A stretch of DNA of 30,545 nt from positions 1 to 30,545 of the forward strand of contig SXIP01000291.1 in the NCBI GenBank assembly GCA_005772825.1. The letters are read 5' to 3'. Under the pieces are notes generated by a model that was given only the letters and a program-made list of their open reading frames with translations, ran no database searches and was not told the origin of the DNA. This DNA comes from Methylococcaceae bacterium. GTDB lineage: Bacteria; Pseudomonadota; Gammaproteobacteria; Methylococcales; Methylomonadaceae. Positions within the stretch are counted from its first letter, which is position 1, and the number at the start of each line of letters is the position of its first letter. Positions 1-30,545 of this stretch are shown here, piece by piece. The position numbers and the translations under genes were made by a program.

Positions 1-1277
1 GTGATTGATTGGCGTTGAGGTCACTAATCACCAGCAGATCAATACCGTTGTAATTGGCGTTAAAACTGATGTTACGGATTTGCGCGCCGGTTAAGGCATT
101 TTTAAGTTGTACCCTCAGTTGCGTAGCGTTTTGTTGCAATACCGCAAGGCCAGCTGTGCCTTTACCACTGATGTCTCGCACCACCCCCAGGTCCAGCGGT
201 TTGAAGGCAGGATCAAACGGCATCGCGCTGAGTTTGACGCCGCTCAGGCTGTCTCGCACTTCCACTTGTACCGCCTGATCACTGCTGCGCACACCCAGCA
301 CGGCGATTTCCGATGCGCCGTTGTTGTTGAGGTCAGGTAAGACATTTGCTTTATTGGGCACAAATTGGCCGTCGAATGGGATTCGCCTGACCAATGCGCC
401 GGTTTGGGCGTTTTTCACCGTGGCGGTGGATTTTTTGAGGGTGGGGTTATAAGTGACGACGGCGATTTCGGGGCTGTTGTCTTTGTTGATGTCACCGAGT
501 GAGATAATCGGGGTTGCGTTAACGATTCCGTTGTATAGTTGCTGGATTTCAGATTCAGAGAGAGCCCGGTTGTAGATACGAATATCATCAACAGACCCGG
601 CAAAATATTCACCCAAGAAGGACGCACTTCCAAAGAACAACTGTGTATTTTGCGAAACGATGTTCAGACTTGTATTTACGGATGCGTCCAATACCGCATT
701 AACATAGAAATTCCATGATTTGTTGTTTTTGACAATGACCACCTGATACCAAGTGTTCTGAGCAAAATCTGTTTTTGATCCCATAAGGTGGGCAGCTATA
801 TTCCAGCTATCCCCACCAGTATCCAACCAATAACTCAATCCGCCATCCCCACTGTGATTATAATTAATTGCAATCCCGTTATGCGGCTTGGTATTTAAAA
901 TTGCATTGAATTGTTTCGATAAATCATCGAGCTTGAACCATGCACTTATCGTGTAAGCAGTGCTGCCTATATCGAAAAAAGCAGTTTGGGTGTTGATATA
1001 ACTATCTACGCCATTAAATCTGTACGCACTGTTCAAATCTGTACGCACTGTTCGCATTCCCGAAGCGATCCGTCGTCAGTGTCGCCTCATGGATAGCACA
1101 GTTATTACCATTGCCACTCACATCGTTGGCGTTACCATTAAATGGGTAATAAGCAGCTAATCCATCATTTAGCTCGGCTGTTGCAAGTATTGGGAGGAGC
1201 AATGCTATCGCAAAAATTATTGTAACAATACTCTTTTCGTTAAATCCCTGTTTTCGGTGTTCCATGTTGTTATTCAT
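1..1277 (-). pseudogene. Paralog 1 of the secreted LamG + FG-GAP-like propeller family. It is cut by the window edge (its 3' end lies off-window) and frameshifted by a 19-bp tandem duplication.
   Basis: N-terminal ORF 1014..1277 encodes a signal peptide and the start of a LamG_3 domain (LAAYYPFNGNANDVSGNGNN...SAYRF). It then hits a stop that a perfect 19-bp tandem duplication at 1016..1053 creates. Manual translation after removing one copy continues in frame through a full LamG domain (…VDDIRIYNRALSESEIQQLY…). It then runs into the conserved repeats (SLGDINKDNSPEIAV…MPFDPAFKPLDLGV…) and on to position 1. DNA at 1-520 is near-identical to 2262-2780. Confidence 0.7.
1016..1053. repeat. Perfect 19-bp tandem duplication (aaatctgtacgcactgttc, two copies) that disrupts paralog 1
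   Basis: Read directly: positions 1016-1034 equal 1035-1053. 19 is not a multiple of 3, so the frame shifts and a TAA stop falls at 1014-1016 on the gene strand. Confidence 0.9.
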
Positions 1278-1395
1278 GTTAAATTTCCTCTAAATTAAAG
1301 GCTCGCTGAAAAATGTCATCATTGTTTATGTCTACGCGGGAAGGGCAACATGCACCGTCCGGCTGAAAAAAGATGTTGCTCGATCTCAGATGCAA
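1278..1395 (-). promoter_or_regulatory. Conserved upstream/5' region of paralog 1, homologous to 3562..3679 upstream of paralog 2
   Basis: aaaggctcgctgaaaaatgtcatcattgtttatgtctacgcgggaagggcaacatgcaccgtccggctgaaaaaagatgttgc aligns with aaaggcttgctaaaaaatgtcatcattgtttatgcctacgcgggaagggcaacatacaccgtccggctgagaaaatatgttgc. Both end in a GGGGA-type Shine-Dalgarno 6-7 nt before the ATG. Confidence 0.5.
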
Positions 1396-1454
1396 CTTAA
1401 AAATACATCGCCTAAATCAACACCCCTGGAAGCTAGAGCTTCCCAGCCCGCATT

Positions 1455-1663
1455 CCCAAGCCAGAGCTCTCGTCGTTATACACAAGTCTGTTCAAGACTT
1501 GACTGTAGGCCGGAATAAGCATGCCCGGCGGTAGCAAGGGCGTGTGTTTCCGGCATCACGTAGCTTCGAAGTGCCGGAAACGCCTGTCCTGCGCTCATGC
1601 GCGGACAGCCTTATTCCGGCCTACCTCGATTTGTGTATAACGATGAGAGCCAGAGCTTGGGAA
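1455..1663. mobile_element. MITE-like nested palindromic repeat, copy A. Outer inverted repeats are cgttatacacaa / ttgtgtataacgatgag. The inner 119-bp core at 1506..1624 has perfect 15-bp terminal inverted repeats GTAGGCCGGAATAAG and a central hairpin gtttccggca…tgccggaaac.
   Basis: Inverted repeats read directly. The inner core is the reverse complement of the core at 7862..7981, with about 90% identity and matching asymmetric internal positions. There is no ORF. Confidence 0.75.
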
Positions 1664-1698
1664 CGAGCTGAGTAGTCACAAAAGCTCTACCTGCGCGC

Positions 1699-3561
1699 TT
1701 AAAAATACATCCCCTGAATCAACACCCCTGTCTTTCCATCACGCACTTCGGCAAACAGCTTTTGCGGACCGGGTTGTTCCCTAAGGCGCACCAATTCAGC
1801 GACGCCGTTGCCGTTGAGGTCGGGGATGGAGATGAAGCCGACCGTGGTGCCATAGTTGTCGAAGACGACTTTATTGATGAAGGTATCGGTTAGGGTGTCA
1901 TGGACTTCGGCGCGAATTTGTCCATCTGAGGCGCGCAGGCCCAGCATTGCTAGGTGGGTTTGACTGTTGCTGTCGGCGACACTCGCCAATTTGAACGGTT
2001 GTGACAAGGCATAGTCCAGCGTATTCACCGGTAAACCGCTTAAGGTGTCTTTTAATGACACCCGTGCGGTATTGGTCCGCAAAACCCCTAACTCGGGGCC
2101 GCCTTTGTTATTCAGGTCAGGTAGATTAATCAGTTGCTTTAGTTCTTGGCCGCTGCCGTAGCTGATGGTGCGTATTAATGCGCCGGTCTTGCTGTCATGT
2201 ATTTCTACGATGTCAGCCGCACTGGTGGTTTTGTTATCGGCCAGCACAGCGATTTCCCGTGATTGATTGGCGTTGAGGTCGCTAATCACCAGCAGATCAA
2301 TACCGTTGTAATTGGCGTTAAAACTGATGTTACGGATTTGCGCGCCGGTTAAGGCGTTTTTAAGTTGTACCCGCAGTTGCGTAGCGTTTTGTTGCAATAC
2401 CGCAAGGCCGGCGGTGCCTTTACCACTGATGTCTCGCACCACTCCCAGGTCCAGCGGTTTGAAGGCAGGATCAAACGGCATCGCACTGAGTTTGACGCCG
2501 CTCAAGCTGTCTCGCACTTCCACTTGTACCGCCTGATCACTGCTGCGCACACCCAGCACGGCGATTTCAGAAGCACCATTGCCGTTCAGGTCAGGCAGGA
2601 CATTGGCTTTAGTCGGCACAAATTGGCCGTTGAAGGTGATTTGCTTGACCAGGCCGCCGGTTCTGGCGTTTTTGACGGTGGCGGTGGATTTTTTGAGGGT
2701 GGGGTTATAGGTGATGACGGCGATTTCGGGGCTGTTGTCTTTGTTGATGTCGCCGAGTGAGAGAAGCGGGGTGGCATTGATGGTAAATTGATCCTTTGCC
2801 TTATACATTTCCATTACCTCCGTATCTGAAAGAGTTCTATTATAAATACGAACACTGTCTATGAGACCAGCATAGAATCTAGCATCTCTATTTAGAAGAA
2901 ATGCACCTATATTTAGATCGCTAAAATCTACTGCTGTATTATTCACTACTGAAAAAGTAGTGTTCGTATCTAAAATACCATTTACATAAAGATATGATGT
3001 TCCAGTATCGCCGTTCATAACCCATACAACATGCTGCAATTGGTTCAGTTGAATTGCTGTATTTCCATAGAATTCACTTCCGACCGGACCTGTACTTTGA
3101 GAAGGCTGGATTCCGTATTCAGCAGAATGAATTCTGCATTCACCAGACACCGTTCTTAGAGAAAATACAACTTTCCCCCAAGTCCATCTCGTTGACCCAA
3201 TAATTGAACCATCGGTATTAATCTCACATGATGAAGGTTTTATCCATGCGCTGAAAGTAAATGTATTATTTACAGGCGACGGAAAATAATTCAGAAGGCC
3301 GATATAATCACCAGTTCCGTTGAAATTATATGCGCTATTAGGCTTCCCGTTTCCATCGGTAGTCAATGTAGCTCCATTTACTGTCCCGTAATTTCCATTC
3401 CCACTTTCATCATTAGCATTTCCATTGAAAGGGTAATAAGCAACCAATCCGTTATTTAGGTCCGCTTTTGCAAGTATAGGCAAGAGTAAGGCCATCGAAA
3501 AAAGTATCGCAATACTCTTTTCGTTGAATCCATGTTTTTGGTGTTTCATGTTGTTATTCAT
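1699..3561 (-). CDS. Secreted LamG (ConA-like lectin/glucanase) domain + seven-repeat FG-GAP/beta-propeller protein, paralog 2 (620 aa)
   Basis: Complete ORF with a GGGGA Shine-Dalgarno 6 nt upstream of the ATG. It has a K-rich N-terminus plus a hydrophobic signal peptide (SIAILFSMALLLPILAKA) and a LamG_3 signature (LVAYYPFNGNANDESGNGNYGTVNGATLTTD…VRIYNRTLSDTEVMEMY). Seven repeats of about 50 aa follow, each with a D-x-N-x-(D/N)-G loop (LGDINKDNSPEIAV, LPDLNGNGASEIAV, ISDLNANQSREIAV, IPDLNGNGVAELV …). Confidence 0.85.
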   Translation of the reverse strand: MNNNMKHQKHGFNEKSIAILFSMALLLPILAKADLNNGLVAYYPFNGNANDESGNGNYGTVNGATLTTDGNGKPNSAYNFNGTGDYIGLLNYFPSPVNNTFTFSAWIKPSSCEINTDGSIIGSTRWTWGKVVFSLRTVSGECRIHSAEYGIQPSQSTGPVGSEFYGNTAIQLNQLQHVVWVMNGDTGTSYLYVNGILDTNTTFSVVNNTAVDFSDLNIGAFLLNRDARFYAGLIDSVRIYNRTLSDTEVMEMYKAKDQFTINATPLLSLGDINKDNSPEIAVITYNPTLKKSTATVKNARTGGLVKQITFNGQFVPTKANVLPDLNGNGASEIAVLGVRSSDQAVQVEVRDSLSGVKLSAMPFDPAFKPLDLGVVRDISGKGTAGLAVLQQNATQLRVQLKNALTGAQIRNISFNANYNGIDLLVISDLNANQSREIAVLADNKTTSAADIVEIHDSKTGALIRTISYGSGQELKQLINLPDLNNKGGPELGVLRTNTARVSLKDTLSGLPVNTLDYALSQPFKLASVADSNSQTHLAMLGLRASDGQIRAEVHDTLTDTFINKVVFDNYGTTVGFISIPDLNGNGVAELVRLREQPGPQKLFAEVRDGKTGVLIQGMYF

Positions 3562-3679
3562 GTTAAATCCCCTCTAAATTAAAAGGCTTGCTAAAAAATG
3601 TCATCATTGTTTATGCCTACGCGGGAAGGGCAACATACACCGTCCGGCTGAGAAAATATGTTGCCCGACTCCAGGCAAC

Positions 3680-5506
3680 TTAAAAATACATCCCCTGAAT
3701 CAACACCCCTGTCCGACCATCACGCACTTCGGCAAACAGCTTTTGCGGGCCTGGTTGTTCTCTGAGACGCACCAGTTCGGCGACGCCGTTGCCGTTGATG
3801 TCGGGGATGGAGATAAAGCCGACGGTGGTGCCGTAGTTGTCGAAGACGACTTTATTGATCAAGGTATCGCTGAGGGCGTCATGGATTTCCGCGCGAATTT
3901 GTCCGTCGGAAGCGCGCAGGCCCAGCATGGCCAGGTGGATTTGACTGTTGCTGTCGGCGACACTTGCCAATTTGAACGGTTGCGACAGGGCATAGTCCAG
4001 CGTATTCACCGGTAAACCGCTTAAGGCGTCTTTTAATGACACCCTGGCCGTATTCGCCCGCAACACCGCTAACTCGACGCCGCCGTTGTTATTCAGGTCC
4101 GGTAGATTAATCAGTTGCTTTAGTTCTTGGCCGGTGCCGTAGCTGATGGTGCGGATTAATGCGCCGGTCTTGCTGTCGTGTATTTCCACGATGTCGGCAG
4201 CACTGGTGGTTTTATTATCGGCCAGTACGGCGATTTCCCGCGATTGATTGGCGTTGAGGTCGCTAATCACCAGCAGATCAATACCTTTGTAATTGGCGTT
4301 AAAACTGATGTTGCGGATTTGCGCGCCGGTTAAGGCATTTTTAAGTTGTACCCGCAGTTGCGTAGCGTTTTGTTGCAAGACGGCCAATCCCGCTGTGCCC
4401 TTGCCGTTTATGTCCCGCACCACGCCTAAGTCAAGGGGTTTGAAGGCAGGATCAAACGGCATCACACTGAGTTGGACGCCGCTGAGACTATCCCGGACTT
4501 CCACTTGTACCGCCTGATCACTGCTTCGCACACCAAGCACGGCGATTTCTGAAGCACCATTGCCGTTCAGGTCAGGTAAGACATTGGCTTTAGTCGGTAC
4601 AAATTGGCCATTGAAGGGGATTTGCTTGACCAATGCGCCGGTTTGGGCGTTTTTTACGGTGGCGGTGGATTTTTTGAGGGTGGGGTTATAGGTGATGACG
4701 GCGATTTCGGGACTGTTATCGTTGTTGATGTCGCCGAGGGAAACAAGCTGAGGTGTGTTCGGGATTTCCTGGTAGAGTTGCTGAATTTCTGAGGCCGATA
4801 AGGCACGGTTGTATATACGAACATTATCTAAACTGCCACGCATATAAAATTCAAAACCTGTATGAATACTTTTTCCAATAAAACCTTTTGACATGCCCGT
4901 ATTATGTGATTGAGGGAACAAATGTGTGCCTATATTTAAACCGTTCAGATAAATATTCAACCTACTGTTTTTATATACATATGTTGTCATGCTCCATTTA
5001 TTGGCTATTAAAGGCGTATTACTGATAAACCAATCTGCACCAGAGCCCGTATCAAATCCCATTAGCCCTAGCCACGGTGCCGCGTATCCACCCCATGATG
5101 ACGTACCGTAAAGAATTGCAAAAGTTTTCCATTCTTCAGGCATTCCATAAGAAATAATCGCCCCAATAGACGTTCCAGTATCGAGTTTTGCCCAAACAGA
5201 TATTGTTCTTTCATGACTTCCAGACGGTAATGTATTGAGGTTCAATTCGATAAAGCTAGCACCATCAAAATAATACGCGCTATTTTGATTACCGAATCGA
5301 TCCTCAACTAAACTTGCTCCGTATACCGTTCCATCATTCCCATTTAAACTTTCATCTTTTGCATTGCCATTGAACGGATAATAAGCGACTAATCCGTTAC
5401 TTAGATCGGCTATTGCAAGTGTTGGGAAGAGCAAGGCTATCGCAAAAAATATCGCAATTCTGCTTTTCTTAAATACCGGTTTTTGGTGTTTTATATTGTT
5501 ATTCAT
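3680..5506 (-). CDS. Secreted LamG + FG-GAP/beta-propeller protein, paralog 3 (608 aa), with a distinct LamG head
   Basis: Signal peptide RIAIFFAIALLFPTLAIA. LamG motif LVAYYPFNGNAKDESLNGNDGTVYGASLVEDRFGNQNSAYYFDG…VRIYNRALSASEIQQLY. The C-terminal 370 aa are about 95% identical to paralogs 2 and 4. Confidence 0.85.
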   Translation of the reverse strand: MNNNIKHQKPVFKKSRIAIFFAIALLFPTLAIADLSNGLVAYYPFNGNAKDESLNGNDGTVYGASLVEDRFGNQNSAYYFDGASFIELNLNTLPSGSHERTISVWAKLDTGTSIGAIISYGMPEEWKTFAILYGTSSWGGYAAPWLGLMGFDTGSGADWFISNTPLIANKWSMTTYVYKNSRLNIYLNGLNIGTHLFPQSHNTGMSKGFIGKSIHTGFEFYMRGSLDNVRIYNRALSASEIQQLYQEIPNTPQLVSLGDINNDNSPEIAVITYNPTLKKSTATVKNAQTGALVKQIPFNGQFVPTKANVLPDLNGNGASEIAVLGVRSSDQAVQVEVRDSLSGVQLSVMPFDPAFKPLDLGVVRDINGKGTAGLAVLQQNATQLRVQLKNALTGAQIRNISFNANYKGIDLLVISDLNANQSREIAVLADNKTTSAADIVEIHDSKTGALIRTISYGTGQELKQLINLPDLNNNGGVELAVLRANTARVSLKDALSGLPVNTLDYALSQPFKLASVADSNSQIHLAMLGLRASDGQIRAEIHDALSDTLINKVVFDNYGTTVGFISIPDINGNGVAELVRLREQPGPQKLFAEVRDGRTGVLIQGMYF

Positions 5507-5584
5507 GGTTAATAATTTCCCCTTTGTTAAAAAACGCTCTTAAATCCACCATCTTGTAAATTGGATAAAAACAGCTCTCCCTCA

Positions 5585-7543
5585 CTAAAAATACATCCCC
5601 TGAATCAACACCCCTGTCCGTCCATCACGCACTTCCGCAAACAGTTTTTGCGGGCCGGGTTGTTCTCTTAAGCGCACCAGTTCAGCTACGCCGTTGCCGT
5701 TGATGTCGGGGATGGAGATGAAGCCGACGGTGGTGCCGTAGTTGTCATAGACGACTTTATTAATCAAGGTATCGCTCAGGGCGTCATGGACTTCCGCGCG
5801 AATTTGTCCGTCGGAAGCGCGTACGCCCAGCATGGCCAGGTGGGTTTGACTGTTGCTGTCGGAGACACTCGCCAGTTTGAACGGTTGCGACAGGGCATAG
5901 TCCAGGGTATTCACCGGTAAACCGCTTAAGGCGTCTTTTAATGACACCCGCGCGGTATTCGCCCGCAACACCGCTAATTCGGCGCCGCCGTTTTTATTCA
6001 GGTCCGGTAGATTAATCAGTTGCTTTAGTTCTTGGCCGGTGCCGTAGCTGATGGTGCGTATTAATGCGCCGGTCTTGCTGTCGCGGATTTCCACGGTGTC
6101 GGCGGCGGTGACGGTTTTATTGTCGGCCAGCACGGCGAGTTCCCGCGATTGATTGGCGTTGAGGTCGCTAATCACCAGCAGGTCAATACCGTTGTAATTG
6201 GTGTTAAAACTGATGTTGCGGATTTGCGCGCCGCTCAAGGCATTTTTAAGTTGCACCCGCAGTTGCGTAGCGTTTTGTTGCAGGACTGCGAGGCCCGCTG
6301 TGCCCTTGCCGTTGATGTCCCGCACCACCCCCAGGTCCAGGGGTTTGAAGGCAGGATCAAACGGCACCGCGCTGAGTTTGACACCGCTCAGACTGTCACG
6401 CACTTCCACCTGTACCGCCTGATCACTGCTGCGCCCACCGAGCACGGCGATTTCGGACGCGCCGTTGCCGTTCAGGTCGGGCAGGACATTGGCTTTAGTC
6501 GGCACAAATTGGCCGTTGAAGGGGATTTGTTTGACCAAGGCGCCGGTTTGGGTGTTTTTTACGGTGGCGGTGGATTTTTTGAGGGTGGGGTTATAGGTGA
6601 CGACGGCGATTTCGAGGGCTCCGTCTTTGTTGATGTCACCAAGTGAGAGAAGTGAAGGAATGCTTAGTTGAATTACTGGATTTTCATTGAAACGATCAGA
6701 GAAATCAGTTTTGGCGAAATCGTAAAACACAATATTATCGAGAATCGCATCAGCGTGAATACCATCCCAATTGTGTCGCCCAAGGTAATTTAAGCGGGAA
6801 GGAGGAAGATCGTTTCTTACCGGGCAATTTGGATTTCCTACCAACGCAAGTGATCCGTCGAAATATAAACGAAATAGATCGGTTGTGTTACCGATTCCGT
6901 TATTATCCCAAACCATTGCCCAGTGGTGCCATTGCCCAGTCTCGAAATGAATTCCGTGGCTGCTGTAAGTGCCTGTCAAATTAATTTGCCATCCATCTAT
7001 ACAGCTTTCTATCGGAAAAAATCCAGCTACGATAGTACCAGCACCATCACCCCAGTAGCCAAGCACAAGTCGTTGAGAGCTTAGACCAAGGCTTGTATCA
7101 AATAAAATATGTGTACCCACTCCCGACGACGGCCAAGAGGTTTTGACCCATAACGCGATCGTACCGCGTGAATTCAATATGAGGCTGTTAATCAGCGATT
7201 CGTCTAACAAAAAATATCCAGGAAAAGAACTATCCATCCTGACACCGTTACCGAATCGCCCTGACTCATAATTGACATCACCTGTCTGCACTAAAGGCGG
7301 TCCGACTTCGCTGTTTGTTGCTTGTTTATTGTCTCCAAGCCTATTCCACAAAACAACATCATCTGCTTGCGCGAATTGCACAAACACATTGCTGAAACCA
7401 AAGAGCAAAAATGAGAACGATAAAATGCCATACATCAAAGCAGTATTAAATTTCTGTCCGCTCTTTATGTATATAACCATAATGAAGCTTTTCGAGGCAG
7501 ATAGGGTTTTGATACCGGATTTTACAAAATCAGGTGTGTTCAT
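5585..7543 (-). CDS. Secreted jelly-roll (LamG-like, divergent) + FG-GAP/beta-propeller protein, paralog 4 (652 aa from the 7543 start; alternative ATG starts at 7480 or 7435)
   Basis: The N-terminal 280 aa are unrelated in sequence to paralogs 1-3 but have a LamG-like character (ALWVKTSWPSS…WHHWAMVWDNNG…LFRLYFDGSL). A hydrophobic segment MYGILSFSFLLFGFSNVFVQFAQA is a likely signal peptide. The C-terminal propeller is conserved. A weak AGGAA Shine-Dalgarno lies 9 nt upstream of 7543. Confidence 0.8.
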   Translation of the reverse strand: MNTPDFVKSGIKTLSASKSFIMVIYIKSGQKFNTALMYGILSFSFLLFGFSNVFVQFAQADDVVLWNRLGDNKQATNSEVGPPLVQTGDVNYESGRFGNGVRMDSSFPGYFLLDESLINSLILNSRGTIALWVKTSWPSSGVGTHILFDTSLGLSSQRLVLGYWGDGAGTIVAGFFPIESCIDGWQINLTGTYSSHGIHFETGQWHHWAMVWDNNGIGNTTDLFRLYFDGSLALVGNPNCPVRNDLPPSRLNYLGRHNWDGIHADAILDNIVFYDFAKTDFSDRFNENPVIQLSIPSLLSLGDINKDGALEIAVVTYNPTLKKSTATVKNTQTGALVKQIPFNGQFVPTKANVLPDLNGNGASEIAVLGGRSSDQAVQVEVRDSLSGVKLSAVPFDPAFKPLDLGVVRDINGKGTAGLAVLQQNATQLRVQLKNALSGAQIRNISFNTNYNGIDLLVISDLNANQSRELAVLADNKTVTAADTVEIRDSKTGALIRTISYGTGQELKQLINLPDLNKNGGAELAVLRANTARVSLKDALSGLPVNTLDYALSQPFKLASVSDSNSQTHLAMLGVRASDGQIRAEVHDALSDTLINKVVYDNYGTTVGFISIPDINGNGVAELVRLREQPGPQKLFAEVRDGRTGVLIQGMYF

Positions 7544-7822
7544 AAAGGTTCTTTCCTGTGTTAAAGGTGCGAAGAAAGCAGACCGATACAGTTTCCCGCT
7601 TGATTAAGTTTGAGCAAAGCCAAGGACGACGATGCTAATAAGCGTCATTTGAGCAGAAAAACAAGAGAAAAAATATTCGTACAAATACTTACAGGGCAGG
7701 GGGCTATAAGGTTATCGATTGGATTTACGGTGTAGTAAATTTGTTACTACGCCGATATGAAATAGACGTTGAATGTAGTAGGTTTTAACGTGTCGAGTCT
7801 TGCAAACGGTTGATTTTCGCTG

Positions 7823-8154
7823 TTTCCCAAGTTCCGCTCTCATCGTTATACACAACTCGATGTAGGCCGGAATAAGTCTGTCCGCGCTTTAGCGCAGGAC
7901 AGGCGTTTCCGGCACTTCGAAGCCGTGTGATGCCGGAAACACACGCCCTTGCTGCCGCCGGGCGTGCTTATTCCGGCCTACTTTCAAGTCTGTGGGAGCA
8001 CGTCATTCCGGCATGGATTGCCGGAGCCGTTAGAACGCGTAAGCGAATCCAGGGCATAGGGATGTGTTCGAAGTTACCGTCCATGGCCTGGATACCCGCT
8101 TCCCGGCTGGTATGACGACACTTGATGTATAACAGTGAGAGCTAGAACGAGCTG
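7823..8154. mobile_element. MITE-like nested palindromic repeat, copy B, inverted relative to copy A. The inner core is 7862..7981 with the same 15-bp terminal inverted repeats. An extra palindrome-rich segment of about 124 bp lies at 7997..8120.
   Basis: The outer inverted repeats ctcatcgttatacacaa … ttgatgtataacagtgagagctagaacgagctg match copy A. The core equals the reverse complement of 1506..1624. Confidence 0.75.
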
Positions 8155-8157
8155 AAA

Positions 8158-9321
8158 TTAGATCTTTGTCCCTCTATCAGTCAAACGCACCATATCGTTC
8201 ATGACGCCGTCCAGCCCGCCATAGACGTTGAGCGTGTTGATACGGGCGGTGATCTTTTCCAGTATTTCCAGTTCTTTCAGGCGTAGCAAAACCGGGTTGC
8301 CTTCCATGACTTTGGCTGTGTTATGCAGCGAACGGGTCGCTTGGGTTTCTTCCTGGCGCTTGATCAGGTTGGCTTCCGCCAGCTTTTGCGCTTCGACAAC
8401 CTGGGTCAGAATGGCTTTCATTTCGCCGGGCAAGATGATGTCGCGCGCGCCCACGGCCTTGACCTCAATCCCGTAGCTCGCGGCTTTTTCCACAACGATG
8501 CCGAGAATTTGGCTGTTCAGCGAATTCTTGTCGGCCAGCAGTTCGTCGAGCGTTTGCGTGCTGACAATGGTGCGCAAGGCCAGTTGCAATTCCCGGTATA
8601 GGAAGTCTTTGGCATCGGCCAATTCCGCCTTGACCACTTCAGGTTGTTTTATCTGCCAGGTGGCCGACAGATTGATACGCAAACTGACCCGGTCTTTGGT
8701 CAGGATTTCCTGACCGTTCACTTCCATATTTTGTAAACGACCGTCATACAACGATACCGTAATAGTCCGGTTGAAACGCCACCAGACATGGGTGCCGGAG
8801 TTTAAAGTCGCCAGCGTCTCGCCATCCACGGACAGAAAACCGATATGATTTTCCGGGACCGTAGCGATGACGATAGAGGCTATGACTGCTTTTCGTAACA
8901 GGTCATCCTTGCTGTTGGTCAATAGCGCGGCCAGTTTTTTTGCTACGCTAAAGTTCTCGCTAATGTCTGTTTTTTCAACACGGATTTCCTGACCGGTTTT
9001 CCAGTAAGCGCCGCTTTGCGCAGGTGCTTTAATATCCTTCAGCCCGTTTTTCTGGTAAACCAGACCGACTTCCTGCTCGCCGGTTTCCCATAGCGTCAGG
9101 CTGTCGGCAAAAGCCGCCGGATGCAATTCGGCCAGATCCAACACATCCTTGCTTACGCCATTCTGTAAGGTATTGGTGATCGTAACAGTTTGAAGCTGAT
9201 ATTGATTGAAACAATCCCAAAACTTATGAACGCCCGGCTGCAATACCTTGATGAACTGTTGCTCTTTAAATAACAGGCCGCGCTGGGTTTCCGGGATAAT
9301 GATTTTTTTCGTTAACAGCAT
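8158..9321 (-). CDS. SPFH/band-7 (stomatin/prohibitin/HflC-like) domain protein, 388 aa from an internal ATG with a strong Shine-Dalgarno
   Basis: C-terminal RDIILPGEMKAILTQVVEAQKLAEANLIKRQEETQATRSL…NPVLLRLKELEILEKI is typical of SPFH. The ORF-track start at 9507 would run into the tRNA-like genes. The ATG at 9321 is preceded by taAGGAGagcatt, giving spacing 6. Confidence 0.8.
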   Translation of the reverse strand: MLLTKKIIIPETQRGLLFKEQQFIKVLQPGVHKFWDCFNQYQLQTVTITNTLQNGVSKDVLDLAELHPAAFADSLTLWETGEQEVGLVYQKNGLKDIKAPAQSGAYWKTGQEIRVEKTDISENFSVAKKLAALLTNSKDDLLRKAVIASIVIATVPENHIGFLSVDGETLATLNSGTHVWWRFNRTITVSLYDGRLQNMEVNGQEILTKDRVSLRINLSATWQIKQPEVVKAELADAKDFLYRELQLALRTIVSTQTLDELLADKNSLNSQILGIVVEKAASYGIEVKAVGARDIILPGEMKAILTQVVEAQKLAEANLIKRQEETQATRSLHNTAKVMEGNPVLLRLKELEILEKITARINTLNVYGGLDGVMNDMVRLTDRGTKI

Positions 9322-9570
9322 AATGCTCTCCTTAAAATAAAAGCGACAAAGCCTCCACACGTCGTCGGCTCCCGACTTTATGAGCTGCGGGCAAGCGGGC
9401 TTTACGGTTTGCGCACAGGTCAGACCCGGACGGAAGGCGGTGTCCGTGTTGACGTTGGGTATATGCAGATCGGGCTGGCTATCCATGCTTGTTCGATCTA
9501 CAGCCACCTTCCGTCGGGAGGTTTGTCTATGCCCTTGCGGGCTGGATTTTAAGCTACCGTTTCAGGGTAG

Positions 9571-9644
9571 GTTCACTAGCCGGGGTCGAACCGGCGACAG
9601 ACTGATGATGAGTCAGTTGCTCTACCATACTGAGCTATAGTGTA
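9571..9644 (-). tRNA. tRNA-like gene, 74 nt, anticodon CAT (Met/Ile2-like). It has an A2:A71 acceptor mismatch and C at position 37.
   Basis: Manual fold: acceptor TACACTA/TAGTGAA, D-arm GCTC-AGTATGGTA-GAGC, anticodon arm ACTGA-CTCATCA-TCAGT, variable loop CTGTC, T-arm GCCGG-TTCGACC-CCGGC. It was not checked with tRNAscan. Confidence 0.5.
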
Positions 9645-9646
9645 TG

Positions 9647-9717
9647 TGCCGCCAGTTGGGATCGAACCAACGACAGGCCCGAGGTCGGGCTGCTCTACCG
9701 GACTGAGCTATGGCGGC
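9647..9717 (-). ncRNA. tRNA-like RNA, 71 nt. It has canonical acceptor, D and T arms, but the anticodon arm collapses to a 5-bp stem with a 4-nt loop, so it has no usable anticodon.
   Basis: Manual fold: GCCGCCA-TA-GCTC-AGTCCGGTA-GAGC-A-GCCCG-ACCT-CGGGC-CTGTC-GTTGG-TTCGATC-CCAAC-TGGCGGC-A. No register gives a 7-nt loop. It lies 2 nt from the preceding tRNA-like gene, is on the same strand as rtcB, and starts 106 nt downstream of it. Confidence 0.45.
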
Positions 9718-9823
9718 GTTTTTGACGCCTTGATGTCATCGATACGCAATCCCGCCAGAGGCGGTTGCGTCAGGCAGGCTCGGAACCTGCTCCACGGATA
9801 ACAACGGTGTGTCAAAACCGGTT

Positions 9824-11029
9824 TTAACCCTTGACGCAAAGTACCTGCTTCAAGGTATGGACAATTTCCACCAGGTCGGCCTGCGCGGCCATGACCTTGT
9901 CGATGGGTTTGTAGGCTGACGGGGTTTCGTCGATCACGCTCGCGTCTTTACGGCATTCCACGCCTGCGGTCGCTTCGATATGCTCGGCCAGCGACACGCG
10001 CTTTTTAGCTTCGGTGCGGGACATGATGCGACCGGCGCCGTGGCTACAGCTACAGAAACTCTCTTCGTTACCCAAACCCCGCACGATGAACGATTGCGCC
10101 CCCATGCTGCCGGGGATGATGCCCATTTCACCCAGTCGTGCGCTCACCGCGCCTTTACGGGTTACCCAGACGTTTTTATCGTAGTGATGTTCGCGGCTGA
10201 TGTAGTTATGGTGACAATTCACCGCTTCGGTATGCGCTTCGAACGGCACCGGCAATACTTCGCGAATCGCCTGCAAGGTGTTTGTCATCATCACTTCCCG
10301 GTTGACCTGGGCGAAGTCTTGCGCCCAGGCAACGGCTGCAATGTAATTTTGAAAATGCTCGCTGCCTTCCGGGATATAGGCTAAATCTTTATCGGGCAAA
10401 TGGATGAACCAACGCTCCATGTCTTTTTTCGCCTGTTCGATAAAATGCGTACCGATCCGGTTACCGACTCCGCGTGATCCGCTGTGCAACATCACCCATA
10501 CGGCATTGTTTTCATCCAGGCAAATCTCGATGAAGTGGTTGCCTGTTCCCAAGGTACCCAGGTGGTTCAGATTATTGGTATTCTTCAGGAACGGATGTTT
10601 TTCGCACAAGCGCTGGAAACCTTCATCCAGCGCCAGCCACGCCTGTGTTATCTCTTCCGGCGGTTTACCCCAGCTTCCGGTATCGCGTCCGCCGCGGAAA
10701 TTCACTGAACGGCCATGAGGAACGCGTTGTTCTATCGCATTGCGCATGGCCGATAAAGAATCCGGTAATTGCTCGGCGGCCAGGCTGGTTTTTACCGCCA
10801 TCATTCCGCAACCCAAATCCACACCGACAGCGGCGGGGATGATAGCGCCGATGGTCGCGCCTTTACCGACATGCACATCCGGCATTACGGCAATCCATTT
10901 GTGTATAAAAGGCATGCGCGCGATATTTTGCAATTGCTGTTTTGAGTTATCGTCAAAACTGACGCCGCGCGTCCAGGATTTGATAGGGTGTTTACCTGCT
11001 TCGGATATAACTTCATAGGCGGTGGTCAT
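9824..11029 (-). CDS. rtcB: RNA 3'-phosphate/2',3'-cyclic phosphate RNA ligase RtcB (401 aa)
   Basis: Full-length match to the RtcB family by recognition (…MPDVHVGKGATIGAIIP…GNHFIEICLDE…HSGSRGVGN…CSCSHGAGR…). Confidence 0.95.
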   Translation of the reverse strand: MTTAYEVISEAGKHPIKSWTRGVSFDDNSKQQLQNIARMPFIHKWIAVMPDVHVGKGATIGAIIPAAVGVDLGCGMMAVKTSLAAEQLPDSLSAMRNAIEQRVPHGRSVNFRGGRDTGSWGKPPEEITQAWLALDEGFQRLCEKHPFLKNTNNLNHLGTLGTGNHFIEICLDENNAVWVMLHSGSRGVGNRIGTHFIEQAKKDMERWFIHLPDKDLAYIPEGSEHFQNYIAAVAWAQDFAQVNREVMMTNTLQAIREVLPVPFEAHTEAVNCHHNYISREHHYDKNVWVTRKGAVSARLGEMGIIPGSMGAQSFIVRGLGNEESFCSCSHGAGRIMSRTEAKKRVSLAEHIEATAGVECRKDASVIDETPSAYKPIDKVMAAQADLVEIVHTLKQVLCVKG

Positions 11030-11103
11030 GGCTTGTTCCTGTTGTCTGTTGTTGTTTAGGAATGAAAATTAAATTACTTGAGCATTTTATCCCCTCTCCC
11101 CAA

Positions 11104-11124
11104 CCCTCTCCCGGAGGGAGAGGG
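11104..11124. promoter_or_regulatory. Perfect 9-bp-stem palindrome ccctctccc-gga-gggagaggg in the rtcB leader, preceded by a direct copy of ccctctccc
   Basis: Read directly. It lies between the predicted sigma-54 promoter at about 11175 and the rtcB ATG at 11029. Confidence 0.4.
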
Positions 11125-11167
11125 AGCCGGTTGTCGAAGTTATTTTCATTCCTTACATGATTGATAA

Positions 11168-11183
11168 GGCAATACCAATGCCA
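11168..11183 (-). promoter_or_regulatory. Sigma-54 (-24/-12) promoter reading towards rtcB
   Basis: Minus strand reads cTGGCATtggtaTTGCc, with GG and GC at the canonical 10-bp spacing (consensus TGGCAC-N5-TTGCA). Context is consistent: rtcBA in E. coli is sigma-54 dependent and activated by RtcR. Confidence 0.55.
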
Positions 11184-11321
11184 GTTTCTGTTCTGTGTAC
11201 CTATTACGATGTGCATCCCTTATAAATCGAGGGCTGAGTGCGGTAGCTGCGGGGAAAATTAAGATAATCACGAAAACCCGTCTATACTTTTTCCTATCGA
11301 AAATGATAGTGAGTTATCCAA

Positions 11322-12917
11322 ATGAATACGGTGGTTATCGGCATACTGGGTTCGCGTCTCGATCACGCAGGTTTCGGCAAAAGGCGCTTTGAACGTTGGC
11401 GGCCCAGCGTTTCCTTACTGATGCACGGCAGTTTGCGGGTCGATGAATTTGTCTTGATCCATCATCCCGATGAAGCCGAGCTTGCCGGTATCACGATGCG
11501 CGATATGCGGGCTGTTTCCGGGCAGACCCTGATAAGGCCTTATCAGGTTGATTATGCCGATCCCTGGGATTTTGAGCAGGTTTACAGCCAGTTGCATGAT
11601 TTCACGCGCAGTTATACGTTTGATCCGGAACAAAACGACTATTACGTGCATATCACTACCGGTACTCATGTCGCGCAAATCTGTCTGTATTTGTTGACCG
11701 AAGCGAACTATATTCCCGGCAAACTGCTGCAAACCTCGCCGAGCAAAGCCGGTATCCAGGGCACTTATCGGATGATCGACCTGGACCTGTCGCGTTATGA
11801 CCAGATCGCGTCGCGGTTCAAGCGGGAAGCGCAGGACGGCATTGCCTATCTGAAAAGCGGCATCGAAACCCGCAACACGGCATTCAACGAGCTGATTTCA
11901 CAAGTGGAGCAGGTATCCATCAAATCATCGGCGCCGATGTTATTGACCGGCCCGACCGGTGCCGGTAAGTCGCGTCTCGCCAAACGCATTTACGAGCTGA
12001 AAAAACAGCGCGGGCAATTGACCGGCAAACTGGTCGAAGTGAATTGCGCTACCTTGCGCGGCGATAATGCCATGTCCGCCTTATTCGGCCATGTCAAAGG
12101 CGCTTTTACCGGCGCGTTCAGCACCCGCACGGGCTTATTGCGCGAGGCGCACAAGGGTTTGTTATTTCTCGATGAAATCGGTGAATTGGGTTTGGATGAA
12201 CAGGCGATGCTGCTGCGTGCGATAGAGGATAAGGTATTCATGCCGTTGGGCGCCGACAACGAGATTGGCAGTGACTTTCAGTTGATAGTCGGGACCAATC
12301 GTGACCTGTTTGAACAGGTGCGGCTGGGACGTTTTCGAGAAGACTTGCTCGCGCGCATCAATTTATGGACCTACGAATTGCCTTCCTTGAAGCAACGCAT
12401 GGAAGATTTTGAGCCCAATCTGGAACATGAATTACAGCAATTCACCTTCCAGGCGAATCACAAAGTCAGTTTCAACAAAGCGGCGCGTGAGCGCTATCTT
12501 GCTTTCGCCTACTCGCCGCAAGCGCTATGGCGGGCAAACTTCCGCGATTTGAATTCCAGCGTCACCCGTATGGCGACCCTGGCGACCGGCGGACGGATTA
12601 CCGAAGAAATCGTCGCGGGCGAAATGGTGCGTTTGCAGTACGCCTGGTCAGGATTTATAGATCAGACACCTGTTGTAATCGATACATTGGCCGGGCTGTT
12701 GCCGCCGCAAACCTTGGCTGAGCTTGATTTGTTCGACCGGATGCAGCTTGCCGAGGTCGTGAGGCTGTGCAGGGAAAGCCGCAGTCTGGCTGAAGCAGGG
12801 CGCCGATTATTTAATGTCAGCCGCACCCAAAAAGCCAGCAGCAACGATTCCCATCGCCTCAAGCAATATTTACAACGCTTTGGCCTGGTTTTTCAGGATG
12901 TATGTAAGGGTGGTTGA
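11322..12917 (+). CDS. rtcR: Sigma-54-dependent transcriptional activator RtcR (N-terminal CARF domain, AAA+ sigma-54 interaction domain, C-terminal HTH), 531 aa
   Basis: N-terminus MNTVVIGILGSRLDHAGFGKRR…HITTGTHVAQICLYLL is CARF-like. Walker A is LLTGPTGAGKSRLA. GAFTGA is present, with LLFLDEIGEL as Walker B. The gene is divergent from rtcB. Confidence 0.9.
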   Translation: MNTVVIGILGSRLDHAGFGKRRFERWRPSVSLLMHGSLRVDEFVLIHHPDEAELAGITMRDMRAVSGQTLIRPYQVDYADPWDFEQVYSQLHDFTRSYTFDPEQNDYYVHITTGTHVAQICLYLLTEANYIPGKLLQTSPSKAGIQGTYRMIDLDLSRYDQIASRFKREAQDGIAYLKSGIETRNTAFNELISQVEQVSIKSSAPMLLTGPTGAGKSRLAKRIYELKKQRGQLTGKLVEVNCATLRGDNAMSALFGHVKGAFTGAFSTRTGLLREAHKGLLFLDEIGELGLDEQAMLLRAIEDKVFMPLGADNEIGSDFQLIVGTNRDLFEQVRLGRFREDLLARINLWTYELPSLKQRMEDFEPNLEHELQQFTFQANHKVSFNKAARERYLAFAYSPQALWRANFRDLNSSVTRMATLATGGRITEEIVAGEMVRLQYAWSGFIDQTPVVIDTLAGLLPPQTLAELDLFDRMQLAEVVRLCRESRSLAEAGRRLFNVSRTQKASSNDSHRLKQYLQRFGLVFQDVCKGG

Positions 12918-12921
12918 GGTA

Positions 12922-14010
12922 TCAAGGGTTTTCTTGATGATCAGGGTTCCCGGTGTTTATGCTTGGTGTCGGTTGTTCCATATCCAGCCAACTTTTCAGC
13001 AGGGTAAAACAAACGACCAACAACGTAGAACCTACAAAAACGCCGACAAAGCCCCAGGCCAGCAAACCGCCGAGCACGCCAAGAAAGACCAGCGGGATGG
13101 GTAGGCCGCTGCCACCCTGACTGATCAGGTAAGGCTTAATAAAATTGTCGGATATGTTGATCAATATTCCCCAGATTACGGTAAAAATTGCCCAACCGGT
13201 AGTGCCCTGATAACCGAGCCAAATAGCCGCAGGAATCCATACCGGGGCCGTACCGATCTGCATCATCGCCAGGATAAAACTGAACAAACCCAGCAAGCCT
13301 GCGCCTGGCACGCCGGCGATGATCAATCCGAACACACTCAATATCGCCTGAATCAATGCCGTGCCTACCACGCCGAGTGATACGGAACGGACTGTCTGGC
13401 TGGCGACACTGATCAACGCAAAGCCCTGCTGCCCTGCGATCCGGTAAATCAATCGTTCTATGAATGCCTTGGCGCCGGCGCTGTTAACGCACAGAAAGCC
13501 GGCCAATACGATTGCCAGAAGAAATTCGAGCAGCGACAAGCTCAAACTGCCACTTTGCTTGAGCAGCCAGGCCGTGCCGTCTTTAATGGCGGGTTTCACC
13601 GTCTCCAGCAATGCGGGCATATCGGTGTTGGCGTGCTGCCATAATTCAGTTATTCGCGGGCCGATCAACGGCGCATCAGCCAACCAGGCCGGTACCTGCG
13701 GTAATGAGATGGTGGTCAAGTCCTTGATAAGCCCGCTCACGGAAGCGACATGCTCGGTTAATGAATAAACCAGCAACGAGATGGGCACGACAAACACCAG
13801 GATCAGCCCGCCGGTCAGGATAAAGGCGGCGACTCCCTGCCGTCCTTTCAGGTGTTTCTGGAGTCGGTCAAACAGCGGCCAGGTGGAGATTGCGATGATG
13901 GTTCCCCAAAGCAGCGCGCCCAGAAAGGGCGAAATAATCTTGAGACAGGCAATAACAAGCACGGCGACGATGGCAAGACCACCCGCCTTTTCGAAAAATC
14001 TATCGTTCAA
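12922..14010 (-). CDS. AI-2E family transporter (PerM/TqsA-like, UPF0118), 362 aa, probable TTG start
   Basis: Multi-TM protein with family-typical motifs (…LLWGTIIAISTWPLFDRL…, C-terminal GGLLAWGFVGVF). The start at 14010 is TTG. An in-frame TAA lies 8 codons upstream with no ATG or GTG between, and an AGGA sits about 8 nt upstream. The gene converges on rtcR with a 4-nt gap. Confidence 0.8.
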   Translation of the reverse strand: MNDRFFEKAGGLAIVAVLVIACLKIISPFLGALLWGTIIAISTWPLFDRLQKHLKGRQGVAAFILTGGLILVFVVPISLLVYSLTEHVASVSGLIKDLTTISLPQVPAWLADAPLIGPRITELWQHANTDMPALLETVKPAIKDGTAWLLKQSGSLSLSLLEFLLAIVLAGFLCVNSAGAKAFIERLIYRIAGQQGFALISVASQTVRSVSLGVVGTALIQAILSVFGLIIAGVPGAGLLGLFSFILAMMQIGTAPVWIPAAIWLGYQGTTGWAIFTVIWGILINISDNFIKPYLISQGGSGLPIPLVFLGVLGGLLAWGFVGVFVGSTLLVVCFTLLKSWLDMEQPTPSINTGNPDHQENP

Positions 14011-14267
14011 GTCGGCGTTCCTCTGGTTGAATTAGGGAGAGAAAGCGTGGATTAAACTCCCTGACCCTGATAAAAACAAGATTAATGTTGATACGGAGCC
14101 TGCGCCGCAATTTTACAGTTGCTGACTGAAGATCATGGGTCTCTTGTTTTTAAGGTTGAATTTAACTTCAACTGATAGAGTGATTTCCAGCGGAAATAAA
14201 ACAGGGCCTTGCCGCCACGGTTTTACAGTTTCCATTTGATACATTTTCGATATAGAGATCAATACCT

Positions 14268-14966
14268 ATGAAAAGCAAAAAAAACCTATCTTTGGGAATA
14301 GCAACGCTTGTTGCTGTTATGACATTAAATGCCTCTGCGGGCGCAGCTACCAGTGTGCAAGTCGGAGCAAGCGGTAAAACATACGCTTCCAGCGCGGTCA
14401 TTTGTGACGCCAACCCGGCTACAGGCATGCAATCGCCGGTAATAGACGCGGGTCTGTTTAACCCGACAGGCAAGGCAATCGCCACCGTGTCCCGCAATGG
14501 CGTCGTTGTGGCAAAGGTCACGAGCAATAATCCCTCTGCCAAGGTATGGCTCGCCGACGGTAAAAATACAGTAGTTGTCGCGCTCAATAAAAGGACTGCT
14601 GATAGCTATGCGTATATCGTACAACCAAGTCTATGCACTCTACCGGACACTTCCGGCAATACATTCAGCCCCGACGGTACGCTGGAATACGCCGCCAGTG
14701 GGAAATCTTACGCTACGGTCACGTCCGGTTGTGCATTCAATGCCAATACCGGTATGGCGCAGCCGTACGTAAACCTGTTTGATAATGGCGGCTACTTGCT
14801 CAATGTCTCCGTCAATGGCGTACCGCTGACCCAGTTAAGCGCACTCCGCCCCCATACGCCCGTTTTTCTGAGAGCAGGCCAAAATGTTATTTCAGCCGCC
14901 AATGGCAGTTTATCCATTGACTATTACGTCCGTGACGGGGCTGATGGCAGTTGTATACTACCGTAG
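14268..14966 (+). CDS. Secreted hypothetical protein (232 aa) with an internal two-fold repeat
   Basis: Signal peptide MKSKKNLSLGIATLVAVMTLNASAGA. The two halves share ASGKTYASSAVICDANPATGMQSPV and ASGKSYATVTSGCAFNANTGMAQPYV. It was preferred over the overlapping minus-strand ORF 14168..14587. Confidence 0.55.
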   Translation: MKSKKNLSLGIATLVAVMTLNASAGAATSVQVGASGKTYASSAVICDANPATGMQSPVIDAGLFNPTGKAIATVSRNGVVVAKVTSNNPSAKVWLADGKNTVVVALNKRTADSYAYIVQPSLCTLPDTSGNTFSPDGTLEYAASGKSYATVTSGCAFNANTGMAQPYVNLFDNGGYLLNVSVNGVPLTQLSALRPHTPVFLRAGQNVISAANGSLSIDYYVRDGADGSCILP

Positions 14967-15590
14967 CAGGGGCAGTGCGCCATATAGGGTATATGGCAGA
15001 CCTCCAACGGATGCAACCGAATTTTTGTGTAATCAACCTGACATAAAATCGCTGTATCATCCTTGAACGGCAGTAAGCGGATAACGCCGGAAACTAGAGT
15101 TTGTATTGCCGAATGCCTTCTGCAAAACTGCAACAGCTCATTCATCTGGGCCGCTTATATACGCTGGTCAGAGCGCATCCGCACGTCTAAACCGTGAAAT
15201 TTTCGGCAGGACCGGCGCTATATTGGTACGTAATATTCGCGTAATTGCACCTGTCTGGTACAAACAGGCAAACCGGAAATTATCTTTGTTATGCGGCTCA
15301 CGGTTTTTATCTCACCATTAAATATTGCAAGACATTGATTGTTATAGTTTATTTTAAATAATGCTTTACAGTACTTGGTGACGGTAATACATAAATGGCA
15401 CATAACATGCTGAGATTTAGCAATGTAAGTCAGGTTAAATCACGAGTTTCTCATTTAATTTTCAAGCCTTGATACAGGCGGATATCGGTGCATTTTGCTA
15501 AGCAGCGATTCGGTCGCTTGTGTGAACCGCTAAAAGCCGCCGCTTGATAAATAGAGAATTTTCAATCCAACCATAAATCAGGTAACGACG

Positions 15591-15968
15591 ATGAATTCAG
15601 ATAATTTAACTTCAGTTCTTAAAAATCTTCACACTTTATCCCCCTATATAATCGGTTCCGGAATTTTGACGAAAGAGGGCATGATTCTGGAGTCAAGCTT
15701 GATCAAGGAACAGGACGAAGATGTTGTCGCGGCAAGTGGCGCCGCATTGTCCGATATTGCCGGGCAAATTGCCCTGCGAATATTTCGAGGGAATGCGGAA
15801 GCCGCGATTGTTAAGAGTGATAATGGTTTTATTATAGTCGCTCCTTGTGAAGGGAAGTTAATTCTTGCCGTTATTGTGACTTTGGATGCGGTACTTAACG
15901 ATATGATTCAAATCGTCGAATGCACCGCAGAGGTGATCGGCCAGAGGAATTTTGAGCTGGCTGCATAG
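15591..15968 (+). CDS. Roadblock/LC7 (MglB/LAMTOR2-like) domain protein, 125 aa
   Basis: Pattern …ILTKEGMILESSL…DVVAASGAALSDIAGQ…AAIVKSDNGFIIVAPCEGKLILAVI… is typical of Roadblock/LC7. AGGT lies 7 nt upstream of the ATG. Confidence 0.6.
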   Translation: MNSDNLTSVLKNLHTLSPYIIGSGILTKEGMILESSLIKEQDEDVVAASGAALSDIAGQIALRIFRGNAEAAIVKSDNGFIIVAPCEGKLILAVIVTLDAVLNDMIQIVECTAEVIGQRNFELAA

Positions 15969-16138
15969 GCTCTTCGGTCTAAAGCATGTAGATCTTTCCG
16001 ACATGAACGCATGCCTGCTTATAAGCCAGCGATGTCCATCGAGCAGGCGACCTTGGGGTTTTATAATATTTGTGACACGGCCCGCTAAAGAATGGTTAAA
16101 ATTACAAATCTTATCTTGTTTGTAAATGAAGGCTAAAC

Positions 16139-16534
16139 ATGAGTATCAAATCCAGCTTAATAAAATTGGCAATAAAATTGACCCCCAATATATTGATTAT
16201 TTGGGGGGCAAATATAATCCTCAAGGGCATCGCAGAATTAACCGAATTTAATTTTGACCTCGACGCGCGGAAAGTCTATCTTCAAACCAGACTCTACGGT
16301 GAAGAAGGAACGATTGAAGTATGCCTGGAAGATTTTGCGGTTTTTAATGACGGTGAATCCTACCGTTTTATCATCCATCAGGCAAAATCCGACCGGCCCT
16401 GGCTGAATAATCTATTGTCCCGTTTTATAGGAAAAGCCTGGAAAATTCCTGCAATACCTCAATTGTCGGCTCAACTTGAGCTTTTAACCGAGTTGTTCAA
16501 AGCCAAGACGCCGGCCTTGGAAAAAATTGATTGA
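16139..16534 (+). CDS. Hypothetical protein, 131 aa
   Basis: ORF with an AAGG Shine-Dalgarno (spacing 6). No recognisable domain and no P-loop. Confidence 0.45.
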   Translation: MSIKSSLIKLAIKLTPNILIIWGANIILKGIAELTEFNFDLDARKVYLQTRLYGEEGTIEVCLEDFAVFNDGESYRFIIHQAKSDRPWLNNLLSRFIGKAWKIPAIPQLSAQLELLTELFKAKTPALEKID

Positions 16535-16632
16535 GATTGCTTTCGGGTAAGCCGGCATCTTGCAGTAATCAGTCGTGCCAAGGATGGCAGGGGTTCACCG
16601 GCTATGGAGCATATATCAAATCCCATAAACAA

Positions 16633-16743
16633 GCCCCAAGCTTATAATTAATCGTTATACGCAACTCTCCAGCAATGAACAGTAATCGGTTTCCCCCTGA
16701 TTTTTAAAAGGGGGGCAAGGTCGCGATTGTGTATAAAGATGAG
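16633..16743. repeat. Third, core-less copy of the MITE outer inverted-repeat pair (cccaagc…cgttatacgcaa … ttgtgtataaagatgag). It encloses a 62-bp segment with a GC-clamped hairpin ccccct-gatttttaaaa-gggggg.
   Basis: Direct comparison with 1455-1485/1631-1647 and 7823-7855/8121-8137. Confidence 0.6.
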
Positions 16744-16802
16744 GGTTTATGGGGGGCTATTTAAAAATCATCCCCTAACTCCTTGCACTATCGCCTTGTT
16801 GA

Positions 16803-17522
16803 TTAATGGGCTTTGATGACGCTGTCGACCGTTAAAGTTTTATCTACTCGGCTATTTTCTTCCGCTCTGACCTGAACAATCTGCTGAATTTTACCCAAGC
16901 GCCAATACCAGAAAATCAATTGATAGCTGCCGGGGTCAAGATTGCCGAATTGGTAGCTGTCGCCGCTGGACACCCGTTTCGCCAGCATGTTTTTTTTTGC
17001 GAACAACAGTGTTTTAAGGTTCTCGTTATCTTCGGATAACAGCTCCAGATCGCCTTCCAGGTCAATTTTATAGTTTGCCGTAGCTCCGGCTTCAAGAGTG
17101 GGGAAAGTTTGAATACCCTCTCCGGTGTCTGCTGTTTCAGCTATGTAGAAACGTTGGCTTTGCGTGCTGTTGTTGTGAAGCTGTAGGGTATCACCCACCG
17201 CCAGGGCGAGGGAATGGCTCGACATACCTTCGGAGGTCGCAGTCAGTTGATGTTGTTGAGGGGATAAGTTGGGCTGGATCAGGCCGACATACAGTTCATC
17301 AAGCTGGTGGTAATCGACCATATTATCGCGATATTTAGCGTCGTTCGCCTGCGTGTCGCCATAAACGGAGCCGGAACCCTGATTACTTTCCAGCTTTTTG
17401 TTAAAGGCAGGGTGGGAGTCGGCGGACAACCTGCCGTAAATCCCGCCTTTGCCCGGTATCACATCAGGTGCATTGGCGCAGGACGTCAGCATGAGAACAG
17501 CCAATAAAAATAAGTGATTCAT
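16803..17522 (-). CDS. Lipoprotein, hypothetical (239 aa)
   Basis: Signal peptide with lipobox LLAVLMLTSC. Its ATG overlaps the stop of the upstream gene (ATGA), which implies an operon. Confidence 0.6.
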   Translation of the reverse strand: MNHLFLLAVLMLTSCANAPDVIPGKGGIYGRLSADSHPAFNKKLESNQGSGSVYGDTQANDAKYRDNMVDYHQLDELYVGLIQPNLSPQQHQLTATSEGMSSHSLALAVGDTLQLHNNSTQSQRFYIAETADTGEGIQTFPTLEAGATANYKIDLEGDLELLSEDNENLKTLLFAKKNMLAKRVSSGDSYQFGNLDPGSYQLIFWYWRLGKIQQIVQVRAEENSRVDKTLTVDSVIKAH

Positions 17523-18124
17523 TTTTTTATTATTTTTAAAGTCAGGTTAGTAACAGGCGCTTTGCCGATGCTTAACTTGAGCGCTTCGGCCTTATAACGC
17601 AAATGCAAAACAACGGCGTTTAAAATCCAGTTGCCTTCCGGCACATTGTCGATCAGGAAATCGCCGGGGCGGTCCAAGGTCTGAAAATGCCGGTTCGGTA
17701 GAATGATGATCCTGCCTTCCATCGTCTTGTGAACCGAGCAGTAATAATTAACAATTCCTGTGTTTTTAAAGGTTTGCTCCAATATGGAACCTTTTTCTCC
17801 GAGACCTAAATCAAAGCTCGCTACCGGGCTCAATGAAAAAATGTTATGGTCGATTTCCTTGCTTTCATCGTTGCTCCATTGCACTTTGTCCCCGGCAGAT
17901 ATAACGGTTAACGGTGCATGAAACGCCGTTTCCTTTTGCGAAACTTTATGTACCTGTTGCGATTGGACGGATTTGACGGCGCCCTCCGCTTGTAGGTAAA
18001 CAACCACTTGCTTCACTTGCTGAGGCGCGTCAATATGCCCTGCAATAGATTGAGCGGCCAGGGAGGGTGACATTGAAAAATAAGCCAAACCGGCCAGTAA
18101 AAAATATAAACAGCGTTTCTTCAT
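17519..18124 (-). CDS. Periplasmic cupredoxin-like protein, a putative type-1 copper-site protein (201 aa)
   Basis: Signal peptide, then the C-terminal motif YYCSVHKTMEG (C-x2-H-x2-M). Upstream residues such as SISAGDKVQW resemble plastocyanin/azurin-type ligand sets. The fold is assigned from the motif only. Confidence 0.5.
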   Translation of the reverse strand: MKKRCLYFLLAGLAYFSMSPSLAAQSIAGHIDAPQQVKQVVVYLQAEGAVKSVQSQQVHKVSQKETAFHAPLTVISAGDKVQWSNDESKEIDHNIFSLSPVASFDLGLGEKGSILEQTFKNTGIVNYYCSVHKTMEGRIIILPNRHFQTLDRPGDFLIDNVPEGNWILNAVVLHLRYKAEALKLSIGKAPVTNLTLKIIKK

Positions 18125-18165
18125 CGGGGTGTTATTCTGGTTAAGTCAGTCCATGAGCTTATCTT

Positions 18166-20055
18166 ATGAACCTTAATAAAAAGATATTTATTACCTTCTT
18201 TATCTCAGTGACGGGTTTATTATGCACCACTCTGTATCTAATTGAAACGCAAGCCGAACAACATGAAATAGAACGTATCGTCGCCGCTTTGGATAGTGCG
18301 CAAGCCCGGTTTCAGCAGGATTTGGAGGTTAAACAAAAACAGATTCGGACGCTGACCCATGTAATTACCGCCGATCAAAAATTCCGTTCTTTTTTAGCGC
18401 AAATCAAAGACAATTTTTATCCCTTTGTTGAAGAGATCGGCAAAGATACCGAAGCCGATTTTGTTTATATGCTCGATGACGAATCGGCTGTCAGGGCTGT
18501 TTATGCGAAAAACGACATTGGCAAACCGCCTCTGGAAAACGATTTTTCAAGCATTGACGTCCAGGGCAGCCTGGATTCGGGATTAATGTCGTCGCAAATG
18601 GTCAGCCTTAATGACGGTTTATACAGCAACCATTTAATTCCATTGAAAGAAAACCTGAACGATGATTATGCGGTCGGCTTGATTATCGTCTGTAATCAGA
18701 TCAATGACGGCTGGATAGCCAAATTACTGACGCAAGATCATAGTCTTCTGGCGGTATTTTTTAATGGGGAGCAAATAGTCGCCAAAAATACCGCCCCGGA
18801 TATGGCCGCCGCTATTTTGGGCCGCCAACAAGACATTTTGAATAACGGAAGGTTTAGCTGGAACAACGAGCGCTATATCGCCAAACAAGTATTGTTCGAT
18901 ACACAGGGTCGACAGGCCGGTTATATACTCGGCGCGAACCTGGATCAGGCGTTACGTGCTTTTAAACAATTGCAGCAACAGGTTTTAATGACGGGGGGCG
19001 GTATTCTCTGTCTCGGCGCATTGTTGTTTATGTTGATTTCGCAGCGCATCACCCGGCCGTTACGCTTGATCACTAAAGGCACCTTGGAAATAAAGCAAGG
19101 TAATTACCGGCACCGCATCAAGTATCGAAATTCCGATGAGGTCGGACAATTAGCCGATGCGTTTAATATCATGGCCGGTGGTTTGCAGGAAAAAGAGCTG
19201 ATTCGCAGCACCTTTAATAAATATGTCGATCCCGTTATTGTCAGCGAATTGCTCAGCCAACCGGATAAATTAAGGCTTGGCGGCGAACGAAAAGAGCAGG
19301 CGGTGTTATTCAGCGATATCGCCGGATTTACCGATTTCAGCGAAAAGTTGCCCGCCGAGGCGCTGATTAAAATTCTCAATGACTATCTATCGGCGATGAC
19401 AGTCGAAATCAGTCGGCAAAACGGTATCCTGGATAAATTTATCGGCGACGCCATCATGGCCTTCTGGAGTCCTGAACTTTGCAACGGCGGGCATGCGCTT
19501 TACGCGTGCCGGTCCGCGCTGGCCATGCAGCAAAAATTGCGGCAATTGCGCCCGCTCTGGGTCGCAAGCGGAGCGCCGGAAATTCATGTTCGCATCGGTA
19601 TTGCGACCGGTGAAATGATTGTCGGCAATATCGGCTCGGAGCAGGCGCGCAGTTATACCTGTATCGGTGACAAGGTCAATTACAGTTCCCGTCTTGAAGG
19701 CCTGAATAAGTACTATGGAACTCAGATCATGATCGACCGGCAAACGGCGACTGAAATAACCGGCTTTGTTATCAGGGAACTCGATACAGTACGCGTGAAA
19801 GGCAGGGAAGCGGGCGAGAGCATTTACGAATTACTCGGAGAAGCGGGTACAGTCGATGACGCGCTGCTGGAAAAAATCAACCGCTATCAACAGGCGCTGG
19901 CATTATACAGGAAGGCTGACTTTAGCAATGCGGCGCAGATTTTTTCATCGTTGAACGGTGATGCGCCCAGCCGCACGATGTTAAAACGATGTATTCATCT
20001 GCAACAACACACACCTGAAAACTGGGACGGTGTCCATTCGATGCAGGATAAATAA
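18166..20055 (+). CDS. Membrane-anchored class III adenylate/guanylate cyclase with a periplasmic sensor domain, TM, HAMP and CHD (629 aa)
   Basis: HAMP (…ITRPLRLITKGTLEIKQGNY…DEVGQLADAFNIMAGGL). CHD motifs are AVLFSDIAGFTDFSE, FIGDAIMAFW and VRIGIATGEMIVGNIGS. Confidence 0.9.
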   Translation: MNLNKKIFITFFISVTGLLCTTLYLIETQAEQHEIERIVAALDSAQARFQQDLEVKQKQIRTLTHVITADQKFRSFLAQIKDNFYPFVEEIGKDTEADFVYMLDDESAVRAVYAKNDIGKPPLENDFSSIDVQGSLDSGLMSSQMVSLNDGLYSNHLIPLKENLNDDYAVGLIIVCNQINDGWIAKLLTQDHSLLAVFFNGEQIVAKNTAPDMAAAILGRQQDILNNGRFSWNNERYIAKQVLFDTQGRQAGYILGANLDQALRAFKQLQQQVLMTGGGILCLGALLFMLISQRITRPLRLITKGTLEIKQGNYRHRIKYRNSDEVGQLADAFNIMAGGLQEKELIRSTFNKYVDPVIVSELLSQPDKLRLGGERKEQAVLFSDIAGFTDFSEKLPAEALIKILNDYLSAMTVEISRQNGILDKFIGDAIMAFWSPELCNGGHALYACRSALAMQQKLRQLRPLWVASGAPEIHVRIGIATGEMIVGNIGSEQARSYTCIGDKVNYSSRLEGLNKYYGTQIMIDRQTATEITGFVIRELDTVRVKGREAGESIYELLGEAGTVDDALLEKINRYQQALALYRKADFSNAAQIFSSLNGDAPSRTMLKRCIHLQQHTPENWDGVHSMQDK

Positions 20056-20102
20056 GTCATCTCAAGCAGGTACCAGGTTGATTCCATAAGATTTTTGATC
20101 AT

Positions 20103-20462
20103 CTATGTCAAAAACCTGTATCGGATAACTAATGTGCCGGAATTTATGTTTACAGGTTTGTAGCGAATTTCTGCTTGATCGGCATACCAGTCGCCGCTCC
20201 ATTCAAAATCTACGACATCCTTGAGTGCTTGGGTTTTATAAGGTTCGCCATTTAATATCAGGGAGATGCTTGCCTCTCCGTCCAAATTTCCGCTTCCTGA
20301 AATATGGATGCTGTAAACGTATCCGGGCTTGTGCGTATTTTTCAGGATGATTGTTTGTTCCTTATGGACATCGGCGACTTGAACAGAATCATCGTAATTC
20401 GCACACGCGGTCACGAGTAACGAAAAAACGATGGTTCCAATATACAGCGTAGCTTTTCGCAT
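20103..20462 (-). CDS. Small lipoprotein, hypothetical (119 aa)
   Basis: Signal peptide plus lipobox LLVTAC. Convergent with the cyclase gene. Confidence 0.5.
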   Translation of the reverse strand: MRKATLYIGTIVFSLLVTACANYDDSVQVADVHKEQTIILKNTHKPGYVYSIHISGSGNLDGEASISLILNGEPYKTQALKDVVDFEWSGDWYADQAEIRYKPVNINSGTLVIRYRFLT

Positions 20463-20491
20463 CTAATCAGCTATTTTAAAGACTCGGACCT

Positions 20492-22147
20492 TTAGTGTGT
20501 CAACGGATGTGTCGTCAAACTGCCGCGTCCGTCTTCGGTGATTTCATCGTCGCTGATTTTGAAATTACCCAATTTCATAGTCAGGTAGCGGTCGAAATAA
20601 TCTTTCAGGCCTTTTTCTACGGAAGGGTCAAAATCGGGTTTGACAATGTGGGTGGTGCCCCATTTGGTGTGTACCACCTTGCCGTCAACCACGACCAGCT
20701 CGCCGTCTTTAAAGACATAATCCGGCTTTTCAAACATACGCTGGCGGTCGGCGTTGTCGGTGTAAACGGTAATATCCGCCCAGTTTCCGGCGCTTAAACC
20801 GCCACGATCTTTCAGTCCGATCAATTTGGCTGCGCCGGCGCGGGTCATGATGGCGATTTCCTGTAGCGTGTATTCGCGGGTTATCGATGCCAATGTGGTC
20901 ATTTTTTGTGCTTCGGGATGAATGGTCGATAACACGTCATTACGGAAACTTCTGTCCATCAACAAGCGTATCAAATGCGGATAGCTGGTGAAAGGGGCGC
21001 CGTTGGGATGATCGGTGGTCAGGAAAATCCGCCACGGGTCATTGACCAGCAGGAAAGTTTCCAGGCCGATTGCCCATTGCAATGCATTGACGAAATTTTG
21101 ATCTTTATATTTGAACGGCACCACACCGCAACCGGCGTCGCATTCAATATCCATTGTCACCCATTTGTTCGGGCTTGCGTGTTTATGGTTGGCGTGCTGG
21201 CGCATGTTGTCGCCCGATGCGGTGACGGTTTGCCCGAACAGGATTTGCCCGACATCGATAGTGATGTTTTTATTGTTGTTGACAGCTTCCGCTATTTGCG
21301 CCGCACCGGACGAGAATTTGAAATCGCCCTCGGTGCCGTAGCTGTGGAATTGGATATGGGTCAAGTGCATGGGCAAACCGCCGATACCCTGGATGGTGTC
21401 CAGTGTGGTTTGCACATTGCCGGGCACGCCCAGGTTACAGCCGTGTACATGCAGAGGATGCGCCACGCCGATTTCTTTAACGGCGGTTGCCAGCACTTGC
21501 AGAATCTCTCGCGGAGTTACGCCGTAATGGCTGTTTTGTTCGTCCAGATCGAGCTTGCGCTGGTTGAATTTGAACGCATTAATGCCGCCGGGATTGACGA
21601 CTTTAACGCCTATTGCTTTAGCGGCTTGCATGGTCCAGGCGACATAATCGTTAATGGCTTTCTGGTCTTTTTTAGCCGTCAGCATGCGCAGCAGATAATC
21701 ATCACTGCCGAGCATGACATAACCGCCTTTATCCAGGATCGGAATATCGCCCATTTCCATGTGCGCCTGGCGGGCGTTGATAGGCAATAGCGCGGGTTCA
21801 AAACCGGCGGTATAACCCATTTCTGCATAACGATAGCCGGTTACAAAGGTGCTCGGCATGGCATGACCGCAACCGGATCGACAGATATGGGTGCTGGCGA
21901 CCGGGTCTTGTCTATGGTCTTCCGGCAACAGGGTGCGGGCAATATTACCTTTGCCGCCGCCGATATGCGTGTGCATGTCGATAGCACCGGACATCACGAC
22001 TTTGCCTTTCAGGTCATATTCCTTATCGGGTTTGGCATCGGTGGGCGGGTTGATGATGCGTCCGTCCTGGATGTAAAGGTCTTGCTGAATGCCTGCAATG
22101 CCTGCGGCGGGGTCGTAGATAGTGCCGCCTGTGAGTTTGATTAACAT
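20492..22147 (-). CDS. fhcA: Formylmethanofuran dehydrogenase subunit A-like amidohydrolase (FhcA/FwdA family), 551 aa
   Basis: Size and motifs fit (MLIKLTGGTIYDP…GAIDMHTHIGGGKGN…, the metal-binding HxH of the amidohydrolase superfamily). Family call by recognition. Confidence 0.75.
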   Translation of the reverse strand: MLIKLTGGTIYDPAAGIAGIQQDLYIQDGRIINPPTDAKPDKEYDLKGKVVMSGAIDMHTHIGGGKGNIARTLLPEDHRQDPVASTHICRSGCGHAMPSTFVTGYRYAEMGYTAGFEPALLPINARQAHMEMGDIPILDKGGYVMLGSDDYLLRMLTAKKDQKAINDYVAWTMQAAKAIGVKVVNPGGINAFKFNQRKLDLDEQNSHYGVTPREILQVLATAVKEIGVAHPLHVHGCNLGVPGNVQTTLDTIQGIGGLPMHLTHIQFHSYGTEGDFKFSSGAAQIAEAVNNNKNITIDVGQILFGQTVTASGDNMRQHANHKHASPNKWVTMDIECDAGCGVVPFKYKDQNFVNALQWAIGLETFLLVNDPWRIFLTTDHPNGAPFTSYPHLIRLLMDRSFRNDVLSTIHPEAQKMTTLASITREYTLQEIAIMTRAGAAKLIGLKDRGGLSAGNWADITVYTDNADRQRMFEKPDYVFKDGELVVVDGKVVHTKWGTTHIVKPDFDPSVEKGLKDYFDRYLTMKLGNFKISDDEITEDGRGSLTTHPLTH

Positions 22148-22253
22148 GGGGTTTCCTTAAAAACGGGTTTTATTATTTTGTGTATTAGTCAACTAACTCA
22201 GATGAAAAATAGGGTAATCTCTATACTGAGGAGGTGTATTTGATTTAACATTT

Positions 22254-23516
22254 TTACCTATTAAATTTTGATAAATATCTTGAAAAAACCCATCCTTGCT
22301 TGAATTCATTTGTATCAGAGTCTTGATATTCTATTAAACACCAACTTCTTTTTTTATCTATAACCTTAACTATTTTCCCAATATATAATTCATCAATGAT
22401 TTCTGCCTTAGTGCTTTCATAATTTCGCACAAATAAAATTTTTGTAGCAACAAAATGATGATCTAGTAAAAATTGAGAATTGTAATTTTCATTCGCCCTC
22501 GAAATAATTTCATTTTTTACTTCTCTTGTACTTAGGTTAGGAAATTGATTCCATTGCTCTTCCCAATATGAGGTGGTTACGTTTGCAAAAATTGCTATGA
22601 AGTAAGGGATAAATAAATAGATTAGTACAGCTTTTATAATTGGATTGCTTAAGTTTTTGAGTTGCTCTATAAAACCATTTATAGCATCAATATAAGATTC
22701 GCAATTAATAGAAAAATCATTGATGTATTCAATGATTTCTTCTTGGCTTACTGACTCATTGCCGACAGAAAAAGTACCATCCTCATTGATGTGAACATTA
22801 GCAACTAACTCTGTATGATTTTGAGCGAGACCCTGGAATTCAAGTGTGCTTTCGAATATTTTTCTTAGTCCCAACATATTATCTAAGGGATAAGCTTCAT
22901 AACTTTTCATTTGCTCTTGAAGTCGGGAAATTGGGCTAACTGGTTGGGACAACTCGTGTAGCTTCTTCGCTTGACCTAAAATGCCGCCCATAAAATTGGC
23001 TTCATAATTTTTCATTTGCTCTTGAAGTTGGGAAATTGGGCTAACTGGTTGGGACAACTCGTGTAGCTTCTTCGCTTGACCTAAGATGCCGCCCATAAAA
23101 TTGGCTTCATAACTTTTCATTTGCTCTTGAAGTCGGGAAATTGGGCTAACTGGTTGGGACAACTCGTGTAGCTTCTTCGCTTGACCTAAAATGCCGCCCA
23201 TAAAATTGGCTTCATAATTTTTCATTTGATCTTGAAGTCGGGAAATCGAGCTAACTGGTTGGGTTATCTCGCATAGCTTTTTCAATTGCTCTTGGGTCTT
23301 TAGCAATGGATTTGTATCAAAAAGATTCTTAATTTGCCCTTGCGATTTCATAATTTCAAGCATTTGGTCAAAAGAATCCCTTTTGTCTTTCTGCAATAAC
23401 TCTATTTCTAATTGAGTCAGCATCCTTTTTTGAATTGATGATATAGCGAGCTTCTGACTCGGTAAGGCTGTCGAATCCGTAGCCAAAGAAGTCAATCCAC
23501 CAAGGTTCGAGTTCAT
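22254..23516 (-). CDS. Hypothetical membrane protein with four 35-aa tandem repeats and a C-terminal SH3-like domain. The real start is probably the internal ATG at about 23363, since the track start overlaps the upstream gene by 149 nt.
   Basis: The repeat LHELSQPVSPISRLQEQMKSYEANFMGGILGQAKK occurs three times, plus one degenerate copy. A TM helix IIKAVLIYLFIPYFIAIF follows. The tail is GKIVKVIDKKRSWCLIEYQDSDTNEFKQGWVFSRYL. The DNA is AT-rich. Confidence 0.6.
   Translation of the reverse strand: MNSNLGGLTSLATDSTALPSQKLAISSIQKRMLTQLEIELLQKDKRDSFDQMLEIMKSQGQIKNLFDTNPLLKTQEQLKKLCEITQPVSSISRLQDQMKNYEANFMGGILGQAKKLHELSQPVSPISRLQEQMKSYEANFMGGILGQAKKLHELSQPVSPISQLQEQMKNYEANFMGGILGQAKKLHELSQPVSPISRLQEQMKSYEAYPLDNMLGLRKIFESTLEFQGLAQNHTELVANVHINEDGTFSVGNESVSQEEIIEYINDFSINCESYIDAINGFIEQLKNLSNPIIKAVLIYLFIPYFIAIFANVTTSYWEEQWNQFPNLSTREVKNEIISRANENYNSQFLLDHHFVATKILFVRNYESTKAEIIDELYIGKIVKVIDKKRSWCLIEYQDSDTNEFKQGWVFSRYLSKFNR
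22893..23312. repeat. Four tandem copies of a 105-bp repeat. The first three are near-identical.
   Basis: Period 105 measured from the ggcttcat anchors at 22894, 22999, 23104 and 23209. The repeat is coding, so it is not CRISPR. Confidence 0.85.
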
Positions 23517-24108
23517 TATAGTTGCCTCTTAAGTTCGTTAGCGCATCTGTTGAAATAGCCAAAACAGATGAATAATTTTTGCCTGTTAAGGTAGTTGCCA
23601 ATAGAGTGTTTATACCAAATTGCCCGATATAACCTTTCAAATTAGCTAAGGTCCCACCTTGCGTTAAAGTGTCATCAAGAATGATGGCATCATCTGCTTT
23701 GCTACTCGGTATTCCAGCAAAGGGTGGCGGAAACGCTAATCTGGAAAATCCGTCTGTCCCCGTTCGGCTCACTTTAGCCGCTTGTACAATATTTAATTCA
23801 ATGGTCAAATTAAGTTTAGCGGCAATCACCAGCGCATAAGCTAACGGAATTCGGTTAATGCTAATGGCTTCTTCTGCATGAACAGGAATAAGTAACGGTT
23901 TTTTATCGCCTATCAAGTCTGCAATTTTTTGAATGGCAGCATCATTCACTAAATCACTGGCAAGTGTTAATGCTGCTTCAATTCCACCTGCTTTTGCTGC
24001 TTCATAACTAGGATGGTTTTTAGCAGAACCCATTGCAGCCTGTAATATAACGGATGGAAAATTCTTTTCCCATACTTGGCGATACGGTGCAATGGGTTTA
24101 TTAGGCAT
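23368..24108 (-). CDS. Phosphoribosyltransferase (PRTase type I)-like domain protein (247 aa from the ATG at 24108; the track start at 24150 is TTG)
   Basis: PRPP-binding-like motif DDAIILDDTLTQGGTL. AT-rich. Confidence 0.5.
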   Translation of the reverse strand: MPNKPIAPYRQVWEKNFPSVILQAAMGSAKNHPSYEAAKAGGIEAALTLASDLVNDAAIQKIADLIGDKKPLLIPVHAEEAISINRIPLAYALVIAAKLNLTIELNIVQAAKVSRTGTDGFSRLAFPPPFAGIPSSKADDAIILDDTLTQGGTLANLKGYIGQFGINTLLATTLTGKNYSSVLAISTDALTNLRGNYNELEPWWIDFFGYGFDSLTESEARYIINSKKDADSIRNRVIAERQKGFF

Positions 24109-24209
24109 TTTGGATTTTTGTTTAAATTTAATATTCTGCCTAACTATCAAAAGCTAATCCGAATTACCTAACCTAATTCCATCACTAAGCATATCCCAGG
24201 ATGGGGGTA

Positions 24210-24395
24210 TCAAGTCTTATAATGGTTCAATAAAGTTGCAGGATCAAAATTGGCCGGCACAGCGGGCCGGGTGCTTTTTAACTGACCAAACCCCATTGGG
24301 ATTTGCATCTTACAGTCTGCGTGGATGCCTAGCTGCTTACCGATGGTTTGGGGTGGGCTGGCTTGAGTTTTGCCGCTGACAGATTTATTTTGCAT
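24210..24395 (-). CDS. Small hypothetical protein (61 aa)
   Basis: Good AGGAAA Shine-Dalgarno 4 nt upstream of the ATG. No homology is recognisable. Confidence 0.3.
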   Translation of the reverse strand: MQNKSVSGKTQASPPQTIGKQLGIHADCKMQIPMGFGQLKSTRPAVPANFDPATLLNHYKT

Positions 24396-24452
24396 GGACT
24401 TTCCTGTTTGGTAGCAAATTAGTTTTTCAAAAATTTTGTAGGCTTATCAAGC

Positions 24453-25070
24453 TCAATCCTCCGCCCAAGTATCAAAAATCTCATTCACGTTCATTTCCAA
24501 CTCCGGAAACAAATACGGCACTGCAATATCATCGTTGGTGTACATGTGTTTCAATTCATATTTTTGCTGAGCATTCAATATGAATTGGTGAATGGTTTGA
24601 TACGCTGGAAAAACCAGCCAATATTCCGTTACACCGCTTTCTTGATAGAGCTCGTATTTGATATGGACTTCCCGTTTGGAATTCCCTTTGGAGAGTATTT
24701 CAATAATCCAATCGGGTGCGCCGTTGCAGCCTTGTTTATCGAGCTTTTCTTCCGGCTGACAAATGACGCATAAATCCGGTTGTACGACAGTTTGTATTTC
24801 TTGACTTTTTAAAATGGATTTTTTACGGTCATATAGTCGGACATCAAAAGGCGCGGCATAAACGCGGCATTTTTTGTGTTTAAAAAAAACTGATAAATAG
24901 CCCATTAAATTAGTGGATATGTCTTGATGCCTGACGTTGGGCGCAGGCGACATAACCATGACCTTGCCCTTGATTAATTCCACGGCTTCTTTTATTTGCC
25001 ACGTCAAATAATCGGCATAACTGTAACTTTGATTTAAATCCAGTTGACTCAGATCAAGGATTTTGGGCAT
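24453..25070 (-). CDS. Uma2-family (DUF820) putative restriction-endonuclease-like protein, 205 aa
   Basis: Family-typical features: YSYADYLTW near the N-terminus, acidic catalytic core …PDLCVI…APDWIIEILS…, and C-terminal EYWLV. A GAGGA Shine-Dalgarno lies 5 nt upstream. The gene starts 35 nt after the fhcB-like stop. Confidence 0.7.
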   Translation of the reverse strand: MPKILDLSQLDLNQSYSYADYLTWQIKEAVELIKGKVMVMSPAPNVRHQDISTNLMGYLSVFFKHKKCRVYAAPFDVRLYDRKKSILKSQEIQTVVQPDLCVICQPEEKLDKQGCNGAPDWIIEILSKGNSKREVHIKYELYQESGVTEYWLVFPAYQTIHQFILNAQQKYELKHMYTNDDIAVPYLFPELEMNVNEIFDTWAED

Positions 25071-25105
25071 AAGGTCCTCAATTTTGCAGGTAGGGTTACG
25101 TATCG

Positions 25106-26374
25106 CTAACTCAACCTACATTGTTGTTCTATTGCATTTAACACGTCCGCCGTACTCGGTAGACCTGAGTCGCGTAATTTTTTCAAGCGGATGGCGACGA
25201 CGTTATCCATGCGATAGGCCAAACCGGCATGGTCGATACCGGGGGTGCCGACTGGAATAAATACATCGGGCTCTTTGGCAAATGTCATCCCGGAACGGCC
25301 GATGACAACAGTCGGCACACTGGTTAAGGGCGGTACTGATTTGGCATTAAACGCCTGCACCCAAACCAGGGCATCGGCTTCGTTATTTGCCAGCAGGAAA
25401 TTGCTGTCATTCAGGAAAGGATCGTATTCGGGATAGCCGCGACTGAAACGGGTGCGTGCCGGATAACCGCTCGTCCAGCCGCAGACTTGGTTAGCCGTCT
25501 GATCGCCTTCTTTGCCCGCTAACGGCAGGCCGGAACAACGGGTGTTTTGATCATTGATGTCTTTTATCATTTCCGAGAAGGTCTGCACCGTTAGTTCAGC
25601 TTGGGCGTAAGCGAGCGCGCCTGCGGCCCAGGTGACTACACCATATTTCGCGGCTTTTAATTTATCGGCAATCGCCTGTAAATCAGCGACAGCAATGCCG
25701 CAGACCGACGTTGCTCGTATCGGTTGGTTTTTCACCAGGGCTCTTAATACGGTGACCACATCAGGCAAATCTTCGGTTGCACAGGCGAACACTTGTGCTT
25801 TTTGACCGTTAGGTGATGTCGATGCATTGCCGGAAGGCGCTTTGCCTAAATAAATGACTTCACGGTTAGCGGTGTCATCGAGAAACATCGCTTCTTTATT
25901 CCAGAGATAGCGCTCAAAAAAGCGCGGCGCAAAGGCTTCCAGATCGGTGCCGATAACCAGCAACAAATCACAGCGGTTTTTAACTTCCGCCAGCGTGGTA
26001 TTCATCCACCCGGAATCCTGCAAGGCCAGGAAATTATTGCGCGCACCGCTAAAATTGATATTATCGATGACGGCGCCGGATCGATCCGCCAGGGCTAGTA
26101 ATGCCCGCATGCCGTTGACATCGGTTGCACAGCCGCCGATCACCGGCAGTCTGGTGTCTTTTAATAGGGCGGCGGCAGCGGCTATCGCGGTATCCAGATC
26201 AACTTCTTTGCCATCGACCCTGGGGCTGGTGTCGGTAATGGCTTGCTCAAATGCCGGTGTGTTGACCGCGCAGCCGTTTTCAATCACTTTAAGCGATACG
26301 CCATCGACCCTGATGGTTAGATCATCCGTGCCTATACCGCAAAAAGGACTGGGTACTTCAGTAATTTCAGTCAT
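25106..26374 (-). CDS. fhcB: Formylmethanofuran dehydrogenase subunit B-like protein (FhcB/FwdB family), 422 aa
   Basis: N-terminus MTEITEVPSPFCGIGTDDL… and overall length fit FwdB/FhcB. Family call by recognition and less certain than fhcA. Confidence 0.65.
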   Translation of the reverse strand: MTEITEVPSPFCGIGTDDLTIRVDGVSLKVIENGCAVNTPAFEQAITDTSPRVDGKEVDLDTAIAAAAALLKDTRLPVIGGCATDVNGMRALLALADRSGAVIDNINFSGARNNFLALQDSGWMNTTLAEVKNRCDLLLVIGTDLEAFAPRFFERYLWNKEAMFLDDTANREVIYLGKAPSGNASTSPNGQKAQVFACATEDLPDVVTVLRALVKNQPIRATSVCGIAVADLQAIADKLKAAKYGVVTWAAGALAYAQAELTVQTFSEMIKDINDQNTRCSGLPLAGKEGDQTANQVCGWTSGYPARTRFSRGYPEYDPFLNDSNFLLANNEADALVWVQAFNAKSVPPLTSVPTVVIGRSGMTFAKEPDVFIPVGTPGIDHAGLAYRMDNVVAIRLKKLRDSGLPSTADVLNAIEQQCRLS

Positions 26375-26683
26375 TCAACTGTCCCTTCAGTTAGTCATTC
26401 TAAATTCCAGTTATTGTGACAGATGACCCCGAATACACGCAATCAATTCATCTGGGTTTTGATATATTTTGCAGGCGTGAAGAGCTGTTTGTTTACTAAA
26501 AACGGGGTATTAAAGTCGAGAATATTTTCGGTCCGCTATTTATGCACTGTGTTTTGCATTTATAGACGGGTTGTTAAACACGTTGTAGAGATCGGATTGA
26601 CCGGTACTATAAGGGGTGACGGGTTATCGGGAAATATAGCGAGAAGAACGGTATTGCAGGAATAGGGGCGGGGAGTATCGGTT

Positions 26684-26720
26684 GAAGCGTAGAGACTCTT
26701 GCCTGATGGTCTCTACGCTT
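26684..26720. promoter_or_regulatory. Perfect 13-bp inverted repeat gaagcgtagagac…gtctctacgcttc with a 12-nt loop, immediately 3' of the STAS gene
   Basis: Read directly. No T-run follows on the minus strand, so the terminator role is uncertain. Confidence 0.3.
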
Positions 26721-26738
26721 CAAAGAGAATTTTAATAA

Positions 26739-27917
26739 TTAAACGACATATTTGTTATAGACCATTTGCAGCATTTGCACTTCGCCTGCTTCCGGTTTGT
26801 TCCAGCCTTGAATCTGGATGTCTTTCAATATTTGTTGTCCCTGATCATCGTTTTGCATGCCCATTAAACTGTCGATCAGTGCCTGGCTTTCTTCTTTCAA
26901 ATGAGGCGCAACACAAAACAGGTGGCAGGCAAAGTCGGTCTGACTTTCATCCACTTTCCGAACATTATCCCGGCTGAAAGAAGACAAGCCTTCGTATGTT
27001 TTCTTTAGCATAAAGACTAGATCGCATTTTTTTCGGATAAGTGTCTGTAATGCCTTGATTTCATTGCCGGCGAAATCAAAGGTGAATTTTGCCGAATCCA
27101 GCCCGTTTTCATCACATAAAAATCGTCCCAATAAGTAGACAAAACTGTCTTTAGTTGCTGTGCCGACCGTAACGCCTTCATACTCTTTCAAGCTGCGCGT
27201 TTCATCCGCCCGAGTCAGGATCACCACCTCATCGGCTTCGGCAATAGGGCGCATCACTGGTATGAATCCATACTGCTTGATCATCAGACACGCTTCAAAC
27301 GGTTTTGCAAACAATAAATCGGTTGTATTGCCATTCGGAACATCTATGGATTGTTCGAAATGAATGGCTTTTTTCAATCGGCGTTGCAAATAGGTATTCA
27401 GCAAATACCACCCGGTCAGTTGTTGGCCTGATTGCAGGCTGGCGACAAAATTCAGTTTGTCACCTGCTTCTCGTTTTTCCGGTGCTGATTTGCGTCGCTC
27501 CGGAGTGTCGCGTGGCATTACCCGGCGATCGGGCAGATGTCGGCGATCAGTAAATCGCGGAGGCTCGGGATTGACCGCTGCGACACCGGAGCTGGATTCA
27601 GCACTTTGCCCGTCTGACTTGACGAATCGGCCTAGTCCGGTAATTTTAAACAACATGCTCACCATGCGGTTTAAATTCTGCACTTCTACGCGGATTCTTT
27701 TTCGCTCCCATTCCTCAAACAGCTTTAGCAATAATGACAAACCCATTGAATTGACGCGTTCAACCTTGCTGAAATCGAGTAATACATGAACCTCTGCAGG
27801 CAGTGAAGATAACGATTCCAGTATTTCGTCAGCATGTGCATCAATGGAGCCAATAAAATTATAATGATAGTCTTTTCCAGAGATCTCTTGAATAGTAAAA
27901 GAATTGGTAGTAATCAT
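26739..27917 (-). CDS. STAS-domain (anti-sigma-factor antagonist-like) protein fused to a PhnD/SsuA-like periplasmic-binding-fold domain (392 aa)
   Basis: STAS features are …LLDFSKVERVNSMGLSLLLKL with a candidate phospho-Ser. An Arg/Pro-rich linker follows. The C-terminal domain LNFVASLQSGQQLTGWYLLNTYLQ…GFIPVMRPIAEADEVVILTRADE is a type-2 PBP. There is no signal peptide. The ATG overlaps the stop of the upstream gene (ATGA). Confidence 0.65.
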   Translation of the reverse strand: MITTNSFTIQEISGKDYHYNFIGSIDAHADEILESLSSLPAEVHVLLDFSKVERVNSMGLSLLLKLFEEWERKRIRVEVQNLNRMVSMLFKITGLGRFVKSDGQSAESSSGVAAVNPEPPRFTDRRHLPDRRVMPRDTPERRKSAPEKREAGDKLNFVASLQSGQQLTGWYLLNTYLQRRLKKAIHFEQSIDVPNGNTTDLLFAKPFEACLMIKQYGFIPVMRPIAEADEVVILTRADETRSLKEYEGVTVGTATKDSFVYLLGRFLCDENGLDSAKFTFDFAGNEIKALQTLIRKKCDLVFMLKKTYEGLSSFSRDNVRKVDESQTDFACHLFCVAPHLKEESQALIDSLMGMQNDDQGQQILKDIQIQGWNKPEAGEVQMLQMVYNKYVV

Positions 27918-30415
27918 ATTGATGCCCTGCTTTGGTTGGCCGCTTCATACTCGCTGTGATAAATAAACTGAAGACCGGAATCAACATCCATATCAACAGT
28001 ACCGTTAAGATCCCATAAGGTGGTAACCTGGGTACGCTGTTGGGGACGAACACGAATTTGCAGGTAATCCGACAAACGCCACATCATGTACAAGCCTACC
28101 CCGCCGACGCCCGGTTCAACGCCTTCTTCCATGGCGTGGGCAATATTCCTGAGGAAAACGCCCGGCATTAAAGTTCCCCAGTTATCGGTAATCATCAAGC
28201 CTAAAACGTCTGGGGTCACGGCAATATCAATACGTACTTCTTCATGTGCGGATAATTCTCTGGACTCCCCTTTGTTGTAATAGGCAACACCTTTACCATC
28301 ACGAGGCGCGGCATATAAGCTGTTTTCAGTCATTTCGTCGAGAATGATCATCAAGGCGTCTATATGGTCTTTGGATATATTACCCCGATCCCTCAACCAG
28401 GACTGAATTTCCTCGGTAATAAAAAGCTTGTCTTCTGTATGGGTTAAGTGGAATTGCCGGTATTCGGGTTGTCCGGGAATCAGCACATACAAATCGTCAT
28501 CAGGCGAGTCATGGTGTTGATTGAGTAAATGGTTCCAGCCAATTTTCTTACAAAAATCATCATGTCGAGGCAAAATCCGGCAAATACCGTCCTGACTGAA
28601 ACGGGTCAGCAAATCCGAGTATCCCTGTTCGGCCAGGAATACCACATATTCCTTGGAGATACGTGGAATAGGGTGTTCACCTTGGCGATAAAAGGTTTCC
28701 GAGATACGGATAATATCGCTGACTTCAGTGCTGGCTGCGGCCTGAATCACCCGGTCACTATGGGAAATGACCACAATGGTTACGTCATCGGTGTAAGCGG
28801 TTGTGCGGCAGTGGTTTCTTAATGCCTCCATGACGGTATTACGCAACACTTCGGGTTGCTCGGTATTAACATTGGCGTTGAGTATCGCTTCCAGCCGGTC
28901 ATAACCAAAAGCAACTCCGGCAGGTGATTCTTCTTCAACCAGACCGTCGGTATATAAGAATAAGCGGTCGCCTACTTCGAGGGTTAATTCAATCGCTGTT
29001 TCCAGATAATCCGAATCGGCGCTTTTACCCAAGGGTAAACCGGAGGCTTCCAGCATTTCCCATTTCTGTGCTTGGTGTCGTAACAAATAAGGTAAAACAT
29101 GTCCTGCGTTGGCGAAAGTCAGTTTGCCGGTCCGCGCATCGAGACTCAAACAACCCATAGTCATCAACAGTGATTGTTGAGCGGTGGCGCGCATTGTTTC
29201 ATTTAACGAGTTAAGAATTTCGCTGGGGCTGGTGATGCCTTCATGAATCAGCGGATAAACACCGGCTTTTGCCGCACCCACCATGGTTCCCGCCGCCACG
29301 CCGTGACCGCTGACGTCGCCGATAAGTAAAATACTGTGGTGACCGCCGACTTTATAATAATCATAATAGTCGCCGCCTACCTCACTGGAAGTTAACAGAT
29401 TGGCCAAGCCCTGGACGCCGGGCAAATCAATGATTGGCGGCGGTAAGATGGATCGTTGCAAAACCGCCGCCAAGTTAACTTCGTCTTGCAGACGAGCACT
29501 GATTTTCGCTAATTCGGCGTTTGCCAGATAAACTTTTTGTTCGGCTTCTTTTCGGTCGGTAATATCCAGTCCGGTTGCCAGAAACATCAATGGGGTATGC
29601 GATTTTGAATCTTTGATAGTTGTCGGATTCCATACTACGTTGATTAAATCGCCGGTGCTGATTTGCATGTGGGTTTCAATTTCGTCGGCAAAATCAACGG
29701 CGCCCGACATCATATCCGCGAATAATGCGTGCAGTTCCTGCTGCTCGCCCGTCGGTATAAATTGGTTGAAAAAATCCGTGCCTCTCACTTCCTCTTCCGA
29801 CCACCCGCTACTTTCTTCAGCATGATGGTTAAACAAGGCCACTTTCCCTTCCGCATCAACACCGATAATTAGCGCCTGGGTTGTATTAATGACGTTGTCG
29901 GCAAAGGCCTTTTCCTGGGCCATTTTGACGGCGCTTTCTTTTAACTTGACCACCAGAGGTTGTAACAACAAGACGCCCACTAATACCAATGTCGCGAGCG
30001 ATATACCAAAAAATAAGTGCTGCTTGTTAGCGGTACTGCCCAGCATGAACTCACTTTGTCGTTGATACAACGAGCTTACCAAGCCTATCCCTTCTATCAG
30101 GCGCGGCGTCAGGATAAAAAATAATTTATCCATTTCCGGGTTTGTCAGCTGCAGTTGGTCTGCCGGTAATCGCTGAAGAGCACGGGCAGTTATCATATAA
30201 GTTCGCATCAAGGTATCGAGAGGTTTTTCACCATCAAAATACGCTTGTCTTAATTCCGGGGATAATTGTCCGGAAATATGAACCAGTTCGCCTCGTTCTC
30301 TGATAAATCGATCGCCTTGACTTAACGCAGCGTGAGATTCATCCAGCTGAATCAGGTTGGAAGTGATTTTGGCATTTAATTTCGACAGCTCATTGGCGTC
30401 TTTGATATACGCCAT
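27914..30415 (-). CDS. Multidomain partner-switching regulator: N-terminal region, TM, PAS, PP2C (SpoIIE/RsbU-type) phosphatase and C-terminal RsbW-like GHKL serine kinase (833 aa)
   Basis: PAS (…LIIGVDAEGKVALFNHHAEESSGW…). PP2C (…GGDYYDY…LLIGDVSGHGVAAG…LYTDGL…). GHKL (…LDEMTENSLYAAP…GLMITDNWGTL…GGVGLYMMWRLSDYLQIRV). Confidence 0.85.
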   Translation of the reverse strand: MAYIKDANELSKLNAKITSNLIQLDESHAALSQGDRFIRERGELVHISGQLSPELRQAYFDGEKPLDTLMRTYMITARALQRLPADQLQLTNPEMDKLFFILTPRLIEGIGLVSSLYQRQSEFMLGSTANKQHLFFGISLATLVLVGVLLLQPLVVKLKESAVKMAQEKAFADNVINTTQALIIGVDAEGKVALFNHHAEESSGWSEEEVRGTDFFNQFIPTGEQQELHALFADMMSGAVDFADEIETHMQISTGDLINVVWNPTTIKDSKSHTPLMFLATGLDITDRKEAEQKVYLANAELAKISARLQDEVNLAAVLQRSILPPPIIDLPGVQGLANLLTSSEVGGDYYDYYKVGGHHSILLIGDVSGHGVAAGTMVGAAKAGVYPLIHEGITSPSEILNSLNETMRATAQQSLLMTMGCLSLDARTGKLTFANAGHVLPYLLRHQAQKWEMLEASGLPLGKSADSDYLETAIELTLEVGDRLFLYTDGLVEEESPAGVAFGYDRLEAILNANVNTEQPEVLRNTVMEALRNHCRTTAYTDDVTIVVISHSDRVIQAAASTEVSDIIRISETFYRQGEHPIPRISKEYVVFLAEQGYSDLLTRFSQDGICRILPRHDDFCKKIGWNHLLNQHHDSPDDDLYVLIPGQPEYRQFHLTHTEDKLFITEEIQSWLRDRGNISKDHIDALMIILDEMTENSLYAAPRDGKGVAYYNKGESRELSAHEEVRIDIAVTPDVLGLMITDNWGTLMPGVFLRNIAHAMEEGVEPGVGGVGLYMMWRLSDYLQIRVRPQQRTQVTTLWDLNGTVDMDVDSGLQFIYHSEYEAANQSRASI

Positions 30416-30545
30416 GTTCGACTTTTAAGCGTCAACCAAAGCGTCGAAATGCAAAGGCGGATTACCCAAAAGTTTGTTCAAAAAAACGCCCACGGTGTGA
30501 GCCAGCAATTTGCGAATAAAACGGTTGGTTAAATGCCAAAGGTCA

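Follow-up and report, generated by a model that had tools for sequence, protein, structure and literature searches.

A methanotroph tandem gene array combining a common C-terminal propeller with variable N-terminal heads

Four genes with a common C-terminal module lie at the edge of the window

The window, by which we mean the whole 30,545-nt stretch of DNA that was analyzed, derives from a methanotroph of the Methylococcales. Its first 7,543 nt hold four genes, termed D, C, B and A, in each of which an N-terminal head is joined to a common propeller.

5585-7543, minus strand: gene D, ORF of 652 aa, stop codon at 5585-5587
6647-7543, minus strand: gene D head, divergent LamG (Laminin_G_3, 41.3 bits)
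5588-6646, minus strand: gene D constant propeller, boundaries by tblastn
3680-5506, minus strand: gene C, ORF of 608 aa
4742-5506, minus strand: gene C signal peptide and LamG head (Laminin_G_3, 61.3 bits)
3683-4741, minus strand: gene C constant propeller, boundaries by tblastn (FG-GAP_3, 28.5 bits against a cut-off of 26.9)
1699-3561, minus strand: gene B, 620 aa
2761-3561, minus strand: gene B signal peptide and LamG head (Laminin_G_3, 68.4 bits)
1702-2760, minus strand: gene B constant propeller
1-1277, minus strand: gene A, truncated by the window edge and frameshifted
503-1277, minus strand: gene A signal peptide and LamG head (Laminin_G_3, 88.7 bits)
1-502, minus strand: gene A propeller, first 167 aa

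The initial annotation had described four head-to-tail paralogs here. Four copies are indeed present in 1-7543; all of them run on the minus strand, A being a broken copy. B, C and D are complete genes, each with its own start codon and signal peptide (D has a long leader and a signal peptide ending ..FVQFAQA/DD), and between the genes lie spacers of 78-420 nt without small ORFs. Gene A is the exception, being frameshifted by a short duplication that was read directly from the sequence.

1015-1052, minus strand: 19-nt tandem duplication, AACAGTGCGTACAGATTTG present twice, frameshifting gene A

With the duplication, an ORF of 87 aa is left, and deleting the 19 nt in silico reopens a frame of 419 aa. 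The same duplication is found in an independent ENA contig (L001), which carries the propeller of gene A on to 316 aa. Given the cut at the window edge and the frameshift, gene A is a probable pseudogene or in an off state.

The array looks as if it extends beyond the window, since a second contig from the same sample bears members with C-type-lectin and VCBS heads. Joining the array of the window (contig L001) to this contig (L029) gave no overlap of the ends (86% over 140 nt), so at least one further member or a gap lies between the two.

All four heads exceed the gathering threshold of Laminin_G_3 (PF13385), with 41-89 bits against 27.6, as expected from their first description as LamG/ConA-like. 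That description also held them to be completely different, which is not the case: the heads of A, B and C align end to end with 38-43% amino acid identity (E values of 1e-43 to 1e-55). The head of D cannot be aligned to these three and still falls into the same Pfam family as a distant LamG domain. In the AlphaFold2 model of the gene B protein, the edges of the head reach pLDDT values of 80-88, and its core (134-225) lies below 45. The change from head to propeller is as sharp as originally noted, with identity in a 60-nt sliding alignment rising from ~0.3-0.5 to ~0.9 at ~500 in A, ~2790 in B, ~4760 in C and ~6650 in D. The junction lies 9-12 nt ahead of the SLGDIN codons in 17 family members and the head/propeller boundaries fall within coding sequence; the sharp junction is simply the start of homology and of the domain.

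The module is a seven-bladed propeller with candidate calcium-binding loops

A common C-terminal FG-GAP-like propeller of ~370 aa had been proposed at the outset. The module is indeed C-terminal, FG-GAP-like and common to all four genes; its length is 353 aa, in seven blades. A repeat finder recovered it as two sets of repeats, one at 3-302, 2261-2560, 4242-4541 and 6147-6446 (90-97%) and the other at 1700-1999, 3681-3980 and 5586-5885 (90-93%). The blades are regular 50-aa repeats with a consensus of their own, and AlphaFold2 predicts a seven-bladed, integrin-alpha-like propeller for the gene B protein. Five of the seven blades carry loops of the Ca2+-type pattern Dx[DN]x[DN]GxxD/E (DINKDNSPE, DLNGNGASE, DLNANQSRE, DLNNKGGPE and DLNGNGVAE), in which D57, N59, N61, E65 and their equivalents are invariant across the propeller alignment; the propeller probably binds Ca2+. 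The C-terminal Phe was considered as an outer-membrane-protein signal and rejected, the final F being the repeat-position aromatic residue of blade 7.

Scores against the FG-GAP/VCBS profiles (PF01839, PF13517) are close to threshold: the propeller of C reaches 28.5 bits on FG-GAP_3 (cut-off 26.9), that of D 21.9 on the same profile, and that of B 20.2 on FG-GAP (cut-off 22.1). No single FG-GAP repeat in B, C or D is above the gathering score alone. A propeller profile run against the PDB returned no chain at E <= 1. In NCBIfam no family spans the propeller, matches to TafC and PA5033 being weak and far under their cut-offs, and we found no curated family model covering the 353-aa module.

Spacers and leader are partly conserved and contain remnants

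The intergenic DNA holds further conserved elements.

7558-7716, minus strand: conserved 5´ leader that precedes D and overlaps its start (87% to 11323-11489 of contig L027)
3562-3679, minus strand: C-to-B spacer (repeat family D6: 3577-3668 against 1292-1383, 90%)
1453-1663, no strand assigned: MITE-like palindromic element of ~210 nt between B and the relic (self reverse-complement match)
1396-1428, minus strand: propeller 3´-end relic, coding TGVLI*AMYF* (blastn, 90-94% to all propeller 3´ ends)
1278-1395, minus strand: second copy of the C-to-B spacer, upstream of gene A (89% over 152 nt including the relic)

The C-to-B spacer contains a terminator-like hairpin after C (3660-3679), a conserved 24-nt core resembling CAGCCGGACGGTGCATGTTGCCC and a ribosome-binding site; the core is present also upstream of the family members P0012 and P0010. 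Conservation upstream of the first two paralogs, A and B, had been pointed out previously and was confirmed at 89-90% over ~150 nt. By its sequence, the relic is what is left of an array member that stood between B and A and was lost or rearranged. The MITE-like element has a 91% copy at 7824-7991 and more copies in contigs L027, L028 and L003. The L027 match to the leader sits upstream of a member with a PD40 head, and the D-type 5´ leader is thus common to array members with differing heads.

A sigma-70 promoter scan of 1-8200 was uninformative, since it gave fewer matches than shuffled sequence, and a sigma-54 site was rejected for the 24-nt core by eye, the spacing being a misfit. To classify the conserved spacer or leader, the whole window was searched against Rfam; two tRNAs were the only matches.

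Propellers and heads differ in their divergence

The C-terminal DNA had been called near-identical over more than 1 kb; we found 89-92% identity over 1,059 nt, and the A/B propeller pair alone is 97-100% identical, over ~300 nt only. Propeller dS values are 0.24-0.50, with dN/dS of 0.07-0.14, and by these estimates the propeller is under purifying selection. Synonymous sites in the heads are saturated (pS of 0.73-0.84). Set against these saturated sites, the propeller dS values place the identity of the propeller DNA far above what amino acid conservation would lead one to expect, and a comparison of the two thus left the initial annotation unrefuted on this point.

Its claim of ongoing gene conversion was overstated: dS is ~0.3, and same-genome paralogs are no closer to each other (89-92% at the nucleotide level) than to propellers of a strain with ~95% identical flanks (91-93%). 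Homogenization of the propellers is thus weak, and the pattern may in part reflect fairly recent duplication together with head replacement rather than continuing conversion. The propellers are also mosaic, as the 29 two-by-two informative sites form 10 runs where 19.1 would be expected (p = 0.0003), and head type does not track propeller clade.

Related contigs carry other heads and other copy numbers

In related contigs the same propeller (77-93% amino acid identity) stands behind C-type lectin, VCBS/FG-GAP, PD40, Kelch and DUF1080-like heads, so that the proposed architecture of a constant scaffold with variable N-terminal heads holds more broadly than first stated, taking in folds other than LamG. 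These heads match Lectin_C, FG-GAP_3, PD40 and Kelch profiles; the DUF1080 match is weak. The C-type lectin head of P0011 (PF00059) scores 53.1 bits against 22.6. Neighboring members of one array can differ in their lectin motifs, with QPD..WND in LecC520 and EPN in LecC523 of contig L029. The specificity rule for EPN and QPD motifs of C-type lectins is reportedly an established one, from work by Drickamer in 1992.

Comparison of strains, which the initial annotation had suggested, revealed other heads or copy numbers at syntenic loci. Contig L028 matches the window at 6750-17522 with zero mismatches and one 21-nt indel, and has two members only. The first of these equals D up to propeller nucleotide ~550, bar a patch of 12 mismatches, and from there on has exactly the propeller of P0012; the crossover lies inside a 72-nt stretch common to the D and P0012 propellers. 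The gene D protein equals P0009 through the head, the difference being confined to the propeller. Contig L029, from the window's own sample, has the order LecC-VCBS-LecC, after which comes the right flank that L028 also has. In contig L027, with ~95% identical flanks, a Kelch head replaces the head of D between window positions 7641 and 6648, the left breakpoint being at ~7641. Contigs L031 and L032, which are 88% identical in a common flank, differ in their members: PD40 and DUF1080-like ones in one contig, and a single LamG member together with a 213-nt propeller relic in the other. An IS3 transposase within the L002 array is an insertion and not a component of the system. No conserved partner or polysaccharide-synthesis gene was found flanking the arrays in the window and the related contigs.

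All contigs are metagenome assemblies, the short-read contigs break at a 141-nt exact repeat, and the long-read contigs have ~2x coverage with frameshifts, so that individual mosaics and the two-gene L028 could be products of assembly.

Recombination between propeller repeats is the favored explanation

We favor the reading, with a probability of roughly 0.6, that the window contains one end of a hypervariable tandem array of genes for modular secreted lectins or adhesins that have their anchor in common and differ in their heads, the array being reshaped by recombination between propeller repeats. The array would encode Sec-exported two-domain proteins with a variable N-terminal binding head and a constant propeller. 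Each head is flanked in the tandem array by ~1 kb of ~90% identical propeller DNA, often together with a common 5´ leader or spacer, and the propeller repeats would serve as handles for homologous recombination. Conversion tracts could patch propellers and maintain their similarity, unequal crossover could delete or duplicate whole units, and head cassettes could be swapped from strain to strain. By analogy with Bap1/RbmC, the constant propeller would attach every member to a single self structure (with an exopolysaccharide, a sheath, a surface glycan and a partner protein as candidates), and the heads would bind differing external glycans or ligands, giving a lectin/adhesin repertoire that varies among strains. 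We regard the evolutionary mode of the array as largely established by the sequence comparisons; the working mode of the proteins, with common docking and variable ligand binding, is one that we infer by analogy.

A plainer account would be birth and death of multidomain paralogs, in which a fairly recent tandem duplication (dS ~0.3) was followed by fast head divergence or rare one-off shuffling without continuing recombination, the similarity of the propellers reflecting age and purifying selection. Propeller dS values of 0.24-0.50, which are not tiny, dN/dS of ~0.1, no greater similarity among same-genome paralogs than among copies from different genomes, and the true paralogy of heads A, B and C (~40% identity) would all fit. 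Against it, the heads are saturated next to propellers with dS ~0.3, so head and propeller cannot date from one duplication; informative sites are clustered in tracts (p = 0.0003); a 12-mismatch patch and a clean crossover mark D in two samples along ~11 kb of flank otherwise free of mismatches, bar one 21-nt indel; and heads of unrelated folds use one junction. We therefore consider this account unlikely. That repeats gave chimeric or collapsed contigs, making gene order, mosaics and copy numbers non-biological, is very improbable. Contig L001 does end exactly at a 141-nt exact repeat shared by A and D, which is the MEGAHIT k-mer length, the long-read contigs are frameshifted at ~2x, and P0003 has an odd internal duplication. 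However, such arrays occur in independent assemblies (the NCBI contig of the window, ENA MEGAHIT contigs from two samples, GCA_005804565.1, long-read contigs, and 37-kb and 305-kb contigs of other projects) and their ORFs are intact. Moreover, the paralogs differ about every 10 nt, with longest exact matches mostly <75 nt, so a k = 141 graph separates them, and the L028 crossover lies in just 72 shared nt, shorter than k.

The array might instead be a programmed or selected repertoire from which populations switch a surface lectin or receptor, either to escape phage or predators that exploit these proteins or for kin or partner recognition as in Myxococcus TraA; unequal crossover and frameshifts that can revert, like the 19-nt duplication in A, would provide the swap and on/off mechanisms. 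Arrays that differ in two samples of one study within flanks free of mismatches bar one 21-nt indel, the frameshifting tandem duplication in A, heads replaced at syntenic sites and relics of lost members are in line with this. We nevertheless think it quite unlikely, as no recombinase, invertase, reverse transcriptase or boundary repeat was found in the window, the repeats being those of propeller, leader and spacer only, and members other than A are complete with their own start and signal peptide, C also having a terminator-like hairpin, and are not silent cassettes for one expression site. The search behind this, with Pfam over most of the larger ORFs outside the array, also found no integrase in the window. 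Of the possibilities raised initially, a diversified adhesin or lectin set, with heads differing between strains, and recombination at a sharp junction are thus supported. Programmed head switching within a cell lineage has no support, in that the search turned up neither recombinase nor reverse transcriptase nor boundary sites.

Several dedicated systems were considered and rejected. For an integron, shufflon or other site-specific cassette system, the scanned ORFs of the window are free of integrase and invertase domains and no boundary recombination sites were found, the repeats being propeller, leader and spacer. For a diversity-generating retroelement, the larger ORFs of the window contain no reverse transcriptase by Pfam and no template-like head repeat was found; moreover, what varies is an entire N-terminal domain, with its divergence at saturation. 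In polymorphic toxins (Rhs, CDI, MafB) the polarity is reversed, and the spacers here are 78-420 nt without small ORFs. A stronger form of the favored reading, which we put forward as doubtful, is an integrase-free cassette system, in which propeller modules and common leaders would allow natural populations to take up, exchange, delete and silence whole binding domains of unrelated folds at high frequency. It would imply a rapidly reshuffled surface-lectin repertoire on one anchor in a methanotroph population, which could drive strain-specific aggregation, partner choice, or escape from phage and grazers.

The array resembles known systems in part

Families built on a constant anchor include the pneumococcal choline-binding proteins, C. 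difficile Cwp/CWB2, T9SS C-terminal-domain cargo and autotransporters. They too have many paralogs in which a constant C-terminal module is joined to a differing N-terminal functional domain after the signal peptide; however, their modules have other folds and known roles as anchors or secretion signals, and their genes are mostly dispersed, whereas here a whole propeller is found in tandem genes with recombination between modules. TraA of Myxococcus is a polymorphic recognition receptor in which strain variation sets specificity. Like the array proteins, it has a variable lectin-like N-terminal domain right after the signal peptide and a conserved C-terminal part, but it is a single gene with allelic variation within the PA14 fold, Cys-rich repeats and a sorting tag in place of the propeller, and no array. 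Seven-bladed propellers are known from integrin alpha/FG-GAP proteins (PF01839, PF13517) and from propeller lectins (Psathyrella PVL, Photorhabdus PLL); the module here scores at or below the Pfam threshold.

The closest functional parallel in our model is with the Vibrio cholerae 'double-sided tape' adhesins Bap1 and RbmC, whose common propeller binds matrix polysaccharide while distinct domains face outward (PMC10102183). Both systems are secreted and modular, with a conserved Ca2+-type FG-GAP/VCBS-like propeller with Velcro closure and differing lectin or adhesion domains. The Vibrio propellers have eight blades, with a beta-prism lectin in or after the propeller, against seven blades and an N-terminal head here, and no sequence similarity between the propellers is detectable. 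Vibrio has two dispersed genes, whereas the array has at least 4-8 in tandem with at least six head types, and anchoring by the propeller is proposed here by analogy. Whether other biofilms also use a 'double-sided tape' was a question raised by the authors of that work (PMC10102183); should the function proposed here be correct, the array would be such a case outside Vibrio, far more elaborate, with one anchor and at least six kinds of heads in environmentally important methane oxidizers. It would also be a clear natural example of how a conserved domain in tandem lets a genome swap, gain and lose binding domains without a dedicated recombinase.

Concerted evolution or cassette variation of surface proteins is documented for Neisseria pilE/pilS and opa and for the MgPa repeats of Mycoplasma genitalium (PMC2169797), where, as proposed here, conserved repeats are substrates for homologous recombination, variable segments are moved and alleles are mosaic. 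Those systems bring silent partial cassettes to one expression site in pathogens under immune pressure; in contrast, the host here is a free-living methanotroph, the units other than A are complete and look expressible, and the variable unit is a whole domain, often of another fold.

The propeller occurs behind many other N-terminal regions

A search of the literature on methanotroph FG-GAP/lectin proteins and on concerted evolution found no description of this family. In species-representative genomes (a set without the window's species), relatives were found at 26-35% identity only, in Chromatiaceae, Arenicellales, Methyloglobulus and Methylovulum. The module makes up exactly the C-terminal 353 aa in the 22 closest full-length relatives aligned end to end by blastp, and is mostly C-terminal among the matches listed from 1,059 cluster representatives. 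As a marker it picks out about a thousand cluster representatives. Their N-terminal regions are of widely differing length and, in those that were examined, of differing fold; since it is uncurated and marks so many varied proteins, the propeller should be a useful handle for secreted binding proteins of uncultured Gammaproteobacteria.

A four-gene array joins different heads to a common propeller

The first 7543 nt of the window contain four genes in series, all on the minus strand, interspersed with a propeller relic and a repeat element:

1-1277, minus strand: gene A, extending past the window edge
1396-1428: 33-nt relic of a propeller 3´ end, upstream of A, coding TGVLI*AMYF*
1453-1663: MITE-like palindromic element of ~210 nt with terminal inverted repeats of ~30 nt, preceding the relic
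1699-3561, minus strand: gene B, 620 aa
3680-5506, minus strand: gene C, 608 aa
5585-7543, minus strand: gene D, 652 aa
7824-7991: second copy of the MITE-like element (91%), just outside this stretch, between a Band_7 gene and D

All four proteins start with a Sec-type signal peptide (..LLLPILAKA/DL in B), and all four heads score above the Pfam gathering threshold for Laminin_G_3 (41-89 bits versus 27.6). Gene A is broken by a 19-nt tandem duplication (AACAGTGCGTACAGATTTG twice, 1015-1052), which leaves an ORF of 87 aa; with one copy removed, the frame is open up to the window edge. Since every unit except frameshifted A is an entire gene that has a start codon and signal peptide of its own, and a terminator-like hairpin follows gene C, we conclude that the units are not silent cassettes. 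The host is a Methylococcales methanotroph, given that, at 90% identity, the window FhcA clusters with proteins from Crenothrix, Methylobacter and Methylovulum.

In a sliding alignment of the four units, nucleotide identity is 0.2-0.5 in the head cores and rises to ~0.9 at positions ~500 (A), ~2790 (B), ~4760 (C) and ~6650 (D); across 17 family members, similarity starts 9-12 nt ahead of the SLGDIN codons. The propeller paralogs are 89-92% identical over the 1,059-nt module rather than near-identical, as the initial annotation had stated, with only A and B reaching 97-100%, across ~300 nt. Propeller dS is 0.24-0.50 with dN/dS of 0.07-0.14 (Nei-Gojobori), whereas synonymous sites in the head cores are saturated (pS 0.73-0.84; dN 1.0-1.6). 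Given this difference, the propeller DNA is far more alike than protein conservation alone predicts, so that the refuting outcome named in the annotation, identity no higher than the amino-acid expectation, is not seen. The heads had also been described as unrelated, but full-length alignments join those of A, B and C (38-43% identity, E 1e-43 to 1e-55), with the best agreement in the ~80 residues at the start and the ~30 at the end; head D alone could not be aligned to them.

The propeller is a portable module found behind many heads

The module comprises the final 353 aa common to the array proteins and is exactly the C-terminal 353 aa in the 22 closest full-length relatives (those that blastp aligned end to end). 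In an AlphaFold2 model of B, residues 265-620 have block-mean pLDDT values of 86-98, most blocks exceeding 93, and are predicted to form seven four-stranded blades of ~50 aa each. DxNxNGxxE loops are present in five blades and invariant across the family alignment; FG-GAP profile scores are at threshold or slightly below, and none of the NCBIfam models or solved structures searched by sequence matches the module. An exhaustive search returned 1,059 cluster representatives at E ≤ 1e-3, of which 200 reach E ≤ 1e-30; among the matches listed, the module is mostly C-terminal. It is under purifying selection.

A database search with B retrieved the same propeller (77-93% aa identity) behind C-type lectin, VCBS/FG-GAP propeller, PD40 propeller and Kelch propeller heads, unassigned domains and, as a weak match, a DUF1080-like head; some of these sequences are short, possibly because the genes were called incompletely. 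L029, a contig from the window's own sample, carries in order a propeller end, a C-type lectin-headed member (LecC, 520 aa), a VCBS-headed member (870 aa), a second LecC (523 aa), iPGM and further flank. The 520-aa LecC has the lectin motif QPD..WND, a classic Gal-type signature, and the 523-aa LecC has EPN, a classic Man-type signature. This contig and the end of gene A have no overlap; if it and the window contig are two ends of one array, the array has at least eight members. The long-read contig L002 has at least six consecutive units bearing LecC, LamG and PD40 heads, as well as an IS3 insertion.

Two features of L002 were noted in passing. The IS3-family transposase (HTH_Tnp_1 and rve; 10667-11890) is located within the array between split LamG/propeller fragments. 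The LamG-headed protein P0003 (2356-4539) has an exact 124-aa tandem duplication across the head-propeller junction, missing from a second version of the protein, P0006, and due either to unequal recombination or to an error in this ~2x-coverage contig.

Recombination probably shapes the arrays

Among the window propellers, 29 two-by-two informative sites fall in 10 runs versus 19.1 expected (p = 0.0003), with one tract grouping A with B and C with D (nt 254-527) and another grouping A with D and B with C (nt 822-899). Propeller clades do not track head type, LamG and PD40 heads being found on both. Simple duplication and divergence fails to explain the array, as it is contradicted by these tracts and by the discontinuity in dS; moreover, heads of unrelated folds cannot share descent, and thus were joined to the propeller by recombination.

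Comparison of related loci showed that heads and member numbers vary between strains. L027, with flanks ~95% identical to the window, has a Kelch head in place of the LamG head of D, with breakpoints at window ~7641 (shared leader) and 6648 (junction), followed by PD40 and LamG members. Two more distant genomes, whose flank is 88% identical between them, have PD40 and DUF1080-like members in one case (L031) and a single LamG member in the other (L032). Upstream of this single member, a 213-nt propeller 3´-end relic (9585-9797), 85% identical to the propellers of L031, suggests a lost neighbouring member. L028 and the window come from different samples of one study (ERZ27257032 and ERZ27257035). 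Between window positions 17522 and ~6750 the only difference is a 21-nt indel in rtcB, yet the array of L028 has two members only. Its first gene is D up to propeller nt ~550, save for a 12-mismatch patch at nt 100-250, and beyond that point is the propeller of P0012 (the VCBS-headed region of L029) with zero mismatches, followed by the 523-aa LecC and the iPGM flank. This structure is what would be left by an unequal crossover deleting the intervening units; the crossover lies inside 72 nt common to both propellers, at propeller nt ~508-580, a length shorter than the assembler k of 141.

Paralogs in the window resemble the copies from L027 at least as closely as they resemble each other, indicating that homogenisation is modest. 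The ongoing conversion proposed initially is therefore better described as occasional patches and turnover. The sequence noted upstream of A and B is indeed conserved, but it is spacer trailing a propeller. The MITE-like copy at 1453-1663 is inside the array, flanked by the duplicated propeller 3´ end; further copies are present in L027 (8582-8754) and L028 (9553-9720), with a shorter match in L003 (~4367-4420). The called ORFs of P0010 (L003 215-2233) and P0012 (L029 2148-4760) open with a lectin-type leader remnant, MSxTQFKNxLK, and run through the conserved spacer core (QPDGACCPVRR...) ahead of the likely true start codon, which indicates leader shuffling and mis-called start sites.

We propose that general homologous recombination acts on the repeats. 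Each head is bracketed by two ~1-kb, ~90% identical stretches, the propeller of the preceding gene and its own, and subsets of members have leaders and spacers in common; exchange between these would generate conversion tracts, unit loss or gain, relics and strain-to-strain replacement of heads. Homology and domain both begin at the junction, which explains its sharpness. Programmed switching may occur, but no dedicated machinery was found: a repeat search and domain scans of window ORFs detected neither a recombinase nor a reverse transcriptase, and no boundary site. An assembly artefact is unlikely to account for the architecture, which recurs in several independent assemblies, though the caveat stays for individual mosaics and the two-gene variant. 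L001, the ENA contig matching the window array, stops exactly at a 141-nt exact match between the A and D propellers, the k-mer length of the assembler, and contig ends in the locus thus are repeat-induced. Collectively, the array is a real, well-delimited feature, and the family is an uncharacterised, modular one whose portable C-terminal propeller recurs in tandem arrays that vary between strains. Modular adhesins are a known principle, and so is recombination between repeated segments of genes; no description of this combination of modular propeller and tandem array was found in the literature searched.

A possible lectin or adhesin repertoire

Judged from their sequences, the proteins are probably exported, and the heads are predicted lectin-type or ligand-binding folds with sugar-site motifs apparently intact where these could be judged. 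The closest working model is the Bap1 and RbmC pair of Vibrio cholerae, in which a shared propeller binds matrix polysaccharide and distinct outward-facing domains bind distinct surfaces (PMC10102183). This is an analogy and not membership: the Bap1/RbmC propeller has eight blades whereas that of the array has seven, the two are without sequence relation, and the array heads are N-terminal. By this analogy, we propose that the array may constitute a common-anchor, variable-head lectin/adhesin repertoire. At the loci compared, the arrays were not flanked by a conserved partner or EPS gene.

Other features of the window

Back-to-back tRNA genes for Arg-CCT and Met-CAT (9570-9717, minus strand), ~100 nt downstream of the RNA ligase gene rtcB and adjoining rtcR, may be part of an RtcR-controlled unit. 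Compared with L028, the window rtcB (9824-11029) lacks 21 nt (7 aa, SVIPTIG) at ~10846, a deletion bounded by short direct repeats within a Gly-rich segment that is conserved. Between fhcA (20492-22147) and fhcB (25106-26374), a low-GC stretch (22254-25070; 35-41% versus ~50%) encoding a Uma2-family endonuclease, an SH3_3-tailed protein and one unassigned ORF appears to have been inserted into the cluster of formyltransferase/hydrolase genes.

What the first reader, a model, noticed from the sequence alone, without database searches (positions are those of the whole stretch)
1014..1060. Paralog 1 switched off by a perfect 19-bp tandem duplication that is reversible in principle
Positions 1016-1034 and 1035-1053 are identical. 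On the gene strand this converts …NSAYRFNGVDSY… into …NSAYRFEQCVQI-stop. Manual translation with one copy deleted gives an uninterrupted LamG domain that matches paralog 3 at RIYNRAL-S-EIQQLY, followed by the propeller to the window edge. Perfect tandem duplications are lost by homologous recombination at appreciable rates. This could therefore be a recent inactivation or a crude ON/OFF switch on one member of a variable surface-protein family. It could also be an assembly artefact.
Basis: seen in the sequence. Interest (0 to 1): 0.6.

Follow-up and report, generated by a model that had tools for sequence, protein, structure and literature searches.

The report
Gene broken by 19-base duplication
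One of four neighbouring genes for secreted lectin-like proteins in an uncultured methane-oxidising bacterium is knocked out of frame by a perfect 19-base tandem duplication that is real and shared by every available assembly, which makes it an ordinary young pseudogene rather than a demonstrated on/off switch.

Summary
Window 1016-1034 and 1035-1053 are identical (AAATCTGTACGCACTGTTC x2). On the minus strand this shifts paralog 1 by +1 and stops it after 87 codons (…NSAYRFEQCVQI*). With one copy removed the frame stays open for 419 codons to the window edge, and for 568 codons in a longer overlapping contig. It is not chance: the longest perfect tandem duplication in 100 simulated sequences was 12 bp. 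It is not an assembly artefact: the same two-copy allele appears in five other assemblies besides the window (three ENA, one NCBI, one Logan). Paralogs 2 and 3 have one copy of the homologous segment, so one copy is ancestral. No other lesion is visible. The propeller part of paralog 1 shows the same purifying selection as its intact neighbours (dN/dS 0.10-0.16), so the inactivation is recent. I found no one-copy allele, no repeat tract and no recurrence in related gene arrays. The best reading is a young pseudogene made by a spontaneous out-of-frame duplication, a common class of mutation. It could revert in principle, as in pneumococcal cap3A or Ralstonia phcA, but nothing here shows switching. 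Interest is low.

The parts
1016..1034 (-). Copy 1 of the 19-bp unit (+ strand AAATCTGTACGCACTGTTC; gene strand GAACAGTGCGTACAGATTT). On the gene strand this is the second, extra copy, which is read out of frame as E-Q-C-V-Q-I.
1035..1053 (-). Copy 2 of the 19-bp unit. On the gene strand this is the first copy, read in frame as (A)NSAYRF.
1014..1277 (-). Truncated ORF of paralog 1 (87 aa): Sec-type signal peptide, about 47 native residues (the first four strands of the LamG sandwich), then 6 frameshifted residues and TAA at 1014-1016.
   Evidence: The strand position comes from the AlphaFold model of paralog 3, where the homologous AYYFD is strand 77-81.
1..1057 (-). Out-of-frame remainder of paralog 1 (rest of LamG plus FG-GAP-like propeller). 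It is open in the +1 frame from an internal ATG at 1057-1055 to the window edge. Gene callers report it as a separate 342-501-aa product with no signal peptide.
1278..1395 (-). Upstream region of paralog 1. It is about 93% identical to the region upstream of paralog 2 (3562-3679) and includes the ribosome-binding site (AGAGGAA) and a terminator-like hairpin. No lesion is visible.
1699..3561 (-). Paralog 2, intact, 620 aa: signal peptide, Laminin_G_3, propeller. It has one copy of the homologous NSAYNFNG segment.
3680..5506 (-). Paralog 3, intact, 608 aa. It has one copy of the homologous NSAYYFDG segment. The structure was modelled (LamG sandwich 39-232, propeller 253-608).
5585..7543 (-). Paralog 4, intact, 652 aa, with a more divergent LamG head.

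Best explanation
Paralog 1 is a young pseudogene. A spontaneous tandem duplication of 19 bp (one base more than six codons) arose inside the fourth beta-strand of its LamG head. The likely cause is a replication or repair misalignment, but this is inferred: there is no flanking microhomology and no hairpin. The duplication shifts the frame by +1 and terminates translation six codons later. What remains is an 87-residue signal-peptide stub. The rest of the gene, about 500 codons, has no signal peptide and no good ribosome-binding site. The allele then became the majority allele, probably fixed, in the sampled population of an uncultured Methylobacter-like methanotroph. This could have happened by drift, by hitch-hiking, or because losing one of four redundant lectin-head/propeller proteins was neutral or advantageous. 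Shown here: the lesion, its reality across assemblies, the ancestral one-copy state, the absence of other lesions, and selection on the propeller that is not relaxed. Inferred: the mutational mechanism, loss of function, and fixation. Precise loss of one copy would restore the gene, so the lesion is reversible in principle, but nothing indicates that reversal occurs or is used.
For: The duplication is perfect and far beyond chance. The identical two-copy allele is found in ERZ27257032, ERZ27257034, ERZ27257035, GCA_005801925.1 (SXGS01356153.1) and Logan SRR8894382, as well as in the window contig. The window haplotype differs from the ENA haplotypes by a 21-bp indel in rtcB yet shares the duplication. 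Paralogs 2 and 3 have a single copy of the homologous segment. The repaired frame is open for 568 codons, and the upstream region and ribosome-binding site are conserved with paralog 2. For the propeller, dN/dS of pairs that include paralog 1 is 0.105-0.158, against 0.094-0.147 for pairs of intact genes. Changes unique to paralog 1 are 11 synonymous and 6 non-synonymous, against 15/9, 13/6 and 13/13 for the others. Related gene arrays contain intact members plus truncated remnants, which indicates birth-and-death turnover in this family, and a 33-nt gene-tail remnant lies next to paralog 1 itself. Literature: about half of small insertions in bacterial pseudogenes create direct repeats (PMC6054270). 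Tandem duplications of 26-116 bp are plain loss-of-function mutations in Xenorhabdus lrp (PMC6786866).
Against: A perfect duplication with no second lesion is also what a reversible switch caught in the OFF state would look like. Consensus assemblies cannot reveal a minority ON allele. Fixation is judged from assemblies that probably come from a single study or site, and the sample metadata could not be traced. The 3' end of paralog 1 (about 40 codons) lies beyond every contig, so its integrity is unknown. Homogenisation of the propeller by gene conversion could hide relaxed selection.
Confidence: 0.72

Rival explanations
1. The duplication is a crude reversible ON/OFF switch, that is, phase variation by tandem duplication. 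Precise loss of one copy by slippage re-opens the gene often enough for selection to toggle expression of this lectin-head protein, as described for pneumococcal capsule genes and Ralstonia phcA.
For: The duplication is perfect and out of frame, and it is the only lesion. The gene encodes a secreted protein from a tandem family with diversified binding heads, the kind of gene that is often phase-variable. Purifying selection is undiminished. A precedent exists for the mechanism: Waite et al. 2001/2003, as cited in PMC4243769, PMC4022640 and PMC11163986, and Poussier 2003, as cited in bioRxiv 10.1101/2023.04.27.538605.
Against: Only the OFF allele was seen in six assemblies. No intact paralog-1 protein exists in 5.8 billion clustered proteins; the best LamG match is 41%, and full-length hits to the family profile are at most 70% identical. 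No one-copy DNA was found in genome or JGI/NCBI metagenome contigs. There are only two copies of a 19-nt unit, and no repeat tract that would raise the forward rate. The homologous site in paralogs 2 and 3 is unremarkable. Related arrays show no similar lesion. In the pneumococcal case many different duplications arise in one gene, whereas here a single event is shared by all assemblies.
Confidence: 0.13
2. The duplication is an assembly or sequencing artefact and is absent from the organism's DNA.
For: The gene lies in a repeat-rich array where contigs break, and the window ends inside the propeller. The window contig also carries a unique 21-bp deletion in rtcB that might be an error.
Against: The duplication lies in the unique LamG region, not in the repeated propeller. 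A 38-bp array is spanned by single reads and by k-mers of 141. The identical junction appears in five other assemblies from at least three samples, made with MEGAHIT-style k141 contigs, Logan contigs and an NCBI WGS submission. The Logan contig runs through the site for 457 nt on one side and 552 nt on the other without a break.
Confidence: 0.03
3. The gene is still expressed despite the duplication. This could happen by a +1 ribosomal frameshift in the 44-nt overlap, for example at CAG-ATT-TAA, which would give a protein with a 6-residue insertion. Alternatively the gene could be expressed as two separate polypeptides.
For: The 0 and +1 frames overlap by 44 nt. A stop codon directly follows an A-TTT-A context. 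An internal ATG (1057-1055) opens the downstream frame, and gene callers annotate it.
Against: There is no Shine-Dalgarno-like stimulator upstream of the stop. tRNA-Ile re-pairing from AUU to UUU would be poor (inference). No homologue shows a frameshift at this site. The internal ATG has only GGGA directly adjacent as a possible ribosome-binding site. The downstream product would lack both the signal peptide and the first four strands of the LamG sandwich.
Confidence: 0.02

Closest known systems
Spontaneous tandem-duplication frameshift mutations (ordinary loss-of-function class; for example Xenorhabdus nematophila lrp duplications of 26-116 bp, and direct-repeat insertions in Burkholderia pseudogenes)
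   Same: A perfect head-to-tail duplication of a short unique segment inside an ORF, with a length that is not a multiple of three, a premature stop, a single event and no dedicated machinery.
   Different: At 19 bp it is longer than most pseudogene insertions, few of which exceed 15 nt (PMC6054270). Here it is seen as the consensus allele of a wild population rather than in laboratory isolates.
Capsule phase variation in Streptococcus pneumoniae by reversible tandem duplications in cap3A, cap8E and tts (Waite et al. 2001, 2003)
   Same: The OFF state is an out-of-frame tandem duplication within an ORF for a surface or secreted function, and the ON state would be restored by precise loss of one copy.
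   Different: In pneumococcus many independent duplications of different length and position arise, and reversion was observed experimentally. Here one identical event is shared by all assemblies and no revertant allele is known. The organism is an uncultured environmental methanotroph, not a host-associated pathogen.
Ralstonia solanacearum phcA tandem duplications with reversion in planta (Poussier et al. 2003)
   Same: A tandem duplication inactivates a gene, and the wild type can be regained.
   Different: phcA is a global regulator with a strong and opposite fitness effect in two habitats. Here the target is one of four redundant paralogs, and no alternating selection is known.
Simple-sequence-repeat contingency loci (Neisseria opa, Haemophilus lic1 and similar)
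   Same: The frame is changed by gain or loss of a repeat unit in a gene for a secreted or surface protein (PMC4235727).
   Different: Those loci carry long tracts of 1-8-nt units that are conserved as tracts and mutate at up to 1e-3 per division. This site has two copies of a 19-nt unit and no tract in any homologue.

Membership tests
Young frameshift pseudogene | The reading frame is disrupted and a premature stop appears, relative to intact homologues. | tested here: met
   87-aa ORF against paralogs of 608-652 aa. The frame is restored by deleting one copy.
Young frameshift pseudogene | The ancestral state, inferred from homologues, lacks the lesion. | tested here: met
   Paralogs 2 and 3 have one copy of the NSAYxF[ND]G segment.
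Young frameshift pseudogene | Few or no additional lesions, and substitution pattern not yet relaxed (this is what makes it 'young'). | tested here: met
   No stop or frameshift in 568 repaired codons. dN/dS is 0.10-0.16, the same as for intact paralogs. Caveat: gene conversion could mask decay in the propeller.
Young frameshift pseudogene | The lesion is present in the population, not in a single read set. | tested here: met
   Six assemblies, at least three samples.
Tandem-duplication phase variation (cap3A / phcA type) | A perfect out-of-frame tandem duplication lies inside the ORF. | tested here: met
Tandem-duplication phase variation (cap3A / phcA type) | Both states (with and without the duplication) coexist or alternate in the same lineage. 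| tested here: not met
   Only the two-copy allele was found in all assemblies, and no one-copy allele in protein or DNA searches. The power is limited: these are consensus assemblies, and partial proteins are absent from the protein collection.
Tandem-duplication phase variation (cap3A / phcA type) | Precise reversion that restores function has been demonstrated. | not testable with these tools
   This needs cultures, reporter constructs, or raw reads and time series.
Simple-sequence-repeat contingency locus | A hypermutable tract with many copies of a 1-8-nt unit or a homopolymer, conserved as a tract in homologues. | tested here: not met
   Two copies of a 19-nt unit. Only a weak 9-nt quasi-period is present (68% matches). 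Homologues have no tract.
Programmed +1 ribosomal frameshift (prfB-like) | A slippery codon before an in-frame stop, an upstream Shine-Dalgarno-like stimulator, and conservation of the frameshift in homologues. | tested here: not met
   The sequence context CAG ATT TAA has no upstream SD-like element. All homologues are in a single frame.
LamG (Laminin_G_3) / FG-GAP propeller secreted protein family | Laminin_G_3 domain scoring above the Pfam gathering threshold. | tested here: met
   Repaired paralog 1 scores 89.7 bits (cut-off 27.6). Paralogs 2-4 score 41-68 bits.
LamG (Laminin_G_3) / FG-GAP propeller secreted protein family | C-terminal beta-propeller built from FG-GAP-like repeats. | tested here: met
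   FG-GAP_3 scores 28.5 bits against a cut-off of 26.9 in paralog 3. The other paralogs score below their cut-offs. The AlphaFold model has an all-beta repeated domain at 253-608 with pLDDT around 90. Seven D-x-N-x-[DN]-G-x-x-E loops can be read in the sequence.

The most novel reading that the evidence does not exclude
The 19-bp duplication is the OFF state of a heritable, reversible switch on one member of a swappable-head lectin/propeller family in a free-living methanotroph. That would extend duplication-based phase variation, known from a few pathogens, to an environmental bacterium, where it might be used to evade phage or grazers or to change attachment.
Probability: 0.1. Interest if true: 0.45.

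Novelty: new member of a known kind. Interest (0 to 1): 0.18.

Why it matters
In itself it matters little. It is a clean natural example of a common mutational class, a short out-of-frame tandem duplication, caught early in the life of a pseudogene, in a gene family that is clearly turning over. It is useful for annotation: the 87-aa and roughly 500-aa gene calls are two halves of one broken gene. It also offers a strain marker for this methanotroph population. If read-level data showed a mixture of one-copy and two-copy alleles that varies between samples, it would be a rare documented case of duplication-based phase variation outside pathogens. It would also point to the lectin-head/propeller family as being under fluctuating selection.

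Tried and rejected
1. One-copy allele in protein space. I searched the repaired LamG head against 5.8 billion clustered proteins. The best hit was 41% identical. A family-profile search found no full-length hit above 70% identity to paralog 1. This absence is weak evidence, because products cut by contig ends are not in that collection.

2. One-copy allele in DNA. A gapped pattern that accepts either one or two copies found nothing in metagenome contigs, although it matches the window itself. That collection evidently lacks the short contigs carrying this locus. A protein-guided scan of GTDB species genomes found only distant LamG proteins.

3. Orthologue of the paralog-1 head in related arrays (L011-L017). 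None was found; the best was 37%.

4. Sample metadata. Searches for the accessions SXGS/SXGU, SRR8894382 and 3300028901 in the paper library returned no papers.

5. Cause of the duplication. There is no microhomology at the junctions (direct reading) and no significant DNA hairpin (z = -0.86 and -0.05). The unit is not copied from elsewhere. Target-site duplication from an excised mobile element was considered and rejected, because no insertion remnant is present and 19 bp fits no insertion-sequence family I know of (own knowledge).

6. Structured RNA. Rfam found nothing in 1-8000.

7. Programmed frameshift and split-gene expression. Both were considered and rated unlikely (see rival explanations).

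Full report
OBSERVATION

Window positions 1016-1034 and 1035-1053 are the same 19 bases, AAATCTGTACGCACTGTTC. The identity stops exactly at both ends (T1015 vs C1034; A1035 vs G1054). It is therefore a clean 2 x 19 bp head-to-tail duplication with no flanking microhomology.

Tandem Repeats Finder reports period 19, 2.0 copies, 100% matches. In 100 first-order Markov simulations of the window the longest perfect tandem duplication had period 12. The 19-mer occurs nowhere else in the window, even with three mismatches allowed. Chance can be dismissed.

EFFECT ON THE GENE

- The gene (paralog 1, P1) is on the minus strand and starts at 1277.
- On the gene strand the unit is G-AAC-AGT-GCG-TAC-AGA-TTT, that is, the last base of Ala75 followed by N-S-A-Y-R-F.
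- The second copy is read one base out of frame as E-Q-C-V-Q-I, followed by TAA (1016-1014). The result is the 87-aa ORF 1014..1277.
- With one copy deleted the frame is open for 419 codons to the window edge.
- Contig L001 is identical to the window over 5,828 bp and extends 446 bp further. There the repaired frame stays open for 568 codons, to the contig end.

WHAT THE GENE IS

P1 is the last of four tandem minus-strand paralogs:
- P1, window 1..1277
- P2, 1699..3561
- P3, 3680..5506
- P4, 5585..7543

Each has a Sec-type signal peptide and a Laminin_G_3 (LamG / concanavalin-A-like) head. The repaired P1 head scores 89.7 bits against a cut-off of 27.6. Each also has a C-terminal FG-GAP-like propeller. 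The heads are only loosely similar to each other, whereas the propellers are 90-94% identical in protein and 89-92% in DNA.

An AlphaFold model of P3 (mean pLDDT 81, propeller around 90) shows a signal helix, a beta-sandwich at 39-232 and a repeated all-beta domain at 253-608. Foldseek matches the model to sialidase L, to a GH43 carbohydrate-binding module and to the lectin-like half of the clostridial neurotoxin binding domains.

In the model the duplication site falls at the end of the fourth strand (AYYFD, 77-81). The 87-aa product therefore cannot form the domain. The downstream frame, which gene callers start at the ATG at 1057-1055, lacks the signal peptide and those first four strands.

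A profile search shows that the same propeller is combined with other heads (LamG, C-type lectin, or none) in a modest number of metagenomic proteins. Related contigs carry arrays of three to four intact members.

The organism is an uncultured member of the Methylococcales. The closest named relatives of the AI-2E transporter in the window are Methylobacter spp. at 77-78% identity. A syntenic relative at 88-89% DNA identity carries methanopterin-pathway genes.

IS THE DUPLICATION REAL?

The window is a complete NCBI contig of 30,545 bp. The exact 87-aa product requires the two-copy allele, and it is encoded on contigs from five further sources:
- ENA assembly ERZ27257032
- ENA assembly ERZ27257034
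- ENA assembly ERZ27257035
- NCBI GCA_005801925.1 (SXGS01356153.1)
- a Logan assembly of run SRR8894382

In all five the junction is base-for-base identical. The surrounding unique sequence has no mismatches. The only differences (4 and 1 bases) lie in the repeated tail of P2.

The duplication sits in the unique LamG region and is only 38 bp long. It is therefore spanned by single reads and by 141-mers. An artefact that recurs identically across pipelines is not credible.

The window haplotype also differs from the ENA haplotypes by a 21-bp indel in rtcB, yet it shares the duplication. This shows that the duplication is not private to one haplotype.

The samples probably come from a single study, and I could not trace their metadata.

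HOW OLD IS IT?

- P2 and P3 carry one copy of the homologous N-S-A-Y-x-F-[N/D]-G segment, so one copy is ancestral.
- The 118 bp upstream of P1 are about 93% identical to the region upstream of P2, including the ribosome-binding site.
- No other stop or frameshift occurs in 568 codons.
- Over 316 aligned propeller codons, dN/dS is 0.105-0.158 for pairs involving P1 and 0.094-0.147 for pairs of intact genes.
- Changes unique to P1 are 11 synonymous and 6 non-synonymous. The values for P2, P3 and P4 are 15/9, 13/6 and 13/13.

P1 has therefore been under the same purifying selection as its neighbours for essentially all of its history, and the inactivation is recent on that time scale. Gene conversion among the propellers could blur this signal, and the unique LamG head has no close homologue that would allow the same test.

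IS IT A SWITCH?

I looked for the ON (one-copy) allele and found none.
- The repaired LamG head has no hit above 41% identity among 5.8 billion clustered proteins.
- No full-length hit to the family profile exceeds 70% identity to P1.
- GTDB species genomes yielded only distant LamG proteins.
- A DNA pattern that accepts either one or two copies found nothing in the metagenome contig collection.

These negatives are weak. Proteins cut by contig ends are not in the protein collection, the DNA collection does not hold the short contigs that carry this locus, and assemblies report only majority alleles.

Other evidence does not depend on read access. There is no repeat tract that would favour repeated slippage, only a 68%-matching 9-nt quasi-period. 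There is no hairpin. No comparable lesion appears in any propeller copy of the related arrays. The same single event is present everywhere, rather than a spectrum of duplications as in pneumococcus.

The arrays do show truncated copies and orphan gene tails (L012 4484-5445; window 1396-1428). This is the signature of birth-and-death turnover.

COMPARISON WITH KNOWN SYSTEMS

Out-of-frame tandem duplications are a standard class of spontaneous mutation. About half of small insertions in Burkholderia pseudogenes create direct repeats, though few exceed 15 nt (PMC6054270). Duplications of 26-116 bp are among the plain, non-reverting lrp mutations of Xenorhabdus (PMC6786866).

In a few systems the same lesion has been treated as phase variation because precise loss of the duplication was observed:
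- S. pneumoniae cap3A, cap8E and tts (Waite et al. 2001, 2003, as cited in PMC4243769, PMC4022640 and PMC11163986)
- R. solanacearum phcA (Poussier et al. 2003, as cited in bioRxiv 10.1101/2023.04.27.538605)

The present case shares the lesion with both groups. It lacks the features that define the second group, namely coexisting states and observed reversion.

From my own knowledge, not tested here: 19 bp is below the length usually quoted for efficient RecA-dependent recombination. Loss of a copy would therefore depend on RecA-independent slippage, and the rate for repeats this short is modest.

VERDICT

The duplication is real and population-wide, and it is the only visible lesion in a gene that was under selection until recently.

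My estimated weights for the explanations:
- Young pseudogene produced by an ordinary spontaneous duplication: about 0.7
- Functional reversible switch, unsupported but not excluded: about 0.1-0.15
- Assembly or sequencing artefact: about 0.03
- Continued expression by frameshifting or as a split gene: about 0.02

Counting reads that span the site in the original runs would settle the matter.

Noticed in passing
window ~10847 (rtcB, 9824..11029 minus strand); L009 2661-2681: The window's rtcB lacks 21 nt (GCCGATGGTCGGAATCACGCT) that are present in the ENA contigs of the same population. The deletion lies exactly between two 11-nt direct repeats (GCCGATGGTCG). It removes seven residues (GSVIPTI) from the conserved GKGATIGSVIPTIGAIIPAAVGVD motif. 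This variant protein is recorded only for the window contig. It looks like a slippage deletion, the mirror image of the 19-bp duplication, or possibly an assembly error.
   Followed up: partly
window 1429-1697 and ~7800-8050: Two copies of a REP/MITE-like element with nested inverted repeats and a core GTAGGCCGGAATAAG…CTTATTCCGGCCTAC. They bracket the three intact paralogs P2-P4. The first copy is flanked by a 33-nt direct repeat (1396-1428 and 1698-1730, 94% identical) that corresponds to the last codons plus the stop of the propeller gene. The 1396-1428 copy is a decayed orphan gene tail. Rfam gives no match.
   Followed up: partly
window 22894-23263 (within ORF 22254..23516, SH3_3 protein): A 105-bp (35-aa) tandem repeat, 3.5 copies, 96% identical. 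The called gene length differs between assemblies (420, 389 and 319 aa), and ten mismatches cluster at the repeat in L010. This suggests either copy-number variation or repeat collapse during assembly.
   Followed up: no
window 1-7543; loci L011-L016: The family has a nearly constant FG-GAP-like propeller (dS about 0.26-0.35 between paralogs, dN/dS about 0.1-0.15). It is joined to very different N-terminal heads: LamG, and in relatives C-type lectin or no recognisable domain. The genes are arranged in tandem arrays. None of the heads in related arrays is orthologous to the P1 head (best 37%). This modular head-swapping may deserve its own study.
   Followed up: partly
window 1-310 vs 2259-2568: The left end of the contig lies inside the P1 propeller and is about 98% identical to the corresponding part of P2. 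This explains why every assembly breaks here and why the 3' end of P1 is not seen in any contig.
   Followed up: yes
L008 (JGI 3300028901, Ga0310362_1188431): A relative at 88-89% DNA identity shares the SpoIIE-STAS-Uma2…Amidohydro_3 block. It then diverges: it has HicAB and YkuD genes in place of the guanylate-cyclase region. Methanopterin-pathway genes lie upstream. The fetched part of this contig does not contain the lectin/propeller array.
   Followed up: no

Follow-up and report, generated by a model that had tools for sequence, protein, structure and literature searches.

The closest described counterparts of the repeats considered here are the REP/BIME elements of E. coli and Salmonella and the REPINs of Pseudomonas fluorescens, imperfect palindromes with a GT(A/G)G head that belong to REP-RAYT systems. 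This head is the defining mark of REPs associated with RAYT transposases (PMC2817692), and REPINs, whose published definition is followed here, are inverted doublets of such units with a short spacer (PMC3337134). Palindromes of this kind can also serve as targets: all copies of ISRm22, an IS4-family element of Sinorhizobium meliloti, are inserted in REP sequences (Tobes and Pareja 2006, PMC1525189). Tn5/IS50 has two slightly different 19-bp ends per element, a transposase with DNA-binding and dimerisation domains, symmetric targets and a 9-bp target duplication. The MIC231 elements of Bacillus are MITE-like derivatives of IS231, also of the IS4 family; they are short, carry variable passenger DNA between IS4-family ends and are mobilised in trans. 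Finally, the Correia elements of Neisseria and the ERIC/IRU elements of enterobacteria are intergenic, palindromic, non-coding repeats of about 100-200 bp, and Correia elements make a TA duplication.

The window, that is, the whole stretch of 30,545 nucleotides analysed here, contains conspicuous repeats that probably represent a nest of three layers, in which a P2 palindrome hosts a MITE with Tn5-type ends, this MITE carries a REP doublet, and an IS4/Tn5-type transposase would move the MITE in trans. Each component is of a known kind and nothing points to a new biological mechanism; the repeat is an ordinary though undescribed one of Methylobacter-type methane oxidisers, not a new kind of system, and our literature search found no paper describing these elements in Methylobacter.

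Tn5-like ends enclose each of the segments concerned, and the window therefore holds three MITEs, referred to below as copy A, copy B and the third site, whose boundaries were defined through their terminal repeats and flanking duplications (Table 1). The repeats exceed chance by far. A repeat scan of the window paired 1495-1650 with 7836-7991 as reverse-complement arms of 156 nt at 92% identity, in agreement with the preliminary description of copy B as the reverse complement of copy A, and found two inverted pairs around copy A, one of 36 nt (1453-1488 and 1628-1663) and an inner one of 23 nt. The motif GTAGGCCGGAATAAG occurs exactly at 1505, 1610 (minus strand), 7862 and 7967 (minus strand), marking the ends of two cores, both of 120 bp and with the perfect 15-nt inverted ends that had been claimed for them; with up to three mismatches it has 7 matches in the window against 0.67 expected. 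The outer arm, TTGTGTATAACGATGAG, lies at 1469 (minus), 1631, 7839 (minus), 16648 (minus) and 16727 with 0-3 mismatches, against 0.07 expected, and a sixth, indel-bearing copy at 8121-8139 completes the outer inverted pair reported for all three sites. Divergence is greatest in the arms of the third site (3 and 1 mismatches of 17), and the P2 arm beyond the outside-end-like terminus of copy B is partly deleted (8140-8154). Fold prediction renders copy A as one nested hairpin, at -76 kcal/mol as DNA (z = -13.3) and -120 kcal/mol as RNA (z = -12.7). No ORF of at least 80 aa lies inside the three copies, consistent with the earlier view that none encodes a protein.

Table 1. Features of the three nested repeats in the window
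Feature	Position	Strand	Remarks
Small palindrome GGAAGCT-AG-AGCTTCC	1428-1443		Read from the sequence; looks like one hairpin of the four-hairpin P2-type array hosting copy A (compare the arrays L100:661-771 and L108:2777-2889)
Left P2 arm TTCCCA (1453-1458) and left 10-bp target duplication AGCCAGAGCT (1459-1468)	1453-1468		Direct repeat, 10/10
Copy A, 179-bp MITE	1469-1647	+	Outside-end-like terminus CTCGTCGTTATACACAAGT 1469-1487; inside-end-like terminus 1629-1647
REP doublet (REPIN-like) in copy A	1505-1624		Left unit 1505-1554 (+), right unit 1573-1624 (-), 18-nt spacer
Right target duplication AGCCAGAGCT (1648-1657) and right P2 arm TGGGAA (1658-1663)	1648-1663		Sequence reading and flank comparison
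P2 arm TTCCCA and 9-nt flank AGTTCCGCT of copy B	7824-7838		Orthologous flank in L001
Copy B, 301-bp inverted MITE	7839-8139	-	Inside-end-like terminus 7839-7857; decayed outside-end-like terminus 8121-8139
REP doublet in copy B	7862-7981		Repeat scan and GTAGGCCGGAATAAG matches
'Extra' segment of copy B	7997-8120		Homologous to the interior of the MITE class of about 206 bp; inverted CGTCATTCCGGCATGGA…TCCATGCCGGAATGACG
Third site, diverged 96-bp MITE	16648-16743		CCCCC/GGGGGG hairpin cargo, without REP; decayed flanks CCCCAAGCTTATAA / GGTTTATGGGGGG

The core is an inverted doublet of GTAG-headed REP units. Each half consists of GTAGGCCGGAATAAG, 26-28 nt that form a covarying inner hairpin, and GTTTCCGGC. 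In its head and first arm the unit comes close to REPs published from enterobacteria, for instance TGTAGGCCGGATAAG, and the Salmonella and Citrobacter REPs GTAGGCCGGATAAG are almost alike to GTAGGCCGGAATAAG over this portion (PMC2817692). A genome scan with the pattern GGCCGGAATAAG-N15-45-GTTTCCGGC, of which GTAG forms no part, and with one genome per species, returned at least 119 stretches, several per genome and almost all from Methylococcaceae. The matches listed include Methylobacter tundripaludum SV96 and OWC-G53F, M. psychrophilus, Crenothrix, Ca. Methylumidiphilus, Methylomonas lenta and many lake genomes, and among them GTA stands directly before 152 of 167 REP units.

Sampling these genome matches gave 224 heads and 83 head-out inverted doublets with a modal length of 120 bp; 10 of the 83, in this sample of the matches listed, adjoin the outer repeat or lie inside a MITE, and the others are free. 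Given that free doublets are scattered and share the 120-bp mode, the core is an ordinary free-standing REP doublet of REPIN-like type. An alignment of 55 distinct units places 10-25 double compensatory changes on each of the five pairs of the inner stem; the outer stem of the same alignment is imposed by the search pattern and is therefore uninformative. Many dispersed extragenic copies and compensatory stem changes are traits shared with REPs and REPINs, and the REP copies of the window are likewise intergenic. They differ from those systems in the greater length of the unit (about 50 nt), in its second, variable inner hairpin, and in that a DDE-type MITE houses about one in eight of the doublets of this class.

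In the inward direction the outer arm reads CTC(A/G)TCGTTATACACA and continues with AGT at one terminus of the element and with TCT at the opposite one. Of the 20 bases of the Tn5 outside end CTGACTCTTATACACAAGTC it shares 15, and of the 19 of the Tn5 mosaic end CTGTCTCTTATACACATCT it shares 14, the end matches containing 12-13 contiguous bases (Tn5 end sequences from PMC2566895). As in Tn5/IS50, the ends are of 19 bp, contain TTATACACA(AGT/TCT) and come in two slightly different versions per element, although they depart from Tn5 at 5 of their first 7 positions. Scanning metagenomes for CTCRTCGTTATACACAWSTC gave at least 120 stretches; among the matches listed, 225 ends were sampled in 133 loci. 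The arms recur at unrelated loci of other genomes, mostly flanking a REP doublet.

Some of these ends bound full-length elements of 1,459-1,661 bp with identical-type ends on both sides (L201 31-1503, L209 6838-8302, L128 386-1844, L206 375-2035 and L216). The ends CTCATCGTTATACACA(AGTC/TCTC) are common to the MITEs and to these full-length elements, and those of copy A are identical to the ends of L201 and L209. By tblastn with a Tn5 transposase sequence as query, a transposase was found in the full-length elements (up to 3.8e-37, about 27% identical to Tn5). The L201 protein matches the Pfam families Tnp_DNA_bind (7e-22) and Dimer_Tnp_Tn5 (6e-21), the PDB structure 1MUS of Tn5 transposase (2.9e-28) and the NCBIfam IS4 family (368 bits, cut-off 160). 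It thus has the DNA-binding and dimerisation domains of Tn5/IS50, and the elements differ from Tn5/IS50 in carrying no resistance cargo. Judged by these similarities, the outer repeat is the presumed transposase-binding end of a Tn5-like IS4-family insertion sequence. A start of a further full-length element at L106:7762 was rejected, as the site proved to be another composite MITE.

The likeness to Tn5 also allows a trivial explanation, that the outer arm is a sequencing artefact left in assemblies by the Nextera/Tn5 mosaic-end adapter. The arm does contain AGATGTGTATAA, the first 12 bases of the reverse-complemented mosaic end, which is the library adapter sequence, but its outer 7 bases are consistently unlike the adapter, and the arms stand in inverted pairs, with target duplications, around real transposase genes. 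They occur moreover in isolate genomes, for example that of M. tundripaludum SV96. Full-length IS ends and target duplications led us to reject adapter contamination, the probability of which is practically nil.

The transposase was located only through the metagenome scan for the end sequence; no Tn5-type transposase was found in the first 850 kb of the REP-centred genome loci, and the gene is absent from the window, which is an entire 30.5-kb contig of a metagenome-assembled genome. It would be supplied in trans by a full-length IS elsewhere in the genome. The likeness between MITEs and full-length IS is confined to about 20 terminal nucleotides, so an origin of the MITEs by internal deletion is not supported. 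Short length, IS4-family ends, variable passenger DNA and presumed mobilisation in trans are features in common with MIC231, from which the window elements differ in host clade, in their ends and in a passenger made of a REP doublet or hairpins, not genes.

The target duplications support this assignment of the ends. Copy A carries a perfect 10-bp duplication on both sides, inside the palindrome TTCCCA…TGGGAA; target duplications were among the features that the preliminary description had proposed to define. Pairing of ends within 2.3 kb yielded 69 elements of 90-1,661 bp, 66 of them with usable flanks. Direct 9-10-bp flanks were perfect in 18 and had one mismatch in 10 (28/66), against rates of 0.8% and 4% when left and right flanks of different elements were paired. 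Among the full-length elements, L201 is flanked on either side by CGCCGGAGCG, which makes a 10/10 duplication within a P2 palindrome, and L128 has a 9/9 duplication; Tn5/IS50, for comparison, duplicates 9 bp where copy A has 10, and both use symmetric targets. Copy B and the third site are without a clean duplication, their flanks having decayed.

The P2 palindrome reads TTCCCA(A/C)GC-nnnn-GC(T/G)TGGGAA, with the duplicated 9-10-mer at its centre. A P2 arm adjoins 158 of 206 element ends (77%) and 2.7% of random positions, and 93 uninterrupted P2 palindromes are present in the 1.7 Mb sampled. Since the duplicated 9-10-mer is the centre of P2, the 'cccaagc' sequence, taken earlier for a further flank of the outer repeat, belongs to a separate host palindrome that serves as landing pad, the transposon end being what was called the 'outer repeat'. 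The real landing pad is P2, with the element in its loop and a 9-10-bp duplication around it. The suggestion that the outer pair acts as a landing pad accepting different cargo hence needs to be divided: the pad is P2, and the ends do enclose different cargo.

In this respect the elements resemble ISRm22, likewise of the IS4 family, which strongly favours REP-like palindromes in which G/C bounds the duplicated stretch (PMC1525189). The differences are that mostly non-autonomous MITEs of 90-460 bp are involved here, that the target palindrome is another one, and that REP hairpins are carried within.

P2 often lies within arrays of four hairpins about 105 bp long. Such arrays, of about 105-110 bp, AAGCT-nn-AGCTT-type and bounded by P2, occur at L100:661-771, L106:1792-1875, L108:2777-2889, L098:2517-2625 and L119:4273-4383; they are a repeat family of their own and the usual host of Tn5-end MITEs.

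Perfectly inverted flanks of 9-10 nt were observed in 6 of the 66 elements (L141, the full-length IS L209, L224, L153, L202 and L232), with a null rate of 0.8%, and simple target duplication cannot account for these six. When the joined flanks of every paired element were compared with 247 loci, no spanning match, that is, no empty orthologous site for a Tn5-end MITE, was obtained.

From these observations a sequence of steps can be proposed. The host layer is the REP-like P2 palindrome, frequently as part of a four-hairpin array, and the middle layer is a MITE in the P2 loop, its termini of 19-20 bp being predicted sites for a Tn5-like (IS4-family, DDE) transposase. This enzyme would synapse both ends, cut the element out and paste it into a symmetric GC-flanked target, where the staggered cut of 9-10 bp would be repaired into a direct repeat. 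Free REP doublets, of the same kind as that of the inner layer, would spread on single-stranded DNA by means of a RAYT-type tyrosine transposase.

RAYT genes do exist in the clade. The gene at L119:587-1132 matches the E. coli RAYT structure (PDB 4ER8, 1.4e-40) and NCBIfam NF047646, 'REP-associated tyrosine transposase', has no Pfam match at the default E-value, and has homologues so named in Methylobacter and Methylovulum; L059 contains no more than a degenerate RAYT fragment. Six loci with RAYT genes were compared (L119, L122-126, L132, L247-248, L249-250 and L251-252), and in none is the gene flanked by the GTAG-headed REP of the window, a further difference from REP/REPIN systems; all six are flanked by other REP classes. 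The REP class of the window is represented near a RAYT gene by a lone unit at L119:1290-1348, 160 bp from the gene. The differing REP classes beside the RAYT genes indicate that several REP-RAYT systems coexist in the clade.

Of the flanking classes, GTAGGGCG(C/T)GCC… was seen at L119:520-545 and 1141-1268, at L122:2860-3740, in L247 and in L251, and ATAGGATATGCCGACGCC… flanks the L132 RAYT, which belongs to a second clade, at 7510-7540 and 8130-8160.

These data bear on a different reading, in which the whole 209-bp composite is a single element of BIME/REPIN type, moved only by RAYT on single-stranded DNA, with the outer arms as extra hairpin layers. The entire unit folds as one long nested hairpin, RAYT genes are present in the clade, and one of them has a window-class REP within 160 bp. 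Nevertheless, the outer arms are the exact termini of IS copies that encode a DDE transposase of Tn5 type, and direct repeats of 9-10 bp flank them. Related single-strand transposases are not known to make flanking direct repeats. Identical arms also enclose cargo without REPs, and the RAYT loci have REP classes other than that of the window, all of which makes a single RAYT-moved element quite improbable. The resemblance to modular BIME, ERIC or Correia repeats proposed in the preliminary description is partial. The elements are non-coding, nested and modular and combine a REP doublet with MITE-type ends, but ERIC and Correia elements do not fit: their termini are dissimilar, and those of the window are Tn5-like with a 9-10-bp duplication. 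Rfam at gathering thresholds matched only two tRNAs in the whole window.

Twelve copies from different loci and genomes, with differing flanks, aligned end to end in one shared order: outside-end-like terminus, short linker that in some copies includes a 33-bp hairpin, REP, spacer, REP, 4-7 nt and inside-end-like terminus. Copy A, which thus aligns with 11 copies elsewhere, shares 88% identity with L182 and 85% with L134, two copies that likewise measure 179 bp. By this alignment the composite is a coherent MITE family. The position of the REP doublet is fixed, 4-7 nt inside the inside-end-like terminus, and its inner hairpins track the free REPs of the host genome. In view of the fixed place, the doublet would have been captured once or site-specifically and would then have travelled with the MITE.

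The commonest MITE class is about 206 bp long, and its interior is homologous to the 'extra' segment of about 124 bp in copy B, aligned with L169, L152, L223, L153 and L179. The segment is thus as real as previously claimed; the alternative that it is an independent insertion was rejected by the alignment, in which it is the usual interior of the 206-bp class. Copy B is an older, longer member of the family that retains this interior. Single hairpins are the cargo of short copies (90-150 bp). The third site, decayed and with a cargo of its own, is one of these short members and compares in length with copies of 90-119 bp elsewhere.

The hairpins of the short copies include a second GTAG REP class, GTAGGGTGG…CCACCCTAC, noted as cargo between Tn5-like ends at L244:248-337, L232:3879-3997 and L240:3259-3406.

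Between identical Tn5-like ends, then, at least two GTAG REP classes occur. A more ambitious proposal treats the combination of REP hairpins with Tn5-type ends as a recurrent, chimeric and non-autonomous element that two unrelated transposases might move, with the ends as substrate of a DDE Tn5-like enzyme and the REPs as substrate of a tyrosine RAYT. We regard this as a speculative and rather doubtful extension. The fixed place of the doublet and its host-tracking hairpins could reflect repeated site-specific capture; alternatively, selection may favour a hairpin interior because it draws the two ends of a very short element close enough to synapse. That REP hairpins are repeatedly associated with Tn5-type ends is the one feature that merits further attention.

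The genomic surroundings address two further explanations. The window begins, at 1-7543 on the minus strand, with an array of four tandem paralogs, the first cut by the contig end, which encode proteins of about 610-650 aa with Laminin_G_3 (concanavalin-like) domains and FG-GAP repeats and are 90-97% identical in parts. Copy A lies within this array, between two paralogs, in a nest of 270 bp (1429-1698) that the other paralog junctions lack; the statement that the full copies sit at the edges of the array therefore fails for copy A. Two copies of the last 32 nt or so of the paralog gene flank the nest, at 1397-1428 and 1699-1730. One is an orphan with 2 mismatches and the other is the real 3' end of the ORF 1699-3561; in addition, region 1280-1428 aligns with 3562-3711.

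It could be supposed that the copies arose by local duplication, or act as a module for recombination that shapes the paralog array, and are no mobile family. Copies A and B are inverted, 6.2 kb apart, and bracket three paralogs, and the position of the copy A nest between two copies of the paralog's 3' end points the same way. This explanation is very improbable in the face of the dispersal of the elements: each of the two layers turns up at numerous unrelated loci across many genomes and metagenomes, contrary to the possibility, raised at the outset, that no further copies exist. Nor did the comparison reveal any inversion, deletion or array rearrangement attributable to the copies, and the idea that they mediate rearrangement of the paralogs finds no backing.

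Two related contigs were compared, L001 (RtcB 97% identical, flanking DNA about 96%) and L002 (RtcB 93%); the nearest named relatives of the RtcB protein are from Methylococcaceae, Methylococcales and Thiothrix. An orthologue of copy B lies at the same place in L001 (12930-13403) with both P2 arms intact, so the insertion is older than the split of the two lineages. L002, in which gene order and synteny differ, has no elements downstream of the corresponding genes.

The orthologue in L001 contains a further MITE of 163 bp (L001:12990-13152) with ends CACTGCCATTAAGTTAAGG and an 11-bp duplication AGGCCATGGAC, for which 8079-8089 of the window is the empty site; the two form a clean filled/empty pair, and this contrast speaks for recent MITE activity in the nest. 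The same kind of MITE occurs at L119:4220-4424 inside a P2 palindrome with the duplication ACGCAGAGCGT, and the terminal repeat CACTGCCATTAAGTTAAGG also matches in L052, L014, L109 and L072.

Enterobacterial REP and BIME elements have reported roles in mRNA stabilisation, transcription attenuation or protein binding. By analogy, the elements might persist chiefly because they serve the host, either through RNA structure at 3' ends (mRNA stability, attenuation) or as protein-binding sites. Each of the three sites is intergenic and follows closely on a stop codon. For copy B the distance to the stop codon of the Band_7 gene is 4 nt from the flanking repeat remnant and 19 nt from the terminus, and the third site lies between convergent ORFs. 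The RNA fold is very stable and the inner REP stem covaries. On the other hand, covariation is equally expected if a transposase recognises the hairpin, neither an intrinsic-terminator pattern or T-run at the copies nor an Rfam family match was found, and L002 does without the elements downstream of the corresponding genes. On the question, posed in the preliminary description, of intergenic terminator positions, the location 3' of genes holds, and the terminator does not. A function for the host as the main reason for their presence is unlikely; it is compatible with the mobile-element explanation and would be a co-opted role.

The three-layer nest accounts for a conspicuous repeat found in Methylobacter, Crenothrix and other Methylococcaceae related to them, bacteria of major importance for methane oxidation in lakes and wetlands. 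Nested repeats of this kind are likely to break metagenome assemblies, and some of the sampled copies stand at contig ends. The REP family, the P2 palindrome family and the IS4-type MITE family can now be masked or annotated. The elements also offer another clear case of an IS4-family element targeting REP-like palindromes, and a natural set of 90-200-bp elements with Tn5-type ends that may interest studies of the minimal substrate length of Tn5-type transposases.

Other features of the window deserve a brief record. Within the ORF 22254-23516, four or five tandem 105-bp units occupy 22789-23288, where the AT content of the window peaks (37.6% GC). Two adjacent tRNA genes (9571-9717) are situated between the Band_7 gene and RtcB, and at 9824-12917 RtcB and the sigma-54 activator RtcR are divergent, an arrangement conserved in L001 and L002.

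Follow-up and report, generated by a model that had tools for sequence, protein, structure and literature searches.

Tandem tRNA-shaped, apparently non-decoding RNAs downstream of rtcB match the predicted band-7-associated tRNA and are linked to an SPFH/Band-7 gene

To our knowledge, the Ro60/Y RNA particle is the only accessory ribonucleoprotein (RNP) of bacterial RtcB repair that has been studied. Further afield, vaults combine an SPFH-containing shell protein (major vault protein, MVP) with small non-coding RNAs, all solved SPFH proteins known to us form a ring or cage, and tRNAs embedded in polycistronic transcripts are familiar from mitochondria (the tRNA punctuation model) and from the tRNA-tufB operon of Escherichia coli. 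The rsr-yrlBA-rtcBA operon of Salmonella encodes Y RNAs such as YrlA together with Ro60 (Rsr) (Chen et al. 2014, PMC4201824; Hughes et al. 2020, PMC7790460). A second RNA, b7a-tRNA (“band-7-associated tRNA”), was predicted computationally by Burroughs and Aravind (Nucleic Acids Res 2016;44:8525, as cited in bioRxiv 10.1101/312249); the citing paper describes it as a predicted non-coding RNA that strongly resembles tRNA, lies beside a Band-7/SPFH gene and RtcB, and is unvalidated. Our literature search found no later paper linking a tRNA-like RNA with SPFH and no experimental work on such a pair, and Rfam 15 contains no such family.

The window analyzed here is a stretch of 30,545 nucleotides from a Methylococcaceae genome (contig SXIP01000291.1). 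The features relevant to this work are:

11322..12917, plus strand: rtcR, oriented away from rtcB and coding for a sigma-54-dependent activator whose N-terminal domain is RtcR/CARF
11183-11169, minus strand: sigma-54 promoter sequence TGGCAT-N5-TTGC upstream of rtcB (sequence reading and pattern search)
11029-9824, minus strand: rtcB, RNA ligase (Pfam RtcB, 416.7 bits)
9822-9718, minus strand: conserved 5' structured domain, 105 nt (alignments A7/A8, minimum free energy [MFE] fold)
9717-9647, minus strand: tRNA-like element A, upstream in transcription (ARAGORN, Rfam, MFE fold, family alignment)
9644-9571, minus strand: tRNA-like element B, downstream in transcription (ARAGORN, Rfam, MFE fold, family alignment)
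9570-9349, minus strand: 3' structured domain, which is also the SPFH leader (alignments A4, A9)
9333-9328, minus strand: SPFH Shine-Dalgarno (SD) sequence AAGGAG
9321-8158, minus strand: SPFH/Band-7 (“slipin”) gene, 387 aa (Pfam Band_7, 107.5 bits)

The genes surrounding the elements have the organization of an RtcR-RtcB sigma-54 operon, with a divergent RtcR that carries CARF and AAA+ activator domains and a -24/-12 promoter. The rtcR product matches Pfam RtcR (246 bits), Sigma54_activat (157 bits) and the NCBIfam equivalog RNA_repair_RtcR (774.8 bits; cutoff 650), and homologues of rtcB that are 70-97% identical occur in Methylococcales, Thiotrichales and Cellvibrio. The promoter differs by one mismatch from TGGCAC-N5-TTGC and is the single sigma-54 site near the operon; elsewhere in the window, the pattern search matched only once, at 15396 (plus strand). 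Just upstream of element A, neither a sigma-54 nor a minus-strand sigma-70 promoter was found; TTGACA at about 9815 is the 5' strand of a covarying helix (P1, see below). No intrinsic terminator was detected on the minus strand between rtcB and SPFH, nor any terminator-like site on that strand from 11500 to 7900. Because the only sigma-54 site lies upstream of rtcB and the minus strand lacks a terminator over this interval, co-transcription of rtcB, the elements and SPFH appears probable. A Pfam scan of the open reading frames in the window yielded no RTC-domain (rtcA) and no TROVE-domain (Ro60/Rsr) protein, as had been claimed from the sequence. The operons of certain relatives do include rtcA (L066, L076-L079).

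Element A (listed second in the sequence-only reading) starts 106 nt beyond the rtcB stop codon. It has a perfect 7-bp acceptor and perfect D and T arms, and its anticodon arm, GCCCG-ACCU-CGGGC, leaves a loop of 4 nt. Its MFE fold is exactly the cloverleaf (-32.9 kcal/mol, z = -2.9), ARAGORN calls it at 9646-9717 on the minus strand, the Rfam tRNA model (RF00005) gives 51.0 bits on 9717-9647 (gathering score 29), and covariance model R2 gives 77.8 bits. It is followed by CA at 9646-9645, the 2-nt gap to element B, so that the CCA end is degenerate (ACA) in the window. Element B has a 7-nt loop, CUCAUCA (CAT anticodon, C37), an A2:A71 acceptor mismatch and no CCA; ARAGORN calls it at 9570-9644 on the minus strand, RF00005 gives 50.1 bits on 9644-9571 (gathering score 29), and covariance model R1 gives 88.9 bits. 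The two elements have the variable loop CTGTC in common and a near-identical D arm. The sequence-only reading thus placed and described both elements correctly: their distance from rtcB and from each other, the shared D-arm and variable-loop sequences, and the anticodon, pyrimidine 37 and acceptor mismatch of the 74-nt element all hold, and the Rfam alignment and MFE fold reproduce the perfect arms and 4-nt loop of the other. The A:A mismatch is not a local defect, since B-type elements typically fray at the acceptor end, with pair 1:72 unpaired in 19 of 33 and pair 2:71 in 8 of 33.

The ordinary tRNAs scored here reached 48.8-71.4 bits; at about 50 bits, A and B fall at the low end of this range, and the score alone is therefore not diagnostic of abnormality. 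It had been proposed from the sequence that A and B are candidate tRNA mimics with defective anticodon arms, within an RtcR/RtcB module, and that their being called as ordinary, high-scoring tRNAs would count against this. ARAGORN and Rfam do call both as tRNAs, but loop anatomy and comparative data mark the two as abnormal and bear out the proposal. A decoding tRNA has a 7-nt loop with U33 and a purine at position 37; the ACCU loop of A (4 nt) and the C37 of B depart from this, and neither element has an anticodon or identity conserved among orthologues. A-type loops range from 3 to 7 nt or longer without conserved sequence, and some copies lack the anticodon arm altogether, such as the 63-nt copy in L038. 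Among near-identical B bodies, the “anticodon” is CAT in 15, GTT in 11 and ATT, AAG, ACG, ACT, AAT or CAA in the rest. Canonical tRNA-Met-like (CUCAUAA) or tRNA-Asn-like (CUGUUAA) B loops are present in 26 of 34 loci, and the loop switches between close relatives while the body is unchanged; C37 characterizes the clade of the window, four B copies have G33, and several have loops of 4-5 nt or a GAAA tetraloop (L052, L058, L062). Real tRNAs were thus rejected on loop anatomy and the lack of anticodon conservation.

Decay was rejected on covariation. In the family alignments, 94.8% (B) and 95.7% (A) of the cloverleaf cells are paired, compared to 24-46% in slid controls; double changes occur in 15 of the 21 cloverleaf pairs, and the covariation score was reached by none of 500 shuffles. 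Across the 60 distinct sequences of the A and B alignments, neither the D stem nor the elbow nucleotides vary. As judged from these comparisons, the elements, whose homologues are equivalently placed in dozens of genomes, are far beyond chance, and A and B are non-decoding tRNA-shaped RNAs, neither decoders nor decaying pseudogenes. At the 3' end, N-CCA is encoded by 18 of 35 A copies and at least N-CC by 24 of 35, abutting B directly, which argues for a free-standing RNA.

The two cloverleafs are embedded in further structured RNA. The 5' domain (MFE -38.3 kcal/mol, z = -2.4) comprises helices P1 (UUUGAC/GUCAAA), P2 (GCAGG/CCUGC) and P3 (ACGCAA..UUGCGU, 9770-9744) and the conserved blocks CUGACRC and GYGUAUC; 8 of its 19 consensus pairs in 20 sequences (A7/A8) show compensatory changes. 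Helix P3 is the hairpin that the initial reading had noticed between rtcB and the RNAs; the hairpin exists, at 9770-9744 rather than about 9753-9777, and, although suggested as a possible processing or attenuation site, is one helix of this conserved domain. The additional DNA of L003, L008 and L011 is located downstream of the rtcB stop, ahead of the 5' domain block. The 3' domain begins with a hairpin (9570-9554) directly after the B discriminator, followed by a second hairpin, GCCCG-CAA-GGGC, and by a multi-helix part in which AAACCUCC (9524-9517) pairs with GGAGGCUU (9356-9349) to form the closing helix, CCUCC:GGAGG. In alignment A4, 26 of its 49 pairs are compensatory and 93% of cells are paired, compared to 34-40% in slid controls, with no shuffle of 500 reaching the score. 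The independent Cellvibrio-group alignment (A9) contains the same closing helix, with compensatory changes in 20 of 34 pairs. The covarying structure stops about 15 nt upstream of the SPFH SD. The 5' domain, A, B and the 3' domain together span about 470 nt that correspond to no Rfam family; the flanks had no credible Rfam match at E <= 10, and the 3' domain had no hit.

Comparative analysis shows that the elements follow the SPFH gene and not rtcB, to which they had originally been tied. One or two elements were found upstream of the SPFH start in all 47 related loci with a downstream SPFH gene, compared to 5 of 22 loci without SPFH (Fisher p = 4e-12). The distance from the elements to the SPFH start is 230-860 nt overall, in most cases 250-400 nt, and 233-411 nt in 44 of the 47 loci, regardless of upstream content, whereas the distance to rtcB varies; in the window, the SPFH start is 249 nt downstream of the elements on the same strand. 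The coupling persists where other genes intervene between rtcB and the RNA, including rtcA (L066, L076-L079). Metagenomic contigs carry the element pair and SPFH with no rtcB or rtcR nearby, and one such rtcB-less unit lies behind its own sigma-54 promoter; in stand-alone cassettes, the 5' domain begins directly after the sigma-54 promoter. An RNA-first metagenome scan, in which about half of the matches were due to chance (no T arm, no proteins) and only matches with two T arms were used, identified SPFH downstream of every true match with sufficient sequence. The occurrence of the same genes at loci without rtcB, which the sequence-only reading had regarded as grounds for refutation, is thus partly borne out and redirects that reading without destroying it. 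By genomic association, the obligate partner of the elements is SPFH, not rtcB, and because the RNA-SPFH unit occurs without rtcB, a direct role with RtcB would not be obligatory. Carriers are widespread in Gamma- and Betaproteobacteria and include Methylobacter and the cultivable Methylomicrobium (such as M. lacus), Cellvibrio (C. fibrivorans) and Thiothrix (T. caldifontis). A phage origin was considered and rejected: the viral contigs yielded only one distant SPFH relative, with too little DNA upstream and no tRNA-like match.

The suggestion that the SPFH gene may belong to the unit is supported. Its start is ATG 9321, where tblastn alignments in related loci begin at residue 1; GTG 9507 was rejected as a start, given that the stretch upstream of the ATG is covarying RNA. 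The protein has beta repeats at its N-terminus, in addition to the SPFH domain and a long helix, with no clear transmembrane segment (maximum 19-residue hydropathy 1.52). An AF2 model built from an alignment of database homologues (mean pLDDT 77) matched stomatin, HflKC and prohibitin in Foldseek at E values of 1e-14 to 1e-10 and aligned to MVP over about 450 columns covering the beta repeats, SPFH shoulder and helix; with 10-12% identity and a query-normalised TM-score of about 0.4, the MVP match is structural only. The protein is accordingly predicted to be soluble and to adopt the fold of cage formers. Deletion of the SPFH gene in the rtc locus of P. aeruginosa (paFlo8) gave no phenotype in conditions without RNA damage (PMC13086221). 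A related SPFH island, encoding a slipin and a nucleotidyltransferase and preceded by a sigma-54-like site and a leader with a T arm, is present in about one-quarter of complete E. coli genomes.

On balance, we lean, if only slightly, toward the view that the structured RNA and a soluble SPFH/Band-7 protein form one genetic unit, fused here behind rtcB under an RtcR-controlled sigma-54 promoter, and that they make up a tRNA-mimic RNP with a role in repair. The steps from read-through transcription and processing to RNA-protein binding and a role in repair are inferred, as follows. Signalling from damaged tRNA would activate RtcR, whose CARF domain binds tRNA 5' halves ending in 2',3'-cyclic phosphate (PMC7790460), and the promoter at 11183-11169 would fire; transcription would extend from rtcB across the RNA region and SPFH. 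RNase P would then cut the 5' ends of A and B, and the cut before B would create the 3' end of A, which in most relatives is already N-CC(A); the same cutting would separate the rtcB mRNA from the SPFH mRNA. The released tRNA-sized RNAs, with elbow and acceptor intact and the anticodon arm useless, could bind an SPFH ring or cage, yielding an RNP analogous to Ro60-YrlA or vault-vRNA. This RNP would help RtcB (or, where rtcB is lacking, other enzymes) to repair or triage broken tRNAs, or would channel these steps. The degenerate CCA of A in the window (ACA) speaks against this view, as do the paFlo8 deletion, with no phenotype in conditions without RNA damage, and the occurrence of the unit without rtcB.

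A bolder proposal, which we consider doubtful but worth stating, is an autonomous sigma-54 cassette that plugs into different repair operons and encodes a soluble vault-like SPFH cage together with a composite RNA of about 470 nt. This RNA may be made up of the 5' domain with its three helices, mimic A (CCA-ended, its anticodon arm truncated), mimic B (its acceptor frayed, its Met/Asn-like loop switchable) and the 3' multi-helix domain. If this were true, the flanking domains and the division of labour between A and B would be undescribed machine parts, and the whole would be an RNP compartment of bacteria along the lines of vault-vRNA or Ro-Y RNA.

The mimic RNP has to be weighed against a purely cis-acting role, which we regard as unlikely. 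In that case, the cloverleafs would be RNase P/RNase Z “punctuation” and the flanks a leader; the elements would uncouple the rtcB and SPFH mRNAs and set SPFH translation or stability, and the excised RNAs would be functionless. The position of the elements, always in the SPFH 5' leader at narrowly distributed distances, fits this role, as do the covarying structure ending about 15 nt before the SD, the CCUCC:GGAGG helix closing the 3' domain, and the stand-alone cassettes that open with the same 5' domain right after the sigma-54 promoter; strong leader conservation would also be expected of a purely cis-regulatory element. RNase P, however, requires only the acceptor-T minihelix, yet no change occurs among 60 sequences in the D stem, in G18G19 of the D loop or at the Levitt-pair positions, about 70% of A copies keep the encoded N-CC(A) end, and two copies with distinct conserved characters exceed the needs of punctuation. 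The invariant D stem and elbow and the retained N-CC(A) argue for selection for a mature, L-shaped, free RNA.

We give still less credence to a decoy or sensor function, in which B, and perhaps A, would mimic tRNAs attacked by toxins or colicins and soak up the nuclease, or in which cut B would release 5' halves with 2',3'-cyclic phosphate that signal back to the CARF domain of RtcR. Known targets of nucleases (VapC, colicin E5) include initiator tRNA-Met and tRNA-Asn, and the Met- and Asn-like B loops in 26 of 34 loci, switching on a fixed body, would suit such a function. So would the ligand of the RtcR CARF domain, and YrlA has been suggested by Hughes et al. as a possible competitive inhibitor of nuclease (PMC7790460). 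Against it, A loops of 3 to more than 7 nt and several B loops of 4-5 nt or GAAA place the conserved functional part outside the loop; the RNAs are downstream of rtcB in the window and so would be made only after induction; and the strict SPFH link and the rtcR-less stand-alone cassettes would be unexplained. That A and B are ordinary or decaying tRNA genes lying near rtcB by accident, for example, as remnants of a tRNA-targeted integration site, is very improbable: the ARAGORN and Rfam calls, the scores within the real-tRNA range and the rtcB genes located inside ordinary tRNA arrays (L065, L041, L074) fit this explanation, but the loop of A is incapable of decoding, B has C37 and an “anticodon” that varies at orthologous positions, about 95% pairing with compensatory changes is kept across orders of Gamma- and Betaproteobacteria, the spacing to the SPFH start is narrowly distributed, and the loss in most close relatives that a remnant or pseudogene predicts is the opposite of what is observed.

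Among described RNAs, the likeness of A and B is greatest to b7a-tRNA, which, by the description in bioRxiv 10.1101/312249, they match in sequence-derived features: the cloverleaf resemblance to tRNA (Rfam, ARAGORN, MFE fold, covariation), the adjacent Band-7/SPFH gene, a linkage reproduced here in 47 loci, and the RtcB-centred repair neighbourhood, a link that is facultative across the family; no feature contradicts membership. The notion of a new variant of the YrlA theme thus gives way to a family already predicted in 2016, although the analogy to the Salmonella Ro60/YrlA system had been apt and is also drawn in the literature. With regard to the published description, itself known through the citing paper, the A/B dimorphism, the covarying RNA domains on both sides (about 470 nt in total) and the vault-protein-like SPFH fold of the predicted model may be additions, as may the stand-alone sigma-54 cassettes. 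With exact coordinates, two covariance models, the promoter and probable processing sites, the 2016 prediction is open to direct testing, the expectation being that SPFH rather than RtcB is the partner of the RNA.

The resemblance to the tRNA-tufB operon and mitochondrial punctuation lies in cloverleafs that sit inside a polycistronic mRNA, which RNase P and 3' processing would cleave; the tRNAs there are functional, whereas A and B have a degenerate anticodon arm and go with one particular downstream gene family. To vaults and other SPFH cage formers, the link is the SPFH model, which aligns to MVP, stomatin, HflK/C and prohibitin; unlike stomatin, the protein has no N-terminal membrane hairpin, and its likeness to vaults is a structural match known from a predicted model. 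A soluble SPFH cage holding a tRNA-shaped RNA, if one forms, would add a new type to the RNP compartments of bacteria. Membership in YrlA was rejected: the Rfam YrlA model (RF02553) gives 25.1 bits (gathering score 69) over model positions 27-81 only, in a match that spans the A/B junction, from the T arm of A to the D arm of B, and the window contains no rsr gene. YrlA is permuted and has a Ro-binding helix; the A/B cloverleafs, by contrast, are complete and in normal order, and their acceptor has 7 bp. Both are nevertheless non-coding tRNA mimics from an RtcB operon under RtcR/sigma-54 control, encoded next to a protein that forms rings (predicted for SPFH) and is the proposed partner, non-decoding and with conserved T and D arms and tertiary-contact nucleotides, so that the SPFH and tRNA-mimic module may represent a second solution beside Ro60/Y RNA, apparently interchangeable with it.

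The tRNA-like pair downstream of rtcB is a real, conserved feature and belongs to a known, computationally predicted class. In the window, the two elements, denoted A and B, lie between rtcB and a gene of the SPFH/Band-7 family, and rtcR is divergent:

11322-12917, plus strand: rtcR, divergent (NCBIfam RtcR equivalog, 774.8 bits, above the cutoff of 650)
11183-11169, minus strand: sigma-54 promoter TGGCAT-N5-TTGC, identified by sequence pattern, heading the rtcB transcription unit
11029-9824, minus strand: rtcB (Pfam RtcB, 416.7 bits)
9822-9718, minus strand: 105-nt spacer from rtcB to A
9717-9647, minus strand: tRNA-like element A (ARAGORN; Rfam tRNA, 51.0 bits)
between 9647 and 9644, minus strand: dinucleotide CA separating A and B
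9644-9571, minus strand: tRNA-like element B (ARAGORN; Rfam tRNA, 50.1 bits)
between 9571 and 9321, minus strand: 249-nt spacer from B to the SPFH gene
9321-8158, minus strand: SPFH/Band-7 gene (Pfam Band_7)

Both elements proposed by the sequence-only reading were thus recovered by ARAGORN and the Rfam tRNA model. Neither rtcA nor a Ro/TROVE gene was found among the window ORFs scanned, and the RtcB homologues place the host in Gammaproteobacteria, close to Methylococcales and Thiotrichales. In the rtcB 5' UTR, 3' of the sigma-54 promoter, lies a hairpin CTCCCTCTCCCTCCGGGAGAGGGTTGGGGAGAGGGG (11091-11126, minus strand) with near-identical copies elsewhere in relatives (the rtcB-RNA spacer of locus L003 and the SPFH leader of L016); it looks like a member of a REP/MITE-like repeat family. 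At ~7860-7985 (minus strand), 3' of the SPFH gene, ~90 nt of hairpin-rich DNA lie between the arms of a perfect inverted repeat of 15 nt, GTAGGCCGGAATAAG ... CTTATTCCGGCCTAC, which may represent a miniature mobile element or a structure at the operon end. Three tandem paralogues coding for Laminin_G_3 and FG-GAP-repeat proteins of 608-652 aa (1699-7543, minus strand) also lie 3' of the SPFH gene and are not kept beside the module in relatives.

Apart from its anticodon arm, GCCCG-ACCU-CGGGC, element A forms a perfect cloverleaf (MFE -32.9 kcal/mol, z = -2.9), whereas B has a mismatch, A2:A71, and the loop CUCAUCA, with a CAT anticodon followed by C37. Both have the full set of canonical nucleotides in the elbow and core (U8, A14, G15/C48, G18G19, A21, T-loop UUCGA, and G53-C61). 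Ordinary tRNAs scored identically yielded 48.8-71.4 bits, a range that overlaps the scores of A and B, and therefore the case against decoding rests on anatomy and comparison rather than on score. The sequence-only reading had treated detection of both as ordinary high-scoring tRNAs as evidence against mimicry; the detectors do call A and B tRNAs, but their anatomy and the comparison with relatives speak against decoding.

For this comparison, 80 rtcB loci were collected, one genome per species. About half carry one or two co-oriented tRNA-like genes 3' of rtcB, for which ARAGORN reported odd “anticodons” (either two bases or triplets with A34, such as att, aaa, aag, and aca). Alignments of 34 copies of the downstream type (B) and 27 of the upstream type (A) gave the covariance models R1 and R2, respectively, with which all loci were searched. 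Among the loci with at least 2.5 kb of downstream sequence, the element was present in all 47 that encode an SPFH homologue (none lacked it) and in 5 of the 22 that do not (17 lacked it; Fisher's exact test, p = 4e-12). In 44 of these 47 loci, the gap from the last element to the start of the SPFH gene downstream is 233-411 nt; it is 493 nt in L069, 836 nt in L036, and 862 nt in L055. The distance to rtcB, in contrast, spans about 100 nt to 3.8 kb, with rtcA intervening in L066 and L076-L079 and multiple other genes in L028 and L025. In two of the five loci with an element but no SPFH homologue (L025 and L050), the element is located at the extreme end of the fetched stretch, and two others (L065 and L074) are ordinary tRNA arrays. 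The association of the elements is with the SPFH gene, and not primarily with rtcB as had been proposed from the sequence; the accompanying suggestion that the SPFH gene may belong to the unit held up well.

The sole unexplained exception to this linkage, L004, contains a tandem tRNA-like pair (6809-6954) 1.6 kb 3' of rtcB, and an SPFH homologue was not detectable in the 1.4 kb beyond the pair. In some genomes, rtcB lies within an array of ordinary tRNA genes (L065, 18 tRNAs; L041 and L074, 6-8), an rtcB-tRNA association of another type that recalls tRNA-array islands.

Pairing was counted on a pre-specified cloverleaf, with the partner column slid as a control. Paired cells amounted to 94.8% in B and 95.7% in A, compared to 24-46% in the slid controls; compensatory double changes occurred in 15 of 21 pairs, and the observed covariation score was reached in 0 of 500 shuffles. 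The D stem, GCUC/GAGC, is invariant in 60 of 60 distinct sequences, and the anticodon end is the freely varying part of the elements. The A-type loop consists of 3-7 nt or more, without conserved sequence, and in the L038 copy (63 nt), the anticodon arm is essentially absent. The B-type loop is mostly 7 nt, with the triplet CAT in 15 of 34 copies and GTT in 11 of 34; most of the others have ATT, AAG, ACG, ACT, AAT, or CAA. G33 is found in four copies, betaproteobacterial copies have 4-5-nt loops, some of them GAAA tetraloops, and the D loop and loop positions 33-34 account for most differences between the near-identical B copies of L003 and L011. The A acceptor is G-C-rich, fully paired, and followed by encoded N-CCA in 18 of 35 loci (at least N-CC in 24 of 35), directly abutting position 1 of B. 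The B acceptor is A/U-rich; of 33 sequences, 19 have pair 1:72 open and 8 have pair 2:71 open, and CCA is usually absent. Given this pattern across relatives, the A2:A71 mismatch and the pyrimidine at position 37, previously taken for defects of B, are family or clade traits rather than local decay. These comparisons suggest that the L-shaped body and the mature ends are under selection, and the identification of A and B as non-decoding tRNA mimics from the sequence was largely right as to kind. In Ketobacter/Pseudomonadales-type loci (L042, L046, L056, L059, and L066), one full cloverleaf with a CAT loop was detected, followed in the leader by a lone T-arm-like hairpin, GGGGUUCGAAUCCCC (e.g., L042 5405-5455); the second copy seems to be reduced to a minihelix.

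Conservation extends to both flanks. The 105 nt preceding A form a 5' domain that is conserved across Gamma- and Betaproteobacteria, with the blocks AAUUUGG, CAGCGG, CUGnCUGACRC, GYGUAUC, and CCAAAUAA, and three helices in which 8 of 19 pairs show compensatory changes in 20 sequences. Helix P3 of this domain corresponds to the hairpin previously read as a possible attenuation or processing site between rtcB and the RNAs. Downstream, a hairpin (9570-9554) that starts directly after the B discriminator covaries across clades (CUACC/GGUAG, CUGGU/ACCAG, CCACC/GGUG) and is followed by a GNRA-like hairpin and a multi-helix domain closed by pairing of AAACCUCC (9524-9517) with GGAGGCUU (9356-9349). 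For this 3' domain, RNAalifold predicted 49 pairs from 11 Methylococcales-type sequences, 26 with compensatory changes; 93% of cells were paired compared to 34-40% in slid controls, a contrast inflated by deriving the structure from the same alignment. A second, independent alignment, of 11 sequences from the Cellvibrio group, recovered the same closing and nested helices (20 of 34 pairs compensatory). Where the spacing between rtcB and A is wider, the additional DNA sits 5' of the conserved 5' block, and thus the conserved RNA spans ~9822 to ~9349, ~470 nt. An Rfam 15 search of 9200-9900 (E <= 10) produced no credible match other than the tRNA hits for A and B and one to YrlA that fell below threshold.

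The pattern CTGACRC..GYGTATC..TAGCTCA, which covers the 5' domain and the start of A, matched 28 of the comparison loci, solely at the expected site. In JGI/ENA metagenome contigs, 90 stretches matched, 80 of which were fetched as loci; about half were chance matches, and the remainder contained two T arms. All two-T-arm matches with enough downstream sequence encode an SPFH homologue, ~370-520 nt past the match (~1.2 kb in L149). In L107, L117, L132, L134, L110, and L149, rtcB and rtcR are absent from the 1.7-8.8 kb available upstream and from the downstream sequence; the covariance models confirmed the tandem pair in five of these six contigs and one element in L107. In L117, the RNA and SPFH gene directly follow mutS, with a weaker version of the sigma-54 promoter, ..CTTCTCGCA (about 5561-5578), and in L134, a perfect one, TGGCAC-N5-TTGCA (7124-7139), is located shortly 5' of the 5' domain, with a sigma-54 activator gene, cut by the locus end, nearby. 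Therefore, the RNA and SPFH gene appear to constitute an autonomous cassette, fused behind rtcB in the window, where no separate promoter for this unit was detectable.

In four other loci (L089, L092, L162, and L146), a distant SPFH homologue (33-37% identity) precedes a single tRNA-like hit by ~450 nt, and this hit also fits the 5'-domain pattern; the arrangement may differ in these loci, or the pattern may have matched by chance beside a real tRNA. An E. coli island between yjbD and lysC, present in 1425 of 5426 complete genomes (L082/L083), encodes a slipin (38% identical to the window SPFH protein), a nucleotidyltransferase, and a divergent zeta-toxin-family protein, but not RtcB. The 530-nt gap (L083 1676-2204) upstream of the slipin gene (2205-3332) contains a T-arm-like hairpin, UGGGUUCGAUUCCCA, and the sigma-54-like site TGGCAC-N5-TCGCA, with no annotated RNA, Rfam hit, or full cloverleaf; this leader may represent a related, reduced form of the tRNA-like RNA.

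The SPFH protein (387 aa; “slipin family protein” at NCBI) has no clear membrane segment (maximum 19-residue hydropathy of 1.52). Its AF2 model (mean pLDDT 77) consists of N-terminal beta repeats, the SPFH domain, and a long helix. Foldseek matched the model to three ring or cage formers, stomatin, HflK/C, and prohibitin (E 1e-14 to 1e-10), and to the major vault protein over ~450 alignment columns, a resemblance of fold only.

The anatomy, conservation, linkage, and promoter sequence are established here. As to mechanism, we lean toward a scenario in which RtcR would activate sigma-54 transcription through rtcB, the RNA, and the SPFH gene; RNase P and 3' processing would free A and B, splitting the mRNAs; and the mimics would bind an SPFH oligomer, forming an accessory RNP that handles damaged tRNA. 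The composite RNA stops just 5' of the SPFH ribosome-binding site, and a role confined to processing in cis and leader function is an appreciably weaker contender. The CARF domain of RtcR binds tRNA 5' halves with a terminal cyclic phosphate, and the authors of that work suggested that YrlA, the tRNA-like Y RNA partnered with Ro60/Rsr, may compete for nuclease (PMC7790460); a decoy or sensor for an anticodon nuclease is a slightly fainter prospect still. Covariation, the fixed D stem, and the variable anticodon end led us to reject real, decoding tRNAs or pseudogenes, an explanation that we consider hardly credible. The putative SPFH-mimic RNP would be analogous to, and interchangeable with, Ro60-YrlA.

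The SPFH gene paFlo8 of P. aeruginosa is embedded in an rtc locus, and its deletion caused no phenotype under conditions unrelated to RNA damage (2026 study, PMC13086221). As summarized by Wang et al. (bioRxiv 10.1101/312249), Burroughs and Aravind (2016) computationally predicted the b7a-tRNA (for band-7-associated tRNA), with a proposed function redundant with that of YrlA and, according to that summary, without experimental validation. The window elements display every feature in the summary, so that what the sequence-only reading presented as a new variant of the RtcR/RtcB theme matches an already predicted class, recognizable to a specialist. Our literature search found, beyond Wang et al., no paper on b7a-tRNA or linking a tRNA-like RNA with SPFH. 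The anatomy described here, namely, a dimorphic tandem, a ~470-nt composite RNA, an autonomous sigma-54 cassette, and a predicted vault-like SPFH fold, makes the class testable. The weak Rfam YrlA hit (9619-9675, minus strand; 25.1 bits, E = 0.005, gathering score of 69) runs across the T arm of A, the two acceptor strands, and the D arm of B, which is the permuted order of YrlA; speculatively, the junction of a tandem tRNA pair could be the origin of YrlA-type mimics.

Follow-up and report, generated by a model that had tools for sequence, protein, structure and literature searches.

A probable layered accretion of independent cassettes in the fhcB-fhcA junction of a Methylococcaceae bacterium

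A spacer of 2958 bp with four co-oriented open reading frames separates the upstream fhcB (25106-26374) from the downstream fhcA (20492-22147), all on the minus strand, in a 30,545-nucleotide stretch of Methylococcaceae DNA (contig SXIP01000291.1; hereafter the window). The four spacer genes are likely to be a layered accretion of independent cassettes, and not a new four-gene defence system. The first-pass annotation had described them as a single acquired islet. Insertion is borne out by the comparison with relatives, but the idea of one four-gene unit is not, because the three parts of the spacer, a Uma2 gene, a vapBC remnant (orf61) and a block made up of a PRTase-like gene and a gene for an SH3 membrane protein, differ in age, composition and distribution.

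The flanking genes are Fhc/Fwd B and A homologues, as had been proposed from the sequence, since both exceeded the NCBIfam equivalog cut-offs in full-length matches. FhcB, the FwdB-like subunit B of the formyltransferase/hydrolase complex, matched TIGR03129 with 358.3 bits (cut-off 327.8, residues 7-417) and is 74-90% identical to FhcB of 75 Methylococcales loci. FhcA, the FwdA-like amidohydrolase subunit A, matched TIGR03121 with 772.2 bits (cut-off 392.75, residues 3-538), and its identity across 80 Methylococcales loci is 87-94%. The reported lack of fhcC and fhcD was upheld by tblastn, which returned no match for either in the window, so that the adjacency to fhcA seen in Methylococcales relatives (fhcBADC) does not hold here; what follows fhcA is instead a 119-aa lipoprotein-like ORF together with a HAMP-cyclase gene of convergent orientation. 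Because fhcD is also missing within 8 kb in at least 11 related loci, the fhcC and fhcD genes of this organism probably lie elsewhere in its genome.

Synteny in relatives indicates that the insert is derived. The fhcB-fhcA spacer measures 0-18 bp in 51 of 75 Methylococcales loci, 30-157 bp in 16 and more than 600 bp in 8; since the two genes abut in the 51 loci, the spacer DNA is an insertion and not ancestral. At empty sites the junction reads …GCTTTATAAGGAAACACC-ATG, with the fhcB stop within the fhcA ribosome-binding site (RBS), and about 20 nt of this type of sequence are kept before fhcA in every filled site. In the window the copy of the ancestral fhcB-stop/fhcA-RBS junction (…CGTTTTTAAGGAAACCCC-ATG) is found in the fhcA leader (22148-22253, minus strand), which is ~92% identical to that of the related locus L088. 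The same ~20 nt are duplicated ahead of vapB in loci L016, L027 and L033. At the other edge, FhcB of the window terminates in …NAIEQQCRLS and that of empty-site relatives in …NAIEQAL/HAL, so the insertion replaced the final fhcB codons. The 30-157 bp spacers are REP-like fillers. By eye only, an imperfect REP-like palindrome can be recognised over the fhcB stop codon of the window (approximately 25085-25125, minus strand), where GTAGGTTGAGTTAGCGATACGTAACCCTACC resembles the GTTGGGTTA…TAACCCAAC palindromes that occupy the short spacers of relatives and with which the spacers of L005, L009 and L012 begin.

The AT-rich stretch of about 3 kb with four same-strand ORFs was upheld in its coordinates and gene calls. 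Its GC content is 0.380 compared to 0.486 in the rest of the window (window mean 47.5%), which makes it the lowest-GC 3-kb stretch of the window (38.0%); no non-overlapping 2958-bp stretch of the window fell under 0.441. GC3 values are 0.31 for both the PRTase and the SH3 gene, 0.44 for Uma2, 0.50 for orf61, 0.55 for fhcB and 0.62 for fhcA. The anomaly is thus real and stems mostly from the PRTase and SH3 genes, in which it is strongest.

The Uma2/DUF820 gene (24453-25070, minus strand) gave a full-length match to PF05685 above the gathering score (105.3 bits, cut-off 27, E 3e-30). It carries a PD-(D/E)xK-type motif (QPD at residue 97, EILSK at 124), and from its family the product would be a PD-(D/E)xK nuclease. 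It gave the sole PADLOC match, to the candidate-system model PDC-S03 (E 1.7e-49), and it also matched phrog_16228 (E 1.6e-48). The likeness to the PADLOC candidate models is strong, although PDC-S03 is a candidate from computation and is not known to have been validated as a defence system. Uma2 occupies the same fhcB-fhcA site in L003, L009, L012, L014, L033, L081 and L177, with a truncated copy in L033 and an internally deleted one in L081. Its dN/dS is 0.04-0.11 and its dS of 0.64-1.9 is comparable to that of fhcA and fhcB. Uma2 thus appears to be a long-standing resident cassette under strong purifying selection, having diverged at synonymous sites about as far as the fhc genes.

The 61-aa orf61 (24210-24395, minus strand) had no matches in Pfam, NCBIfam or PADLOC. 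Using tblastn we found it to be 42-43% identical (E 2e-13) to the 79-80-aa antitoxins of intact vapBC pairs that L016, L027 and L033 carry at this very site. In a scan of spacer ORFs, among them the 80-aa protein of L016 and a 75-aa protein of L055, two antitoxins matched MazE_antitoxin. Compared with the 80-aa VapB of L016, orf61 is without the central 'ATVVGDHIELHL…' segment, an internal deletion. Its sequence thus identifies orf61 as a decayed VapB (an AbrB/MazE-type antitoxin) from a cassette that relatives have kept intact. The insert of the window contains no PIN ORF, and vapC is gone. An intact type II VapBC toxin-antitoxin (TA) system in the window was therefore ruled out, as only the deleted VapB stub has been kept.

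The third gene encodes a 246-aa PRTase-like protein (23368-24108, minus strand; best start ATG at 24108). The Pfam check advised by the annotation did not secure this assignment, as the score against Pribosyltran was 16 bits, under the cut-off, but an AlphaFold (AF2) model had a PRTase fold (pLDDT 92, pTM 0.90). The PRPP-loop motif DDTLTQGGT spans residues 145-153, of which D145, D146, G152 and T153 are invariant, as are R10 and R123; the catalytic DD is constant among 39 homologues. In total 760 homologues were found, and the protein matched phrog_22413 (E 4.5e-52). Among the best 80 of 186 IMG/VR homologues, at least 74 reside inside MuF fusions or polyvalent proteins of 2000-3500 aa, the closest of them 70% identical (L096). 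PF04233 (MuF) was present in 5/5 mid-size viral fusions, and LPD38, LPD39 and InPase in the giant ones. In Moraxella phage Mcat8, the product of the gene after the portal gene ends in this domain. Solo PRTases of the same clade are common in chromosomes and are carried on 168 plasmids.

The window PRTase appears to belong to a known ComF-like family that occurs in polyvalent proteins of phages and plasmids, MuF fusions among them, and that was described by Iyer, Burroughs, Anand, de Souza and Aravind (2017, J Bacteriol, PMC5512222, section 24). It is 44-70% identical to MuF-fused and giant polyvalent versions and shares the catalytic DD motif, a ComF-like nearest solved fold and the proteobacterial phage/plasmid range, but it stands alone, within a metabolic operon of the chromosome and away from any phage or plasmid genes. 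That paper explicitly mentions solo PRTases and calls the biochemical role of the family 'enigmatic', so membership yields no mechanism. The best Foldseek match of the model in the PDB was Helicobacter pylori ComF (7p0h, PMC9005727; E 6e-5, 22% identity over 137 columns), with which it shares a PRTase core, followed by APRTs and ShosT (8zvc); XPRT was also matched. A link to the handling of DNA as it comes in has been proposed for ComF and for the PRTase alike. The TM-score over the window PRTase is just 0.40, however, and unlike ComF the protein lacks an N-terminal zinc-finger domain and a comFA helicase gene beside it, and it carries its own N- and C-terminal helical extensions, including an invariant LTESEA motif. 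ShosT, the PRTase-fold toxin of the ShosTA TA defence system, acts in phage-host conflict (PMC11961720, PMC9122126). Its match to the window PRTase is weak (E 1e-3, TMt 0.25), and it has ~420 aa with an extra domain compared to 246 aa here.

Three described systems with related components were ruled out. For ShosTA, PADLOC gave no ShosT match (E<=0.1) and no DprA-like ShosA neighbour is present. For a retron with a PRTase effector, no RT was found among the ORFs of 18000-28500 and no PADLOC match was obtained; an Rfam scan of the window returned two tRNAs only, with no msr-msd ncRNA. For a MuF polymorphic toxin (Jamet et al., 2017), the PRTase is without PF04233 and its close homologues are followed by differing genes.

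The fourth gene encodes a bitopic membrane protein of 369 aa (22254-23363, minus strand) whose start is an ATG 4 bp past the PRTase stop. In the longer, 420-aa ORF the initial 50 aa come from reading the PRTase 3' end out of frame, as is also found in L009 and L081. The protein consists of N-terminal repeats, a small beta/helix module, a single TM helix (residues ~242-262) and a C-terminal SH3b domain. The SH3 tail seen in the annotation was upheld by a Pfam match to SH3_3 (PF08239; E 1.3e-8, 35.3 bits, cut-off 27). In the AF2 model the SH3 barrel has a pLDDT of ~90 and the repeats of ~30, and Foldseek matched SH3b domains of cell-wall enzymes and endolysins exclusively. Besides PF08239, the C-terminal 60 aa match SH3b domains from YrvJ, the phiSM101 endolysin and BT_1314; unlike these endolysin and NlpC/P60 proteins, the window protein has no catalytic domain and its SH3b follows a TM helix and a variable repeat array. 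We know of no described function for this architecture. The tandem repeat (22894-23263, minus strand) has a period of 105 bp (35 aa), 3.5 copies and 96% matches according to TRF. L086 and L087, elsewhere 99.9-100% identical to the window, are short by exactly 210 bp, or two repeat units, a difference that could reflect short-read assembly collapse; copy number also differs between L177 and L088 of the sister lineage. The C-terminal 185-aa module occurs in 841 clusters at 50% identity (E<=1e-10), each with a different N-terminal repeat, and a phage-encoded relative was found (phrog_23259). The protein is thus a member of a widespread uncharacterised family. Peptidoglycan binding and a periplasmic location of SH3b are predicted.

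Comparison of filled sites in relatives pointed to modular occupancy. Uma2 is found alone or with cassette remnants only in L003 and L014, vapBC alone in L016 and L027, and Uma2 with vapBC in L033. The L012 spacer holds Uma2, a decayed vapB-vapC remnant and a RelE-like pair, and that of L055 a different vapBC. L009 and L081 carry Uma2, a PRTase and a GIY-YIG-like gene, and the window, L086 and L177 have the full set. Filled sites turn up in several separate clades on a simple neighbour-joining tree of FhcB and FhcA, which has no support values and is built from flanking genes that may themselves have recombined.

Synonymous divergence also separated the parts. Between the window and L009, dS is 1.22 for fhcA, 1.36 for Uma2 and 0.36 for the PRTase gene. 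Between the window and L177 the proportion of synonymous differences (pS) is 0.60 for fhcB, 0.52 for fhcA and 0.47 for Uma2, compared with 0.26 for orf61, 0.25 for the PRTase gene and 0.23 for the SH3 gene. Judged by their synonymous sites, the PRTase and SH3 genes would be 3-4 times younger, although AT bias at third positions could have partly deflated the low dS of this block. orf61 is not AT-rich and has equally low synonymous divergence, yet it has just 39 synonymous sites.

The annotation had also likened the PRTase and its membrane partner to a small defence module. Such a two-gene conflict module, with Uma2 and the VapB stub as bystanders, would have a PRPP-dependent enzyme controlled by or signalling to a peptidoglycan-anchored partner in abortive infection or superinfection exclusion. 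The spacing of only 4 bp, the identical GC3 and the phage-encoded relatives of both proteins are in its favour, as is the linkage of the genes in two lineages (FhcB proteins 84% identical) with similarly low synonymous divergence in both. In addition, the PRTase-fold toxin ShosT already works in defence (PMC11961720), and the membrane module is fused to, or near, PIN_12 in P0268 and Woeseia and may therefore pair with variable effectors. However, the pair is confined to the window lineage and its sister. A PRTase accompanied the SH3 family at 1/69 metagenomic loci, which was the sister lineage, and none of the 80 viral PRTase loci (the best of 186 IMG/VR homologues) had an SH3 gene. No recurrent neighbour family surrounds the 69 SH3-family loci, whose 191 neighbours fall in 157 families. 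PRTases 87-88% identical to that of the window (L009, L081) have the GIY-YIG-like gene next instead, and the nucleotide similarity to these loci, which extends from ~10-23 bp before the PRTase start to ~10-12 bp past the stop only, ends right at the PRTase stop codon. PRTase homologues of 64-82% identity adjoin a 67-aa ORF accompanied by Fic or HEPN-like genes, or lie between valS and a T2SS gene. PADLOC matched neither protein. Because neither family regularly neighbours the other, a PRTase-plus-SH3 system is not supported by the available sequences, and we regard this explanation as unlikely.

Somewhat less likely still is a derivation of the PRTase/SH3 block from a prophage or integrative element, of which it would be a decaying leftover: a MuF-PRTase head gene stripped of its MuF part and a phage membrane protein, neither of them now serving the cell. 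The viral contexts described above, including that in Mcat8, fit such an origin, and decay is evident nearby in the vapB pseudogene and the damaged Uma2 copies of L033 and L081. However, the PRTase and SH3 ORFs are intact in three independent assemblies, and both are under purifying selection, with a dN/dS of 0.12-0.20 in the PRTase and of 0.42 in the membrane protein (compared with L088/L177). Furthermore, no other phage gene, integrase or att-like repeat was found in or beside the insert, and solo PRTases of the clade are widespread. A toxin role for the PRTase, with the membrane protein serving as its immunity or antitoxin partner in the manner of polymorphic toxins or TA systems, is very improbable. 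MuF proteins often end in toxin domains, with a small immunity gene next in line (PMC5576092), the fhcB-fhcA site gathers TA modules and ShosT exemplifies a toxic PRTase fold, but a cognate immunity gene should track its toxin and 81-89% identical PRTases have unrelated downstream genes (GIY-YIG-like, 67-aa ORF, 188-aa ORF). Immunity proteins are also typically small and cytoplasmic, unlike this bitopic SH3b protein of 369 aa, and the SH3 family is overwhelmingly found without a PRTase.

We therefore favour layered accretion, which as a whole we judge probable: independent selfish or defence-type cassettes, without recognisable promoters, would have piled up in the fhcB-fhcA junction of this uncultured methanotroph and become neighbours without forming one machine. 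The ancestor would have had abutting genes with the fhcB stop inside the fhcA RBS. A vapBC pair and a Uma2 gene may then have settled in the junction, Uma2 since diverging like the fhc genes and vapBC decaying to the 61-aa stub. The block made up of the solo phage-type PRTase gene and the repeat/TM/SH3b gene would have arrived much later, probably swapped between related methanotrophs by homologous recombination via the conserved Uma2 and fhcA flanks. The PRTase would be a PRPP-binding ComF-like enzyme of the kind packaged or injected by phages and plasmids within MuF/polyvalent proteins; its target around DNA entry is probably a nucleotide, a base or a DNA end, and here the enzyme may play the part of a factor in inter-element conflict. 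We picture the membrane protein as anchored in the inner membrane, with SH3b on periplasmic peptidoglycan and the fast-evolving repeat arm in the cytoplasm, and it might work alone, for instance in exclusion or as a sensor at the envelope.

No minus-strand terminator-like sites were predicted in 20000-27000, where the scan yielded no more sites than in shuffled sequence. Because the coding strand is without such a site, co-transcription of the four ORFs with the fhc genes is plausible. Given this, the ORFs' own RBSs and the preserved copy of the fhcA RBS, expression by read-through from the fhc promoter that leaves fhcA unsilenced seems most likely.

Accretion at fhc junctions extends beyond this site. 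The fhcA-fhcD junction contains 191-4548 bp of extra DNA in 34/60 loci, and 96/103 fhc-junction ORFs are co-oriented with the operon. fhc operon junctions of related bacteria are recurrent landing sites for TA and defence cassettes. They resemble defence/TA islands in that diverse small TA and defence genes gather there in patchy and decaying form, but they differ in being intercistronic junctions of an essential C1-oxidation operon, with no integrase, attC-like site or flanking tRNA, and in having cassettes that are almost always co-oriented. Pfam matches of the junction ORFs include PIN (5 families), ParE (3), MazE, YafQ, RelB, HepT/MNT and HicA, as well as AAA_21/AAA_15 with DUF3226, and RelA_SpoT.

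The genes on either side of the AT-rich DNA, fhcB (25106-26374, minus strand, 422 aa) and fhcA (20492-22147, minus strand, 551 aa), scored above the NCBIfam equivalog cut-offs for formylmethanofuran dehydrogenase/Fhc subunit B (358 bits versus 327.8) and subunit A (772 bits versus 392.75), respectively. The 2958-bp spacer between them has a GC content of 38.0%, compared to 48.6% in the remainder of the window, and is the window's lowest-GC stretch of that length; the non-overlapping runner-up has 44.1%. Four ORFs occupy the spacer on the same minus strand: Uma2 (24453-25070, 205 aa), orf61 (24210-24395, 61 aa), a PRTase-like gene (23368-24108, 246 aa counted from the ATG), and the gene for a repeat/TM/SH3b membrane protein, the SH3 protein (22254-23363, 369 aa). 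Gene by gene, the GC anomaly resides in the PRTase and SH3 genes, each with a GC3 of 0.31. Uma2 and orf61 have values of 0.44 and 0.50, and the lowest other window genes have 0.44-0.47. Elsewhere in the window, three tandem paralogues with LamG-like and FG-GAP domains (1699-7543, minus strand; 620, 608 and 652 aa) have a periodic GC profile, with 0.37-0.45 in the 5' halves and 0.50-0.57 in the 3' halves.

Related loci were collected by an FhcA scan using one genome per GTDB species. The resulting 80 Methylococcales loci (FhcA identity 87-94%) include Methylovulum, Methylobacter, Crenothrix, Methyloglobulus, Methylomagnum and many MAGs. In 51 of the 75 loci that hold both genes, fhcB and fhcA are separated by 0-18 bp; the spacer is 30-157 bp in 16 loci and longer than 600 bp in 8. 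Because the compact junction is common to deep branches such as Methylomagnum, it represents the ancestral state, and the window has received an insertion; an ancestral insert was rejected on the spacer sizes in relatives. The first-pass annotation was therefore right that the operon had been invaded, and its description of low-GC DNA with four co-oriented ORFs between fhcB and fhcA was confirmed by the GC scan, the gene calls and the NCBIfam cut-offs. Filled sites are scattered among empty ones in a neighbour-joining tree of FhcB and FhcA, which carries no support values and is indicative only.

At empty sites the fhcA ribosome-binding site contains the fhcB stop codon (…GCTTTATAAGGAAACACC-ATG), and this sequence of about 20 nt is kept directly upstream of fhcA in all filled sites. 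Three relatives, L016, L027 and L033, have a further copy in front of the first inserted gene. In these loci, direct repeats of the ~20-30-nt fhcA leader/RBS (…GTTTTAAGGAAACACC-ATG) flank a vapBC pair (L016 7320-7360, L027 1183-1220, L033 ~5095-5160), so that vapB uses a duplicate of the fhcA translation signal. The search of the insert for flanking repeats as signs of mobility returned short AT-rich matches only, for example a 21-nt inverted pair (22259-22279/24113-24133, 81% complementarity) that was treated as chance, and Rfam gave no match inside the insert. Several short fhcB-fhcA spacers (60-157 bp; L005, L011, L015, L029, L035, L052, L061 and L066) consist of REP/MITE-like palindromes or tandem units of ~50 bp. 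One palindrome motif, GTTGGGTTA…TAACCCAAC, recurs at the fhcB-proximal edge of several large inserts, including that of the window (~25085-25125), and may for this reason be a recombination or insertion target. The outer flanks of the window's fhc genes (26739-30415 and 18166-20462) encode a STAS/phosphonate-binding fusion, an 833-aa PAS-SpoIIE phosphatase, a 119-aa lipoprotein-like ORF and a HAMP-cyclase; none of the 80 related fhc loci has these flanks, and the fhcB-fhcA pair has therefore moved to a new location in the window's lineage.

The four genes had been proposed to be a single horizontally acquired islet. This was not borne out, because relatives carry different subsets of the cassettes and the ages of the parts differ. 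The large spacers of L016 and L027 contain only a vapBC pair, in which an 80-aa AbrB/MazE-type antitoxin gene overlaps that of a PIN toxin (138 aa in L027, but only 104 aa in the shortened L016 version). L033 has a truncated Uma2 and the same vapBC; L012 has Uma2, a fused vapB-vapC remnant and a RelE-like pair; L003 has Uma2 and a C-terminal VapC fragment; L014 has Uma2 and a 91-aa ORF without identification; and L055 has a vapBC unrelated to the others. Uma2 and the PRTase occur with a 119/124-aa GIY-YIG-like gene in L009 (Methylocucumis) and L081-83. The orf61 product is 42-43% identical to VapB of L016, L027 and L033 (E 2e-13) and misses the central segment; it is a dead antitoxin that has lost its toxin. 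Nucleotide similarity between the window and L009/L081 covers Uma2, is interrupted, resumes ~10-23 bp before the PRTase start and stops ~10-12 bp past its stop, indicating that the PRTase is a discrete module and that the gene downstream of it is exchangeable. The full set of four genes was found in two places, the window's own population (L086 and L087, 99.9-100% identical to the window) and a sister lineage (L177 and L088), with amino acid identities to the window of 84% for FhcB, 88% for Uma2, 84% for orf61, 88% for the PRTase and 77% for the SH3 module.

Nei-Gojobori estimates were used to compare the ages of these parts. Between the window and L009, dS was 1.22 for fhcA, 2.1 for fhcB, 1.36 for Uma2 and 0.36 for the PRTase. 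Between the window and L177, pS was 0.60 for fhcB, 0.52 for fhcA and 0.47 for Uma2, versus 0.26 for orf61, 0.25 for the PRTase and 0.23 for the SH3 module, and the 106-bp fhcA leader is ~92% identical between the two lineages. From these values Uma2 has diverged about as much as the host fhc genes, and everything from orf61 up to the fhcA start is 3-4 times younger, with the proviso that AT bias may lower dS somewhat; orf61, which is not AT-rich and offers few sites, behaves alike. The simplest reading is that the orf61-to-fhcA block would have been exchanged between related methanotrophs by homologous recombination, with the conserved flanks as arms. Values of dN/dS were 0.04-0.11 for Uma2, 0.12-0.20 for the PRTase and 0.42 for the SH3 protein, marking the last as clearly under weaker constraint. 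The Uma2 copies of L033 and L081 are damaged, which fits dispensable cassettes.

The fhcA-fhcD junction is filled even more often than the fhcB-fhcA junction, with 191-4548 bp of extra DNA, mostly TA modules, in 34 of 60 related loci. As in the window, no fhcD lies within 8 kb in at least 11 related loci, and the missing fhcD/C were accordingly rejected as a special feature of the window; interrupted or split fhc operons are frequent in Methylococcales. Representatives of the junction ORFs matched PIN (five families), ParE (three), MazE, YafQ, RelB and HicA, as well as HepT with a nucleotidyltransferase, AAA_21/AAA_15 with DUF3226, and RelA_SpoT. The operon strand carries 96 of the 103 ORFs (≥50 aa) of both junctions, a count in which ORF picking slightly favoured that strand. 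The fhc intercistronic junctions in Methylococcales thus collect TA/defence-type cassettes, nearly always co-oriented with the operon, and this pattern across relatives makes the window insert one instance of a general habit. Scanning the coding strand between fhcB and fhcA revealed no terminator-like site, and counts in the promoter/terminator scan were at or below shuffle expectation; read-through expression of the cassettes from the fhc operon would be plausible. Literature searches on fhc plus toxin-antitoxin and on Uma2 as a defence gene found nothing relevant.

The PRTase has a weak Pfam match (16 bits), and a sequence search of the PDB returned only APRTs at E~1. Its AlphaFold model, built from a 39-sequence alignment, has a pLDDT of 92, and the best solved structure in a fold search was H. 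pylori ComF (7p0h), followed by adenine/xanthine PRTases, PurR and ShosT. Four residues, D145, D146, G152 and T153, do not vary in the alignment, and the protein retains an intact PRPP loop (ILDDTLTQGGT). There are 760 detectable homologues. Among 186 IMG/VR loci with a homologue, the PRTase is part of a larger protein in at least 74 of the best 80. Mid-size viral fusions (405-620 aa) have an N-terminal Phage_Mu_F domain (5/5 tested), giant ones (~2000-3500 aa) have LPD38, LPD39, InPase and methyltransferase domains, and in Moraxella phage Mcat8 the PRTase is the C-terminal part of the gene after the portal gene. The polyvalent-protein PRTase described by Iyer et al. (2017; PMC5512222) has "fusions to the MuF domain" and "related solo PRTase domains", is related to ComFC, and was called "somewhat enigmatic" in its role; ComFC acts on incoming single-stranded DNA (PMC9005727). 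The window PRTase belongs to this known family. Assignments as ShosT, a retron effector or a MuF toxin were rejected after membership tests, and PADLOC gave no match for the PRTase. One 892-aa MuF-PRTase fusion (L097 2035-4713), 66% identical in the PRTase part, seems to be split by an intein-like segment (Intein_splicing E 2e-5, which is under the Pfam cut-off).

Solo copies with 51% identity were found on 168 plasmids, among them the Acinetobacter plasmids pD36-4 (L246 7007-7720) and pTol5 (L247 6007-6720), where they are flanked by an ImmA/IrrE-SRAP-umuDC cluster and an integrase gene; some are annotated 'recombinase'. Closer solo PRTases (64-82% identity) occupy other chromosomal spots rich in TA/defence genes, such as one adjoining Fic, a HEPN-like protein, DUF4238 and PIN near aspS, and one between valS and a T2SS gene in Beggiatoa. 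No conserved PRTase partner was found in the best 80 viral loci, nine chromosomal/metagenomic loci and two plasmids.

The membrane protein had been listed as a 420-aa ORF that overlaps the PRTase gene by 149 bp, and its first 50 residues are the 3' end of the PRTase gene read out of frame. The same phantom 5' ORF is present in L009/L081 with a different next gene, placing the real start at the ATG 4 bp past the PRTase stop. Tandem Repeats Finder identified 3.5 copies of a 105-bp unit with 96% identity (22894-23263). Two contigs of the window's own population, otherwise 99.9-100% identical to it, have exactly two units fewer (1.5 instead of 3.5; L086 7263-7442, L087 618-797), and copy number also differs between L177 and L088; these differences may reflect genuine contingency-type variation or a collapse of the repeat during short-read assembly. 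A k-mer-limited search gave 12 relatives of the SH3 protein, and a profile of its C-terminal 205 residues gave 841 clusters (E≤1e-10) among 1.84 billion representatives. In all inspected members, tandem repeats spanning 100-400 residues lead into a small beta/helix module, then a single TM helix and finally an SH3b domain; the repeats vary in unit length and sequence between members (35-mers in the window, ~25-mers in the homologue P0126, 13-mers such as LEPQRRLQEQIDR in many others). The AlphaFold model was confident for the SH3 barrel, moderately so for the juxtamembrane part, and nowhere else; fold-search matches were exclusively SH3b domains of cell-wall enzymes/endolysins. By inspection, the charges flanking the TM helix point to an N-in, C-out topology. 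The module had no tblastn match in GenBank phages and a weak match to one PHROG family.

The insert probably grew step by step, as independent conflict cassettes accumulated at a hot spot. The main rival, that the PRTase and SH3 genes form a real two-gene module, appears unlikely: a PRTase lies near an SH3-family gene in one of 69 metagenomic loci, that of the sister lineage (L177), and the 191 neighbouring ORFs in these loci fall into 157 families without a recurrent partner. Across 71 loci the SH3 family has no conserved partner, and the downstream genes of L176 (201 aa) and L094 (202 aa) are mutually unrelated. PADLOC, run on the four insert proteins, matched Uma2 only, with a candidate model, and left the PRTase, SH3 protein and orf61 without a match. 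With no conserved partner and PADLOC silent on both, the proposed likeness of the PRTase and SH3 genes to a defence module did not resolve into a recognisable system.

A weak hint that the repeat/TM/SH3b module can work with enzymes comes from P0268, a 632-aa metagenomic protein in which an N-terminal PIN_12 is fused to it, and from Woeseia oceani (CP016268, L176 6001-8610), where a PIN_12 gene is found two genes downstream of it. A more far-reaching reading, which we regard as a long shot, has two separate parts. In the first, the repeat/TM/SH3b family would be a modular membrane component, anchored to peptidoglycan, that works with interchangeable enzymes in the cytoplasm. The enzyme may then be the phage-type PRTase here and PIN_12, fused or nearby, elsewhere; module and enzyme may be a new class of envelope-linked anti-phage/anti-plasmid system, with the hypervariable, copy-number-polymorphic repeat arm as a possible specificity element. 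In the second, methanotrophs may use the intercistronic fhc junctions, in an operon that is highly expressed, as a dedicated expression platform for promoterless cassettes. A new kind of element or defence system is not demonstrated here.

The insert and its counterparts in relatives show that a central, essential C1-oxidation operon of methanotrophs tolerates and repeatedly gathers selfish or defence-type cassettes (TA pairs and nucleases, together with a phage-derived PRTase and a membrane protein) and serves as a landing pad, a practical warning for annotation and engineering of fhc operons in Methylococcales. On a small scale, the insert is a natural case of conflict genes without a recognisable own promoter, which are probably transcribed along with the host operon. 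The insert also draws attention to two widespread families without a biochemical function, the solo polyvalent-type PRTase and the repeat/TM/SH3b protein, the latter with repeat numbers that vary within a population unless assembly collapse is responsible. Both are present here in a compact and probably well-expressed context that would suit experiments. Elsewhere in the window, rtcB (9824-11029) and rtcR (11322-12917) make up an RtcR/RtcB RNA-repair locus without rtcA, and immediately downstream of rtcB is a back-to-back pair of tRNA genes, tRNA-Arg(CCU) and tRNA-Met(CAU) (9570-9717, minus strand).
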